A stretch of DNA of 50,859 bases from Bacteroidales bacterium (GCA_046261715.1 JBHEOF010000004.1:16064-66922); one strand, 5' to 3'. Positions 1 through 50,859 are shown, counted from the stretch's first letter. The notes: generated from the letters alone by a model not told the origin. A program made the numbers and translations.

Positions 1-1
1 T

Positions 2-1240
2 TGTATTCAGCTTCTTGGAGAAGATAAAAAATATGATTTTGTAATAACAGAAATTGGTGGTACGGTTGGCGATATTGAATCACTACCCTACGTGGAAGCC
101 ATAAGGCAACTTCGCTGGCAATTAGGAAACCGTTGTGTTGTGGTTCATCTCACTCTTGTACCTTACCTATCCGCAGCAAAAGAACTAAAAACCAAGCCCA
201 CACAGCACTCTGTAAAAACTATGCAGGAATATGGTGTGCAGCCCGATATTTTGGTTTGTCGCACTGAAAAACCCCTGAATGAAGGCATTAAAAACAAAAT
301 TGCACTTTTCTGTAATGTAAGTCCGGCTGCAGTTATTGAATCAATTGATACCGATAGTATTTATCGTGTTCCGCTATTAATGCGTGAAGAAAAGCTTGAT
401 CTTCAGGTATTGAAAAAAACGAAGATGTCTGCCAACTGTCTTCCTGAACTTCAGAAATGGGAAGAATTTATTGAAAGATTGCAGAACCCGGAAAAAACCG
501 TTAGAATTGCTCTGGTCGGTAAGTATGTTGAGCTCATGGATGCTTACAAATCCATTATTGAATCCCTTATACATGCCGGAACTTCTAACAGGTGTAAAGT
601 TGATCTGAAAATGATCCATTCAGAACACATTGAAAATGGAAACATTGAGAATCTCCTGGCAGGAGTTACAGGTATAATTGTTGCACCGGGCTTCGGTGAA
701 AGAGGTATTGAAGGAAAGATAACTGCTATTTCCTTTGCAAGAACAAGACGGATACCCTTCCTGGGTATATGTTTGGGAATGCAATGCGCAACCATTGAAT
801 TTGCACGGAATGTACTTTCACTTAACAAGGCTCATTCAACAGAAATGCTGCCCGAAACACCTCATCCGGTTATTGATATTATGGAAGAACAGAAAAAAAT
901 AACCCTCAAAGGAGGAACCATGAGGTTGGGAGCTTATGCCTGTAATCTTAAAAAAGGAACCAAAGCATATGAGATTTACGGAGAAGAGAAAATATCTGAA
1001 CGACACCGCCATCGTTATGAATTCAACAATAAATATCTTGAAATCTTTGAGAAAAATGGTATGATCTCTTCCGGGAAAAACCCTGATACCAACCTTGTTG
1101 AAATAATGGAGATTCCTGATCATCCTTGGTTCATAGGAGTACAGTTTCATCCCGAGTACAGAAGTACCGTGGCCAGCCCACATCCATTATTTGTAAACTT
1201 TGTTAAGGCTGCCAACGAATTCAATAACAGCAAAAACTAA
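2..1240 (+). CDS. pyrG: CTP synthase (5'-truncated by the window edge)
   Basis: Frame is open from base 2 (…VITEIGGTVGDIESLPYVEAIRQ); motifs KTKPTQHSV, GICLGMQ (GATase Cys), RHRHRYE and QFHPE. Confidence 0.98.
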   Translation, partial: CIQLLGEDKKYDFVITEIGGTVGDIESLPYVEAIRQLRWQLGNRCVVVHLTLVPYLSAAKELKTKPTQHSVKTMQEYGVQPDILVCRTEKPLNEGIKNKIALFCNVSPAAVIESIDTDSIYRVPLLMREEKLDLQVLKKTKMSANCLPELQKWEEFIERLQNPEKTVRIALVGKYVELMDAYKSIIESLIHAGTSNRCKVDLKMIHSEHIENGNIENLLAGVTGIIVAPGFGERGIEGKITAISFARTRRIPFLGICLGMQCATIEFARNVLSLNKAHSTEMLPETPHPVIDIMEEQKKITLKGGTMRLGAYACNLKKGTKAYEIYGEEKISERHRHRYEFNNKYLEIFEKNGMISSGKNPDTNLVEIMEIPDHPWFIGVQFHPEYRSTVASPHPLFVNFVKAANEFNNSKN

Positions 1241-1255
1241 TTGATGAACATTTTG

Positions 1256-1263
1256 TACTTTTG
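1256..1263 (+). promoter_or_regulatory. Bacteroidota sigma70 -7 element upstream of yidC
   Basis: TACTTTTG matches TAnnTTTG, ~80 nt before the yidC ATG. Confidence 0.55.
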
Positions 1264-1343
1264 CAGGATTATTTTCCGGGCGGTTGGCCGGTACTATCAA
1301 TTTACTTCATGAAATTTCTAACCCATCATAATTATCATTTATA

Positions 1344-3266
1344 ATGAACAGAGATAATATTATTGGTCTGCTCCTGATATTTGTTATATTAATCGGATTT
1401 AGTATACTCAATGCACCCAGCGAAGAGGAAAAGCTTGAGGCACAAAGACAAAGTGACAGTATAGCAGCAGTGAGGGCCGAAGAACAAAAAGCCAGAGAAG
1501 CCGCAGCCGCCATGGCCGAAGAAACCATTGCCACTGAAAAAGAAGAAATAGCTGCAATAGAAGATGACTCTCTGAGGCAAGATGTACTGAAGGACCGTAT
1601 GGGATACTTTGCAGGCTCTGCAACAGGAGAAGAAGAATTTTATACTGTTGAAAATGAATTATTGAAACTAACTTTTTCAAATAAAGGCGGATTTTTAACA
1701 TCGGTTGAGCTTAAAAAGCATAAAACATGGGATCAACGTCCTTTGGAACTGATTACCGGTGATAACAATGTTTTTAACCTGCAGTTTTATTCAGCCAACA
1801 GGCTAATATCAACAAACCAACTTTATTTCGTTCCAATCTTAAATGAAGTTACTCCGACCGACCAGGCCAATATCATGGTTTCACCCGACGGGGGTCTCAC
1901 ATTTTCCATGAGGCTTTATTCTGATAACCACACCGATGATAATCCAAAATATCTGGAATATGCCTATACTTTGAAATCGGACGATTACATGATCGATTTT
2001 AATATTAATACTGTAGGCATGAACGATGTAATTGCTACCAATATCAGTTACCTGAATCTGGATTGGGAAATGGATTTACATCGATTGGAGAAAAGCCGCA
2101 AGAATGAAATGAACGTTACCACGATCCATTACAAATTTCTTAATGATGAAGTGGAGAAACTAAGAGAAACGCGGGATGCAACAGAGAATATCACTACCAG
2201 CTTAAGATGGATATCCTTCAAGCAACAGTTTTTTTCAAGTGTTTTAATTGCAGATAATAATTTCAGCAGTGCCGTGGTTAGTACCCAGTCATATGAAGAA
2301 ACCAATGAAAATCTGCTGAAGAGAATGACGGCCACTATTGATATTCCTTACAACAGCAGGGAAAATAATAATATTCCCATGCACCTGTATTTCGGGCCCA
2401 ACCATTTCAATACATTAAAATCATATGACCTGGCACTGGAAGAACAAATACCCCTGGGCTGGGCTCTTTTTGGCTGGATCAACCGATATGCTGTTATCCC
2501 GGTATTCAATTACCTCGATAGTTTTAACCTGAATTACGGAATCATTATCCTTATTCTAACTTTGATGCTCAAGTTCGTTTTATTCCCTATTGCTTACAAA
2601 ACGTATCAGTCGCAAGCCAGGATGAGGGTGTTAAAACCGGAAATTGAAGAACTGAGCCAAAAATTTCCGAAAAAAGAAGATGCCATGAAAAAGCAACAGG
2701 CGCAAATGGCATTATACAAAAAAGCAGGGGTTAATCCCATGGCTGGTTGTGTGCCTATGCTTCTGCAGTTTCCTATATTGATCGCTATGTTCAGGTTCTT
2801 CCCCGCTTCTTTTGAATTAAGACAAGAAGGTTTTTTATGGGCCGATGACCTGTCTTCTTACGATTCTATTATCGATTTGCCGTTTACAATTCCTTTTTAT
2901 GGCGATCATGTGAGTCTCTTTACATTGCTCATGGCTGTTTCAACCGTTATTTATACCCATATGAACAGCCAGATGATGAGCACAGGTAACCAAATGCCAG
3001 GCATGAAAACCATGATGTATTTCATGCCGGTAATGTTACTATTTGTTTTTAACAGCTTTGCTTCAGGCCTGAGCTATTATTATTTCCTTGCCAACGTTAT
3101 TACTTTCGCGCAAATGTTTGCTTTTCGCTTTATGATAGATGAAGACAAAATCAGGCATAAGATTGAAGAGAACAAGAAAAAACCAGTTAAGAAATCAGGC
3201 TGGCAGAAAAGGCTGGAAGATATGGCTAAGCAACAGCAGCAACAGCAAAAACGCAGAAAGAAATAA
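1344..3266 (+). CDS. yidC: Membrane protein insertase YidC
   Basis: N-terminal TM, large periplasmic domain, then YGIIILILT…, GVNPMAGCVPMLLQFPILIAMF, FLWADDLS and GLSYYY motifs. Confidence 0.97.
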   Translation: MNRDNIIGLLLIFVILIGFSILNAPSEEEKLEAQRQSDSIAAVRAEEQKAREAAAAMAEETIATEKEEIAAIEDDSLRQDVLKDRMGYFAGSATGEEEFYTVENELLKLTFSNKGGFLTSVELKKHKTWDQRPLELITGDNNVFNLQFYSANRLISTNQLYFVPILNEVTPTDQANIMVSPDGGLTFSMRLYSDNHTDDNPKYLEYAYTLKSDDYMIDFNINTVGMNDVIATNISYLNLDWEMDLHRLEKSRKNEMNVTTIHYKFLNDEVEKLRETRDATENITTSLRWISFKQQFFSSVLIADNNFSSAVVSTQSYEETNENLLKRMTATIDIPYNSRENNNIPMHLYFGPNHFNTLKSYDLALEEQIPLGWALFGWINRYAVIPVFNYLDSFNLNYGIIILILTLMLKFVLFPIAYKTYQSQARMRVLKPEIEELSQKFPKKEDAMKKQQAQMALYKKAGVNPMAGCVPMLLQFPILIAMFRFFPASFELRQEGFLWADDLSSYDSIIDLPFTIPFYGDHVSLFTLLMAVSTVIYTHMNSQMMSTGNQMPGMKTMMYFMPVMLLFVFNSFASGLSYYYFLANVITFAQMFAFRFMIDEDKIRHKIEENKKKPVKKSGWQKRLEDMAKQQQQQQKRRKK

Positions 3267-3365
3267 TGGCTCTGCTCAAGACTAACTCTTGCAGGCAGAA
3301 CATAATCTTTTTTAAGGAAGAAGTTCAGGCATAGTTTTACAAAACTTTTGTCAAATATCTGAAAT

Positions 3366-4721
3366 ATGGAAAACGAAGCTTTGAATAACATTTCACCCGT
3401 AGATGGTAGATATCGCAAAACCACACAAACACTTCAGAAATATTTCAGTGAATCGGCCCTTATAAGGTACAGGGTATATGTCGAGATTAAATACCTGGTT
3501 GCTCTTATTAAACATGAACTTCCGGAGTTGAAAGATATTACAGATGCGGATATAGAAAAAATCGAAAATATTATTTCCGGTTTTTCGGAAAAAGATGTAC
3601 TCAGAATAAAAGAGATTGAAGGCACTACCAATCATGATATCAAAGCAGTAGAGTATTTTTTAAAAGAAAAGTTTGAAAGCATTGGCCTTGGTAATTATAA
3701 GGAATTTGTTCATTTCGGACTGACATCGCAGGATATTAACAACACAGCCATACCTCTCTCATTAAAGGAAGGCATACTTGAAGTTATAGTTCCTGCCCTT
3801 GATGAACTGCTGGCCCGTTTAAAGGAAATGTCGAAACAATGGCTTGAAGTTCCAATGCTGGCACACACCCATGGGCAGCCTGCTTCTCCTACTACGGTGG
3901 GAAAAGAAATTTATGTATTCCATTACAGGCTTGAAAGGCAGATCAACCAGTTACTTGCTCTGCCTTTCCCGGCAAAATTCGGAGGGGCAACCGGAAATTT
4001 CAATGCACACAAAGCAGCCTATCCTGAAATTAACTGGAATGAATTTGCCGATTTCTTCGTAAACAAAACCCTGAAGCTGCAAAGATCTGAAGTAACCACC
4101 CAGATTGAGCATTATGATTTCCTGGCTTCCATATTTGACGGCTTAAAAAGGATCTGTACCATCATTATTGATTTGAACCGCGATGCCTGGTCTTATATTT
4201 CAATGAATTACTTCAAACAAAAAATAAAAGAAGGAGAAGTAGGTTCATCAGCCATGCCCCATAAGGTAAACCCTATTGATTTTGAAAATTCAGAAGGTAA
4301 TGCCGGTATAGCCATAGCCCTTTTTGAACACCTGGCTGCAAAACTTCCTGTATCGCGTTTGCAAAGAGACCTTACCGACTCAACAGTTCTCAGAATTATT
4401 GGTGTTCCGCTGGCTCATATGCTCATAACCTTAAAATCAACTCTTCGGGGGCTTGATAAACTTTTGATCAATGAAGAAGCAATTAACCACGACCTTGAAA
4501 ACAACTGGATGGTTGTGGCAGAAGCCATTCAAACCGTATTGCGGAGAATAAAATATCCGCAACCTTATGAAAAGCTCAAAGAACTTACACGCACCCACCA
4601 GGTGATAAACCAGGAAGTTATTCACGATTTCATTAATTCACTGGAGATAGATCAGGAAATAAAAGATGAATTACTAAAAATTTCACCTTTCAATTATACC
4701 GGAATCTTACCAAAGATATAA
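3366..4721 (+). CDS. purB: Adenylosuccinate lyase
   Basis: ISPVDGRY, TNHDIKAVEY, HFGLTSQDIN and the fumarase-superfamily signature GSSAMPHKVNPIDFENSEGN. Confidence 0.98.
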   Translation: MENEALNNISPVDGRYRKTTQTLQKYFSESALIRYRVYVEIKYLVALIKHELPELKDITDADIEKIENIISGFSEKDVLRIKEIEGTTNHDIKAVEYFLKEKFESIGLGNYKEFVHFGLTSQDINNTAIPLSLKEGILEVIVPALDELLARLKEMSKQWLEVPMLAHTHGQPASPTTVGKEIYVFHYRLERQINQLLALPFPAKFGGATGNFNAHKAAYPEINWNEFADFFVNKTLKLQRSEVTTQIEHYDFLASIFDGLKRICTIIIDLNRDAWSYISMNYFKQKIKEGEVGSSAMPHKVNPIDFENSEGNAGIAIALFEHLAAKLPVSRLQRDLTDSTVLRIIGVPLAHMLITLKSTLRGLDKLLINEEAINHDLENNWMVVAEAIQTVLRRIKYPQPYEKLKELTRTHQVINQEVIHDFINSLEIDQEIKDELLKISPFNYTGILPKI

Positions 4722-4762
4722 TCTTATGAAAAGGTACGAATACCTAATTATAAATCTCAGGA

Positions 4763-6586
4763 ATGGATAAATACAAAAAAATTCTCAATTATATCTTTCC
4801 CTATAAAACAAAGGTATTCCTGAATGTATCTTTTAATTTTCTGAGTGTTGTTTTCAACGTGTTTTCCGTTACCATGATCATACCGGTGCTCGGCATATTA
4901 TTTGAAACCCAGCCCAGGGTTACTGAACGCATTCCATTTGAACTTACTTCCGAAGCATTGCAAAACAACTTTTACTACCTGATCAGTCAATTGATAATGC
5001 GCTTTGGCAGTGTTCAGACACTTGTTTATATTGGATTATTTGCCATTTTAATGAGTTTTTTTAAAAATTTATTTCGGTACCTGGCCATGTATCATCTTGC
5101 CTGGTTAAGAAATACGGTGGTAAAAGATATCCGCAATGATTTGTACATTAAGTCACTCCAGTTACCCCTGGCCTATCATTCCAATGAAAAAAAGGGAGAT
5201 CTCATTAGCAGGATGACAAGTGATGTGCAGCAAATTGAGCATAGTATCATCAGCTCTCTTGAAATGATATTCAGAGAGCCGATTACCATACTGGTTTATC
5301 TGATTACTTTGCTGCTTATAAGCACCCAACTCACTCTTGTAGTATTTATTCTGCTGCCTTTGAGTGGATTAATTATCGGGCGGATAGGAAAAACATTACG
5401 GGCAACTGCATTAAAAGGGCAGAACAAACTGGGTGTAATTTTGTCGGTGCTGGAAGAAACCCTCACAGGTATTAGGGTTATAAAGGCCTTTAATGCGGAA
5501 AAAAAGATGAAAGATCGTTTTTACAGTCTTAATAGTTTTTATACCCGCATTATGACCAAAATGTTCCGCAAACATTACCTTGCTTCGCCTGTAAGTGAAT
5601 TCCTGGGTACTGCTGTAGTGGTAATAATAATATGGTATGGCGGCTCGCTGGTATTGAGTGCTGAAGGCAGCCTAACACCCCAGGGATTTATTGCATATCT
5701 GCTGATTTTTGCACAAATTATCAATCCCGCAAAATCTTTCTCTACAGCATACTATAATGTACTGAAAGGAATGGCATCAACTGATCGCATAGATAACATA
5801 ATGAAGGCCAGTGTAAGTATTGATGATCATCCGGGTTCTGTCGAAATAAAAGAATTTTCAAACAGCATTGAATTTCGTAATGTTTGCTTTCGTTATGAGC
5901 GTGACATGGTGCTTGATAACATAAATCTCACCATCCCCAAGGGCAAAACAATTGCACTCGTAGGCCAGTCGGGTGCAGGAAAATCAACACTTGTTGATTT
6001 GATGCCACGGTTTTATGAGGCTACATCCGGTGAAATTCTTGTTGATGGAATTAATATAAAGGATATACAAATTAAAAGCTTACGCGCACTCATGGGCAAC
6101 GTAAGCCAGGAAGCTATACTTTTCAATGATAATTTTTTCAATAATATTGCTTTCGGTGAATACAAAATCCCGGAAGAAGATGTTATTCGTGCTGCTAAGA
6201 TTGCTAATGCGCATGAATTCATTGAAAAATATCCGTTGGGTTATTACACCAACATCGGAGACAGAGGCAATAAATTATCCGGTGGCCAGCGACAAAGATT
6301 AAGCATTGCCCGTGCAGTATTAAAAAATCCACCATTACTGATACTTGATGAAGCAACTTCTGCACTGGATACCGAATCAGAAAAACTGGTGCAGGAAGCA
6401 TTAAGCAACGTTATGAAAAACAGAACATCGGTGGTTATCGCTCACAGGCTGTCAACCGTCATTAACGCCGATCTTATTTGTGTGATGCATGAAGGGAAAA
6501 TCGTTGAGCGGGGAAGTCATGAAGAATTAATTCAAAAAAACGGTTATTATAAAAAACTTCATAGTTTGCAAATGTTTGCTGAATAA
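4763..6586 (+). CDS. ABC exporter, fused TMD-NBD (MsbA-like)
   Basis: About 6 TM segments, Walker A GQSGAGKS, signature LSGGQRQR, Walker B LILDEATSALD, IAHRLST. Confidence 0.92.
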   Translation: MDKYKKILNYIFPYKTKVFLNVSFNFLSVVFNVFSVTMIIPVLGILFETQPRVTERIPFELTSEALQNNFYYLISQLIMRFGSVQTLVYIGLFAILMSFFKNLFRYLAMYHLAWLRNTVVKDIRNDLYIKSLQLPLAYHSNEKKGDLISRMTSDVQQIEHSIISSLEMIFREPITILVYLITLLLISTQLTLVVFILLPLSGLIIGRIGKTLRATALKGQNKLGVILSVLEETLTGIRVIKAFNAEKKMKDRFYSLNSFYTRIMTKMFRKHYLASPVSEFLGTAVVVIIIWYGGSLVLSAEGSLTPQGFIAYLLIFAQIINPAKSFSTAYYNVLKGMASTDRIDNIMKASVSIDDHPGSVEIKEFSNSIEFRNVCFRYERDMVLDNINLTIPKGKTIALVGQSGAGKSTLVDLMPRFYEATSGEILVDGINIKDIQIKSLRALMGNVSQEAILFNDNFFNNIAFGEYKIPEEDVIRAAKIANAHEFIEKYPLGYYTNIGDRGNKLSGGQRQRLSIARAVLKNPPLLILDEATSALDTESEKLVQEALSNVMKNRTSVVIAHRLSTVINADLICVMHEGKIVERGSHEELIQKNGYYKKLHSLQMFAE

Positions 6587-6594
6587 GTGAGTGG

Positions 6595-6620
6595 TTTGAT
6601 ATAAGAATTGTTTAATTTTG
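6595..6620 (+). promoter_or_regulatory. Bacteroidota sigma70 promoter (-33 TTTG / -7 TAATTTTG)
   Basis: TTTG at 6595-6598 and TAATTTTG at 6613-6620, upstream of the ORF at 6676. Confidence 0.55.
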
Positions 6621-6675
6621 CCGTTGCCTTTAAAACAGATTAAAAATCATATTACAACAATCAAAACATTCTAAG

Positions 6676-7260
6676 ATGGATTTAAGCAAGATTTTGGCAA
6701 TTTCGGGAAAAAGCGGACTCTTTAAGATCATTAGCCAGACAAGGGGCGGACTTATTGTTGAATCCTTAAGTGATGGTAAAAAAATACCTGTATTTGGAGC
6801 ACATCGTTCTTCTGTACTGGATGATATCAGCATGTTTACTTACACTGAAGATGTTCCGTTAAAGAAAGTATTATGGAGCATTTACCAGAAAGAAGATGGT
6901 AAGGAAATCAGTATTGATATCAAATCAGATGGAAATGTACTGTTTGATTACTTTGAAAGCGTTCTGCCTGATTTTGATCGCGACAGGGTATATGCTTCCG
7001 ATATTAAAAAAGTTCTTGCCTGGTATAATCAGCTTCTTGAGCACGACATGATAAGCGAGCCAAAAGATGATGATGAAGAACAAAAAGAAGAACCGGTCAA
7101 TGAAAATGAGAAACAAGCCAAACCGGAAAATGTAGAAGGGAAGAAAGCCGGTAAAAAACCAGTGGCACAAAGAAATGCTGAAGCATCCAAAAAAGCAAAA
7201 CCAGGTAAAGCAGAGGGAGCTAAAAAAACTCCGACCATCAGAAAAACAAAAAAAGGCTAA
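6676..7260 (+). CDS. Conserved Bacteroidota protein (DUF5606-like) with a charged low-complexity C-terminal tail
   Basis: N-terminus ILAISGKSGLFK…GLIVESL and LPDFDRDRVYASDIKKVLAWYN match my recollection of this family; the tail is acidic, then K/A-rich. Confidence 0.8.
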   Translation: MDLSKILAISGKSGLFKIISQTRGGLIVESLSDGKKIPVFGAHRSSVLDDISMFTYTEDVPLKKVLWSIYQKEDGKEISIDIKSDGNVLFDYFESVLPDFDRDRVYASDIKKVLAWYNQLLEHDMISEPKDDDEEQKEEPVNENEKQAKPENVEGKKAGKKPVAQRNAEASKKAKPGKAEGAKKTPTIRKTKKG

Positions 7261-7294
7261 ACGGCATTTGATTTTGTAAAAATAAAAAAACTGT

Positions 7295-8338
7295 ATGTAC
7301 AGATCCATAATACGCCCTTTGCTGTTTTTGTTTCCACCGGAAACAGTTCATCATTGGGTGGTTGGCGGTCTGCATACAGCATTTAGCATTCCGGGTATAA
7401 AAAAGCTGGTTCACAAAAACTACAAAATTGACGATCCCGGGTTGGAAACCGAGCTTTTTGGTATAAAATTTCCTAACAAAGTTGGTATGGCAGCCGGTTT
7501 CGATAAACAGGCAAACATCTATAACCACCTCTCTTCTTTCGGCTTTGGTCATATTGAAATAGGCACTGTTAACCCTCTCCCCCAACCCGGCAATCCAAAA
7601 CCCAGGCTTTTCAGACTAAAAAAAGACAAAGCACTCATAAACCGCATGGGCTTTAATAATCCCGGTGTAGATGTTTTTGTGCATAACTTAAAAAGAAACA
7701 AACCCAATACAATAATTGGAGGAAATATTGGAAAAAATACTCTTACACCTAACGAGGAAGCAATAGATGATTACCTGTATTGCTTCCAGAAGCTTTTTGA
7801 CCTTGTCGATTATTTTGTCATCAATGTTAGCTGCCCCAATATTGAAGGATTAAGCAAGCTGCAGGATAAGGACGAACTGATACATATCATTGAAAGGATC
7901 AATGCTGACAATAATGCAAGGCCCAAACGAAAACCCGTTCTGCTAAAAATTGCCCCCGACCTGAATGAAGCACAACTGGATGATGTTTTATTTGTAATTG
8001 AAAAAACAAATACCGACGGTATTATAGCCACCAATACCACTACCACACGCGACTCGCTAACTGCTGATGCCGGTCTCATTAAAAAAATCGGTAAAGGTGG
8101 GTTAAGCGGCAAACCCCTCAGAAAGAAAGCAACTGAAACCATAAGATACCTGGTACAAAAATCAGATGGAAAAATACCGGTTATTGGGGTGGGAGGAATT
8201 ATGACTCCTGAAGATGCTATTGAAAAACTCAATGCCGGAGCCAGTCTTATACAGCTGTATACAGGGTTTATTTACTATGGTCCTGCACTGGTTCGCGATA
8301 TTAATAAGAAAATACTCAAAAAAAGCCAGGTTAACTGA
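7295..8338 (+). CDS. pyrD: Quinone-dependent dihydroorotate dehydrogenase (class 2)
   Basis: GMAAGFDK, GNPKPRLFRL, INRMGFNN, NIGKN, NVSCPN, KIAPD, TNTT, GGLSG and GVGGI motifs. Confidence 0.97.
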   Translation: MYRSIIRPLLFLFPPETVHHWVVGGLHTAFSIPGIKKLVHKNYKIDDPGLETELFGIKFPNKVGMAAGFDKQANIYNHLSSFGFGHIEIGTVNPLPQPGNPKPRLFRLKKDKALINRMGFNNPGVDVFVHNLKRNKPNTIIGGNIGKNTLTPNEEAIDDYLYCFQKLFDLVDYFVINVSCPNIEGLSKLQDKDELIHIIERINADNNARPKRKPVLLKIAPDLNEAQLDDVLFVIEKTNTDGIIATNTTTTRDSLTADAGLIKKIGKGGLSGKPLRKKATETIRYLVQKSDGKIPVIGVGGIMTPEDAIEKLNAGASLIQLYTGFIYYGPALVRDINKKILKKSQVN

Positions 8339-8439
8339 TAGTTTTATCTCCCTTTTTCTTACATTTAAAAATCCTTAAACCGGCCATTTTCAAACAATTG
8401 CCTGTACTTTTTTGTCGTTCTTGTGAACAACATTACGAT

Positions 8440-9681
8440 ATGCTAAAATACATTTTCGCAATATTTTTTCTTTTATTTTCGGGATTCATTAGTTCGGGAA
8501 AAGCGATAGAATATGAAGATACTATTCAGGGGTTCAGGTTTGACCGAAACCAAAGATCCGTGAGAATTCCTGCCAGGATCAGTAACAAACTGGCAGTTAT
8601 ACCTATTCAAATAAACGATTCTCCTCCACTACTTTTCATCCTTGATACAGGGGTAAATACAACCATCTTAACGGAGCCGGCAATTGCCAGTTTTTTTGAT
8701 TTTCCGGTTGATGAGAAGGTATATGTGCTCGGACTGGGAAATGAGGGTATAATTGAAGCAGGTATGTCGAAAGGACTTACATTTAATATGCGCGGAATTA
8801 CAGGTCATAACATGAATCTGATCATTATACCTGAAGGGGTGCTAACTTTTTCAGAATATTTTGGATTTCCTGTTCATGGAATCATTGGAAATGACCTATT
8901 CAGCCAGTTTCCTGTAAAGATCAATTACAGAACCAATACTATAAGAATATACAGAGAACCTACCTACAGAATTCGCCGCCGAAGTCATATTATTCCCCTC
9001 GAGCTGGAAAACAGCAAACCCTATATTGATGTCTTTATTGAGGGTGACAGTGATACCAGGCAAGACACTCTGCAATTGCTGGTAGATATGGGTGCTACTA
9101 ATCCGGTTTTTCTTAACAGTTCATATAAAGGACTTACCGAACAGCGTATTCCGGCTTTCCTAGGAAAGGGCATAAGTGGTGAACTGGAGGGCGAAATGGG
9201 CAGGTTACAAAAAATCACTATCGGAGAAATAGAGATTAAAGAACCACTTGTTGCCTATCCGGCTAACGATTTCATGGAAACATCAAATATCAGTTTTCAG
9301 TGGGAAGGAATTCTTGGAGCAGGTATATTGAGTCGCTTCCATGTAATTATTGACTATCCTTCTTCAAGGCTCCTTTTACGTAAGAATCTGGATTTTAAAA
9401 AAGACTTCCATTCAAACCTGAGCGGAATGGATATCATTGCCAAAGGGATGAAATTTAATGAATTTGTGGTAAATCATGTAAGAAAGAATTCTGTGGCTTT
9501 TGAAGCAGGCATCAAAAAGGGTGACAAACTGTTATCTGTTAACAGAAATCCCCTAACCGGTATGAACATTGATGAAGTCGTTGGTCTTTTTAATCAATCA
9601 CCTGGAACAATACTCCATTTGCAACTCCAGCGTGATAACAAGATATATCGGCAAACCATTCGCCTGAGAGAGGATATTTAA
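8440..9681 (+). CDS. Exported twin-domain retropepsin-like aspartyl protease with a C-terminal PDZ domain
   Basis: Signal peptide from ATG 8440; FILDTG…GIIGND and LLVDMG…GILGAG lobes; PDZ (SGMDI…SVAFEAGIKKGDKLLSVN). Confidence 0.8.
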   Translation: MLKYIFAIFFLLFSGFISSGKAIEYEDTIQGFRFDRNQRSVRIPARISNKLAVIPIQINDSPPLLFILDTGVNTTILTEPAIASFFDFPVDEKVYVLGLGNEGIIEAGMSKGLTFNMRGITGHNMNLIIIPEGVLTFSEYFGFPVHGIIGNDLFSQFPVKINYRTNTIRIYREPTYRIRRRSHIIPLELENSKPYIDVFIEGDSDTRQDTLQLLVDMGATNPVFLNSSYKGLTEQRIPAFLGKGISGELEGEMGRLQKITIGEIEIKEPLVAYPANDFMETSNISFQWEGILGAGILSRFHVIIDYPSSRLLLRKNLDFKKDFHSNLSGMDIIAKGMKFNEFVVNHVRKNSVAFEAGIKKGDKLLSVNRNPLTGMNIDEVVGLFNQSPGTILHLQLQRDNKIYRQTIRLREDI

Positions 9682-9744
9682 AATATTTGAAACCTATCCT
9701 TCAGCTTTCTTTCAAGAATTAAGCTTTCTGATATTACAACTGAC

Positions 9745-11505
9745 TTAATCGCGGAACAGTAATTTTCTGTCTCTATCGGCCGCCTGTTCTGCCCAATTTT
9801 CAGGAACAATATACCAGTTATTTCCAGCTTGAGGGTTGATGCTGCGATATTGCTGCATGTAGTCAGCAATATGACTTCGCAAATCTTTTTCAGAAACCCA
9901 TATTATACGATTTTCCAGTTCATGATGTTCAATTCCTGCACCATCGGTAATGTGTCCTCCACCTCCACTTCCGCGGTAGGAATTTATGGCTACTGTATAG
10001 ATCCTATCAGGATCAAAAGGGCTGCCATCCGACAATGATTTTATTGTTATGCGGTTACCTGGCTTTTGTGTAACATCAACCACATAGTTAACACCTGAGG
10101 CCGAGTCGAAGTTATAAAAGGCATTGGCCAGGCGTATTGATTCATAAACTGATGAACGTCCGCGTGATTCATCTCTGAAAAGTAAGAGATGGTCATCAGG
10201 ACCCTGCATGGTATTCATCCATAATCCATAGGAGTATTCAAGGAAGTTCTTTATTTCATTACCGGTTAGCTGCATTTTATATAAGTAATTCTCAAACGGG
10301 TACAAGTTAAACATGTCGCGCAAATGAACTACTCCGGCTTCAAGGGTAGCATCAAAAGACAAAGGTGCTGCAAATGAGATATCAGCATCAGTTAATTCAA
10401 GTTGAATGGAGTGAATAAAATCGGTAAACGCAGAGTTACCCCAGTAACTATCGCGTGAATGAAGATCATTTTGCAAAACGGTAAGTGGTTGACTTACATA
10501 ATCCAGAACAGTCTGCTGCTCATCAGCAAACATTTTCATAAACTCAGGACTAGGTTCATATTCTGTCATTTCAACAATATTTCCTTCTTTGCCTGTTAGT
10601 TTGAAACCATCCTCTGCAGAACCTTCAAATAACAGATCAACTACTGCTGCTGACCTTGCAAAAGACTGTCCTGCTATCATAAGCACATCATCACCATCTG
10701 AATTATTAAAGGTTACATTCCTTACCCGGTGATCATGAGCTGTAAAAATCACATCAAACCCGGGAACATACTTCCCAACATACATTGCGGCGTTTTCAAG
10801 GTAAACTTCATCTCCGGCGTATTCCACATCCGGACCGGCTCCGCTGTGAAACAATCCTAAAACAACATCGGGATTTTCATTTTCGCGAATATGCTCCATC
10901 CAGTAAGAAGCGGCCGCATACATTCCTGTAAATTCAAGACTTTCCCATAATTTTCTGGGTAACCAGTTAGGTACTGATGGAGTTACCAGCCCCATAATGG
11001 CAATTTTAACTCCTGATCGTTCAAGTATTGTATAAGGTTCGAAATAAGGCATACCTGTGCGAATATGTAGAACATTGGCTGCCAGCCAGGGGAAATCATA
11101 CTGACTTTTCAAAGGATTGTAAACCTCCCAGCCGGTTTCAATATCATGGTTTCCCACTGTGGATGCATCAAACTCCATATGGTTCATCACCCGGGCAAAC
11201 AAATTCACTTCGTCCTGTGCCAGATAATTAAAATAATAGCCTGCAGGTTGTCCCTGCAAGTGATCGCCATTATCAAGAAGAATAACATGATCGCCCAGCG
11301 ATCTACGTTGCTCATCCACATAGGTTTTTACGTGGGCCAGACTTCCATTTAATTCTCTGTCATTAACAAAATCATAGGGAAAAATTCTTGCATGCACATC
11401 TGCGAGGGTTACTATCTTTATCTTTACATCCTGTCCATAAGCAAAAGAAACTGCAATGGACAAAAACAAAAAGGTCAGTAGCCTTATATTTCCTGATTTT
11501 TTCAT
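9745..11505 (-). CDS. cpdB: Periplasmic bifunctional metallophosphatase/5'-nucleotidase (CpdB-like 2',3'-cyclic-nucleotide phosphodiesterase)
   Basis: Signal peptide; calcineurin-like motifs DVH, DNGDHLQG, GNHD, HSG and HDH; C-terminal nucleotidase domain LYPFEN, YNFDSA, AINSYRGSGGG. Confidence 0.82.
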   Translation of the reverse strand: MKKSGNIRLLTFLFLSIAVSFAYGQDVKIKIVTLADVHARIFPYDFVNDRELNGSLAHVKTYVDEQRRSLGDHVILLDNGDHLQGQPAGYYFNYLAQDEVNLFARVMNHMEFDASTVGNHDIETGWEVYNPLKSQYDFPWLAANVLHIRTGMPYFEPYTILERSGVKIAIMGLVTPSVPNWLPRKLWESLEFTGMYAAASYWMEHIRENENPDVVLGLFHSGAGPDVEYAGDEVYLENAAMYVGKYVPGFDVIFTAHDHRVRNVTFNNSDGDDVLMIAGQSFARSAAVVDLLFEGSAEDGFKLTGKEGNIVEMTEYEPSPEFMKMFADEQQTVLDYVSQPLTVLQNDLHSRDSYWGNSAFTDFIHSIQLELTDADISFAAPLSFDATLEAGVVHLRDMFNLYPFENYLYKMQLTGNEIKNFLEYSYGLWMNTMQGPDDHLLLFRDESRGRSSVYESIRLANAFYNFDSASGVNYVVDVTQKPGNRITIKSLSDGSPFDPDRIYTVAINSYRGSGGGGHITDGAGIEHHELENRIIWVSEKDLRSHIADYMQQYRSINPQAGNNWYIVPENWAEQAADRDRKLLFRD

Positions 11506-11543
11506 AACGATATATTTGTTATTTCTTAATATTATAAATCATC

Positions 11544-11592
11544 AACCTTAAATTAACTTTTCCAATCTTAATCTCAACCTTAACCTTAAACT
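11544..11592. repeat. Degenerate hexamer tandem repeat (AAYCTY)n
   Basis: aacctt aaatt aacttt tcc aatctt aatctc aacctt aacctt aaact; a related array lies inverted at 49983-50012. Confidence 0.7.
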
Positions 11593-11628
11593 AAAAAAGC
11601 GGTACCTGCAAAACTACAAATACCGCTT
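11593..11628 (-). terminator. Intrinsic terminator of rpoD
   Basis: Minus strand AAGCGGTA-TTTGTA-gttt-TGCAGG-TACCGCTT ending in a T6 run, 26 nt after the rpoD stop. Confidence 0.8.
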
Positions 11629-11654
11629 AAATAATCATCTATCTGAAGAGAAAA

Positions 11655-12521
11655 TTACTGCCCAAGATAGGCTTTTAATAATTTACTCCTTGAGGTGTGC
11701 TTAAGTCTTCTTATTGCCTTTTCCTTTATCTGGCGTACACGTTCGCGTGTCAAATCGAACTTTGCTCCAATTTCATCCAGTGTAAGACCATGATTCATTC
11801 CTATGCCGAAATACAGATTAATAACGTCCCTTTCCTTCTCTGTAAGAGTAGCGAGTGATCTTTGGATCTCCCGGGCCAGAGATTCGTGAATAAGGCTTGA
11901 GTCGGCATTTGGTGAGTCCTTGTTGATGTAAACATCCAGTAAGCTGGCGTCTTCACCTTGCACCAGCGGAGCATCAACAGACACATGATGCGTGGAAATA
12001 CGGTAAGATTCGGTGATCTTATCTTCGTTGATTTCCAATGAATCAGCAAGTTCTTCAGAAGAGGGCGGACGTTCAAATTTTTGTTCCAGGCGCGAAGCTT
12101 CTTTTTTAATTTTGTTAAGTGAACCTACCTGGTTCAGAGGCAACCTGACAATTCTTGACTGTTCGGCCAAAGCCTGAAGAATAGACTGACGAATCCACCA
12201 CACCGCGTACGAGATAAACTTAAAACCACGGGTTTCATCAAACCTTTTTGCAGCTTTTATCAAGCCCAGATTCCCTTCGTTGATCAGGTCGGGAAGGCTT
12301 AAACCTTGGTTTTGGTATTGCTTGGCAACGGACACCACAAAACGTAAGTTTGCTTTGGTAAGTTTTTCCAAAGCAGCCTGATCGCCTTGTTTGATTCGTT
12401 GAGCAAGTTGTACTTCTTCTTCGGCTGTAATAAGTGGTACCTTGCCAATTTCCTGAAGATACTTGTCTAACGAAGCAGTGTCACGATTGGTAATAGATTT
12501 TGAAATCTTTAATTGTCTCAT
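11655..12521 (-). CDS. rpoD: Primary sigma70 factor (short Bacteroidota-type RpoD, lacks region 1.1)
   Basis: Start [13 protein letters not shown] at 12521; [35 protein letters not shown] and [12 protein letters not shown]. Confidence 0.95.
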
Positions 12522-12590
12522 AGTTTTAACTAAAGTTTTATAAATAGGGGTAGTGGAAAAGAAGTTGATTTTCTTTTGCAGAAAAACCTT

Positions 12591-12620
12591 CAAAGTTACA
12601 AAATTTTCAGAACATGACAA
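12591..12620 (-). promoter_or_regulatory. rpoD promoter (TTG-N19-TAACTTTG)
   Basis: Minus-strand TTG at 12620-12618 and TAACTTTG at 12598-12591. Confidence 0.65.
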
Positions 12621-12659
12621 TGGTTATTTACATGTATTTTTATTATGTATAGCCATCTC

Positions 12660-12701
12660 TGCAAGTTTTATAAACTATTACAACAATTAACAAAACCTGC
12701 A
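12660..12701 (-). terminator. Hairpin downstream of degP (possible terminator or stabiliser)
   Basis: Minus strand TGCAGGTTTT…AAAACTTGCA 10-bp stem with an AU-rich inner stem; no clear U-tract. Confidence 0.3.
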
Positions 12702-12766
12702 AAGACGGATATGATCTATTAATAACCGGTAATTTTCTGAAATATTGCAATACTTTTCAAGGAGTA

Positions 12767-14242
12767 TTACAGGCCAACACCGTAATAAGCCCGTGTACCG
12801 TTCGGATACACTCCTTCAATGAGTATACCTCCACTTTTACTTGCAAGCATAGAAACCAATTCACGGGCTGAGGTAATTGCAACTCTGTCAACATGGGTTA
12901 TAATAAATCCTTCACGAATACCGGAGCTGGCAAGTTTTCCTCTTTCCAGGGATACAACTCTAACTCCGCTTTCAATTCTAAGCCTGTTGAGATCACTTTC
13001 TGCAACATCTTCAAGTGTAGCACCCAGTAGCTCAATTACATCCCTTTCTCCTCTTTGTACAATGGATGTATCACCATGAATATTTTTAAGAACGGTTTTG
13101 CCTTCCATTGTACGGCCATCACGGTTAAATATTACATTTACTTCATCACCCGGCCGCTTGCGACCAATGGTTTCAAGCAGCTCAGCAGTGGTATTAATCT
13201 GTCTGTTGTCAATTGCAGTAATAACATCACCTTCCTGCAAACCTGCTTCTTCACCTGCACCACCTTCATTTACATTGGCAACATAAACTCCGCGATTGAC
13301 ATTCAAGTCATTTTCTCTCACAAGTTCGGAAGTAACATCACTGATATTGATATTCAGGAATCCTCTCTGAACTTCACCATGTTCCATAAGGTCGGTAACA
13401 ACCTTCTTGGCAATGTTGGAAGGAATGGCAAAAGAGTATCCGGCAAAAGAACCGGTAGTTGAAGCAATGGCAGCATTGATACCGATAAGTTCACCATTGG
13501 TATTTACCAAAGCTCCACCTGAATTTCCACGGTTCACAGCTGCATCAGTCTGGATAAAAGACTCTATGGCAGTATCACCACCCAAAATATTAATCTGGCG
13601 GCCTTTGGCACTTACAATACCTGCAGTTACTGTAGATGTAAGGTTAAAAGGGTTACCAACTGCAAGAACCCACTCTCCCACTTTCACCTTATCCGAGTCT
13701 CCGAAAACAGCATAAGGCAAATCTTCTCCTTCTATTTTAAGCAATGCAAGGTCTGTGGTGGGATCGGTACCTATAACGGTAGCTTCAAAAACCCTGTTGT
13801 CATTGAGTGTGACCTCAATTAAAACAGCATCCTGTACCACATGGTTATTGGTAATGACATATCCGTCATCACTCAGAATCACACCGCTACCACTACCCTG
13901 TACGCGGCGCTCAGGGGCGCGGCGCTGACGTGGTCCGAAAAACTCACGAAACATATCGTCAGGCCCGAAAAACTCATCATAAAGACTGCTTGGACGTTCA
14001 AACTCAGCTCGAATATGAACAACCGTGTTTACTGTTATTTCGGCAACCACACTAAAATCAGGCAGATGGGTCGGTACATTAGATAAATAATGTGTAAAAG
14101 CTGAAGGAACGGAAGTATTCTTTCCTTCTGCTCTCATCTGCATAATTTGTTGCTCAGCAGTTGGCGCAAAGTATCTTTGAATAAACAATGCGGATAATCC
14201 TCCTAAAATGGCAACCAATAATAATACAAAAAACTTTTTCAT
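12767..14242 (-). CDS. degP: HtrA/DegP-family serine protease with two PDZ domains
   Basis: GSGSGVI, TNNHVV, TDLALLK and IQTDAAVNRGNSGGAL catalytic-triad motifs; two PDZ domains. Confidence 0.93.
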   Translation of the reverse strand: MKKFFVLLLVAILGGLSALFIQRYFAPTAEQQIMQMRAEGKNTSVPSAFTHYLSNVPTHLPDFSVVAEITVNTVVHIRAEFERPSSLYDEFFGPDDMFREFFGPRQRRAPERRVQGSGSGVILSDDGYVITNNHVVQDAVLIEVTLNDNRVFEATVIGTDPTTDLALLKIEGEDLPYAVFGDSDKVKVGEWVLAVGNPFNLTSTVTAGIVSAKGRQINILGGDTAIESFIQTDAAVNRGNSGGALVNTNGELIGINAAIASTTGSFAGYSFAIPSNIAKKVVTDLMEHGEVQRGFLNINISDVTSELVRENDLNVNRGVYVANVNEGGAGEEAGLQEGDVITAIDNRQINTTAELLETIGRKRPGDEVNVIFNRDGRTMEGKTVLKNIHGDTSIVQRGERDVIELLGATLEDVAESDLNRLRIESGVRVVSLERGKLASSGIREGFIITHVDRVAITSARELVSMLASKSGGILIEGVYPNGTRAYYGVGL

Positions 14243-14566
14243 GGTTTAAAAGATTTGTTTGTTAATATGTTATTCAAAATTATGATGTCAATCAATCTTG
14301 TTTCTTTACATAAAAATTCAGAAAACACCCTGCAATTTATATACCCTTAATAAAATCAATTGTTCAAAAAAACAAGTATTTTATTACAAATATGTTGTTC
14401 AACGTACTCAAATTCAGTTAATTTTGACAATGCTGTTAAAAATAGTTAACCTTTAACAATATTTGCAGAAGCATTGTTTCCTTGTATGTATTATATTGTA
14501 ATAAAAAATTAACCCATCCCGCAAAGTAATCAGTAATAATGCCTAAAATTACATTACTGATTTTTG

Positions 14567-14574
14567 TAAATTTG
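14567..14574 (+). promoter_or_regulatory. -7 element for the hypothetical-dapF-GNAT-mltG operon
   Basis: TAAATTTG 32 nt before ATG 14607, preceded by the 10-bp inverted repeat AATCAGTAAT/ATTACTGATT. Confidence 0.55.
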
Positions 14575-14606
14575 CTGTAAATATCAATTATTTCTGCTAT
14601 CAGTAA

Positions 14607-15269
14607 ATGAAAAAAAGGATTCGTCAGGACTTTAATACAATTTATCTTTTTCTCGGACTGCTACTGGGTTTTTTTCTTGGTAGCACAGTAGTATACTGGC
14701 ATTTTGACAGACAAAATGACAGAATTGTTCAGGAAGCTGTGGATAGAATTATTGCCATCTTTTCAGACAATAGCACCAGTGAAACCATCAACTTAAATGA
14801 ATTAAATATAAAAGGTGAGTCATCAAAGTCAAACAATGATTTATCGGAGAATGCTTTAACTGAAATTGAAAACCCGCCAATTTATTCCATCTTGCCTGAT
14901 TTTGATAATAACAATTATGCGTTTGCCCGCGATATACTCGTGGAAAGACGCATTATATCAGTCCCCATGCAATATTTTGAAAAAAGTTCATCAGAAAAGA
15001 TGCTTGAATCCGAAATTGGGGCAGATCCAGTGAATCAAAATACTCAGGTTTTTCATCTTGAGTTCTGGGAGTCTCCGTTAAACTCAGTGGGATATAAAAT
15101 GAGTAAAACAAGAATTGTTTTTTATGGTATAAAAACAGCTGAACTTGCCAGTATTCAGCATCATAACGGGAAGTTTTATCTGAATTACATGAATGATTTT
15201 TACCCAATTGAATTTACAACTACCTTTAAACCACTTGTACCGGAAAAACTGGCTGAACTTCCCGAATAA
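14607..15269 (+). CDS. Hypothetical membrane-anchored protein
   Basis: 220-aa ORF with one N-terminal TM, a low-complexity linker and a globular C-terminus (LEFWESPLNSVGYKM); ends 11 nt before dapF. Confidence 0.75.
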   Translation: MKKRIRQDFNTIYLFLGLLLGFFLGSTVVYWHFDRQNDRIVQEAVDRIIAIFSDNSTSETINLNELNIKGESSKSNNDLSENALTEIENPPIYSILPDFDNNNYAFARDILVERRIISVPMQYFEKSSSEKMLESEIGADPVNQNTQVFHLEFWESPLNSVGYKMSKTRIVFYGIKTAELASIQHHNGKFYLNYMNDFYPIEFTTTFKPLVPEKLAELPE

Positions 15270-15280
15270 ATGTAAATCTT

Positions 15281-16099
15281 ATGATAGTAAAGTTTTTTAA
15301 ATACCACGGCGCAGGGAATGATTTTATTATTATTGATGAGCGTCAACAAGACATTTTGAGCCATATAACAGAGAACCACACCATCATATCCGCACTTTGC
15401 CATCGCAGATTTGGAATTGGTGCTGATGGTTTAATGATCCTTCGCTCTCATCATGAATATGATTTTCATATGTTTTATTACAACAGTGATGGGTATGAAG
15501 GAAGTATGTGCGGTAATGGAGGAAGGTGTCTTACCGCATTTGCCTCTCATCAGGGCATTATTGAAAACAAAACAGTTTTTCTGGCAAGTGATGGGCTTCA
15601 CAAAGCAACTATAAATTCCGACGATGGTCACTTTTCTTCTGTATCATTAAGTATGAATGATGTTACAAACATTAGAGAAACGGATTATGGCCTGTTCCTT
15701 GATACGGGATCACCCCATATCGTAAAATTTACGGAAGATTTGTTGCAGATCAAAGTTGAATCTGAAGGAAAAAATATAAGAAATGCTGATACTTTCCGAC
15801 CCCTTGGTACCAATGTAAATTTTGTCGCTATTGTTGATGATAATTTACATATCCGCACATACGAAAGAGGTGTTGAAAATGAAACGCTTGCTTGCGGTAC
15901 AGGAATAACTGCTGCAGCTATTGCAGCGTTTCATAAAGGTTTTATAAGTAAAAACAATATCGAAGTAATTGCCAGGGGAGGTTTACTGAATGTAAGCTTT
16001 TCTCCCGGCCCCCAAGGATATCGCGATATAATTTTAACCGGTCCTGCACAAAAAGTATTCGAAGGAGAAATTCAATTGTCCAACTTGATGATCCAGTAA
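15281..16099 (+). CDS. dapF: Diaminopimelate epimerase
   Basis: KYHGAGNDF, RRFGIGADG, MCGNGGRC, TGSPH and RTYERGVENETLACGTG. Confidence 0.97.
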   Translation: MIVKFFKYHGAGNDFIIIDERQQDILSHITENHTIISALCHRRFGIGADGLMILRSHHEYDFHMFYYNSDGYEGSMCGNGGRCLTAFASHQGIIENKTVFLASDGLHKATINSDDGHFSSVSLSMNDVTNIRETDYGLFLDTGSPHIVKFTEDLLQIKVESEGKNIRNADTFRPLGTNVNFVAIVDDNLHIRTYERGVENETLACGTGITAAAIAAFHKGFISKNNIEVIARGGLLNVSFSPGPQGYRDIILTGPAQKVFEGEIQLSNLMIQ

Positions 16100-16137
16100 T
16101 ACAGCAATCATTAATTATAAATCAAACAAATAAAAGG

Positions 16138-16662
16138 ATGAAAGCATTACAGGGTAAACATCTTACTTTGCGGGCCATGGAGCCCAATGATATAGATATA
16201 ATGTATGAATGGGAAAATGATCCTGATACCTGGAAGTATAGCAATACTGTTTCTCCCTTTTCACGCTTTTATCTTGAACAATATGTTATTAATTCGCATT
16301 GTGATATTTATACCGACAAACAACTCAGGCTTATGATCACAGACCATGAAAAAAATACTGTTGGTTGTGTTGATTTGTTTGAATTTGACCCTAAAAACAG
16401 GCGTGCAGGAATTGGAATTCTGATTGCCGGAGATTTCAGAAAAAAGGGGTATGCGTCAGAAACGCTTGATATTATTATTCATTATGCCGCGGGTATACTC
16501 AACCTCAAGCAGTTGTACTGCAATATATCTGAAAACAATAAAGTAAGCCTAAACTTGTTTAATAAAAAGGGATTTGTAAAATCAGGCACCAAAAAAAACT
16601 GGAGATTGATTGACAATAAATGGGAAAATGAACACTTTTTTCAACTGATTTTTGAATCATAA
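16138..16662 (+). CDS. GNAT N-acetyltransferase (RimJ/RimL/SpeG-like)
   Basis: LRAMEPND, RRAGIGILI…FRKKGYA acetyl-CoA motif, N-x-x-S-x-x-LF-x-K-x-GF. Confidence 0.88.
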   Translation: MKALQGKHLTLRAMEPNDIDIMYEWENDPDTWKYSNTVSPFSRFYLEQYVINSHCDIYTDKQLRLMITDHEKNTVGCVDLFEFDPKNRRAGIGILIAGDFRKKGYASETLDIIIHYAAGILNLKQLYCNISENNKVSLNLFNKKGFVKSGTKKNWRLIDNKWENEHFFQLIFES

Positions 16663-16674
16663 CCATAATACTAA

Positions 16675-17748
16675 ATGTCAGGAAAAAGAAGGAAAAAATC
16701 GAAAAAAATACCTTATTGGTTAAAGGTAATTATATCTGTATTTATTATATTAGTTATTATTGGTGGTATTGTATTCTACCGGCTTTATGATGCCGTTTTT
16801 CAACCCAATATTTACCTGGGTGAAAGACAAACCAAACACATCTATATTCCTACAGGCAGTGATTTCAATGATGTGAAATCCATTTTGTATGAAGATGACA
16901 TGATCATAAATACCAACACTTTTGAATGGCTGGTTGATAAAAAAAACTACAAAAATAATATACGTCCCGGTCGCTATCTGATTCACGATAAGATGGGCAA
17001 CAATGAGCTCATCAATATCCTGCGTTCAGGCAATCAGGATCCGGTAATGCTTACTTTCAACAATATCAGACTTAAAGAAGAACTTGCCGGAATTATTGCC
17101 AATCAACTTGAAGCTGATTCTCTCTCGATCATCAATTTACTCAATAATCCGGAAGTACTGGAAAAATATAATCATACTCCTGAAACAGCAAAACTTCTTT
17201 TTATACCAAATACATATGAGTTTTTCTGGAATACTTCAGCCGAACAACTTCTGGAACGTATGCATCGCGAATACAATGCTTTCTGGAATAAGGAAAGAAA
17301 AAGAAAAGCTGAACAGATTAACCTTTCCCCTCTTGAAGTAGGTACATTAGCATCTATCGTACAGGCTGAAACATATATGCCTGATGAATATTCAAAAGTG
17401 GCAGGTGTTTATATTAACAGGCTGAAACGAAACATGCCCCTTCAGGCCGATCCTACAATTATATTTGCCGTGGGCGATTTCTCGATGAGAAGGGTACTGA
17501 CCAGGCATCTTGAAATTGATTCACCTTACAACACCTACAAAAATGCAGGGTTACCCCCCGGCCCTATCAGTATTCCCGATCAGCGTGTCATCGATGGAGT
17601 GCTCAACCACCAGCAACATGAATATTTATACTTTTGTGCAAAAGATGATTTTTCAGGTTATCATGCATTTGCTAAGACCTATTCTCAGCACCTGGCCAAT
17701 GCCCGCAGATACCAGAATGCCTTAAATCAAAGAAGAATCATGCGATAG
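16675..17748 (+). CDS. mltG: Endolytic transglycosylase MltG
   Basis: N-terminal TM; LASIVQAET, VYINRL…MPLQADPT, SPYNTYKNAGLPPGPI and YLYFCA. Confidence 0.96.
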   Translation: MSGKRRKKSKKIPYWLKVIISVFIILVIIGGIVFYRLYDAVFQPNIYLGERQTKHIYIPTGSDFNDVKSILYEDDMIINTNTFEWLVDKKNYKNNIRPGRYLIHDKMGNNELINILRSGNQDPVMLTFNNIRLKEELAGIIANQLEADSLSIINLLNNPEVLEKYNHTPETAKLLFIPNTYEFFWNTSAEQLLERMHREYNAFWNKERKRKAEQINLSPLEVGTLASIVQAETYMPDEYSKVAGVYINRLKRNMPLQADPTIIFAVGDFSMRRVLTRHLEIDSPYNTYKNAGLPPGPISIPDQRVIDGVLNHQQHEYLYFCAKDDFSGYHAFAKTYSQHLANARRYQNALNQRRIMR

Positions 17749-17831
17749 TATTCCATTAACTTCAATTTATCTTGTTATTTTTGTGGATTGCATTAAAGTT
17801 GAGTATAACCCAACACTAAATAATCTTTACC

Positions 17832-19238
17832 ATGAACATCAAATTCGGAACAGATGGCTGGCGGGCTGTAATTGCGAAAGAATTTACCGTTGAAAATGTG
17901 GCCAGAATTAGCGAAGCCGTTGCACAGTGGTTACTGAAAAGGAAAGAAAACCCTGTTGTGATTATTGGACATGACTGCCGTTTTGCAGGAGAACTATTTA
18001 ACGAAACTGCAGCAAAAGTACTGGCTTCCAACAACGTAAAGGTATTTATGGCAGATGGGTTCGTTTCTACTCCCATGATATCACTGGGGGTTTTAAAATA
18101 CAAATGCGATCTGGGCATTGTAATAACAGCCAGCCACAACCCTCCCGAATACAACGGATACAAACTCAAAGGTTCATACGGCGGACCACTTATGGATAAA
18201 GAAATCCATGAAGTGGAAGAACTGATTCCTGAATACTTTAACAAAACTCTCGATAATATATCAATGGATGACCTTACTGATTCAGGTAAGGTTGAAATTA
18301 TTGACCTGGAAACCTATTATTGCAATTACCTGGAAGAGAAATTTGATCTGGATGCCATACGAAATTCAGAACTTGAATTTGCTTTTGATGCTATGTATGG
18401 CTCAGGACAAAATGTAATGCGCCGACTATTCCCTGGTATTACCCTAATGCATTGCGAGCGCCAACCTTTGTTCGACGGAATACCCCCTGAGCCACTCCAT
18501 CGTAACCTACAGGAATTTTCTGAGATGATAAAACTCGCTGAAAACATCGATTGCGGATTGGCAGTAGATGGCGATGCCGACAGGATTGCTCTTTACGACC
18601 ATCAGGGAAATTACGTTGATTCCCATCATACCATGCTCCTTCTCATCCATTACTTATATCATTACAAACAACAAACCGGCAAGGTAGCAACCGGGTTTTC
18701 ATCCACAGTAAAGATCAGGAAACTCTGTGAACATTACAATCTGCCACTTGAAATAGTAATGATAGGATTTAAACATATTTGTGAGCTGATGCTTACAGAA
18801 GATATCCTGATGGGAGGCGAAGAGTCAGGGGGTATTGCCGTTGCCGGCCACATTCCCGAGCGTGATGGCATCTATAACGGTATTATCATTTGGGAAGCCA
18901 TGGTAAAAACCGGTAAATCGCTGCAGCAACTTCTACATGAGATATACGATATTACGGGTGGCTTCGCATTTGAGCGTCGCGACCTTAAAATACCGCAGGA
19001 AGACAAAGATCGCATTGTAAAAAACTGTGAGAATAATGTATATGAATCTTTTGGACCTTATAAAGTAGAAAAAGTGGAAACCCTTGATGGTTTCAAGTAC
19101 TACTTCAATGACCACGAATGGCTCATGATAAGGCCTTCAGGAACAGAGCCTGTTTTGCGCACTTATGCCGAATCATCAACGAGAGATAAAGCTCTTGATA
19201 TTTTACAGCATGGCTATGATACTATCATGAAAAAATGA
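17832..19238 (+). CDS. Phosphoglucomutase/phosphomannomutase family protein
   Basis: FGTDGWR, ITASHNP (phospho-Ser), DGDADR metal loop, GEESGG and RPSGTEP. Confidence 0.95.
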   Translation: MNIKFGTDGWRAVIAKEFTVENVARISEAVAQWLLKRKENPVVIIGHDCRFAGELFNETAAKVLASNNVKVFMADGFVSTPMISLGVLKYKCDLGIVITASHNPPEYNGYKLKGSYGGPLMDKEIHEVEELIPEYFNKTLDNISMDDLTDSGKVEIIDLETYYCNYLEEKFDLDAIRNSELEFAFDAMYGSGQNVMRRLFPGITLMHCERQPLFDGIPPEPLHRNLQEFSEMIKLAENIDCGLAVDGDADRIALYDHQGNYVDSHHTMLLLIHYLYHYKQQTGKVATGFSSTVKIRKLCEHYNLPLEIVMIGFKHICELMLTEDILMGGEESGGIAVAGHIPERDGIYNGIIIWEAMVKTGKSLQQLLHEIYDITGGFAFERRDLKIPQEDKDRIVKNCENNVYESFGPYKVEKVETLDGFKYYFNDHEWLMIRPSGTEPVLRTYAESSTRDKALDILQHGYDTIMKK

Positions 19239-20239
19239 ACCCACCCGGTAAAAACATATCCCGGAATTTTTCTGTAAACCCATTTTTCTTTGGATCTTTT
19301 CTAAAGCAAGCTAACTTTTTATTATGTATGCTATTGGCATTGCTGGTATTAAATCCTCAAAAAGGATATTCTGTCAAAGCATTATCGAGTGATGAACTTA
19401 CCCTGGAAAAATCATATGATCCACAGCGGCTAAATTGGGTAACAGGAGCTCATATAGCTGGTTTTTCAGGCAGTTTGCTTCTGCTGAATCAAGCCTGGTA
19501 CAGCAACCATCCACGTACTTCTTTTCATTTTCATGATGACCTGTTTGATTGGAAACAAATGGATAAAGGCGGTCATATTTTAACTGCTTATCATTTGAGC
19601 CGTTTCAGTCATTACAGTTTCACGTGGGCAGGACTTAATAATCGTCAAAGTGCATTATGGGGAAATATCTCCGGAAATCTTTTCCTTACCACCATTGAAA
19701 TTCTGGATGGCTTTTCTGATGGTTGGGGTGCATCATGGAGCGATATGGCAGCAAATCTTGCAGGTTCTGCCAGTTTCTGTTTTCAGCAGGTTTACTGGCA
19801 GGAACAAAAAATTACCTGGAAATATTCCTTCTCAAAAAGCGGATTGCAACAATATCGACCTGATATGCTGGGATCAAACCTGGCTGAGAATATGCTGAAA
19901 GACTATAATGGAATCACATACTGGCTCTCCTTTAATATACATGCATTAACAGGAAAAAGGAAAGAAATACCTTCCTGGTTCAACATGGCAGTAGGCTATG
20001 GTGCTCATGGTATGTTAGGTAGCAGAATAAATCCCGGATTTTACGATGGCAATATACTACCCACTATTAAAAGAAGCAGAAGTTTTTACCTGGCTCCGGA
20101 TATTGATTACGCCAGAATCAGGGTTAACTCAGAAATTCTGGAGTCAATTTTTACTACTATGAACTTTATCAAGTTTCCTGCCCCTGCCATTGAATACAAT
20201 ACTGTGAATGGCTTCATTTTTCACTGGATATTCTTTTAG
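19235..20239 (+). CDS. DUF2279/YfiM-like protein
   Basis: W-x-QMDKGGH, IEILDGFS…WGASWSDMAAN and KDYNGITYWLS; ATGA overlap with the upstream gene; true start uncertain. Confidence 0.75.
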   Translation: MNPPGKNISRNFSVNPFFFGSFLKQANFLLCMLLALLVLNPQKGYSVKALSSDELTLEKSYDPQRLNWVTGAHIAGFSGSLLLLNQAWYSNHPRTSFHFHDDLFDWKQMDKGGHILTAYHLSRFSHYSFTWAGLNNRQSALWGNISGNLFLTTIEILDGFSDGWGASWSDMAANLAGSASFCFQQVYWQEQKITWKYSFSKSGLQQYRPDMLGSNLAENMLKDYNGITYWLSFNIHALTGKRKEIPSWFNMAVGYGAHGMLGSRINPGFYDGNILPTIKRSRSFYLAPDIDYARIRVNSEILESIFTTMNFIKFPAPAIEYNTVNGFIFHWIFF

Positions 20240-20288
20240 TATATTTCTTCTGCAAATTCAGTTTAGAGCGAGTTTTAAAGTAATTTAA

Positions 20289-20319
20289 TTGTATCGAATG
20301 CACCGATTTGTTAAATTTG
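20289..20319 (+). promoter_or_regulatory. Promoter of the P-type ATPase (TTG-N20-TAAATTTG)
   Basis: TTG at 20289-20291 and TAAATTTG at 20312-20319. Confidence 0.55.
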
Positions 20320-20359
20320 TAATTAATCAAAATATCTCTGTTCTAAAAATTAAACCTAT

Positions 20360-23077
20360 ATGACCAAGGAAAAAGAAAAAAAAGCAGCTGAAAAGAAGAC
20401 AGCTGAAAAATGGCATGCAAAAGAAGCTGAAGAAGTGCTGAAAGAAATGGAAAGCAATGCCAATGATGGTCTGAGTGATAGTGAAGTTTCTGAAAGATTG
20501 GAGAAATATGGTAAAAACGAGCTTCCCAAAGGTAAAAAGCGAAGCTGGTGGATGCGCCTGCTGATGCAGTTTCACAACGTACTGATTTATGTTTTATTGG
20601 CTGCAGCAGTTATTACGGCCCTTATGGAGCATTATATTGATATGTGGGTTATTCTTGCGGTGGTTATGGTTAATGCCATCATCGGATTTATCCAGGAAGG
20701 AAAAGCTGAACAGGCAATGGAAAGCATACGTAATATGCTATCATTGAATGCAGTTGTAATAAGAAACGGTAAGAAAAAAACCATTGATGCAGAAGAACTG
20801 GTGCCTGGTGATATTGTGATGCTAAAATCGGGCAATAAAGTTCCTGCCGATTTACGTTTGATAAAAACCAAGGATCTTCAGGTGGAAGAATCGCCGCTTA
20901 CAGGAGAATCCACCTCAGTTGATAAATCTACAGATCCTGTGGAAGAAGATGCGGTTATAGGCGACCAGTATTCTATGGCATTTTCCGGAACCGTTGTTAC
21001 TTTCGGAAAAGCAACAGGAGTGGTAACTGCCACGGGTTTAAAAACAGAGTTGGGCAAAATCAAGGAGATGATGTCTGACGTGGAAGAAATTACCACACCC
21101 CTCTTACAAAAAATTGATAAGTTTGGAAAATGGCTTTCCCTTGTAATTATAGGAATTACTGCAGCATTCTTTGCTTTTGGATATTACCTGAGAGATTATT
21201 CAATTGATGAATTATTCCTTGCAGCCATCGGACTGATTGTCGCAGCAATCCCTGAAGGTTTGCCAGCCATTATGACCATTACACTGGCAATTGGAGTACA
21301 ACGTATGGCCAGTCGCAATGCAATTATCCGAAGATTACCTTCTGTTGAAACTCTTGGCGCAGTAAATGTAATTTGTTCTGATAAAACCGGTACTCTCACC
21401 CGCAATGAAATGACTGCCAGAACCATTGTAACTGCCGATAATAAGTATACAATTGAAGGAACAGGATATGAACCCGAAGGAAAAATTCTGTTGGATGAAA
21501 AAGAAGTTAATCCTGAAGATGATAAAGTTTTGCTTCAACTGTTAAAAACAATAAGAGCCAGCAACAATTCCGAAATTGAAAAAGATAATGATGGTAACTG
21601 GAAACTAACCGGCACTCCCACAGAAGGAGCATTATTAACCCTGAGTTATAAGGCAGGTTTTGAAGACTTCAAACCTGAACGTATTGACTCAATACCCTTT
21701 GAATCTGACCATAAATATATGGCAACTCTCAACCAGGTAAATGATGACAGGTATATTTTTATGACCGGTGCTCCTGAAAGGATCCTTGAAATGTGCGATA
21801 AGCAATATACTAAGGATGGAGAAAAAGATCTGGATGTGGAGTTCTGGGAGAAAAAAACAGATGAGGTAGCAGCCAAAGGCCAGCGGCTTTTGGGTGCAGC
21901 TTTCAGGAAGGTTGATAAAAACCGCAAAGATATTGAAAAGGACGATCTGAAAAAGAATAAAATATTCCTGGGAGTTATTGGTATCATTGACCCACCACGC
22001 GATGAAGTGATCGAAGCTATTAAAGAATGTAAAGAAGCAGGTGTACAGGTTAAAATGATCACCGGCGATCACGCCATTACTGCTAAAGCTATAGGTAAAG
22101 AAATTGGTATTGGTGATGGTGAAAAAGCTATGACAGGTAAGGAACTGGAAGAAAAGAGCGATGAAGACCTGCTAAAAATTGTACTGGAATATGATGTTTA
22201 TGCCCGCACCAGTCCTGAACACAAATTAAGGCTCGTTACCGCCCTGCAGAAGAATGATAAACTGGCTGCAATGACAGGGGATGGAGTGAACGACGCGCCT
22301 GCCCTTAAAAAGGCGAACATTGGCATTGCCATGGGTATCAAGGGTACTGAAGTTTCAAAAGATGCATCAGAAATGGTACTTGCCGATGATAATTTTGCAT
22401 CTATTGTAAATGCCATCGAAGAAGGACGAACGGTATATGACAACATCCGGAAGGCCATCCTTTTTATTCTGCCCACCAATGGAGCTGAAGCACTGGTGCT
22501 TATGGCTGCAATTTTGCTGGGTATCATAATGCCTATAACTCCCGTGCAGGTATTGTGGGTGAATATGGTTACGGCAGTTACACTTGCCCTGGCACTTTCT
22601 TTTGAACCTATGGAAGAAAAGGTGATGGAAAAACCTCCCCGAAAAGCTGATGAACCGATCCTGGGGCTCCACTTTGTATGGAGAATTGTTTTTGTTTCAT
22701 TTTTAATTGGTGGCCTAACGTTCTATGTTTTTAACTATGCACAAAATACGCTTGAGCTAAGCAATGAAATAGCGCGAACCCTGGCGGTAAACACACTGGT
22801 AGCCGGACAATTATTTTATCTTTTTAATTGCCGTAAAATTAAATTACCAAGCGTTGGTAAAGGATTTTTTAACAATCAATATGCATTTTATGCAGCAGCA
22901 GTTCTTGTAGCATTGCAAATGGTATTTGTTTATGTTCCGTTTATGAATACTTTTTTTGGTACAGCCCCAATCGAAAGTACTTTATGGCTCTACCCTGCAG
23001 TTTCAGGATTGATAGTTTTTATTGTTGTTGAAATTGAGAAGCTTATTGTGAATAAAATTACAGGTAAGAGTGATTAA
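20360..23077 (+). CDS. Type II cation-transporting P-type ATPase
   Basis: LTGES, IPEGLP, CSDKTGTLT (phospho-Asp), MITGDH and MTGDGVNDAPAL; about 10 TMs. Confidence 0.95.
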   Translation: MTKEKEKKAAEKKTAEKWHAKEAEEVLKEMESNANDGLSDSEVSERLEKYGKNELPKGKKRSWWMRLLMQFHNVLIYVLLAAAVITALMEHYIDMWVILAVVMVNAIIGFIQEGKAEQAMESIRNMLSLNAVVIRNGKKKTIDAEELVPGDIVMLKSGNKVPADLRLIKTKDLQVEESPLTGESTSVDKSTDPVEEDAVIGDQYSMAFSGTVVTFGKATGVVTATGLKTELGKIKEMMSDVEEITTPLLQKIDKFGKWLSLVIIGITAAFFAFGYYLRDYSIDELFLAAIGLIVAAIPEGLPAIMTITLAIGVQRMASRNAIIRRLPSVETLGAVNVICSDKTGTLTRNEMTARTIVTADNKYTIEGTGYEPEGKILLDEKEVNPEDDKVLLQLLKTIRASNNSEIEKDNDGNWKLTGTPTEGALLTLSYKAGFEDFKPERIDSIPFESDHKYMATLNQVNDDRYIFMTGAPERILEMCDKQYTKDGEKDLDVEFWEKKTDEVAAKGQRLLGAAFRKVDKNRKDIEKDDLKKNKIFLGVIGIIDPPRDEVIEAIKECKEAGVQVKMITGDHAITAKAIGKEIGIGDGEKAMTGKELEEKSDEDLLKIVLEYDVYARTSPEHKLRLVTALQKNDKLAAMTGDGVNDAPALKKANIGIAMGIKGTEVSKDASEMVLADDNFASIVNAIEEGRTVYDNIRKAILFILPTNGAEALVLMAAILLGIIMPITPVQVLWVNMVTAVTLALALSFEPMEEKVMEKPPRKADEPILGLHFVWRIVFVSFLIGGLTFYVFNYAQNTLELSNEIARTLAVNTLVAGQLFYLFNCRKIKLPSVGKGFFNNQYAFYAAAVLVALQMVFVYVPFMNTFFGTAPIESTLWLYPAVSGLIVFIVVEIEKLIVNKITGKSD

Positions 23078-23105
23078 TAAAATATAAGCAAATAATCTAT
23101 AAATG

Positions 23106-23234
23106 AAAGAGACTGCATCAAAATTGCTAGTTGGTCGTTGAGCCTGTCGAAACGACATCTGATTACAAGTCAGATAACCGCTTCGACAGGCTCAGCGTAC
23201 ATATAAAATATGGTACTTTTGAGTCAGCCTCTTT
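23106..23234. mobile_element. MITE-like element with imperfect terminal inverted repeats and an internal REP-like palindrome
   Basis: AAAGAGACTGCATCAAAA (23106-23123) vs TTTTGAGTCAGCCTCTTT (23217-23234), 15/18 complementary; nested inner inverted repeats; lies between convergent genes. Confidence 0.55.
23136..23197. repeat. REP-like GC-rich palindrome
   Basis: CGTTGAGCCTGTCGAAACG (23136-23154) and CGCTTCGACAGGCTCAGCG (23179-23197), 17/19 complementary, enclosing the hairpin ATCTGATT-aca-AGTCAGAT. Confidence 0.85.
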
Positions 23235-23265
23235 TTTTAAATCTCCGAAATATAATTCAAATCAA

Positions 23266-24141
23266 CTACATAATCTTCTCTCTATATACACCCAGGTCTT
23301 TGGTCCACTGATTCACAATAAAACTGTTTTTATCAATCCAGTTTCTCACACCCACCAAAGGATCGGATTCAAGGCGTAATTCAAAAAGAAGAGAATTAAT
23401 TTGTGTTTCAGTAAGCTTCATTCTTTTAAAGAATTCTGCGGCTCGCGGATGTTCTTCTGAAAACCCCCGTCGTGCTAAAGTATGAATTTTTTCTTCCTCC
23501 ATAAATATTCTTTCAGGGTCATCCAGATAGCGCAATTCATAGCGATGGAACAGCCAATGGGGCTCCCAGCCTGTTATAACTATATCCTCACGGCGCCGGA
23601 TAGCATTTTCAAGCTTTTCGGTCATTTCACTCTCAGAGGATACCTGCAGATCATGTTTTAATTCATAAGCATCTATGGCTCTCCTGGTATGAAACATAAT
23701 ACCTGCTGCAGAATCAATTCCCACTAGTGTTCCATTATACAAATCATTTAATTGAGCAATACTTTCAGCTGCAAAATAATCAGGTACTACCAGACCTGTT
23801 CTGGCCATTTCGTAATTTGGGCCTAAATCCTCCAGTTCATTGTCGTACAACTGCAAATATTCGCTGTGGGTAGCCGGAAGCCATGCATCAGCAAATACAT
23901 CCGCCTCTCCTGCTGCAATATCATTAAATGCAGTGCTTACATCGGTCAGTTTCAGGATCACTTCGTAATCCAGATCCCTTTCAAGCAAAACCATAGCGAG
24001 ATGTGTTAGTGCAATACTCTCGGACCAGTCAGTATAAACTATAAAAATTTCTCCGGGTTTTTCTTCCCTGTATTCAGAAGGACCCTTGCATGCAAACATT
24101 ACAATGCCTGCAACCATAAATAAAATTGCTTTTTTAAACAT
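23266..24141 (-). CDS. Glycine betaine-type substrate-binding lipoprotein (OpuAC/ProX family), second copy
   Basis: Lipobox FAC; DWSES, DAWLPATH, LGPNY and GWEPHW retain the tryptophan-box residues. Confidence 0.9.
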   Translation of the reverse strand: MFKKAILFMVAGIVMFACKGPSEYREEKPGEIFIVYTDWSESIALTHLAMVLLERDLDYEVILKLTDVSTAFNDIAAGEADVFADAWLPATHSEYLQLYDNELEDLGPNYEMARTGLVVPDYFAAESIAQLNDLYNGTLVGIDSAAGIMFHTRRAIDAYELKHDLQVSSESEMTEKLENAIRRREDIVITGWEPHWLFHRYELRYLDDPERIFMEEEKIHTLARRGFSEEHPRAAEFFKRMKLTETQINSLLFELRLESDPLVGVRNWIDKNSFIVNQWTKDLGVYREKIM

Positions 24142-24152
24142 GACAAATCTTT

Positions 24153-25082
24153 TTAGTCAAACAATGCTTTTAAAAATCCCACAGATTCTTTCGAATCTTT
24201 TACTATTAAAACAGGGATATTCTTTTCAACACTTGCCAGCTTTTCAGAAGTACTGTCCATAATAACATTGGCAAGCTGCGATTTGAGCCTTGTACCTGTA
24301 AGCACAAGGTCAAATCTGTTTCTTACAGCATAATTGTAAAGCGATTGTGCTTCATCGCCCTTTAAATCAACCGAGTATTCAAACGGAATATCCTTGGGAA
24401 GTTTATATTTCTTAACAAACTTATTATATTGTTTTTCCATGTATGGATCAAGTTGTATTCTTAACTTTTGTAAAGCCAGGGAAGTTTGCTCCGGAAAATA
24501 ATTATAAGGAAGTTTGTAAACATGATGAAACTCAATATCAGCCTGTGTTTCTTTGGCTATCAAACTAGCCATATGATACGCCGCATATGATGGTTTTGCA
24601 AAATTGGTGCGCACCATAATTCGACTTATATTGTACGGAGTGGTTTCACTTATCAGCAACACCGAAGAAGGAATCAGTCCGATAATATTTTTAACAACAC
24701 CCCCTTCACCGGCAAACCCGATTTTTTTACCCATTAAGGCCAGGTCAGTTTTATTTTTACGTGCAAACTGAACGATTTTTTCAGTAGTAATTCCTGATTC
24801 AAGCACAACAGATGGTTTCAGAGTATCAGCATAGCTGAAAATGGCATCAACTTTCTCCTGAATTTCTTCAAGTATTATCTCATTAAGGGGTCGATGACTG
24901 TCCGATAGAGAATCTGAAAGTTCTTCCGGAATCTCATAGGTATCCATTACATGAATAAATGTAATGGATTTAGGTTTGAACCTTTCGACAATATAATTTG
25001 AATAATTGATAAGGGATTCATCCATATCAGTGAGATCCAGGCAAATAAGAATATTATCAAATTTAAACATACTTTTTTCCAT
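24153..25082 (-). CDS. Universal stress protein (tandem USP domains)
   Basis: NILICLDLT…FIHV…DLALMG and second domain IMVRTNF…FHHV…DLVLTGTR…PVLIVK; 309 aa. Confidence 0.88.
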   Translation of the reverse strand: MEKSMFKFDNILICLDLTDMDESLINYSNYIVERFKPKSITFIHVMDTYEIPEELSDSLSDSHRPLNEIILEEIQEKVDAIFSYADTLKPSVVLESGITTEKIVQFARKNKTDLALMGKKIGFAGEGGVVKNIIGLIPSSVLLISETTPYNISRIMVRTNFAKPSYAAYHMASLIAKETQADIEFHHVYKLPYNYFPEQTSLALQKLRIQLDPYMEKQYNKFVKKYKLPKDIPFEYSVDLKGDEAQSLYNYAVRNRFDLVLTGTRLKSQLANVIMDSTSEKLASVEKNIPVLIVKDSKESVGFLKALFD

Positions 25083-25085
25083 ATA

Positions 25086-26702
25086 TTAAGATTTTTTATC
25101 GCGTTTTGATATAAGTTCACCAACTATATCCTTATATGATTTTCTTTCTTTTTCAAGATCATGCCGCATAAGCATAAAGTACTCCTGTGAAAGTCCTTTA
25201 GTCAGACTATAGGTCATAATCATTAAAATGATGGTAAAAGGCAGCGCTGTAGTTATGGCAGCTGTTTGCAGTGCTCCCAACCCGCCACCAATAAGTAATA
25301 CAGCTGCAACACCACCTTCGGTGAGTGCCCAGAAAACTCTTTGAGCAACCGGTGCATCCAGTTTACCTCCGGCGGTAAGACTATCAATAACCAGAGAACC
25401 GGAGTCGGAAGATGTTACAAAGAAACTTGTTACCAGTATAATACCAACCACAGATGTAAAAGCTCCAATGGGAAACTGATCCAGAAGTACATACAGGGAA
25501 GTGGCGACATTGCTTTGCACTGCAGAAGTAATATCAGCCAATCCATTTAGTTCAAGATATAAAGCGGAGCCTCCGAAAGCTGATAACCATAAAAAGGTAA
25601 GAATGGTGGGCACAATCAAAACACCCAGTATAAACTCTCTGATCGTGCGCCCGCGTGAAATACGTGCAATAAACATTCCCACAAAGGGCGACCAGCTGAT
25701 CCACCAGGCCCAGTAAAAAACTGTCCAGCTTTTTTGCCAGTCACTTTGCGTATACGTTTCAGTCCAGAAACTCAGCTCAAAGAAATTCTGAAGATAAGCA
25801 CCTGTATTTTGTACAAAGGAGTTAAAAATAAAAAGACTTGGCCCAACAATCAGAATAAACAGCAAAAAGAAAGCAGCTATAATAATGTTAAGCTGACTTA
25901 ATCTTTTTACACCTTGGCTCAAACCTGCAACTACAGAACCTGTTGCAGCAAGGGTAATTAAACCAATGAGAAGCACCTGCATATTGGTTGTATCTGACAA
26001 ACCGGTAAGATGATTCAAACCCGCACTCACCTGCTGTACACCCAGACCCAATGATGTGGCCAAACCAAACAATGTTGCCACAACAGCAAGAACGTTAATG
26101 ATTTTTCCCGCTCTACCATGTACTTTTTCACCAATCAGTGGATAAAAAACCGAACTAATTGTCAATGGAAGTTTTTTATTGAATGTAAAAAATGCCAGCG
26201 ACATCCCCACCAAAGCATAAATACCCCATGCATGAAAGCCCCAATGAAGAAATGTAAGCCGCATGGATTGTCTGGCTGCCTCAATTGTTTCACCTGCACC
26301 AAGCGGCGGATTAATATAATGCAATACTGGTTCTCCTACACTCCAGAACAAAATACCAATTCCCATACCCGCACTGAACAACATGGAAAACCATGATCCC
26401 TTTTTGAACTCGGGCTTGGCTGTCCTGCCTCCTATTCGAATATTGCCGAATTTACTAAAAGCAATAGAGAGAGAAAAAATCAGGAAAAAGTTTACAGATA
26501 ATATAAAGAACCAACCTCCGTATTCTGAGATACTATCCTGAATACTGGCAAAAATCCGCTCCATGGGTTCACCTACTAATAGCGTAATACTAATAAATAA
26601 TACGATAACTACCGACGACGGCCAAAAAACCCACGGATCAACATCAAAATACTTTTTTTTCTTTATAATAGGATTTTTTTCTTCATGAAATTCTTTCTTC
26701 AT
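25086..26702 (-). CDS. BCCT-family transporter, glycine betaine/Na+ type (OpuD/BetP-like)
   Basis: MLFSAGMGIG, HWGFHAWGIY, WTVFYWAWWISWSPFVGMFIARISRGRTIREF and FFVTSSDSGS. Confidence 0.95.
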   Translation of the reverse strand: MKKEFHEEKNPIIKKKKYFDVDPWVFWPSSVVIVLFISITLLVGEPMERIFASIQDSISEYGGWFFILSVNFFLIFSLSIAFSKFGNIRIGGRTAKPEFKKGSWFSMLFSAGMGIGILFWSVGEPVLHYINPPLGAGETIEAARQSMRLTFLHWGFHAWGIYALVGMSLAFFTFNKKLPLTISSVFYPLIGEKVHGRAGKIINVLAVVATLFGLATSLGLGVQQVSAGLNHLTGLSDTTNMQVLLIGLITLAATGSVVAGLSQGVKRLSQLNIIIAAFFLLFILIVGPSLFIFNSFVQNTGAYLQNFFELSFWTETYTQSDWQKSWTVFYWAWWISWSPFVGMFIARISRGRTIREFILGVLIVPTILTFLWLSAFGGSALYLELNGLADITSAVQSNVATSLYVLLDQFPIGAFTSVVGIILVTSFFVTSSDSGSLVIDSLTAGGKLDAPVAQRVFWALTEGGVAAVLLIGGGLGALQTAAITTALPFTIILMIMTYSLTKGLSQEYFMLMRHDLEKERKSYKDIVGELISKRDKKS

Positions 26703-26764
26703 ACTTTACAGGTTTAATAATTAATGTTGTCTTATTAAATATTAACAATTTGAGAAGTAAAAAG

Positions 26765-26772
26765 CAAATGTA
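26765..26772 (-). promoter_or_regulatory. -7 element for the BCCT-USP-SBP operon
   Basis: Minus-strand TACATTTG, 62 nt before the BCCT start. Confidence 0.6.
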
Positions 26773-26837
26773 AAAAAAACCTGCAATAACTTAAAATTCA
26801 TAATTATTTCTTAAAAATTCAAGTTATAATATCTTTA

Positions 26838-26845
26838 TACCTTTG
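26838..26845 (+). promoter_or_regulatory. -7 element for the barrel/opuA operon
   Basis: TACCTTTG, 38 nt before ATG 26884. Confidence 0.6.
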
Positions 26846-26883
26846 CATACAAAGAAACCTTTTTAAGAACAAAAAATTTGCGT

Positions 26884-28137
26884 ATGATTTTTAAAACAGA
26901 CCATTTAAAAAACATTACAACCTTAAATTTATTACTAATCATTTTTACAGTTACTCCGGCAATAGCGCAGGATACTGATGATGAAGATTATTTGAATGTG
27001 GGCGGTGCAGTGAGGTACAACATTGCACACCAAAATTATGAAAGTGAACCTACAGCAACAAACACTTATGGAACAATGGATACATGGCGTTTAAACATAT
27101 CTGCCATGTACAGTGACGTAAGTCTTAGTTTTGAATACCGCTTCTATCCTACTTTTAACACACACTTTATACATCACGGATACCTGGGATATGATTTTTC
27201 AGATAACCTGAACATGCAACTGGGAGTAACCCAGGTACCCTTTGGTAACCTGACCTGGAATTCACACAGTTGGTGGTTTCTTACCCCTTATTATGTTGGT
27301 TTGGAAGATGATTACGACATGGGTATTAAGTTCTCTTATGACTTTTCTGAAAGACTCAATCTTATGTTTGCCTATTTTCGTCAGCAGGAACCTGCAGGCC
27401 CGGCCTACGGTAGTGCGAGCTTTGGTGGGCCCGGAGCTGGAACCTATTCCTACAATGTAATTCCTGATAATGCCGGCGTACTTTCTAATACAGGCGCTAA
27501 CTCCAGCATCAGGGAGTTAAACCAGTTTAATGCAAGGCTGAATTATGAAATCTTTGATGGAACCACTATTGGCTTTTCAGGACAACTACAAGGTTTGTAC
27601 AACTCTGTTCTTGAAGAAACTGAATATGGCCATGCCATTGCAGCACACCTTATGTCAAATTTTGACGACTTTAACCTGCAACTGCAGTTCATCAACTATG
27701 ATTATGCAGCCAAAGATGACGAAGGAAATACTCTTGACCGCATTCAGATGGGTGCCTACGGAGACCCCTACTATGGCGACGGTGTAGCTGCCCGTGCAAA
27801 TATTATTACAGCAGGACTTGCTTATACCATTGGTGTTGACTGGGGCCCCATTAGCAGTGTACAACCCTATATCGATTATTCTTTGATGACCAAAGATGGA
27901 GAAATCAACGGAATGAACTTCGAAAATACCCATATGCTTGTTCCTGGTTTCCTTATAACTGCAGGAAATATATATACTTATGTCGATTTTGCCATGGGTA
28001 AAAACCACCCCTGGTTAACAGACAGCTTCGGAACCGGACTGGGTGCCGGACATCTTACTGAAGAAGGCAACCCCGCACCCGTTGAAGATCTCGACTGGAA
28101 CCTGCGTTTCAATATCAATATTGGATACTACTTCTAA
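26884..28137 (+). CDS. Uncharacterised outer-membrane beta-barrel (putative porin)
   Basis: Signal peptide (…PAIA/QD), alternating amphipathic strands, rich in G/Y/N/D, C-terminal beta-signal LRFNINIGYYF. Confidence 0.8.
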   Translation: MIFKTDHLKNITTLNLLLIIFTVTPAIAQDTDDEDYLNVGGAVRYNIAHQNYESEPTATNTYGTMDTWRLNISAMYSDVSLSFEYRFYPTFNTHFIHHGYLGYDFSDNLNMQLGVTQVPFGNLTWNSHSWWFLTPYYVGLEDDYDMGIKFSYDFSERLNLMFAYFRQQEPAGPAYGSASFGGPGAGTYSYNVIPDNAGVLSNTGANSSIRELNQFNARLNYEIFDGTTIGFSGQLQGLYNSVLEETEYGHAIAAHLMSNFDDFNLQLQFINYDYAAKDDEGNTLDRIQMGAYGDPYYGDGVAARANIITAGLAYTIGVDWGPISSVQPYIDYSLMTKDGEINGMNFENTHMLVPGFLITAGNIYTYVDFAMGKNHPWLTDSFGTGLGAGHLTEEGNPAPVEDLDWNLRFNINIGYYF

Positions 28138-28358
28138 AAAAGCAGATAATTATTAAGCTCATCGTATTATTATTTACAAGTTAGAAATATATTACTTTTT
28201 AAAACCTTAAAATAAACATGTCTGCTCTGAAAAGTTCTTTCAAGCTACTTTTCACCTGAATGAAATTAATTTTTCCGGAAAGAAATTCTACTTGCTCCGT
28301 TTCCAGAGTTAAACTTTTTGGAGCATGCTATTGATTTACAAACTAAAATTGTATTATT

Positions 28359-29222
28359 ATGAAAAAGAGACAGAAATTATTTAACGGGATTGTTAGCTTT
28401 ATTGTGCTGGTTCTTGCGGCATTTGCATTTCAATCCTGTGAGCAGGAAGAAGAAAAAATTGAACTGGGTTATGTTTTATGGGATTCTGAAATTGCATCAA
28501 CCCATGTAGTAGCAGCAGTAATAGAAGACCGGCTTGACCAAGAAGTCTCTCTTACTGCAGTAGATGCAGGCCCAATGTGGATGGGCGTGGCCCGTGGTGA
28601 TTTTGATGCCATTGTTGCAGCATGGTTACCTGTAACACATGAAGCCTATCTTGAACAAACACAGGATGATATTATTAATCTGGGACCTAATCTTGAAGGT
28701 GCTCGTCTGGGTTGGGTTGTACCCTCGTATGTTACCATCAGCAGCATTGAAGAGCTGAATGAATATGCTGATGAATTTGAAGGTGAAATTACAGGAATTG
28801 ATCCCGGGGCAGGGCTCATGGCGGCAAGTGAAAATGTGATGGTAGCTTATGAGCTTGATGATTTCAGACTCGTTTCCGGTTCAGATGCCGCTATGACAGC
28901 AGCTCTGCGTCGTGCCATTGACAGAGAAGAATGGATTGTAGTTACCGGTTGGACACCCCACTGGAAATTTGCCGCTTTTGACCTGAAATATCTGGATGAC
29001 CCATTAAAGACATTGGGAGATGAAGAATATATTGCTACCATTGTGCATCCCGATCTGCAAACCAAGGCACCGGATGTGTATGAATTCCTGGATAACTTTT
29101 ACTGGACTCCGGAAGAAATGGCCGAAGTTATGATGCTGATTGAAGAAGGAATGGAGCCCTATGATGCTGCACGGCAGTGGGTAAGTGAAAATCAGGAAAA
29201 AGTTGATCAGTGGCTTGAGTAA
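28359..29222 (+). CDS. opuAC: Glycine betaine ABC transporter substrate-binding lipoprotein
   Basis: Lipobox FQSC; LWDSE, AAWLPVTH, LGPNLEGA, GIDPGAG, GWTPHW and LKYLDDP. Confidence 0.92.
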   Translation: MKKRQKLFNGIVSFIVLVLAAFAFQSCEQEEEKIELGYVLWDSEIASTHVVAAVIEDRLDQEVSLTAVDAGPMWMGVARGDFDAIVAAWLPVTHEAYLEQTQDDIINLGPNLEGARLGWVVPSYVTISSIEELNEYADEFEGEITGIDPGAGLMAASENVMVAYELDDFRLVSGSDAAMTAALRRAIDREEWIVVTGWTPHWKFAAFDLKYLDDPLKTLGDEEYIATIVHPDLQTKAPDVYEFLDNFYWTPEEMAEVMMLIEEGMEPYDAARQWVSENQEKVDQWLE

Positions 29223-29258
29223 AAGAAAGTTAAGATTAACTGCTACAAGTAGTTTTAT

Positions 29259-29294
29259 AATACTGCCGGTACTTATTTTTGTGCCGGCAGTATT
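29259..29294 (+). terminator. Strong intercistronic hairpin after opuAC (partial terminator or mRNA stabiliser)
   Basis: AATACTGCCGGTAC-ttattttt-GTGCCGGCAGTATT, a 14-bp stem with one G-U pair. Confidence 0.75.
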
Positions 29295-29329
29295 TATTGA
29301 ATTGTATTAATATATATTTCTATTATAAA

Positions 29330-30571
29330 ATGGAAAATAAAATTGTTGTAAAGAATTTATCGAAAATATTTGGCCCTAATCCGGAAAAAGGTCTTGATGC
29401 CCTAAAAAAGGGAATGTCAAAAAAAGAGGTTTTGCAAAAATACAATCAAAAGGTTGGTGCATACGACGTATCGTTTAATGTAAAAAACAGTGAAATATTT
29501 GTTTTGATGGGCTTATCGGGAAGTGGTAAATCTACCTTACAACGTTTGATCAACAGGCTACATGAGCCCACCAGAGGAGAAATTATCATTGACGGAACTG
29601 ATATTACCCGGCTTGGGAAAAAGGATTTACGCAAATTCCGACAAAAACATTTCTGCGGTATGGTATTTCAAAACTTTGCCATACTGCCTCATCTTACAGT
29701 TCAGGAGAATGTTGAATTCGGACTGGAACTTCAGGGCATTAGTAAAGAAAGCAGAGCAGAGAAGGCAATTGAGGTGATCAAACTGGTTGGGCTTGAAGGC
29801 AATGAAAACAGCTACCCTTCTGAGCTATCAGGAGGCATGCAGCAGCGTGTAGGGCTTGCAAGAGGTTTAGCTGTAGATGCAGATATTTTGCTCATGGATG
29901 AAGCTTTCAGTGCCCTTGACCCAATAATAAGAAGGCAAATGCAGGATGAACTGCTTATGATCCAGGACAGGATGCAGAAAACCATCATCTTTGTTACCCA
30001 TGATCTTGATGAGGCCTTTCGGCTCGGCAACCGCATTGCTATCATGAATGATGGAGCAATTGTACAAATAGGAACTGCAGAAGAAATTATCTCCAAACCT
30101 GCCAATGATTACGTAAGAGCATTTGTTGAGGATATGGACCGGTCTGCTATATTAACGGCTGGCGCTGTTATGCAACCCGTTGAAGATACTGCCTTCACGG
30201 GTGATGGTCCCCGTACTATACTTCGTAAAATCAGAAAAAAAGGTTTATCAGGCATTCTGGTTACCAATACAAGAAAAGAATTACAGGGTTACATAAGAGC
30301 GGCAGAACTAGCAGACTATATCAACCGGAATAAGGATAAAGAAGATATACCTTTCAACAATGATCTGGTTTATAAAATTAATGGAATCGATGAAGATACA
30401 CCGCTTACTGATATTATTAATATGTACAGCGATCATGAGTTCGGGCCCATTCCTGTGATTGATAAAAACAATATACTTAAAGGTGTTATTGTTAAAGGAT
30501 CAGTAATAGCAGCTCTTTCTGAATCAAACAGAAATGATAACAATGCACAGGAGCTTCTGGAAGAAGTTTAA
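29330..30571 (+). CDS. opuAA: Glycine betaine ABC transporter ATP-binding subunit with C-terminal CBS pair
   Basis: KNLSKIFG, GLSGSGKST, LSGGMQQRVGLAR, LMDEAFSALDP and THDLDEA; start MENK at 29330. Confidence 0.95.
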   Translation: MENKIVVKNLSKIFGPNPEKGLDALKKGMSKKEVLQKYNQKVGAYDVSFNVKNSEIFVLMGLSGSGKSTLQRLINRLHEPTRGEIIIDGTDITRLGKKDLRKFRQKHFCGMVFQNFAILPHLTVQENVEFGLELQGISKESRAEKAIEVIKLVGLEGNENSYPSELSGGMQQRVGLARGLAVDADILLMDEAFSALDPIIRRQMQDELLMIQDRMQKTIIFVTHDLDEAFRLGNRIAIMNDGAIVQIGTAEEIISKPANDYVRAFVEDMDRSAILTAGAVMQPVEDTAFTGDGPRTILRKIRKKGLSGILVTNTRKELQGYIRAAELADYINRNKDKEDIPFNNDLVYKINGIDEDTPLTDIINMYSDHEFGPIPVIDKNNILKGVIVKGSVIAALSESNRNDNNAQELLEEV

Positions 30572-30645
30572 CTGAAGTTATTGACCTGTAATACTTTTAT
30601 CACACATTATCTGAATAAAAAAAATAATCATTCAATATTTGCAAA

Positions 30646-31485
30646 ATGTTTAATTTCCGAATCCCTCTAGATGACTGGGTAACCAAAATAGTTGAATATC
30701 TTGAAAGAGAACTTGCACCCATTTTTGACGGCTTTAGTTCTTTAATTTTATTTATGGTAGACAGCCTGAAAGACGGTATGCTCTTTTTACCACCCCTGGT
30801 ATTGATAATAATTATTACAGCCATAACCTGGTACATGGCAGGATGGCGTAATAGTATTATAGCCTTTTTAGGACTCCTGCTAAGCGAAAACATTGGTCTC
30901 TGGGAAGCTTTTGTTGAAACCCTGGCCCTGGTATTATCAGCAGAGGTGCTGGTGGTTTTTATCGGTTTACCATTGGGTATAATGGCTGCCCGTAATGATC
31001 GTTTCAATGCAATTTTAAGACCCATACTTGACTTTATGCAAACCATGCCTGCATTTGTGTACCTTATACCGGCAGTAATGTTTTTCGGATTAGGACTGGT
31101 TCCGGGTGTGGTAGCTACCTTTGTGTTTGCTCTGCCGCCCCTTATAAGGCTTACCAATTTGGGAATAAGACAAGTGCCTGTTGAGCTGGTAGAAGCAGCT
31201 GACGCATTTGGTGCTACCGAAATGCAAAAACTTATGAAAGTGCAGATACCTGTGGCCAGGCCCACTATTCTGGCTGGTATTAACCAATCTATTATGCTGG
31301 GGCTGTCAATGGTAGTTATTGCAGCGATGATCGGTGCCGGTGGTCTTGGTGAAGATGTGCTTCGTGGTATTCAAAGATTGCAGGTAGGACAAGGCTTTGA
31401 AGCAGGACTTGTAGTTGTAATACTTGCCATTATTCTTGACCGGATTACCGCAGGATTTGGTGCCGGAAAGAAAACAACCAACTAA
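30646..31485 (+). CDS. opuAB: Glycine betaine ABC transporter permease
   Basis: PILDFMQTMPAFVYLIP, RLTNLGIRQV…EAADAFG (EAA loop) and SMVVIAAMIGAGGLG. Confidence 0.95.
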   Translation: MFNFRIPLDDWVTKIVEYLERELAPIFDGFSSLILFMVDSLKDGMLFLPPLVLIIIITAITWYMAGWRNSIIAFLGLLLSENIGLWEAFVETLALVLSAEVLVVFIGLPLGIMAARNDRFNAILRPILDFMQTMPAFVYLIPAVMFFGLGLVPGVVATFVFALPPLIRLTNLGIRQVPVELVEAADAFGATEMQKLMKVQIPVARPTILAGINQSIMLGLSMVVIAAMIGAGGLGEDVLRGIQRLQVGQGFEAGLVVVILAIILDRITAGFGAGKKTTN

Positions 31486-31508
31486 AAAAACTTCCCCGGA
31501 TCAAATTA

Positions 31509-32774
31509 TTAAACAAATAAAATAAGACTTACGATACCTGAAATCATTATTAAGAATGAAGACATTATCAACTGCTTGCTTCTGTTAATACCAGCAATAA
31601 AAGAGAAAAAAGCAGTTTTAAAAAATGTATTCATAACAACAGCAATTACAATTCCTGTAACAGCACTGGAATGAGCCAATGCTTCATTGGCTTTTTTAGA
31701 TAAAGAAAGTGTAATAGCATCAACATCCATAACTCCGGAAATGAGAGAAATAAAATAAATTCCCTGTTCACCAAAGTAATTTTCAGCTGCATGTGTTAGA
31801 AAGAGAATTACTGCCAGTAAAAATCCGAATTTCAAAGCACGTGATAACTGCAAAGGATTTTCAATTTTTATTTCTTTATCTTCATCAGAAGATGATGGGC
31901 TACTTTTCCAAATCCAGAATCCACAAATCAATGTAACCACAAACATAACTGAAAGTGGAACCCACAATAATGAAAGTAAAGTTGAATTTACAACAGCTAC
32001 TTCAATAAATACCCGGACAAAACTAATGGATGATGCAAGTAAAACGCCCGACATAAAAATATGTATACCGGCGGCACTTTTCCCTTTGGCCATAGCAGCC
32101 AAACTGAAAGTAATGGCTGTGGAAGATGCCATTCCGCCCACAAAAGATGTCAATAAAGGACCAAACTTATGGCCAATTAGTCGTGTAAGTATATACCCTA
32201 CAAAAGAAAGCCCTGAGATTAGCACTACCATCCACCATATCCAGTAAGGATTAAGCGCATCCCAGGGGCCAAAACCCTGATCTGGCAGTAAGGGGAGAAA
32301 AATAACAGAAATGATCAATAACTTGATCCAGGCATAAATTTCTTTGAGTTCAATTTTTTTTAACCAGTTATGCAAAGTGGGCTTCAGGTTCAGTAATGTT
32401 AATACCACTACTGCCGCTATAAGCGCCGGCAATTTGTAGCCCAGTGATGCCCACACTCCAAGTGAAAATGTGATCAGAAGTCCAATTTCAGTGGTGAGTC
32501 CAACATCGGGAGAAGTTTGTTTTTGCGACAAATAGCCGGCAATGATCAATGCAACCAGGCCCAGAAATATAATACCCAGCATCCAGGCAGGCACCAGTTG
32601 AGTCATTTGTGCCCACACACCACCCAGCAAACCTACAAGACTGAATGTTCGAATACCGGCTACACGTTTCCCTTCATCATCGGCACGACTTGTCCAGCCA
32701 CGCTCAATGCCTATGAGCAAACCTACACCAAGAGCTACTGAAAGATCCCATAAAATTTCAAGCGTACCATCCAT
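31509..32774 (-). CDS. MgtC/SapB-family membrane protein with C-terminal DUF4010
   Basis: GLLIGIERGW, AGIRTF, GLTTE, WWMVVLISGLSFVGY, GGMASSTA and SGVMDVDA; ~13 TMs. Confidence 0.88.
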   Translation of the reverse strand: MDGTLEILWDLSVALGVGLLIGIERGWTSRADDEGKRVAGIRTFSLVGLLGGVWAQMTQLVPAWMLGIIFLGLVALIIAGYLSQKQTSPDVGLTTEIGLLITFSLGVWASLGYKLPALIAAVVVLTLLNLKPTLHNWLKKIELKEIYAWIKLLIISVIFLPLLPDQGFGPWDALNPYWIWWMVVLISGLSFVGYILTRLIGHKFGPLLTSFVGGMASSTAITFSLAAMAKGKSAAGIHIFMSGVLLASSISFVRVFIEVAVVNSTLLSLLWVPLSVMFVVTLICGFWIWKSSPSSSDEDKEIKIENPLQLSRALKFGFLLAVILFLTHAAENYFGEQGIYFISLISGVMDVDAITLSLSKKANEALAHSSAVTGIVIAVVMNTFFKTAFFSFIAGINRSKQLIMSSFLIMISGIVSLILFV

Positions 32775-32833
32775 GATTTCACCGGTTAGTGATACAGGAA
32801 CTCCTAATCATTAAGATAAAAGCACAAAGTATA

Positions 32834-33103
32834 TTATTCCTGATCTTTGTTTCTTTGCTCGGCTTCCTTCATTTGTTTTCTTCTTTCCCTTCTCCAAAGC
32901 AGATATAGTATAACTATTATAACAGGTATAACAATGAAAAAGATAATGTTTTCTGTAGATTCAAAAAAATCTACAGGTTTTATTTTTCCCCTGGGAATAT
33001 GGGTTGGTGATTGTGCAAAAGTTGAAAATGCTATAATGTTTGCTATTATAAACATCCACATTTTAATGATTCCCGACAAAACTTTGTTTTTCATATTCTG
33101 CAT
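32834..33103 (-). CDS. Small membrane protein of unknown function
   Basis: Signal-like segment ending FA/Q, a Pro-rich linker, one TM (IIFFIVIPVIIVILYLLW) and a basic tail; start uncertain. Confidence 0.65.
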   Translation of the reverse strand: MQNMKNKVLSGIIKMWMFIIANIIAFSTFAQSPTHIPRGKIKPVDFFESTENIIFFIVIPVIIVILYLLWRRERRKQMKEAEQRNKDQE

Positions 33104-33171
33104 GTCTTAATACTTTTAATTTTATTTGTTAAACAAGCAAGTGCAGGGTTTGATCAAAAATAATCAAAATA

Positions 33172-34008
33172 TCATTCTTCTATCAGGCTTACACCATTCT
33201 CACTAATACTTATTATTTTTTGCCTGTAGAGATTTCCAACTGATTTTTTAAAGTTTTTCTTGCTCATTTGCAAGACCTTGTATATTTCTTCGGGATTGCT
33301 CTTGTCTGTTAAAGGTAAAAATCCATCATTGCTTTTCAATACATCAAGTAATTTGGAAGTGAATTGATCAATATTTTGAAAACCGGATTTTTGAAGTTTC
33401 AAATCAATTTTTCCATCGGGCCGTATTTCTGAAATGTAACCCTTCATTTGCTGACCCGGAAAAACATCATGAAAAATCTCATTTGCATAAAGCAATCCGC
33501 TGTGCTTCTGATTGATAATGGCTTTGTACCCGAGGTCGGAACGGGTCCATATTACAAGATCAACTTGCTGTCCTGTTTCGTAAGAAACCGGTTCTATATC
33601 CAGGTATTTTTCGAGTTTTGCTGATGCTGCTATCCGTTTACTGCGTGAATCAACGTAGAGATAAACAAGATAAAAACGCCCTTCTTCCATTTTTGCATTT
33701 TGTTCTTTGAAAGGAACAAGGAGGTCTTTATCCAGGCCCCAATCAAGAAATGCACCAATGCGGTTAACCGCTTTTACCTTCATTAGGGCAAACTCACCCA
33801 CCATGGCTTTTGGTTTCAGGGTTGTAGCAATAGGCCTGTCTTCCGAGTCGAAGTATATAAACACATCCAGTTCATCATCAACCTTTGTATTTCCCGGTAC
33901 CCATTTGGTAGGCATAAGAATTTCGCCCATTTCACCGCCATCAAGGTATACACCAAAATCGAGGATTTTTACTACGCGGAGGGTATTGAGTTTTCCTGGT
34001 TGTATCAT
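33172..34008 (-). CDS. cvfB: CvfB/YitL-family S1-domain RNA-binding protein
   Basis: FGVYLD, GAFLDWGLDKDLLVPFKEQ, RPDGKIDL and winged-helix MSKKNFKKSVGNLY; start at 34008. Confidence 0.9.
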   Translation of the reverse strand: MIQPGKLNTLRVVKILDFGVYLDGGEMGEILMPTKWVPGNTKVDDELDVFIYFDSEDRPIATTLKPKAMVGEFALMKVKAVNRIGAFLDWGLDKDLLVPFKEQNAKMEEGRFYLVYLYVDSRSKRIAASAKLEKYLDIEPVSYETGQQVDLVIWTRSDLGYKAIINQKHSGLLYANEIFHDVFPGQQMKGYISEIRPDGKIDLKLQKSGFQNIDQFTSKLLDVLKSNDGFLPLTDKSNPEEIYKVLQMSKKNFKKSVGNLYRQKIISISENGVSLIEE

Positions 34009-34041
34009 AATTATCAAGGTTTTATTTTTCTGCAAAAATAC

Positions 34042-34083
34042 AAAAGCCACCTTCTCCCTGCTTTCACAGATTGAGAAAGTGGC
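34042..34083 (-). terminator. Intrinsic terminator of the V-ATPase operon
   Basis: Minus strand GCCACTTTCTC…GAGAAGGTGGC then TTTTGTATTTTT; a TATTTTTG -7 box for cvfB overlaps the tail (34033-34040). Confidence 0.8.
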
Positions 34084-34111
34084 AATCACGTATATTTGTC
34101 AATTCGGTTTC

Positions 34112-34564
<453 letters not shown>

Positions 34565-34588
34565 TTAGTATTTAATTTGAGTGAAACG

Positions 34589-36406
34589 TTAGGTTAATTT
34601 TTTAAATGGATAATATTTCTTTCCACCACCGGAAAAACCGGCATTTTTATAAAACTCTACAAAAGTAAGACGCATGGGGTGCACAAATGCTCCCAGTCCC
34701 GACATGAACAGGTTAATACCATGACCTATAACAAGAATAATTACCATGATAAGGATGCTTAGCACAGGTATATTACCGCTCATAGATACTGCAAGGCTGT
34801 TAAATACAAACCCGAGGATTGCACTGGAAATACCCAAAGCAAACAAACGGATATACGACAGCAGGTCACCCAAAATTCCTGTTACCATGTTGTATGAATC
34901 CCAGAGACCTACACCCAGATTCATAAACACGTTGCGGGTAAGATTATTGAGAAGCAGGATCATTGAACCGCTTATTCCAAGCAGTGCATACCAAACAGGC
35001 GTTAATGAACTGCTTTCAACTACAGTAAATTCACCAATGGAATAAACAATGATTGAACCCACAAGTAAAACAATCCAGCCTATGGTGCCGATGGCCAGTT
35101 TCCAGCCGTATTGACGGGCTTCGTTGATAGCTTTCAGGAACAAACCAAAAATGATCTGTACACCACCCAATGCCAGCGATAAGTAAAACAACAGATTGTT
35201 TATGTCGGTTCCCCGGGCTTCCAGATCGGCTGCCAGGGTTGAATACACCGGCAAGGAAGTTTCATACAACGGAATTCCGAAGAAGGTTCCTCCGATGATA
35301 CCAAAAAATATGGTAGACAAACCCAGGTAGAACACAAGACCCATGGTTTGTTTGAGTTCTTTGGGCACTTTTTTCTTGAGAAGAGTGGCAGCAATAGCCA
35401 TCAAAATACCATAACCAGCATCTCCCAGGCAAAAACCGAAGAAAACCATATAGAATGGAGCGAAAAATGGAGTAAGATCCAGCTCACCGTATTTAGGCAA
35501 AGAATAAAGCTCACCAAGCATTTCAAATTTCTGCGAAAACTTCTTGTTTTTGAGCTCAATGGGAATCTTATCTCCTTTGACTGCTTTCTGACGTGTATAC
35601 ACCACAGAAGTTTTCTCAAGATATTCAACCATGTCGGCCTCTTTGGGTTGTGGCACCCAACCTTCAAGCAACATCACCTTTTCTTCGGCTTCGGCGCGGG
35701 TATGCATTATGGCCTGGTCGTATTCAACTGTCTCAAGCATTTGCTTGTAGAAGCCTTCAATGGCATCCATACTTTCACGTGCATGCTTATCGAAAAGTTC
35801 GTTTATATCGGCTATTTCCTTCTCCAGTTTTTCTTTGGCCTCCAGCAATTCAGAAAGTGGCTTTTCGGGAGTACGCATTTCTTCGGCAGGTATTTCATCA
35901 GTAAGATTACCCTTCTCAACCGCAACGAAATATACTTGTCCGGCATGCTCCGAAATTACTTCAATGGGGTATTCTTCAAGCCATTTCTCATCAAACTTGC
36001 TTTGGGCAATGGTATAAAACCGCAGCTTAATACGATTCTCCTTAAGAGCTTCAAGGGTTTTGAGAGAAAAGTCACCCCAGGGTTCAACAAGATTGATTTC
36101 TTTCCTGAGAGTTGCCAGGTTCTGATGCTTCTGCTCAATCTCTTCCATCGCTTTGTTTACAATATCAAAAGCTTCAGCGCCTGAGATACTGCAATCTGCA
36201 TCATTTCGTTCTATCTCCCTTTTGGAGAGAAACTTCAATACATTACCGATTTCCTTGATATGATCAAATTTATCTCTGATCTCAGAAGGTATTTCCTTTT
36301 CCTTTTCAATGATATGCACAACGCCCAGGCGGCGCAATTCTTTGAGGAACCGGGAATAGTCCTTATGGTAAACAAGGAAAGAATATTTTAACATGGGAAC
36401 TATCAT
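34589..36406 (-). CDS. ntpI: V/A-type ATPase subunit I (a)
   Basis: LLEGWVP, FFGFCLGDAGYG, GDLLSYIRLFALG (essential Arg) and HPMRLTFVEF. Confidence 0.96.
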   Translation of the reverse strand: MIVPMLKYSFLVYHKDYSRFLKELRRLGVVHIIEKEKEIPSEIRDKFDHIKEIGNVLKFLSKREIERNDADCSISGAEAFDIVNKAMEEIEQKHQNLATLRKEINLVEPWGDFSLKTLEALKENRIKLRFYTIAQSKFDEKWLEEYPIEVISEHAGQVYFVAVEKGNLTDEIPAEEMRTPEKPLSELLEAKEKLEKEIADINELFDKHARESMDAIEGFYKQMLETVEYDQAIMHTRAEAEEKVMLLEGWVPQPKEADMVEYLEKTSVVYTRQKAVKGDKIPIELKNKKFSQKFEMLGELYSLPKYGELDLTPFFAPFYMVFFGFCLGDAGYGILMAIAATLLKKKVPKELKQTMGLVFYLGLSTIFFGIIGGTFFGIPLYETSLPVYSTLAADLEARGTDINNLLFYLSLALGGVQIIFGLFLKAINEARQYGWKLAIGTIGWIVLLVGSIIVYSIGEFTVVESSSLTPVWYALLGISGSMILLLNNLTRNVFMNLGVGLWDSYNMVTGILGDLLSYIRLFALGISSAILGFVFNSLAVSMSGNIPVLSILIMVIILVIGHGINLFMSGLGAFVHPMRLTFVEFYKNAGFSGGGKKYYPFKKLT

Positions 36407-37005
36407 AAGCTTTCCTCCATCTCCTGAATTCGTGATTTCACAATTTTTTGTGCAGCTTTCGAAAGGTTTTCTTCATCTTCCATGTATCGCTTAATTTTGC
36501 GTATGGCATCCTGAAAACCAGGGATCTGCACTTTTTCATATAGGTTCACCTTTTGGGTGGTTTTACGACGGGCATGTTCAAGTAATTCCATTTTCTGGTT
36601 GAAGACTTCGCTTTCAATGGCAATTTTCGCCAGCTCCTTGCTGATAGAAATACCATCTAAATACCAGGAGGGTTTATTAAATACGCTGAACTCTTTTACA
36701 GAGAAAACCACTCCATCGAGCACAGGAGTTTTTACCCCGGCAATCTTCTTTACCGAAACATCCACTTCATCAACAGAAACCAGATCGTTATCGAACTCAC
36801 CCCACATTTCCACAACTTCTTCATACTTTGCAAGTTTCCTGCGCAGTTCTTTTTCAAGACGCTCGGCTTCCGTTTTGGCTTTCTTTACTTCAACCCTCAG
36901 TGCAGCTTCTTTGTTTTTCAGGGTGGGCAAAGCCTTTTCCCTGATCTTGAGCTGCTTTTCAAGTTGCTGTAAAGATGTTTTATTATATTGAAACTTTATA
37001 GCCAT
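36403..37005 (-). CDS. ntpD: V/A-type ATPase subunit D
   Basis: ALPTLKNKE and RKTTQKVNLYEKVQIP; coiled-coil; operon position. Confidence 0.95.
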   Translation of the reverse strand: MAIKFQYNKTSLQQLEKQLKIREKALPTLKNKEAALRVEVKKAKTEAERLEKELRRKLAKYEEVVEMWGEFDNDLVSVDEVDVSVKKIAGVKTPVLDGVVFSVKEFSVFNKPSWYLDGISISKELAKIAIESEVFNQKMELLEHARRKTTQKVNLYEKVQIPGFQDAIRKIKRYMEDEENLSKAAQKIVKSRIQEMEESL

Positions 37006-37012
37006 ATATGAT

Positions 37013-37040
37013 GGTTTAGGGTTTAGGGTGTAAGGTTTAA
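37013..37040. repeat. Heptamer tandem repeat (GGTTTAR)4 between ntpB and ntpD
   Basis: ggtttag ggtttag ggtgtaa ggtttaa, followed by a complementary ccctaaa. Confidence 0.75.
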
Positions 37041-37071
37041 TAAGCCTGCCCTAAAACTTTTCACTTCTATA

Positions 37072-38397
37072 TCAATTTTCTTTCCAGTATTTCTCTACGA
37101 ATTCTTTTTTGAGTCCTACTTCTACCGGAGTGAAATATTTTGAAAACAATTCGTAAGCTGTTTCAAGCATCACGTCTACTTCTATGTTTACATCGATGGC
37201 CAGCAGTTTTTCAGAGTATGCTTTGGCAAATTCAATTGTCCGTTCGTCATAATCTGTAAGGTCAAAACCGTTTTCCAGCTTTGTTTTAGCGTTGGCAGCA
37301 TCTGCATATAAACGAACCGCAGCATTCATAACCTGTGGGTGATCTTCACGGGTTTTCTTGCCAATAACCAATTGTTTCAAACGAGATAAGGAACGAAACG
37401 GGTCAACAATTACTTTACCGATGTCAGAGTCTTTACGTAAAAAAAGCTGACCTTCGGTGATATACCCTGTGTTGTCGGGGATAGCATGTGTAATATCGCC
37501 ACTGGAAAGTGTAGTTACAGCAATAATGGTAATTGAACCACCATCAGGAAACTGAACCGCTTTCTCATACAAACGGGCCAGGTCAGAATATAATGAACCC
37601 GGCATACTGTCTTTCGATGGAATCTGATCCATACGGTTTGATACAATACTCAATGCATCGGCATAGAGTGTAAGGTCGGTTAAAAGTACCAGAACCTTTT
37701 CTCCTTTTTCTGAAGCATAATACTCAGCAGCTGCAAGAGCCATATCAGGCACCAGCAAACGTTCAACGGGTGGATTTTCGGTAGTATTGATAAAACCTAC
37801 AATACGGTCAAGTGCTCCGGCATCGTCGAACACCCTTTTAAAGTAAAGGTAATCGTCATTTGTAAGACCCACACCACCCAGGATGATCTTATCGGCCTGA
37901 GCTCTGAGAGCTACCATTGCCATTACCTGGTTGTAAGGCTGATCGGGATCGGCAAAAAACGGGATTTTCTGCCCGGTAACCAAGGCATTATTGAGGTCGA
38001 TACCTGCAATACCCGTTGCAATAAATTCGGAGGGTTGTTCACGCCTTACGGGGTTAACACTTGGGCCCCCTATCTCGATTTCGTCACCCATGATCTCACC
38101 ACCATCGATGGGTTCACCATAGGCATTAAAGAACCGGCCGGCAAGTCCTTCGCCTACTTTAAGAGTGGGAGCTTTCCCTGTGAAGATCACCTCTGCGTCG
38201 TTTGCAATACCTTCAGTACCGGCAAATACCTGCAGGGTAACTACATCTTCCATGATCTTTACTACCTGGGCCAAACGTCCGTCAACAATAGCAAGTTCTT
38301 CATTACCAATACCTGTGGCATGCAAAGAAACCGTTGCCTTGGTAAGTTGAAACAGTTTGGTATATACGCGCTGAAATGCTTTTGTGTCTTTTTCCAT
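37072..38397 (-). CDS. ntpB: V/A-type ATPase subunit B
   Basis: TGIAGID, GQKIPFF, PGSLYSDLARLYEKA, DITHAIPDNTGYITEGQ and SLSRLK. Confidence 0.97.
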   Translation of the reverse strand: MEKDTKAFQRVYTKLFQLTKATVSLHATGIGNEELAIVDGRLAQVVKIMEDVVTLQVFAGTEGIANDAEVIFTGKAPTLKVGEGLAGRFFNAYGEPIDGGEIMGDEIEIGGPSVNPVRREQPSEFIATGIAGIDLNNALVTGQKIPFFADPDQPYNQVMAMVALRAQADKIILGGVGLTNDDYLYFKRVFDDAGALDRIVGFINTTENPPVERLLVPDMALAAAEYYASEKGEKVLVLLTDLTLYADALSIVSNRMDQIPSKDSMPGSLYSDLARLYEKAVQFPDGGSITIIAVTTLSSGDITHAIPDNTGYITEGQLFLRKDSDIGKVIVDPFRSLSRLKQLVIGKKTREDHPQVMNAAVRLYADAANAKTKLENGFDLTDYDERTIEFAKAYSEKLLAIDVNIEVDVMLETAYELFSKYFTPVEVGLKKEFVEKYWKEN

Positions 38398-40154
38398 TAC
38401 GCTACCTTTCTTTCTTGAATAATAGTTTCTAAATCTTTTTCATTCTTTTTGAACTCGTCACTCTCAAATTCAGAGTAGTTCATTTGCTTAAACTGGTTGA
38501 TAACCTTTTTAAAGTAAGGGTTAACATCTTCAAAAGAGTCAAATTTGAATTCATATTTCAGTACATCCACAATTTTTTCTAGCATATAACGCTGCCTGTC
38601 AAAGCTGGACCGGCAGTCAATATCATCAAATGCATCCTGCTGCGAAATAACAAAGTCAACTACTTCACCTTTCCAGTAAGTGATATGATAGTCCAGAGGA
38701 ACACCATCATCACCAAGAATATTTATTTGCTCATAAGCTTCCTTACTTCGTAGCAAAGCATCTTTTATAAAATGTACGTTGCTTGTCCAGTTCTCACCAT
38801 TATTTTTGTTGAGATATTCTATAATTTCAGGATATTCAAGGTATTTTGAATAACTCTCGATGGGGTCGATGGCAGGATACCTTTTGCTGTCTGCCCTTTG
38901 CTGCGATAGTGCATAGAAACAACGTGCAGCTTTTTTCGTTGATTCCGTAACAGGTTCTTTCAGGTTACCACCGGCAGGAGATACGGTTCCTATGAAAGTG
39001 ATAGAGCCGGTTTCACCGTTATTCAGATAAACGAATCCTGCCCTGGAGTAAAAGTTTGAAATAATTGCAGGAAGGTCCATAGGGAAACCATCGGGTCCGG
39101 GAAGCTCTTCCATACGGTTCGACATTTCTCTAAGCGCCTGCGCCCACCGTGAAGTTGAGTCGGCCAGCAACATTACCTTCAGGCCCATAGAACGATAATA
39201 CTCGGCAATGGTCATGGCTGTATAAACAGAAGCTTCACGTGCTGCCACCGGCATGTTTGATGTATTTGCGATAATGGTAGTACGTTCCATGAGCTTACGA
39301 CCTGAGCGGGGATCATCCAACTCGGGGAACTCAGTAAAGATCTCCACCACCTCATTGGCCCTTTCACCGCAGGCTGCAATAACAACCAGATCGGCTTCTG
39401 CCTGTTTTGACAAGGCATGCTGCAATACGGTTTTTCCTGATCCGAAAGGACCGGGAATAAAACCTGTACCACCTTCAGCAATGGGGTTAAGTGTATCAAA
39501 AACCCTTACTCCTGTTTCCAGCACCTTAAAAGGTCTTGGTTTTTCTTCGTAGGCTTTAATAGGAACTTTTACAGGCCACTTTTGTATCATTGTTACATTG
39601 TGTTCTTTACCCTCCTTGTCGGTAAGCACTGCTATTGTATCATGAATTTTATAAGTTCCTTTCTTAGTAACACTCTTAATTTTGTATTCACCTTCAAAAG
39701 TAAAGGGAACCATAATTTTATGGTCAATCCAGTTTTCTTTAACCTGACCCAGCCAGTCACCGGCTTTTACGGATTCATCTTTTTTTGAGATGGGCTCAAA
39801 TTCATATTCCTTGTCCTTTTCGAGGGGTTCGGTGTATTCACCCCTTTTCAGAAATATGCCCTTCATTTTATCCAGGTCGTTTTGCAGTCCGTCAAAGTTT
39901 TTTGACAGCAACCCGGGCCCGAGGGATACCTCAAGCATGTGCCCGGCAAATTCGACTTCTGAACCAACCTTAAGTCCGCGTGTACTCTCAAAAACCTGAA
40001 CATACACCTTACGACCCATGATCTTGATCACCTCAGCCATAAGTTGGGTTCCTCCGTGCTTGATGAAGCAGATCTCATTCTGAGCCACACGCTCATCGGC
40101 TTCAACGATTACAAGGTTGGAAATAATTCCGGTTACCTTACCAATTGTGCTCAT
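38397..40154 (-). CDS. ntpA: V/A-type ATPase subunit A (catalytic)
   Basis: P-loop GPFGSGKT, ACGERANE, NTSNMPVAAREAS, DSTSRWAQALRE and VSPAGGN. Confidence 0.98.
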   Translation of the reverse strand: MSTIGKVTGIISNLVIVEADERVAQNEICFIKHGGTQLMAEVIKIMGRKVYVQVFESTRGLKVGSEVEFAGHMLEVSLGPGLLSKNFDGLQNDLDKMKGIFLKRGEYTEPLEKDKEYEFEPISKKDESVKAGDWLGQVKENWIDHKIMVPFTFEGEYKIKSVTKKGTYKIHDTIAVLTDKEGKEHNVTMIQKWPVKVPIKAYEEKPRPFKVLETGVRVFDTLNPIAEGGTGFIPGPFGSGKTVLQHALSKQAEADLVVIAACGERANEVVEIFTEFPELDDPRSGRKLMERTTIIANTSNMPVAAREASVYTAMTIAEYYRSMGLKVMLLADSTSRWAQALREMSNRMEELPGPDGFPMDLPAIISNFYSRAGFVYLNNGETGSITFIGTVSPAGGNLKEPVTESTKKAARCFYALSQQRADSKRYPAIDPIESYSKYLEYPEIIEYLNKNNGENWTSNVHFIKDALLRSKEAYEQINILGDDGVPLDYHITYWKGEVVDFVISQQDAFDDIDCRSSFDRQRYMLEKIVDVLKYEFKFDSFEDVNPYFKKVINQFKQMNYSEFESDEFKKNEKDLETIIQERKVA

Positions 40155-40160
40155 ATATAT

Positions 40161-40991
40161 TTATTTTTCAGTAAATGTTTCGGGTAATTCATAACTTGAT
40201 TTAAGATCCTGCAACAGTTCTTCAAACAACTGGGTACCATATTCTTTATCCAGTGCAAGCCATCTTTCCACCATACCCAGTTTCAGGGTAAAGGCAATGA
40301 TCTTATCTATGGTAAAATATTCAAAAAATGTTACATCATCCAGGTAGTTCCAGCGGAGCTGGTCAATAGCCTTTTCACGCTGTTGCACATCGTCATCTTT
40401 GGCAATATTGAGCAAATCATCCATGTAGGAAATTTCTGCTGTAAGGCCAAAATCACGTGCATGACTTTTACGGATAGTTTCAGAAATATCATCCCATCCT
40501 ATAATCTGATTTTCATAAGGAATGTCGTAACGGCGGCAAACCAGTGCAGTGAGAAGATTATTCAGATCGCGGTTAAAACGATACCACTCACGCAAAAATT
40601 CATGATTAACAGAAAGGGCATAATCGTAGAAAAGAGATGTAAGTTGATTTTCATGACTCATATTCTGATAAACCGGTTCGTCATCCTTAAATGAAACAAT
40701 AAACCTGTTCATGTATTCCGGCAATTCACCCGTAATTTCTTTTATATTTGCTTCCAGTACCTCCCGCTCAAAATTACCGCGTGCATCAAACTCATCTTCA
40801 CTTTTTGAAAGTAAATTCAGAAGATTTTTATTGTCAAAGGGAAGAAAAAGGATTTGTACCAGTTGATAATCCTGCGGATGCACTTCAGTTTGCAATTCTT
40901 TCCTGAAATCATTCTGACCCATGGAAAGTTTATGAATATCCAGTGTTATATCCTGCAGGCCAGCTACCAGACAATAATAATTTCGCTTCAC
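40161..40991 (-). CDS. DUF2764 protein (putative V-ATPase subunit C equivalent)
   Basis: GTG start; YYCLVAGL and REKAIDQLRW…YFTIDKI motifs; sits between subunits E and A. Confidence 0.85.
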   Translation of the reverse strand: MKRNYYCLVAGLQDITLDIHKLSMGQNDFRKELQTEVHPQDYQLVQILFLPFDNKNLLNLLSKSEDEFDARGNFEREVLEANIKEITGELPEYMNRFIVSFKDDEPVYQNMSHENQLTSLFYDYALSVNHEFLREWYRFNRDLNNLLTALVCRRYDIPYENQIIGWDDISETIRKSHARDFGLTAEISYMDDLLNIAKDDDVQQREKAIDQLRWNYLDDVTFFEYFTIDKIIAFTLKLGMVERWLALDKEYGTQLFEELLQDLKSSYELPETFTEK

Positions 40992-41132
40992 TTGCTATCC
41001 TTTTTTAGTTTTTAAATGACAGGTTTTTGTTTTCCTTCTAAAAATCTTTGGGTTTTTGTTCCTGATGTTTTACCTGAGAAAGTTAATCACAATCCAAACT
41101 TAATATGTGATCTTTCAAAAACCCATGAAAAT

Positions 41133-41750
41133 CTATTTTTCTTCGTAAAGCATTTCAATAAGACGCGGACGCAGGTAAGCACGGAAGAAATTATCAAAAT
41201 CTTCATCAGTAAAACTGATAAGATAACCTCCCTTTTTGGGTCCGATTTTAAAACCACCTTTTATTTTTTCTGAGAAAGAAAGTTCAAGTCCTTTATTGAG
41301 AATGTCCTTAGCTTTATCCTTGAAAGCATCTTCAAATTCCTTCTGTTTCTTTTCGGGCAACAGCACTTTCAGATCAACGGATTTATCTGCTTTCGGATCC
41401 CAGTTTTTCACAAGTTCAAGAACCACATCGCGGGTAAACTTTGCATCTTTAAAGGCATCTTTTATTTCTGGTTCAACTGCTTTGGCTTCAATAAGCTTAA
41501 CAATATTTTGTTTTATATCGGAAATTAACTGCCTGGCAGATAACTGTAACTCGTTCATTGAGTTCTTTTTTAATTCTTCAGCTTCCTTTTTGGCATCCTT
41601 TACAATATCTTCGGCTTCTTTTTTAGCGCCTGAAACAATACCATCGGCATCCTTCTTTGCAGATTCTTTTATTTTATCTGCCTCTTCATTGGCCTTATTT
41701 ACCCCTTCCTGGTAAATTTTTTCGGTTAGTTCCTGAAGTTTCGTTTGCAT
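41133..41750 (-). CDS. ntpE: V/A-type ATPase subunit E
   Basis: KLQELTEKIYQEGV, A/K/E coiled coil and GGFKIGP…YLRP; first gene of the operon. Confidence 0.92.
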   Translation of the reverse strand: MQTKLQELTEKIYQEGVNKANEEADKIKESAKKDADGIVSGAKKEAEDIVKDAKKEAEELKKNSMNELQLSARQLISDIKQNIVKLIEAKAVEPEIKDAFKDAKFTRDVVLELVKNWDPKADKSVDLKVLLPEKKQKEFEDAFKDKAKDILNKGLELSFSEKIKGGFKIGPKKGGYLISFTDEDFDNFFRAYLRPRLIEMLYEEK

Positions 41751-41891
41751 AATATTGAATGTTTAAAAACGAATGAAATTATCTTTTTTGAATATTATAA
41801 TCAGAAATTAAATTTATCAGCTTGTCTATATGTTGAGAAACCAATTTATAAAAACTACAAAGCCTGACTTTTTTGTTCTGAAATTCGGCTA

Positions 41892-41899
41892 CGAAAGTA
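41892..41899 (-). promoter_or_regulatory. Candidate -7 element of the V-ATPase operon
   Basis: Minus-strand TACTTTCG (TTCG variant); a second TATTTTTG lies at 41964-41971. Confidence 0.45.
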
Positions 41900-42066
41900 T
41901 AAAAAAAAACTCCAAAATCTCACATCAATTTGGCAGAATTGGTTAAAAACTTTCGTTCCGCGGCAAAAATATAAAAAATTCATAATGTTATTAAATTAAC
42001 AACTCCATAAAAACACAAAATTTGACAGATGGGGTTTTGTTTTCTGTGGAAAGGGGTTATTTGGCT

Positions 42067-42113
42067 GCGGGAAGATGTTTGGCGGGCAGTGCTCCCCACT
42101 TTCCGCTTTTTTT
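42067..42113 (+). terminator. Orphan terminator-like hairpin in a divergent intergenic region
   Basis: GCGGGAAG…CTTTCCGC stem with an inner TGG-C-GGGC/GCTC-C-CCA stem, followed by T7. Confidence 0.45.
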
Positions 42114-42114
42114 C

Positions 42115-42122
42115 TACCTTTG
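42115..42122 (+). promoter_or_regulatory. -7 element for the aminotransferase gene
   Basis: TACCTTTG, 22 nt before ATG 42145. Confidence 0.65.
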
Positions 42123-42144
42123 CAACGACATACAAATCAGGAAA

Positions 42145-43329
42145 ATGAATAACCGTCAGCTTTTTTATAACTTTTTGGGGCAAACATCACAGGCACCTTT
42201 GGCCATTGAAGTTGAACGGGCCGAAGGGATATATATGTATGGCCCCGGTGGAAAACAATATATGGACCTTATATCAGGCATCAGCGTAAGCAATGTAGGT
42301 CATTGCCACCCTGAAGTGGTGGAAGCGGTAAAGAAACAGGCTGAAACCTATATGCACCTGATGGTGTATGGTGAGTTTGTGCAAAGTCCGCAAGTAGAAC
42401 TGGCGAATCTTATTACCGAGAATCTCCCGGATAATCTAAATAATGTTTACCTGGTAAATTCGGGCAGCGAAGCTATTGAGGGGGCCATGAAGCTGGCAAA
42501 ACGTTTTACGGGACGCAGCGAAATCGTTGCATTTAAAAATGCTTACCATGGTAGTACACAGGGTTCGCTGAGCATCATGGGCGATGAAACTATGAAAAAT
42601 AACTTCAGACCCCTCCTGCCTGATGTTCGTTTCATCGAATACAATAACAATGAACATCTTAACCAGATCAGTCCCCGAACCGCCTGCGTAATTGCTGAAA
42701 CAATACAGGGAGAAGCAGGCGCTGTAACACCTGACAAAAGATTCCTGAAAGAGCTTGGAAAGGTTTGTAAAGAAAATGGTGCATTACTCATACTGGATGA
42801 GATCCAGGCGGGCTGTGGTCGCAGTGGAACGCTGTGGGCCTTTGAACAATATGATGTAGTGCCCGATATTATTACACTGGCCAAAGGACTGGGAGGTGGA
42901 TTGCCCATCGGGGCATTTATTGCATCAAAAGAAATTATGCATTCCCTTACTCACGATCCTGTACTGGGGCACATAACCACTTTCGGGGGTAATGCTGTAT
43001 GCGCTGCAGCAGCTCATGCCAATCTGCAAATCATTATTCGTGATAAGTTATGGGAAAATGCAAGGCGACAAGGAAAACTGTTCAGAGAATTACTCATACA
43101 TGATAAAATAAAATCTATAAGAGGAAACGGACTTTTACTGGCTGCCGAGTTTGAAAGCTTTGAAGAAAACAAAAAAATTATTGACAGGCTTATAGAAAAG
43201 GGTATTGTAACTGACTGGTTCCTTTTTGCGCCGCACTGTATGCGTATTGCACCTCCCCTGCTCATCGGCGAAGAGCAAACCCGGGAGGCATGTAAAATAA
43301 TCCTGGAGACACTGGATGATATTTTTTAA
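42145..43329 (+). CDS. Class III PLP-dependent aminotransferase (ArgD-like; substrate not certain)
   Basis: NSGSEAIEGAMK, YHGST, ETIQGEAG, LDEIQAGCGR, AKGLGGG (PLP Lys) and TTFGG; start at 42145. Confidence 0.92.
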   Translation: MNNRQLFYNFLGQTSQAPLAIEVERAEGIYMYGPGGKQYMDLISGISVSNVGHCHPEVVEAVKKQAETYMHLMVYGEFVQSPQVELANLITENLPDNLNNVYLVNSGSEAIEGAMKLAKRFTGRSEIVAFKNAYHGSTQGSLSIMGDETMKNNFRPLLPDVRFIEYNNNEHLNQISPRTACVIAETIQGEAGAVTPDKRFLKELGKVCKENGALLILDEIQAGCGRSGTLWAFEQYDVVPDIITLAKGLGGGLPIGAFIASKEIMHSLTHDPVLGHITTFGGNAVCAAAAHANLQIIIRDKLWENARRQGKLFRELLIHDKIKSIRGNGLLLAAEFESFEENKKIIDRLIEKGIVTDWFLFAPHCMRIAPPLLIGEEQTREACKIILETLDDIF

Positions 43330-43400
43330 CTTTAATGCTGCAGGTTTTTTGATTATTTTGCTTAAAGTGCTTATTTTTAATATTCCAAAAAAGCAGTACC

Positions 43401-44108
43401 ATGCAGGAAGAAATACTGGAAAAACTTCATGAAAATCCACTTCAGAATATGCCCGTTATGGGCTTTTTTGAAAACTACCGACTAGAGAACTCAACTGTTT
43501 TTGGTCGTTCCATGATCCTTTCAGGCACCAGTGACTATACCTGGGCATATTTGTCGGTTGCCGATGAGGATGAGATGAAAGCACTGCTTGATAAATTTGA
43601 ATATCAGTCGCTCTATTTTGCCAACGTAGAAGAATGGATGATTCCCCATCTTACCCGAAACCACAGGATCGAATGGAGGTTAAGTACACATCGTTATTAT
43701 CTTCCTGATGATACCGTTGTTGATCCCCCGGACAGTGACTGCCGGCCGCTTGAACAAGGCCTTGTTCCGTACATTTATGACCGGTCGCCATATAAGGATT
43801 TTACCTCTGAAGATTACATCCGCGAAAGGATTAAAAGGGATATTTCTGCCGGAATATGGATTGATGAAGAACTGGCCGGTTGGGGACTTACACACGATGA
43901 TAGCTCACTGGGATTTCTTAATGTGCTGGCCAAATTTCGTGGACAAGGGTTGGGCGAAAGTATTTTTCGCTCACTTATTTGTGGGAAAAGGGAAAACCAA
44001 AAACCGATATTTGTAAATGTTGAACCGCATAACAAACAATCCATTAATCTTTTGAACAAGCTCGGTTTAAAATTTGACCGCCAGGTTAGCTGGCTGAAAC
44101 TGATTTGA
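43401..44108 (+). CDS. GNAT acetyltransferase (C-terminal FR47-like domain)
   Basis: LGFLNVLAKFRGQGLG and N-x-x-S-x-x-L-x-x-KLG motifs. Confidence 0.8.
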   Translation: MQEEILEKLHENPLQNMPVMGFFENYRLENSTVFGRSMILSGTSDYTWAYLSVADEDEMKALLDKFEYQSLYFANVEEWMIPHLTRNHRIEWRLSTHRYYLPDDTVVDPPDSDCRPLEQGLVPYIYDRSPYKDFTSEDYIRERIKRDISAGIWIDEELAGWGLTHDDSSLGFLNVLAKFRGQGLGESIFRSLICGKRENQKPIFVNVEPHNKQSINLLNKLGLKFDRQVSWLKLI

Positions 44109-44125
44109 ATCACTAGCAGCAGCAA

Positions 44126-44473
44126 TTATTCTTCTTTCTCAAACTGCTCTGCATCTTTTTCTTCCAGTTCATCCATTACGTAACCCGGGCCTTTGGGATT
44201 TCCACCTTTGTGTGCTGCCTTTGCTATCATATGAGATGCAATGGGAGCGGTGAAAATAACAAATAACACCACCATCAGTGCTTCAACCCATACAATCCAC
44301 TGTATGTAAATAATAGATACTGCAGCCAGCATAAGGATTGCTCCAAGCGAAGCAGCCTTCGTTATGGCATGCATGCGCATATACACATCCGATAGCTTAA
44401 CCACTCCGATGGCGGCCACAAGCATGAAGAGGGAACCAATAATCAATAAAAAAGCAGCAATCCATTCTATCAT
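44126..44473 (-). CDS. mrpG: Mrp Na+/H+ antiporter subunit G
   Basis: DVYMRMHAITKAASLG and FTAPIASH. Confidence 0.95.
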   Translation of the reverse strand: MIEWIAAFLLIIGSLFMLVAAIGVVKLSDVYMRMHAITKAASLGAILMLAAVSIIYIQWIVWVEALMVVLFVIFTAPIASHMIAKAAHKGGNPKGPGYVMDELEEKDAEQFEKEE

Positions 44474-44757
44474 TTCTTAATCCTCCTGATTAAATATTTT
44501 GCAAATGCAATATTACCCATGAAAACAAGCAGTGCAATGGCAACAGCTACATTCAGAAAAACTGTCTGGCCCGTAGCCATAGTATAGGTAATGATCAAGC
44601 CGATAGACAGCGAAGCCACAAGGTCCATCACTACGATACGGTCAGGCAAGGTAGGACCGGTAAGTAACCGGTACAAACCCATGAAAAGACTGATTGTCAG
44701 ACTAAAAAAGCTGAAGTAAATCGCAAATGTTAAAACCGGTGATGTTTGTAATTCCAT
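44470..44757 (-). CDS. mrpF: Mrp antiporter subunit F
   Basis: RLLTGPTLPDRIVVMD; 3 TMs. Confidence 0.95.
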   Translation of the reverse strand: MELQTSPVLTFAIYFSFFSLTISLFMGLYRLLTGPTLPDRIVVMDLVASLSIGLIITYTMATGQTVFLNVAVAIALLVFMGNIAFAKYLIRRIKK

Positions 44758-44771
44758 AAAATTGTTATTTA

Positions 44772-44799
44772 GTCAAATGACCAAAGACGGAAGTCCGAA
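44772..44799. repeat. Degenerate heptamer repeat x4
   Basis: gtcaaat gaccaaa gacggaa gtccgaa. Confidence 0.5.
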
Positions 44800-44872
44800 G
44801 TATCCTTCTCATCATTTCCGCATTGATCTCAATATTCATAATATTCAATTTTCAAACCTGTAATATTATCAA

Positions 44873-44926
44873 AAACCTACCAACCTATTGACCTATCAAC
44901 TTCTCAACCTATAAACCCATCAACCT
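44873..44926. repeat. Octamer tandem repeat (CAACCTAT) ~7 copies between mrpE and mrpF
   Basis: aaacctac caacctat tgacctat caacttct caacctat aaacccat caacct. Confidence 0.8.
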
Positions 44927-45273
44927 TATTCAAATATCTCTGCAATCTTTTTTTCCAGTTCTCCTTTCATTTTGCGGATAAATTCATCCTTATCGTACAA
45001 ATACATGGCATGCACATAAATTTTCTTCTTATCAGGACTCATATCCATGGTCAAACTTCCCGGAGTCATAGAGATCAGGTTTGCAAATGCAATGATAGCA
45101 GTTTCGTTCTTCAGATCAACAGGTACTTCAACGATACCCGGCTTCATTAAATCCTTAGGCGTAATAATATCATATGCCACATAAAAACTCGATAATATCA
45201 GTTCTTTCAAATAATAAAAAATAAAGAGTATAAATCTGAAAACCCTTACAATAAATTTAAATACTTTGCGCAT
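44926..45273 (-). CDS. mrpE: Mrp antiporter subunit E (short form)
   Basis: KPGIVEVP, ANLISMTPGSL and YVHAM. Confidence 0.93.
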   Translation of the reverse strand: MRKVFKFIVRVFRFILFIFYYLKELILSSFYVAYDIITPKDLMKPGIVEVPVDLKNETAIIAFANLISMTPGSLTMDMSPDKKKIYVHAMYLYDKDEFIRKMKGELEKKIAEIFE

Positions 45274-45301
45274 TTTTTCTCTTTTATTGATTGTTTAAAA
45301 A

Positions 45302-46780
45302 CTATTTGCCCAAAACGGCATTGATATACATTTCAGGATTTACGATCTGTTCACCGGCGTTCAGGCTGATTTCCATCACCGGCCCGGCAAAAATCCCGAG
45401 CAAAATAACTGCAACAGCCAAAATAGCAGTGGCAGTTATGGTTGAAGGATGTACCTTACCATTTTTTACCGGTACATCTTCAGGCTCCTTCTTCCAATAG
45501 GCTTCATTCCAGATCTTTACCATAGAAAATAAGGTGAAAAGCCCGGTAAGAATAGCTATGGCAGTTATAAAATATTGCTGTGCTTCAAAACCACCTTTTA
45601 TCAGGAAAAACTTACCGAAGAATCCGGGAAGTGGAGGAATACCGGCCAGCGACAAAGCAGGAATGAAGAACAGAAGTGCCAAAAACGGACTTGCCTTGTA
45701 TAATCCACCAAGATATTTAAGATCGTAACTTCCCGACCGTTGATAAACCAGGCCACCCGCAAGAAAAGTATTGGTTTTGGATAACATATTGTGGATTGTA
45801 AAATATATTGCACCGGCAATACCTGAAACGGTAAATATACCCAATCCCATAACCATATAGCCCACCTGGCTTATGATATGAAAAGAAAGAATCTTTCGAA
45901 TATCAAACTGCGAAGCGGCCATCAGAACGCCTATCAACATAGTTAGCCCGGCAAGTGTAAGTATAAATATCTGCCAGAACTGCTGATCAAATACTACGAA
46001 AAGACTATAGAACCTAAACATGGTGTATACACCAACTTTGGTTAATGTACCTGCAAATAAGGCTGTAATGGCAATGGGTGGAGTATGATAAGAGGCAGGT
46101 AACCAGAAAAAGAAGGGTACCAATGCTGATTTAACACTAAAAGCAATGAAGAACAACATTAAAGCACTATTGATATAGGTTCCATCATCCCAGGTGCGCA
46201 TCTTGGCAGCCAGATCAGCCATATTCAATGTACCCACCTGTCCGTAAAGTATACCAATGGCAGCCACAAAGAAAATAGATGCTACAAAGTTTATGGTAAC
46301 ATATTTTATAGATCCCCTTAACTGCTCGGCACTTCCTCCTAATGCAATCAGTACAAAGGAAGATGTAAGCATTACTTCATACCACACATACAGATTAAAA
46401 ATATCGCCGGTTATAAAAGCACCGTTAACCCCCATCAACAGGCCAAATACCAAAGGATAATACCCTGATGTTTGCCTTTCCCTGTCAATAAAACCAGGTG
46501 AATAGATCATTACTATAATAGAAACAAATGATGCGGTGAGCATCATCATGGCCGAAAAAGTATCTGCTACAAGTGTAATACCGAAGGGTGCTTCCCATGA
46601 GCCCGGCTGTAATGACATGATACCATTCTGGTATACATCCAGTAAAATAAGCAGACTTGTAAATGTAAGCCCAATGCTGGCCAACAAGCTGAAAGATTGC
46701 TGAAAAATAAGCCATCGGCGGGTAAAGATAAGAACCACCATAAATAGCAAGGGCAATATAACGGGTAATACCAGTATCAT
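45302..46780 (-). CDS. mrpD: Mrp antiporter subunit D
   Basis: APFGITLVAD, GDIFNLYVWYEVML, KSALVPFFFWLP, LTKVGVY and GIPPLPGFFGK. Confidence 0.96.
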   Translation of the reverse strand: MILVLPVILPLLFMVVLIFTRRWLIFQQSFSLLASIGLTFTSLLILLDVYQNGIMSLQPGSWEAPFGITLVADTFSAMMMLTASFVSIIVMIYSPGFIDRERQTSGYYPLVFGLLMGVNGAFITGDIFNLYVWYEVMLTSSFVLIALGGSAEQLRGSIKYVTINFVASIFFVAAIGILYGQVGTLNMADLAAKMRTWDDGTYINSALMLFFIAFSVKSALVPFFFWLPASYHTPPIAITALFAGTLTKVGVYTMFRFYSLFVVFDQQFWQIFILTLAGLTMLIGVLMAASQFDIRKILSFHIISQVGYMVMGLGIFTVSGIAGAIYFTIHNMLSKTNTFLAGGLVYQRSGSYDLKYLGGLYKASPFLALLFFIPALSLAGIPPLPGFFGKFFLIKGGFEAQQYFITAIAILTGLFTLFSMVKIWNEAYWKKEPEDVPVKNGKVHPSTITATAILAVAVILLGIFAGPVMEISLNAGEQIVNPEMYINAVLGK

Positions 46781-46782
46781 AA

Positions 46783-47124
46783 TTATTCGTTTTCAGAAAG
46801 TTCGTCGAAATCAACAGTTTTGGTTACTTTATAAAATCTATACACCAGTGTAAGTGCAAATGCCGTAACACCCAGCCCGATAACAATAGCTGTGAGTATA
46901 AGCGCCTGTGGCAGGGGATCCGACATGCCAATGGTTTCATCCTGCAATCCGCGGATAAATGCCGGCTTACCGCTGGTTAATCCACCCGCCACAAATAACA
47001 ACAAGTTGGTGGCATGTCCCAGGAATATCAATCCCAGGATCAGCTTGAAAATATTCCTGCGCAACAGCAGGTAAACTGCTGAACCGTATAAAACTCCAAT
47101 AAGTATTGCCAGTAAAAAAAGCAT
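46783..47124 (-). CDS. mrpC: Mrp antiporter subunit C
   Basis: DPLPQALILTAIVIG. Confidence 0.96.
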   Translation of the reverse strand: MLFLLAILIGVLYGSAVYLLLRRNIFKLILGLIFLGHATNLLLFVAGGLTSGKPAFIRGLQDETIGMSDPLPQALILTAIVIGLGVTAFALTLVYRFYKVTKTVDFDELSENE

Positions 47125-47127
47125 AAA

Positions 47128-47541
47128 TTATTCCTCCATTATTGAAAACATAACCAGCATCAGCATACCTGCCACAGCAAAATACACTCCCAAATCAAAA
47201 ATGAGTGGGGTACCCAGCTTTAATTCAAAAGCGGTTTGAGCAAAAATAGTATACCACTCGCCTGTCATAAAGCTATCACCCATAAAAAGAGCAGGTAAAC
47301 CACTTAATATGGCAATCAGCAATCCAAGAGCTGTAAGATTTATAGGATTGAAGAATAACGATTTTTGCGTTTTGGTCACTCCAAAAGCCATGGCATACAA
47401 AATGTAGGCTGCACCAAACATAAGTCCGCCAATAAAACCTCCCCCCGGCTCATTGTGTCCGCGATACAACACTATCAGTGAAAGTACCACCAAAAGGGGA
47501 CGCATATGACGGGCAGCAATTTGTAAAATGATTGACTCCAT
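47128..47541 (-). CDS. mrpB: Mrp antiporter subunit B
   Basis: RGHNEPGGGFIGGL and FDLGVY. Confidence 0.96.
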   Translation of the reverse strand: MESIILQIAARHMRPLLVVLSLIVLYRGHNEPGGGFIGGLMFGAAYILYAMAFGVTKTQKSLFFNPINLTALGLLIAILSGLPALFMGDSFMTGEWYTIFAQTAFELKLGTPLIFDLGVYFAVAGMLMLVMFSIMEE

Positions 47542-47545
47542 CTTC

Positions 47546-49849
47546 TTATAATTGTTTTTTGCCTAATTTGATCATTGCATAAATACCAAGCGCTGCAATG
47601 GAAATAACTGTAATTTCTCCTAATGTATCCAATGCCCTGAAATCTACAAGAATAACATTTACTATATTCCGGCCGTAGGCCAGTGAATAACTTGCTTCTT
47701 TAAAGTATTCTGAAATAGGTGTTTCAAGGCTGGTTGTACCTGCCTGCATAACAAGAACCATAAAGAATGTTCCTACAATGGTTGCTACCAGTCCGTCACG
47801 CATTCTTGCCCCTGTTGAAGAAAAATTCTTATATTTTGGTAAATGATATACTACTGCCATAGCCAGAATCACCATAAGTGTTTCTACCATGATCATAGTA
47901 ATGGCAAGATCAACACCACTGTAGGCTATGAAAATAATAGTTATACCAAATCCTATTACACCCATAGAAATAAGCGCCACTACCCTTGAACCGGAAAGGG
48001 CTGATGAAAGAGCGGCTGCAATAATGAGAATAACCACAGCAACTAAATTCAGCGGCATTTCAGAAAAATTAAGCTCTAAAATAATCGGATCGGCACGCCA
48101 TATCATCACCCAAACAAGTACCGAGGAGATCACGAATAAAGTCATCAGATAAAACCTATGATACCCATGTTGCAAAGTTTTTGTTTTCAGTTTGGTGAAA
48201 ATCAGAAATGAATCGATCATACTGAAAAACAAACGTGTAAATTCTCTCCTGAAATATTTGATATTTATCCGGTCAATGGCCGGTAATATAACATGCTGAT
48301 AACGAAAAACAAGGTATCCTGATAACAGGGTTAAAACACTTAAACCCAATACCAGATTAAACCCATGCCATAGTTTGAGCGCGATTGCATCATTACCCGG
48401 ACTAATAGCCGTAATTGCTTTGGAAGTAAGAGGATTAGCCATGGTTGACGGAAACAAACCCAATACAAAACTTATCAGAACAAGGAAAAATGGCCCCAAA
48501 ACCAGAGCCAGATTGGGTTCGGCCGGTGTTTTGGAGTATGAAGGCTCTTTACTCCAGAAAATGCCAATAGCAAGTCTTAGTGATAAAAAAACCAGAATTA
48601 CATTGGTAAGAAATCCAAGTGTAAGTATAAAAGGATATGCTTTTGGCGCTGCAGCACTGGCTTCATAAATCAACTCTTTGCCCAAAAACCCCAACATGGG
48701 AGGTACACCTGCCATTGATACCAATGCCATTGACATGATTATAGCAGCAAAAGGCATATATTTAAATAAACCACCCAATTGGGTAAGATCGCGCGTACCT
48801 GTCTTTTTCTCAATATTACCGGCCATCATAAACAAAGTACCTTTGTAAAGAGCATGGACCAGTAAAAAGATAATGGCAGCATTTATAGCATACTCAGTTC
48901 CGGTGCCAATTAGCAGAACAAGTGTACCTAACGCACTTACCGTAGTATAAGCTAATATCCTTTTCAAATCAACCTGCGTAGTACTAAGCCAGGCACCTGT
49001 GAACATGGTAGTAACTCCTACAATGGTTAAAGTATAGCTCCAGATTTCAGTTCCACCCAAAACAGGATTGAGGCGTGCCAGCAAAAATACACCTGCCTTT
49101 ACCATGGTAGCTGAGTGAAGATAAGCACTAACAGGTGAAGGTGCTGTCATAGCACCCGGCAACCAGAAATGGAAAGGAAACTGCGCCGATTTTGTAAATG
49201 CACCCATGGCAATAAGAATAAAAGCAGGCAGATAAAGACTACTGTTTTTTATGATATCCGGATTGGAAAGTATAAAGGCCAGATCGTAGGTCTCATAAGG
49301 AATAGCAAGTAAAACAAACCCACCCAGTAAAGCAAGTCCGCCAAATCCTGTTATTAAAAGAGCCTGTAAAGCAGATGCACGTGCTTCGGGTTTTTCATGA
49401 TGATAACCTATGAGCAGATAGGAACTGACACTGGTTAACTCCCAAAACACAAACATGGTTATAAGATTGCCGGAAACCACAATCCCTTGCATTGCAGTCA
49501 TAAATATGAGAAGATATCCCAGAAATCTGCCTTTCATAGGATAAGGACGCATATAGTATCCGGCATACACCAGAATAAATGTACCTATTCCCAGTACCAG
49601 CAGGCTGAATAAAATACTAAAACCATCAACATAAAAACTGAAATCAATTCCCAATGCAGGAAGCCATTGATACGTCTCTGTTATTATAACACCTTTATTT
49701 ATATCAGGTAACAAGCTCAGGTAATAAAGAAAGCCGGCAAAGGGCCATATTGCATAGATCCAACCTGCCTGATTCTTCAGATATCTTCTAATAAAAGGTG
49801 CTACAGCAGCAACACCTGTAAGCACAATCAGAAATAATCCTGTTGTCAT
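47546..49849 (-). CDS. mrpA: Mrp antiporter subunit A
   Basis: FWELTSVSSYLLIG, TKSAQFPFHFWLP, SAYLHSATMVKAG and NIVNVILVDFRALDTLGE. Confidence 0.97.
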   Translation of the reverse strand: MTTGLFLIVLTGVAAVAPFIRRYLKNQAGWIYAIWPFAGFLYYLSLLPDINKGVIITETYQWLPALGIDFSFYVDGFSILFSLLVLGIGTFILVYAGYYMRPYPMKGRFLGYLLIFMTAMQGIVVSGNLITMFVFWELTSVSSYLLIGYHHEKPEARASALQALLITGFGGLALLGGFVLLAIPYETYDLAFILSNPDIIKNSSLYLPAFILIAMGAFTKSAQFPFHFWLPGAMTAPSPVSAYLHSATMVKAGVFLLARLNPVLGGTEIWSYTLTIVGVTTMFTGAWLSTTQVDLKRILAYTTVSALGTLVLLIGTGTEYAINAAIIFLLVHALYKGTLFMMAGNIEKKTGTRDLTQLGGLFKYMPFAAIIMSMALVSMAGVPPMLGFLGKELIYEASAAAPKAYPFILTLGFLTNVILVFLSLRLAIGIFWSKEPSYSKTPAEPNLALVLGPFFLVLISFVLGLFPSTMANPLTSKAITAISPGNDAIALKLWHGFNLVLGLSVLTLLSGYLVFRYQHVILPAIDRINIKYFRREFTRLFFSMIDSFLIFTKLKTKTLQHGYHRFYLMTLFVISSVLVWVMIWRADPIILELNFSEMPLNLVAVVILIIAAALSSALSGSRVVALISMGVIGFGITIIFIAYSGVDLAITMIMVETLMVILAMAVVYHLPKYKNFSSTGARMRDGLVATIVGTFFMVLVMQAGTTSLETPISEYFKEASYSLAYGRNIVNVILVDFRALDTLGEITVISIAALGIYAMIKLGKKQL

Positions 49850-49982
49850 GAGTTAGTAGTTTTACATCAAAAACCGGGTAACCCCGTATTATCTTACGAT
49901 TGCTATAATTAGACAAAAATTGGTGTAAAGAACACCGATTCCCATAAATTTTTTGTGAAATTACAAAAAATGTTGATTAGTT

Positions 49983-50012
49983 AAAGTTGAGATTAAGGTT
50001 AAGGTTGAGTTT
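49983..50012. repeat. Hexamer tandem repeat (RAGRTT)5, inverse of the array at 11544
   Basis: aaagtt gagatt aaggtt aaggtt gagttt. Confidence 0.7.
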
Positions 50013-50095
50013 AAATTATTATAGGCTGATGTAAGTAATAATAGAATAATACGATCAATTATTCAAGCCATTTTGACGTACAAGCAGGCCTTAAG

Positions 50096-50157
50096 TGACA
50101 CACTGACAGGTATTTGCTGTCAATTTGTTCGATTCTTAAAATGGCATTTTGTTTGAT
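50096..50157 (+). promoter_or_regulatory. Sigma54-like -24/-12 box with upstream TGACA repeats (hsp20)
   Basis: TGGCA-TTTTGT-TTGAT at 50142-50157 (GA in place of GC); TGACA at 50096, and TGACAG-N7-CTGTCA at 50104-50122. Confidence 0.5.
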
Positions 50158-50234
50158 TTGTAAAAAACAGAAAAAAGAATTTTAAATTAAGATAGAGAAT
50201 ATTATTGTTTAACTAAAAAAAGGAGGATTGTGTT

Positions 50235-50669
50235 ATGTTACCAACAGTAAGAAGCCGCTTTAACATGCCAAGCTTTTTTGAGGATTTCTTTGGTAAAGAT
50301 CTTATTCCGGATCTTTTTGAAGATCGTGCCAACATGAGTATTCCAGCAGTAAATGTTCTAGAGGATGCTGACAATTTCAAAATTGAACTGGCCGCTCCGG
50401 GACTTGACAAAAAAGATTTCAATATTGATCTTGAAAATAATGTGCTTACCATTTCATCTGAAAAAGAATACAAACATGAAGATGAAAAAGAAGGTAAGTT
50501 TATGCGCAGGGAGTTTGCCTATGCAAGTTTCAAGAGATCATTTACTTTGCCGGAAAGTGTTGATGCCGAAAAGATCAAAGCCAACTACAAAGAAGGCTTG
50601 CTGCGCATTAGCATCCCAAAACGGGAAGAAGCAAAACAAAAGCCGCCCAAACAAATTAGTATTTCATAA
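50235..50669 (+). CDS. Small heat-shock protein, Hsp20/alpha-crystallin family
   Basis: PAVNVLE, IELAAPGL, RREFAYASFKRSFTLP, ANYKEGLLRISIPK and a C-terminal IxI motif. Confidence 0.96.
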   Translation: MLPTVRSRFNMPSFFEDFFGKDLIPDLFEDRANMSIPAVNVLEDADNFKIELAAPGLDKKDFNIDLENNVLTISSEKEYKHEDEKEGKFMRREFAYASFKRSFTLPESVDAEKIKANYKEGLLRISIPKREEAKQKPPKQISIS

Positions 50670-50688
50670 TCATGCGGCAAGAAAAATT

Positions 50689-50714
50689 AAAGGGACCCGT
50701 TGGTCCCTTTTTTT
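50689..50714. terminator. Likely bidirectional intrinsic terminator between hsp20 and the OmpA-family gene
   Basis: AAAGGGACC-cgtt-GGTCCCTTT with a T-run on the right and an A-rich left flank. Confidence 0.85.
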
Positions 50715-50859
50715 ATTTTTCAATAATCTCAAATTCGGTGCGCCGGTTCATTTGACGGCCCTCGGCTGTTTCGTTGGTAGCAATGGGCCGTTCAAAACCA
50801 TACCCTTTGTAGGTAAGCCTTTCACTGTCAATTCCCCTTTCAAGGAGAAAATCAACTAC
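50713..50859 (-). CDS. 3' end of an OmpA-family (peptidoglycan-binding domain) protein, truncated by the window edge
   Basis: My translation of the minus strand: VVDFLLERGIDSERLTYKGYGFERPIATNETAEGRQMNRRTEFEIIEK*. It is not in the ORF track. Confidence 0.9.
   Translation of the reverse strand, partial: VVDFLLERGIDSERLTYKGYGFERPIATNETAEGRQMNRRTEFEIIEK

Follow-up and report, generated by a model that had tools for sequence, protein, structure and literature searches.

In E. coli, the solute-specific channel LamB is encoded with malEFGK. OprB has a role with the glucose ABC system of Pseudomonas and Acinetobacter, as passages of PMC9162365 describe. For osmoprotection, reviews and primary papers (PMC5924519, PMC13300293) present the crossing of the outer membrane as passive, by way of general porins, and glycine betaine, which is small enough for such porins, is reported in PMC13300293 to pass E. 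coli OmpC and OmpF. The opuA operon of B. thetaiotaomicron comprises three genes and gives osmoprotection upon transfer to another genus, according to a preprint (PMC13733963) in whose text the terms porin and outer membrane are both absent. In Halomonas elongata, a universal stress protein, TeaD, is encoded with the osmoprotectant importer TeaABC and modulates it (PMC9006882). In the literature we searched, with subscription journals and closed supplements outside its scope, we found no description of a betaine, choline or compatible-solute porin, nothing on B. thetaiotaomicron BT1752 or BT1748 (opuA being BT1749-BT1751), and nothing on a BCCT carrier with a binding protein and a universal stress protein (USP).

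The locus considered here lies in the genome of a Bacteroidales bacterium, within a window (the whole stretch of DNA that was analysed) of 50,859 nucleotides. Its features are as follows:

23266-24141, minus strand: SBP2, an OpuAC-type substrate-binding lipoprotein (PF04069, 2.1e-54)
24153-25082, minus strand: tandem USP (PF00582, two stretches)
25086-26702, minus strand: BCCT carrier of the glycine-betaine type (PF02028, 644 bits)
26703-26883, no strand: divergent intergenic region, 181 nt, with TAnnTTTG boxes in both directions
26884-28137, plus strand: barrel, 417 aa, a putative outer-membrane porin of 16-strand fold (called from fold, signal peptide and C-terminus)
28138-28358, plus strand: barrel-opuAC spacer, 221 nt, signal-free in the scans made
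28359-29222, plus strand: OpuAC, a glycine-betaine-type substrate-binding lipoprotein (PF04069, 1.6e-70)
29279-30571, plus strand: OpuAA/ProV ATPase with a C-terminal CBS domain (ABC_tran and CBS; TIGR01186 proV)
30646-31485, plus strand: OpuAB/ProW-like permease (PF00528, BPD_transp_1)

A sequence-only reading of this DNA had proposed these seven genes in two divergent units, and ORF and profile searches place every one of them where it had been put and in the family it had been given. The minus-strand gaps measure 3 nt (BCCT-USP) and 11 nt (USP-SBP2), as that reading had claimed; on the plus strand, 221, 56 and 74 nt separate the genes in the order barrel-opuAC-opuAA-opuAB. Two starts are less certain: the barrel ORF has an alternative TTG start at 26878, and OpuAA was called from a TTG, with the true start perhaps a few codons further downstream. 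The claimed absence of a TonB-dependent or SusC gene also holds among window ORFs of at least 200 aa. The locus resembles SusC/SusD systems, likewise of Bacteroidota, in co-encoding an outer-membrane barrel with lipoprotein binding proteins, but differs in that there is no plug domain, TonB-dependent barrel or SusD fold, and passive diffusion is proposed. In its own genome, the one barrel, the one BCCT and the two OpuAC-type genes are the sole copies found, and all lie within the locus. All seven genes that had been proposed are present here, but their whole layout recurs only in close relatives (L001, L005 and L073; 3 of 80 loci). Across the family the general unit is narrower, namely the barrel with one importer.

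The importers are of familiar types. The plus-strand unit has the ATPase with C-terminal CBS domain, ProW-type permease and PF04069 binding protein of OpuA/ProU systems; OpuAA scores 405.7 bits against TIGR01186 proV (cut-off 326.6), and OpuAB scores 334.7 bits against TIGR03416 and 296.4 bits against NF008196, each under its equivalog cut-off. The BCCT protein, besides its PF02028 match, reaches 526.3 bits against TIGR00842 (cut-off 407.55) and 600.7 bits against the glycine betaine BCCT model NF047988, short of the cut-off of 650; AGMGIG and WTxFYWxWWIxWSP, which we take to be the glycine-rich and tryptophan-rich segments of BCCT carriers, are invariant in alignment A3. The two binding proteins are both lipoproteins. 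OpuAC has the lipobox ...FQSC followed by EQEEEK, and its closest solved counterpart is the L. lactis OpuA substrate-binding domain (7ahc, 1.9e-71). SBP2 has the lipobox ...MFAC with Cys18, tryptophans W39, W87 and W192 that are invariant in 37 binding proteins, and B. subtilis OpuAC (2b4l, 1.3e-47) and L. lactis OpuA (7ahc) as its closest solved relatives. By sequence, then, both lie nearest to solved glycine-betaine binders, which we count in favour of a betaine-type substrate. A surface-export signal on the binding proteins was considered and set aside: acidic residues after the lipobox cysteine are limited to the SBP-first clade, where the tether is only about 6 residues.

The outer-membrane barrel called by the earlier reading is upheld by a signal peptide (residues 1-29), a C-terminal end ...NINIGYYF and an AlphaFold model of 16 strands (pLDDT 93.5, pTM 0.88) whose periplasmic turns span 2-4 residues and whose outer loops are long; together these point to an outer-membrane location. 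The 16 antiparallel strands, short periplasmic turns, long L3 reaching into the lumen and C-terminal aromatic are those of the classical general porins of the trimeric OmpF/OmpC type, and the 16-strand fold is also that of OprP. The protein matches no Pfam or NCBIfam model. Its top Foldseek match is the Vibrio chitoporin VhChiP (5mdq, E 4.8e-13, 11% identity), an OmpF-like 16-strand barrel with an evolved solute specificity, as we propose for this porin, but whose substrates are chitooligosaccharides. In structure comparison OprP (Z 25.9) and OprO (Z 25.8) are nominally best, and a sequence search of the PDB with profiles A1 and A2 matched 0 chains. L3 (residues 118-143), the constriction loop, is the best-conserved loop, with a mean column identity of 0.68 versus 0.23-0.41 in the remaining loops, and carries 7 conserved aromatic positions and E141-D142-D143. 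R44 on strand 1 and R86 on strand 3 are conserved and are the only invariant or near-invariant arginines across alignment A1, and at R218, K337, K373 and R408 basic character is conserved. Conservation of L3 is found in general porins too, a point against reading it as selectivity.

At least 1336 proteins match the barrel family at E<=1e-3, 1027 proteins match in the gut-type branch, and nearly all are annotated 'hypothetical protein'. Members occur in Bacteroidota, among them Bacteroides species and numerous contigs that carry a human gut metagenome label, and also in Balneolales, Chlorobi, Ignavibacteria, Gemmatimonadota, Chitinispirillaceae, a GN15 assembly and at least one gammaproteobacterium. 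The window barrel does not match PF07396 (Porin_O_P) at E<=1 and does not reach its gathering score of 20.9 bits; 7 of 51 family members match it weakly (best 4e-7). The L088 barrel is under the cut-off at 19.5 bits and the L100 barrel just above it at 21.8, and Atlas neighbour clusters bear the name 'Phosphate-selective porin O and P'. Judged by these profile scores, the family is a previously unnamed one at the far edge of the Porin_O_P model.

The neighbourhoods of barrel homologues had been proposed as the critical comparison, and the predicted enrichment beside BCCT and OpuA genes is what we find. Among 80 genome loci, 72 continue for 1500 nt or more beyond the end of the barrel gene, and in 71 of these an Opu-type ABC or BCCT gene adjoins it. 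An Opu ABC, an OpuAC-type binding protein or a BCCT gene directly follows the barrel on the same strand in 67 (median gap 44 nt), as an ATPase-first ABC (38), an SBP-first ABC (12), a BCCT (16) or a binding protein alone (1); a divergent BCCT unit is the sole partner in 3, the barrel closes an OpuA operon as its last gene in 1, and only L007 is without any such partner. A distant subfamily, 38-49% identical to query P0233, itself about 31% identical to the window barrel, has an adjacent Opu-type ABC or BCCT in 67 of 70 metagenome loci with adequate flanks, and adds another partner layout (permease-SBP-ATPase, the ATPase lacking CBS). The loci behind these counts, where they come from related genomes or from metagenomes, are not independent of each other. 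An even sample of 251 Bacteroidota genomes gave the same picture: the barrel occurs in 15, all of which also carry BCCT or PF04069 (present in just 55 of the 251), and with the window's own genome set aside it adjoins a BCCT or OpuA gene in 11 of 14. Conserved linkage to importers of one solute class, a mark of operon-encoded solute-specific porins such as LamB, OprB, OprP and ChiP, is thus established for the barrel (71/72 and 67/70 loci; 11/14 genomes).

This linkage does not follow any one transporter. Barrel-partner gaps range from -42 to a few hundred nt, there are at least four importer layouts, and on the barrel tree the partner class switches at least 13 times, with L062 (ABC) sister to L070 (BCCT) at support 95 and L078 (ABC) sister to L080 (BCCT) at support 100. 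The link therefore tracks substrate rather than a single transporter; the constant across the partners is the substrate family. At the same time, importers without a barrel are the majority in the sampled Bacteroidota, a barrel being adjacent at 8 of 30 BCCT matches and in 5 of 33 PF04069 genomes, so that the channel is an accessory rather than a required part, and importers work without it. Four orphan barrels were found (L007 and L085-L087), each in a genome with a BCCT elsewhere.

The back-to-back TAnnTTTG boxes claimed for the divergent intergenic region are present at 26765-26772 (minus) and 26838-26845 (plus). Across the window the motif occurs 63 times against 65.7 expected, with no enrichment, so that position alone makes the boxes plausible promoters; both are position-conserved in L001, the closest relative, and the minus-strand box also in L012 and L073. 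Sigma-70-like sites are likewise at chance level (34 found, 27.9 expected). A shared operator 5' of the barrel was not supported by an alignment of 16 upstream regions, in which conservation is restricted to the window and its nearest relatives. The 221-nt spacer contains no terminator-like site in a consensus scan and no TAnnTTTG on the plus strand, shows no structure on folding (z 0.05), and has 0 Rfam matches, as does the whole window. One promoter probably drives the barrel together with opuAC-opuAA-opuAB, and the divergent promoter BCCT-USP-SBP2, with the length of the spacer leaving co-transcription of barrel and opuAC uncertain in this genome.

Overall, we believe that the barrel is probably a diffusion porin with selectivity for quaternary amines, whether glycine betaine or others, and that it is encoded together with its inner-membrane importers in the manner of LamB and OprB. 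Since its relatives stand almost always directly before betaine-type importers, its role is probably that of an outer-membrane channel dedicated to osmoprotectant entry. Importers for glycine betaine and related quaternary-ammonium osmoprotectants would have found their outer-membrane partner in this family. An osmoprotectant would diffuse through the porin into the periplasm, with the conserved, acidic, aromatic-rich L3 opposing the conserved wall arginines and so favouring a zwitterionic trimethylammonium compound. From the periplasm, either the lipid-anchored OpuAC/OpuA ABC system or the Na+/H+-coupled BCCT carrier would import it. Porin and importer would be coupled through a common substrate and probably common expression, with no physical bridge across the envelope. 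Both the substrate and the selectivity mechanism are suggested by gene context and residue conservation. The barrel would share with LamB-malEFGK and the OprB-glucose ABC pair the logic of a solute-specific channel encoded beside a binding-protein-dependent ABC importer; those, however, are 18-strand sugar channels, whereas the barrel has 16 strands, presumably serves quaternary amines and also pairs with BCCT carriers.

The barrel might instead be an osmoregulated general porin, an OmpC-like 'osmoporin' that shares a promoter with the importers by way of osmolarity and has no betaine selectivity, which we consider possible but unlikely. In the OmpF eyelet, arginines on strands 1 and 3 are paired with an acidic L3, so the corresponding residues of the barrel fit a general porin too; orphan copies exist, and the betaine passage reported for E. 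coli OmpC/OmpF (PMC13300293) would suit such a role. Operon linkage that persists through at least 13 partner changes and four or more layouts is nonetheless unexpected for a merely co-regulated general porin, and a protein present in only 15 of 251 Bacteroidota genomes, every one with a BCCT or OpuAC gene, is not a housekeeping porin. OmpC and OmpF are, moreover, encoded elsewhere in the genome, whereas the barrel is operon-linked and, among the sampled Bacteroidota, confined to importer-carrying genomes.

We regard it as quite improbable that the products of the seven genes assemble into a physical machine spanning the envelope, with the porin touching an inner-membrane carrier or a binding protein, for example through SusCD-like lipoprotein docking. 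The lipid anchors of OpuAC and SBP2, the barrel followed by a binding protein alone in L019, and the three assemblies with SBP2 but no detectable ProW permease could be read that way. Contact with a binding protein cannot be general, however, since 16 BCCT-type loci have a barrel and no binding protein; carriers of unrelated mechanism share one barrel family, neither TonB/ExbBD nor a plug domain or periplasm-spanning adaptor is encoded in the window, and the acidic post-cysteine segment is restricted to one clade of binding proteins. Nothing indicates a physical trans-envelope complex. That the barrel is a phosphate- or anion-selective porin in an incidental position is scarcely credible: the nominally best Z scores, weak PF07396 matches and automatic cluster names favour it, but the window barrel has no PF07396 match, the profiles match no PDB chain, two invariant or near-invariant arginines and an aromatic, acidic L3 seem little beside the multi-arginine ladder of OprP, which with a lysine cluster gives that porin its phosphate selectivity, and the barrel's neighbours in the contexts examined are Opu and BCCT genes, with none of the phosphate-uptake genes of the OprP/OprO context (Pseudomonas aeruginosa, PF07396).

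Alongside the betaine-selective porin we favour, the minus-strand unit deserves comment. A USP gene comes after the BCCT gene in 14 of the 16 BCCT-type loci and in all 6 divergent units; BCCT-USP-SBP2 is a single compact unit both in the window and in each of the 6 related divergent units. The BCCT-USP pair looks analogous to TeaABC-TeaD, although TeaABC is a TRAP transporter and the window USP, a putative modulator, is a tandem-domain protein beside a BCCT carrier. More speculatively, and we hold this to be rather doubtful, SBP2 may function independently of any ABC transporter: tethered in the periplasm, it would bind betaine arriving through the porin and hand it on to the BCCT carrier. In the assemblies of L003, L011 and L012, drafts that may be incomplete, SBP2 is the only PF04069 gene, BCCT is present, and a ProW-type permease was not detected (best match 1.6e-10, or none), as against 5e-72 and 8e-99 for the identical search in the L001 and L073 assemblies. 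The L019 assembly, with its barrel-SBP pair and a BCCT-linked binding protein, has no match to the OpuAB protein query. A complex prediction for BCCT and SBP2 scored 0.01 against a mark of 0.32, which neither supports nor opposes binding. If true, this three-tier relay, running from the porin through a binding protein to a secondary carrier, would be the first binding-protein-assisted BCCT system.

These results single out a specific protein family as a candidate for the outer-membrane step of osmoprotection, and annotation can be improved at once by recording its members as porins whose genes are linked to those of Opu and BCCT importers. If the porin limits entry of betaine or choline at low external levels, it would be a missing part when osmotolerance is engineered through opuA transfer alone, would offer a simple model of how a 16-strand porin gains selectivity for small zwitterions, and would shape the competition of gut and marine Bacteroidota for osmoprotectants and methylamine precursors.

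The sequence-only reading had assigned seven genes of this locus to two divergent units, and both the open reading frames and the family matches bear it out:

23266-24141, minus strand: SBP2, an OpuAC-type substrate-binding protein (SBP), 11 nt beyond the USP gene
24153-25082, minus strand: tandem universal stress protein (USP), 3 nt after the BCCT gene
25086-26702, minus strand: BCCT carrier (PF02028, 644 bits)
26884-28137, plus strand: the barrel, a 417-aa ORF (TTG at 26878 as another possible start)
28359-29222, plus strand: OpuAC
29279-30571, plus strand: OpuAA, ABC domain plus CBS (proV TIGR01186, 405.7 bits)
30646-31485, plus strand: OpuAB, ProW-like

That reading was also right that a TonB-dependent or SusC-like gene is absent, none being found among the larger ORFs of the window. 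Its two TAnnTTTG boxes were correctly placed, and both are positionally kept in L001, the nearest of the loci of barrel relatives (L-numbers), but the motif is not enriched in the window (63 found versus 65.7 expected), and the case for the boxes is thus one of position only. Neither a terminator-like site, nor a plus-strand TAnnTTTG, nor an Rfam match was found in the 221-nt spacer between the barrel and opuAC, whose fold is not unusual; co-transcription of the two genes is likely, though not certain. Ion-homeostasis genes surround the module (20360-23077, plus strand; 31509-32774, 34112-41750 and 45302-49849, minus strand), including a P-type cation ATPase, MgtC/DUF4010, a V-type ATPase operon with a DUF2764 gene, and Mrp/Mbh-type antiporter subunits. 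The P-type ATPase adjoins SBP2 also in L001, L003, L011 and L073. Pfam gave nothing at E<=1e-5 for two ORFs of the window (14607-15269, plus strand, 220 aa; 41133-41750, minus strand, 205 aa).

Pfam and NCBIfam searches with the barrel gave no match, and profiles of its family found no chain among PDB sequences. The protein carries an N-terminal signal peptide and ends in ...NINIGYYF. Its structure, predicted from a 51-sequence alignment (pLDDT 93.5, pTM 0.88), is a barrel of 16 strands with short periplasmic turns (2-4 residues) and extended outer loops (L3 118-143, L4 169-208, L6 274-303, L8 374-405), for which Foldseek returns 16-strand porins (E 1e-12 to 1e-10, 9-14% identity). Weak PF07396 (Porin_O_P) matches occur in 7 of 51 family members, the gut-type barrel of L100 lies barely above the cut-off (21.8 versus 20.9 bits), and neighbouring Atlas clusters bear the automatic names 'Phosphate-selective porin O and P' or 'Porin'. 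Together, the model fold, the Foldseek matches and the weak PF07396 matches argue for a predicted porin-fold protein at the far fringe of Porin_O_P. The window's own genome holds a second Porin_O_P-type gene, distinct from the barrel and outside the window (G000:C230:1058-1468, minus strand, 26.5 bits).

The family is large, with 1336 proteins at E<=1e-3 in a collection clustered at 90% identity, forming 452 clusters at 50% identity; the best 120 of the 1336 are unnamed or 'hypothetical protein'. A relative is encoded in 564 stretches of contigs taken at one genome per species, the best 80 of which have record titles naming Bacteroidales, Marinilabiliales, Balneolales, Prosthecochloris, Ignavibacteriales, Melioribacteraceae, Gemmatimonadetes, Chitinispirillaceae and a GN15 assembly. 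Porphyromonas and Alkalisalibacterium, a gammaproteobacterium, are among the more distant carriers. A distant branch comprises 488 metagenome matches, many with 'human gut metagenome' in the record name, and, at E<=1e-20, 1027 proteins, among whose names are Bacteroides nordii, B. coprosuis, Coprobacter and Carboxylicivirga.

We compared the best 80 of the 564 loci with the proteins of the window, excluding eight (L023, L038, L063, L064, L067, L069, L074, L076) with less than 1500 nt downstream or a barrel ORF that is not intact; a partner is still visible in two of these, the start of OpuAA in L074 and an OpuAC in L064.

Partner genes of the barrel in 72 genome loci
38 loci: barrel, then OpuAA-OpuAB-SBP on the same strand
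16 loci: barrel, then BCCT, with USP also in 14
12 loci: barrel, then SBP-OpuAA-OpuAB; 3 of these (L001, L005, L073) have a window-like divergent BCCT-USP-SBP2 unit
3 loci (L003, L011, L012): divergent BCCT-USP-SBP2 unit as sole partner
1 locus (L019): barrel, then a lone SBP
1 locus (L071): barrel as last gene, closing the OpuA operon
1 locus (L007): barrel without any such partner

The proposed enrichment of barrel homologues beside Opu or BCCT genes is therefore found in 71 of the 72, with a median gap of 44 nt from barrel to next gene (range -42 to 650). The distant metagenome set tells much the same story: of its best 80 of 488 loci, which may include repeats of one species, 70 have enough downstream DNA, and in 67 of these the first gene is OpuAA-like (35), a permease of Opu type (24) or BCCT (8), with no such partner in the remaining three (L111, L137, L162). 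L100 (5980-9379) and about 24 similar metagenome loci represent another Opu layout, seen in gut-type relatives; there the barrel is followed by a 213-aa permease and a 314-aa PF04069 protein, whose frames overlap, and by a 241-aa ATPase without CBS. In L007 (1422-5421), from Alkalitalea saponilacus, the orphan barrel precedes a same-strand TonB-dependent-receptor-like gene with Plug, OMP_b-brl_3 and CarboxypepD_reg domains; this genome has one BCCT gene, away from the barrel, and no PF04069 gene was found in it.

The association was also examined in an evenly drawn sample of 251 Bacteroidota genomes. The barrel occurs in 15, BCCT in 26, PF04069 in 33 and either of the two in 55, and all 15 barrel genomes fall within these 55. 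By coordinates, and leaving aside the window's own genome, the barrel lies directly upstream of BCCT in 7 of 14 genomes, upstream of an OpuA operon in 4, and amid unrelated genes as an orphan in 3 (G212, G104, G052). The converse fails: a barrel stands beside only 8 of 30 BCCT matches, in 5 of 33 PF04069 genomes, and beside none of the fused permease-SBP genes common in one family. The barrel is thus an accessory that most of the importer loci lack. The genome that contains the window (3.48 Mb, 88% complete) yielded one barrel, one BCCT and two OpuAC-type genes, all at this locus.

What, then, links the barrel to its partners? On a tree of 80 barrels (L041, L050 and L076 omitted for length, L064 for want of an ORF), partner class changes at least 13 times, against a mean of 34.1 for shuffled labels, and ABC- and BCCT-linked barrels occur as supported sisters (L062/L070, support 95; L078/L080, support 100). 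The barrel family has therefore recombined repeatedly with mechanistically unrelated importers. The feature common to these importers is their substrate class, which is our main reason to favour a link through substrate over obligatory protein-protein contact. The proposal of a dedicated outer-membrane channel for compatible solutes has thus passed its own neighbourhood test; the trans-envelope system is better understood as a functional relay than as a physical machine.

The closest solved structures to OpuAC are glycine-betaine binders (L. lactis OpuA domain 7ahc, 1.9e-71; B. subtilis OpuAC 2b4l, 1.3e-67), as is that to SBP2 (2b4l, 1.3e-47). Three tryptophans, which we take to be the ligand cage, are invariant across 37 binding proteins, and the window BCCT reaches 600.7 bits against the betaine equivalog, slightly below the cut-off of 650. 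In the family alignment of the barrel (A1), mean column identity is 0.68 in L3, 0.23-0.41 in the other loops and 0.42-0.58 in most strands; the terminal strand alone is higher (0.75). L3 conserves PFG, the aromatics F120, W125, W130, W131, F132, Y136 and Y137, and E141-D142-D143, and R44 (strand 1) and R86 (strand 3) are conserved as well. This pattern suggests an eyelet in which the aromatic and acidic residues of L3 would hold the trimethylammonium group and the barrel arginines the carboxylate.

SBP2 might conceivably act without an ABC transporter. In the possibly incomplete draft assemblies of L003, L011 and L012 (G251-G253), SBP2 is the sole PF04069 gene, each has one BCCT, and a ProW-type permease was not detected (1.6e-10 at best, otherwise no match); for the assemblies of L001 and L073 (G256, G257) this search yielded 5e-72 and 8e-99. 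The L019 draft (G255), which may likewise be incomplete, holds an SBP linked to BCCT besides its barrel-SBP pair; the OpuAB query found no match there. Directly after BCCT, a tandem-domain USP is encoded in 14 of the 16 BCCT-type loci and in all 6 divergent units, spread over several phyla (24153-25082, minus strand, in the window; L051-L061, L070, L075, L080, L001, L003, L005, L011, L012, L073). By analogy with TeaD, a USP cited as modulating the osmoprotectant importer TeaABC (PMC9006882), it may regulate the BCCT carrier. OpuAC proteins of the window-like clade (SBP-first loci; 28359-28460, plus strand, in the window) have only about six mostly acidic residues (C-EQEEEK) from the lipidated Cys to the first strand; binding proteins of ATPase-first operons have Gly/Ser/Lys-rich tethers in that place.

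Our literature searches found no description of a betaine, choline or compatible-solute porin. Betaine is stated to cross the E. coli outer membrane via OmpC/OmpF (PMC13300293), and a review has ectoines entering 'probably via general porins' (PMC5924519). A preprint gives B. thetaiotaomicron opuA as three genes, and the words porin and outer membrane are absent from its text (PMC13733963). The analogue cited for linkage of a barrel to an importer is OprB beside sugar-uptake genes (PMC9162365). The barrel is probably an operon-encoded solute-selective porin, its selectivity being predicted, and for such a porin both the solute class and the protein family are new within the literature searched. 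Operon-encoded solute-selective porins are already known; here they would be extended to another class of solute and another protein family.
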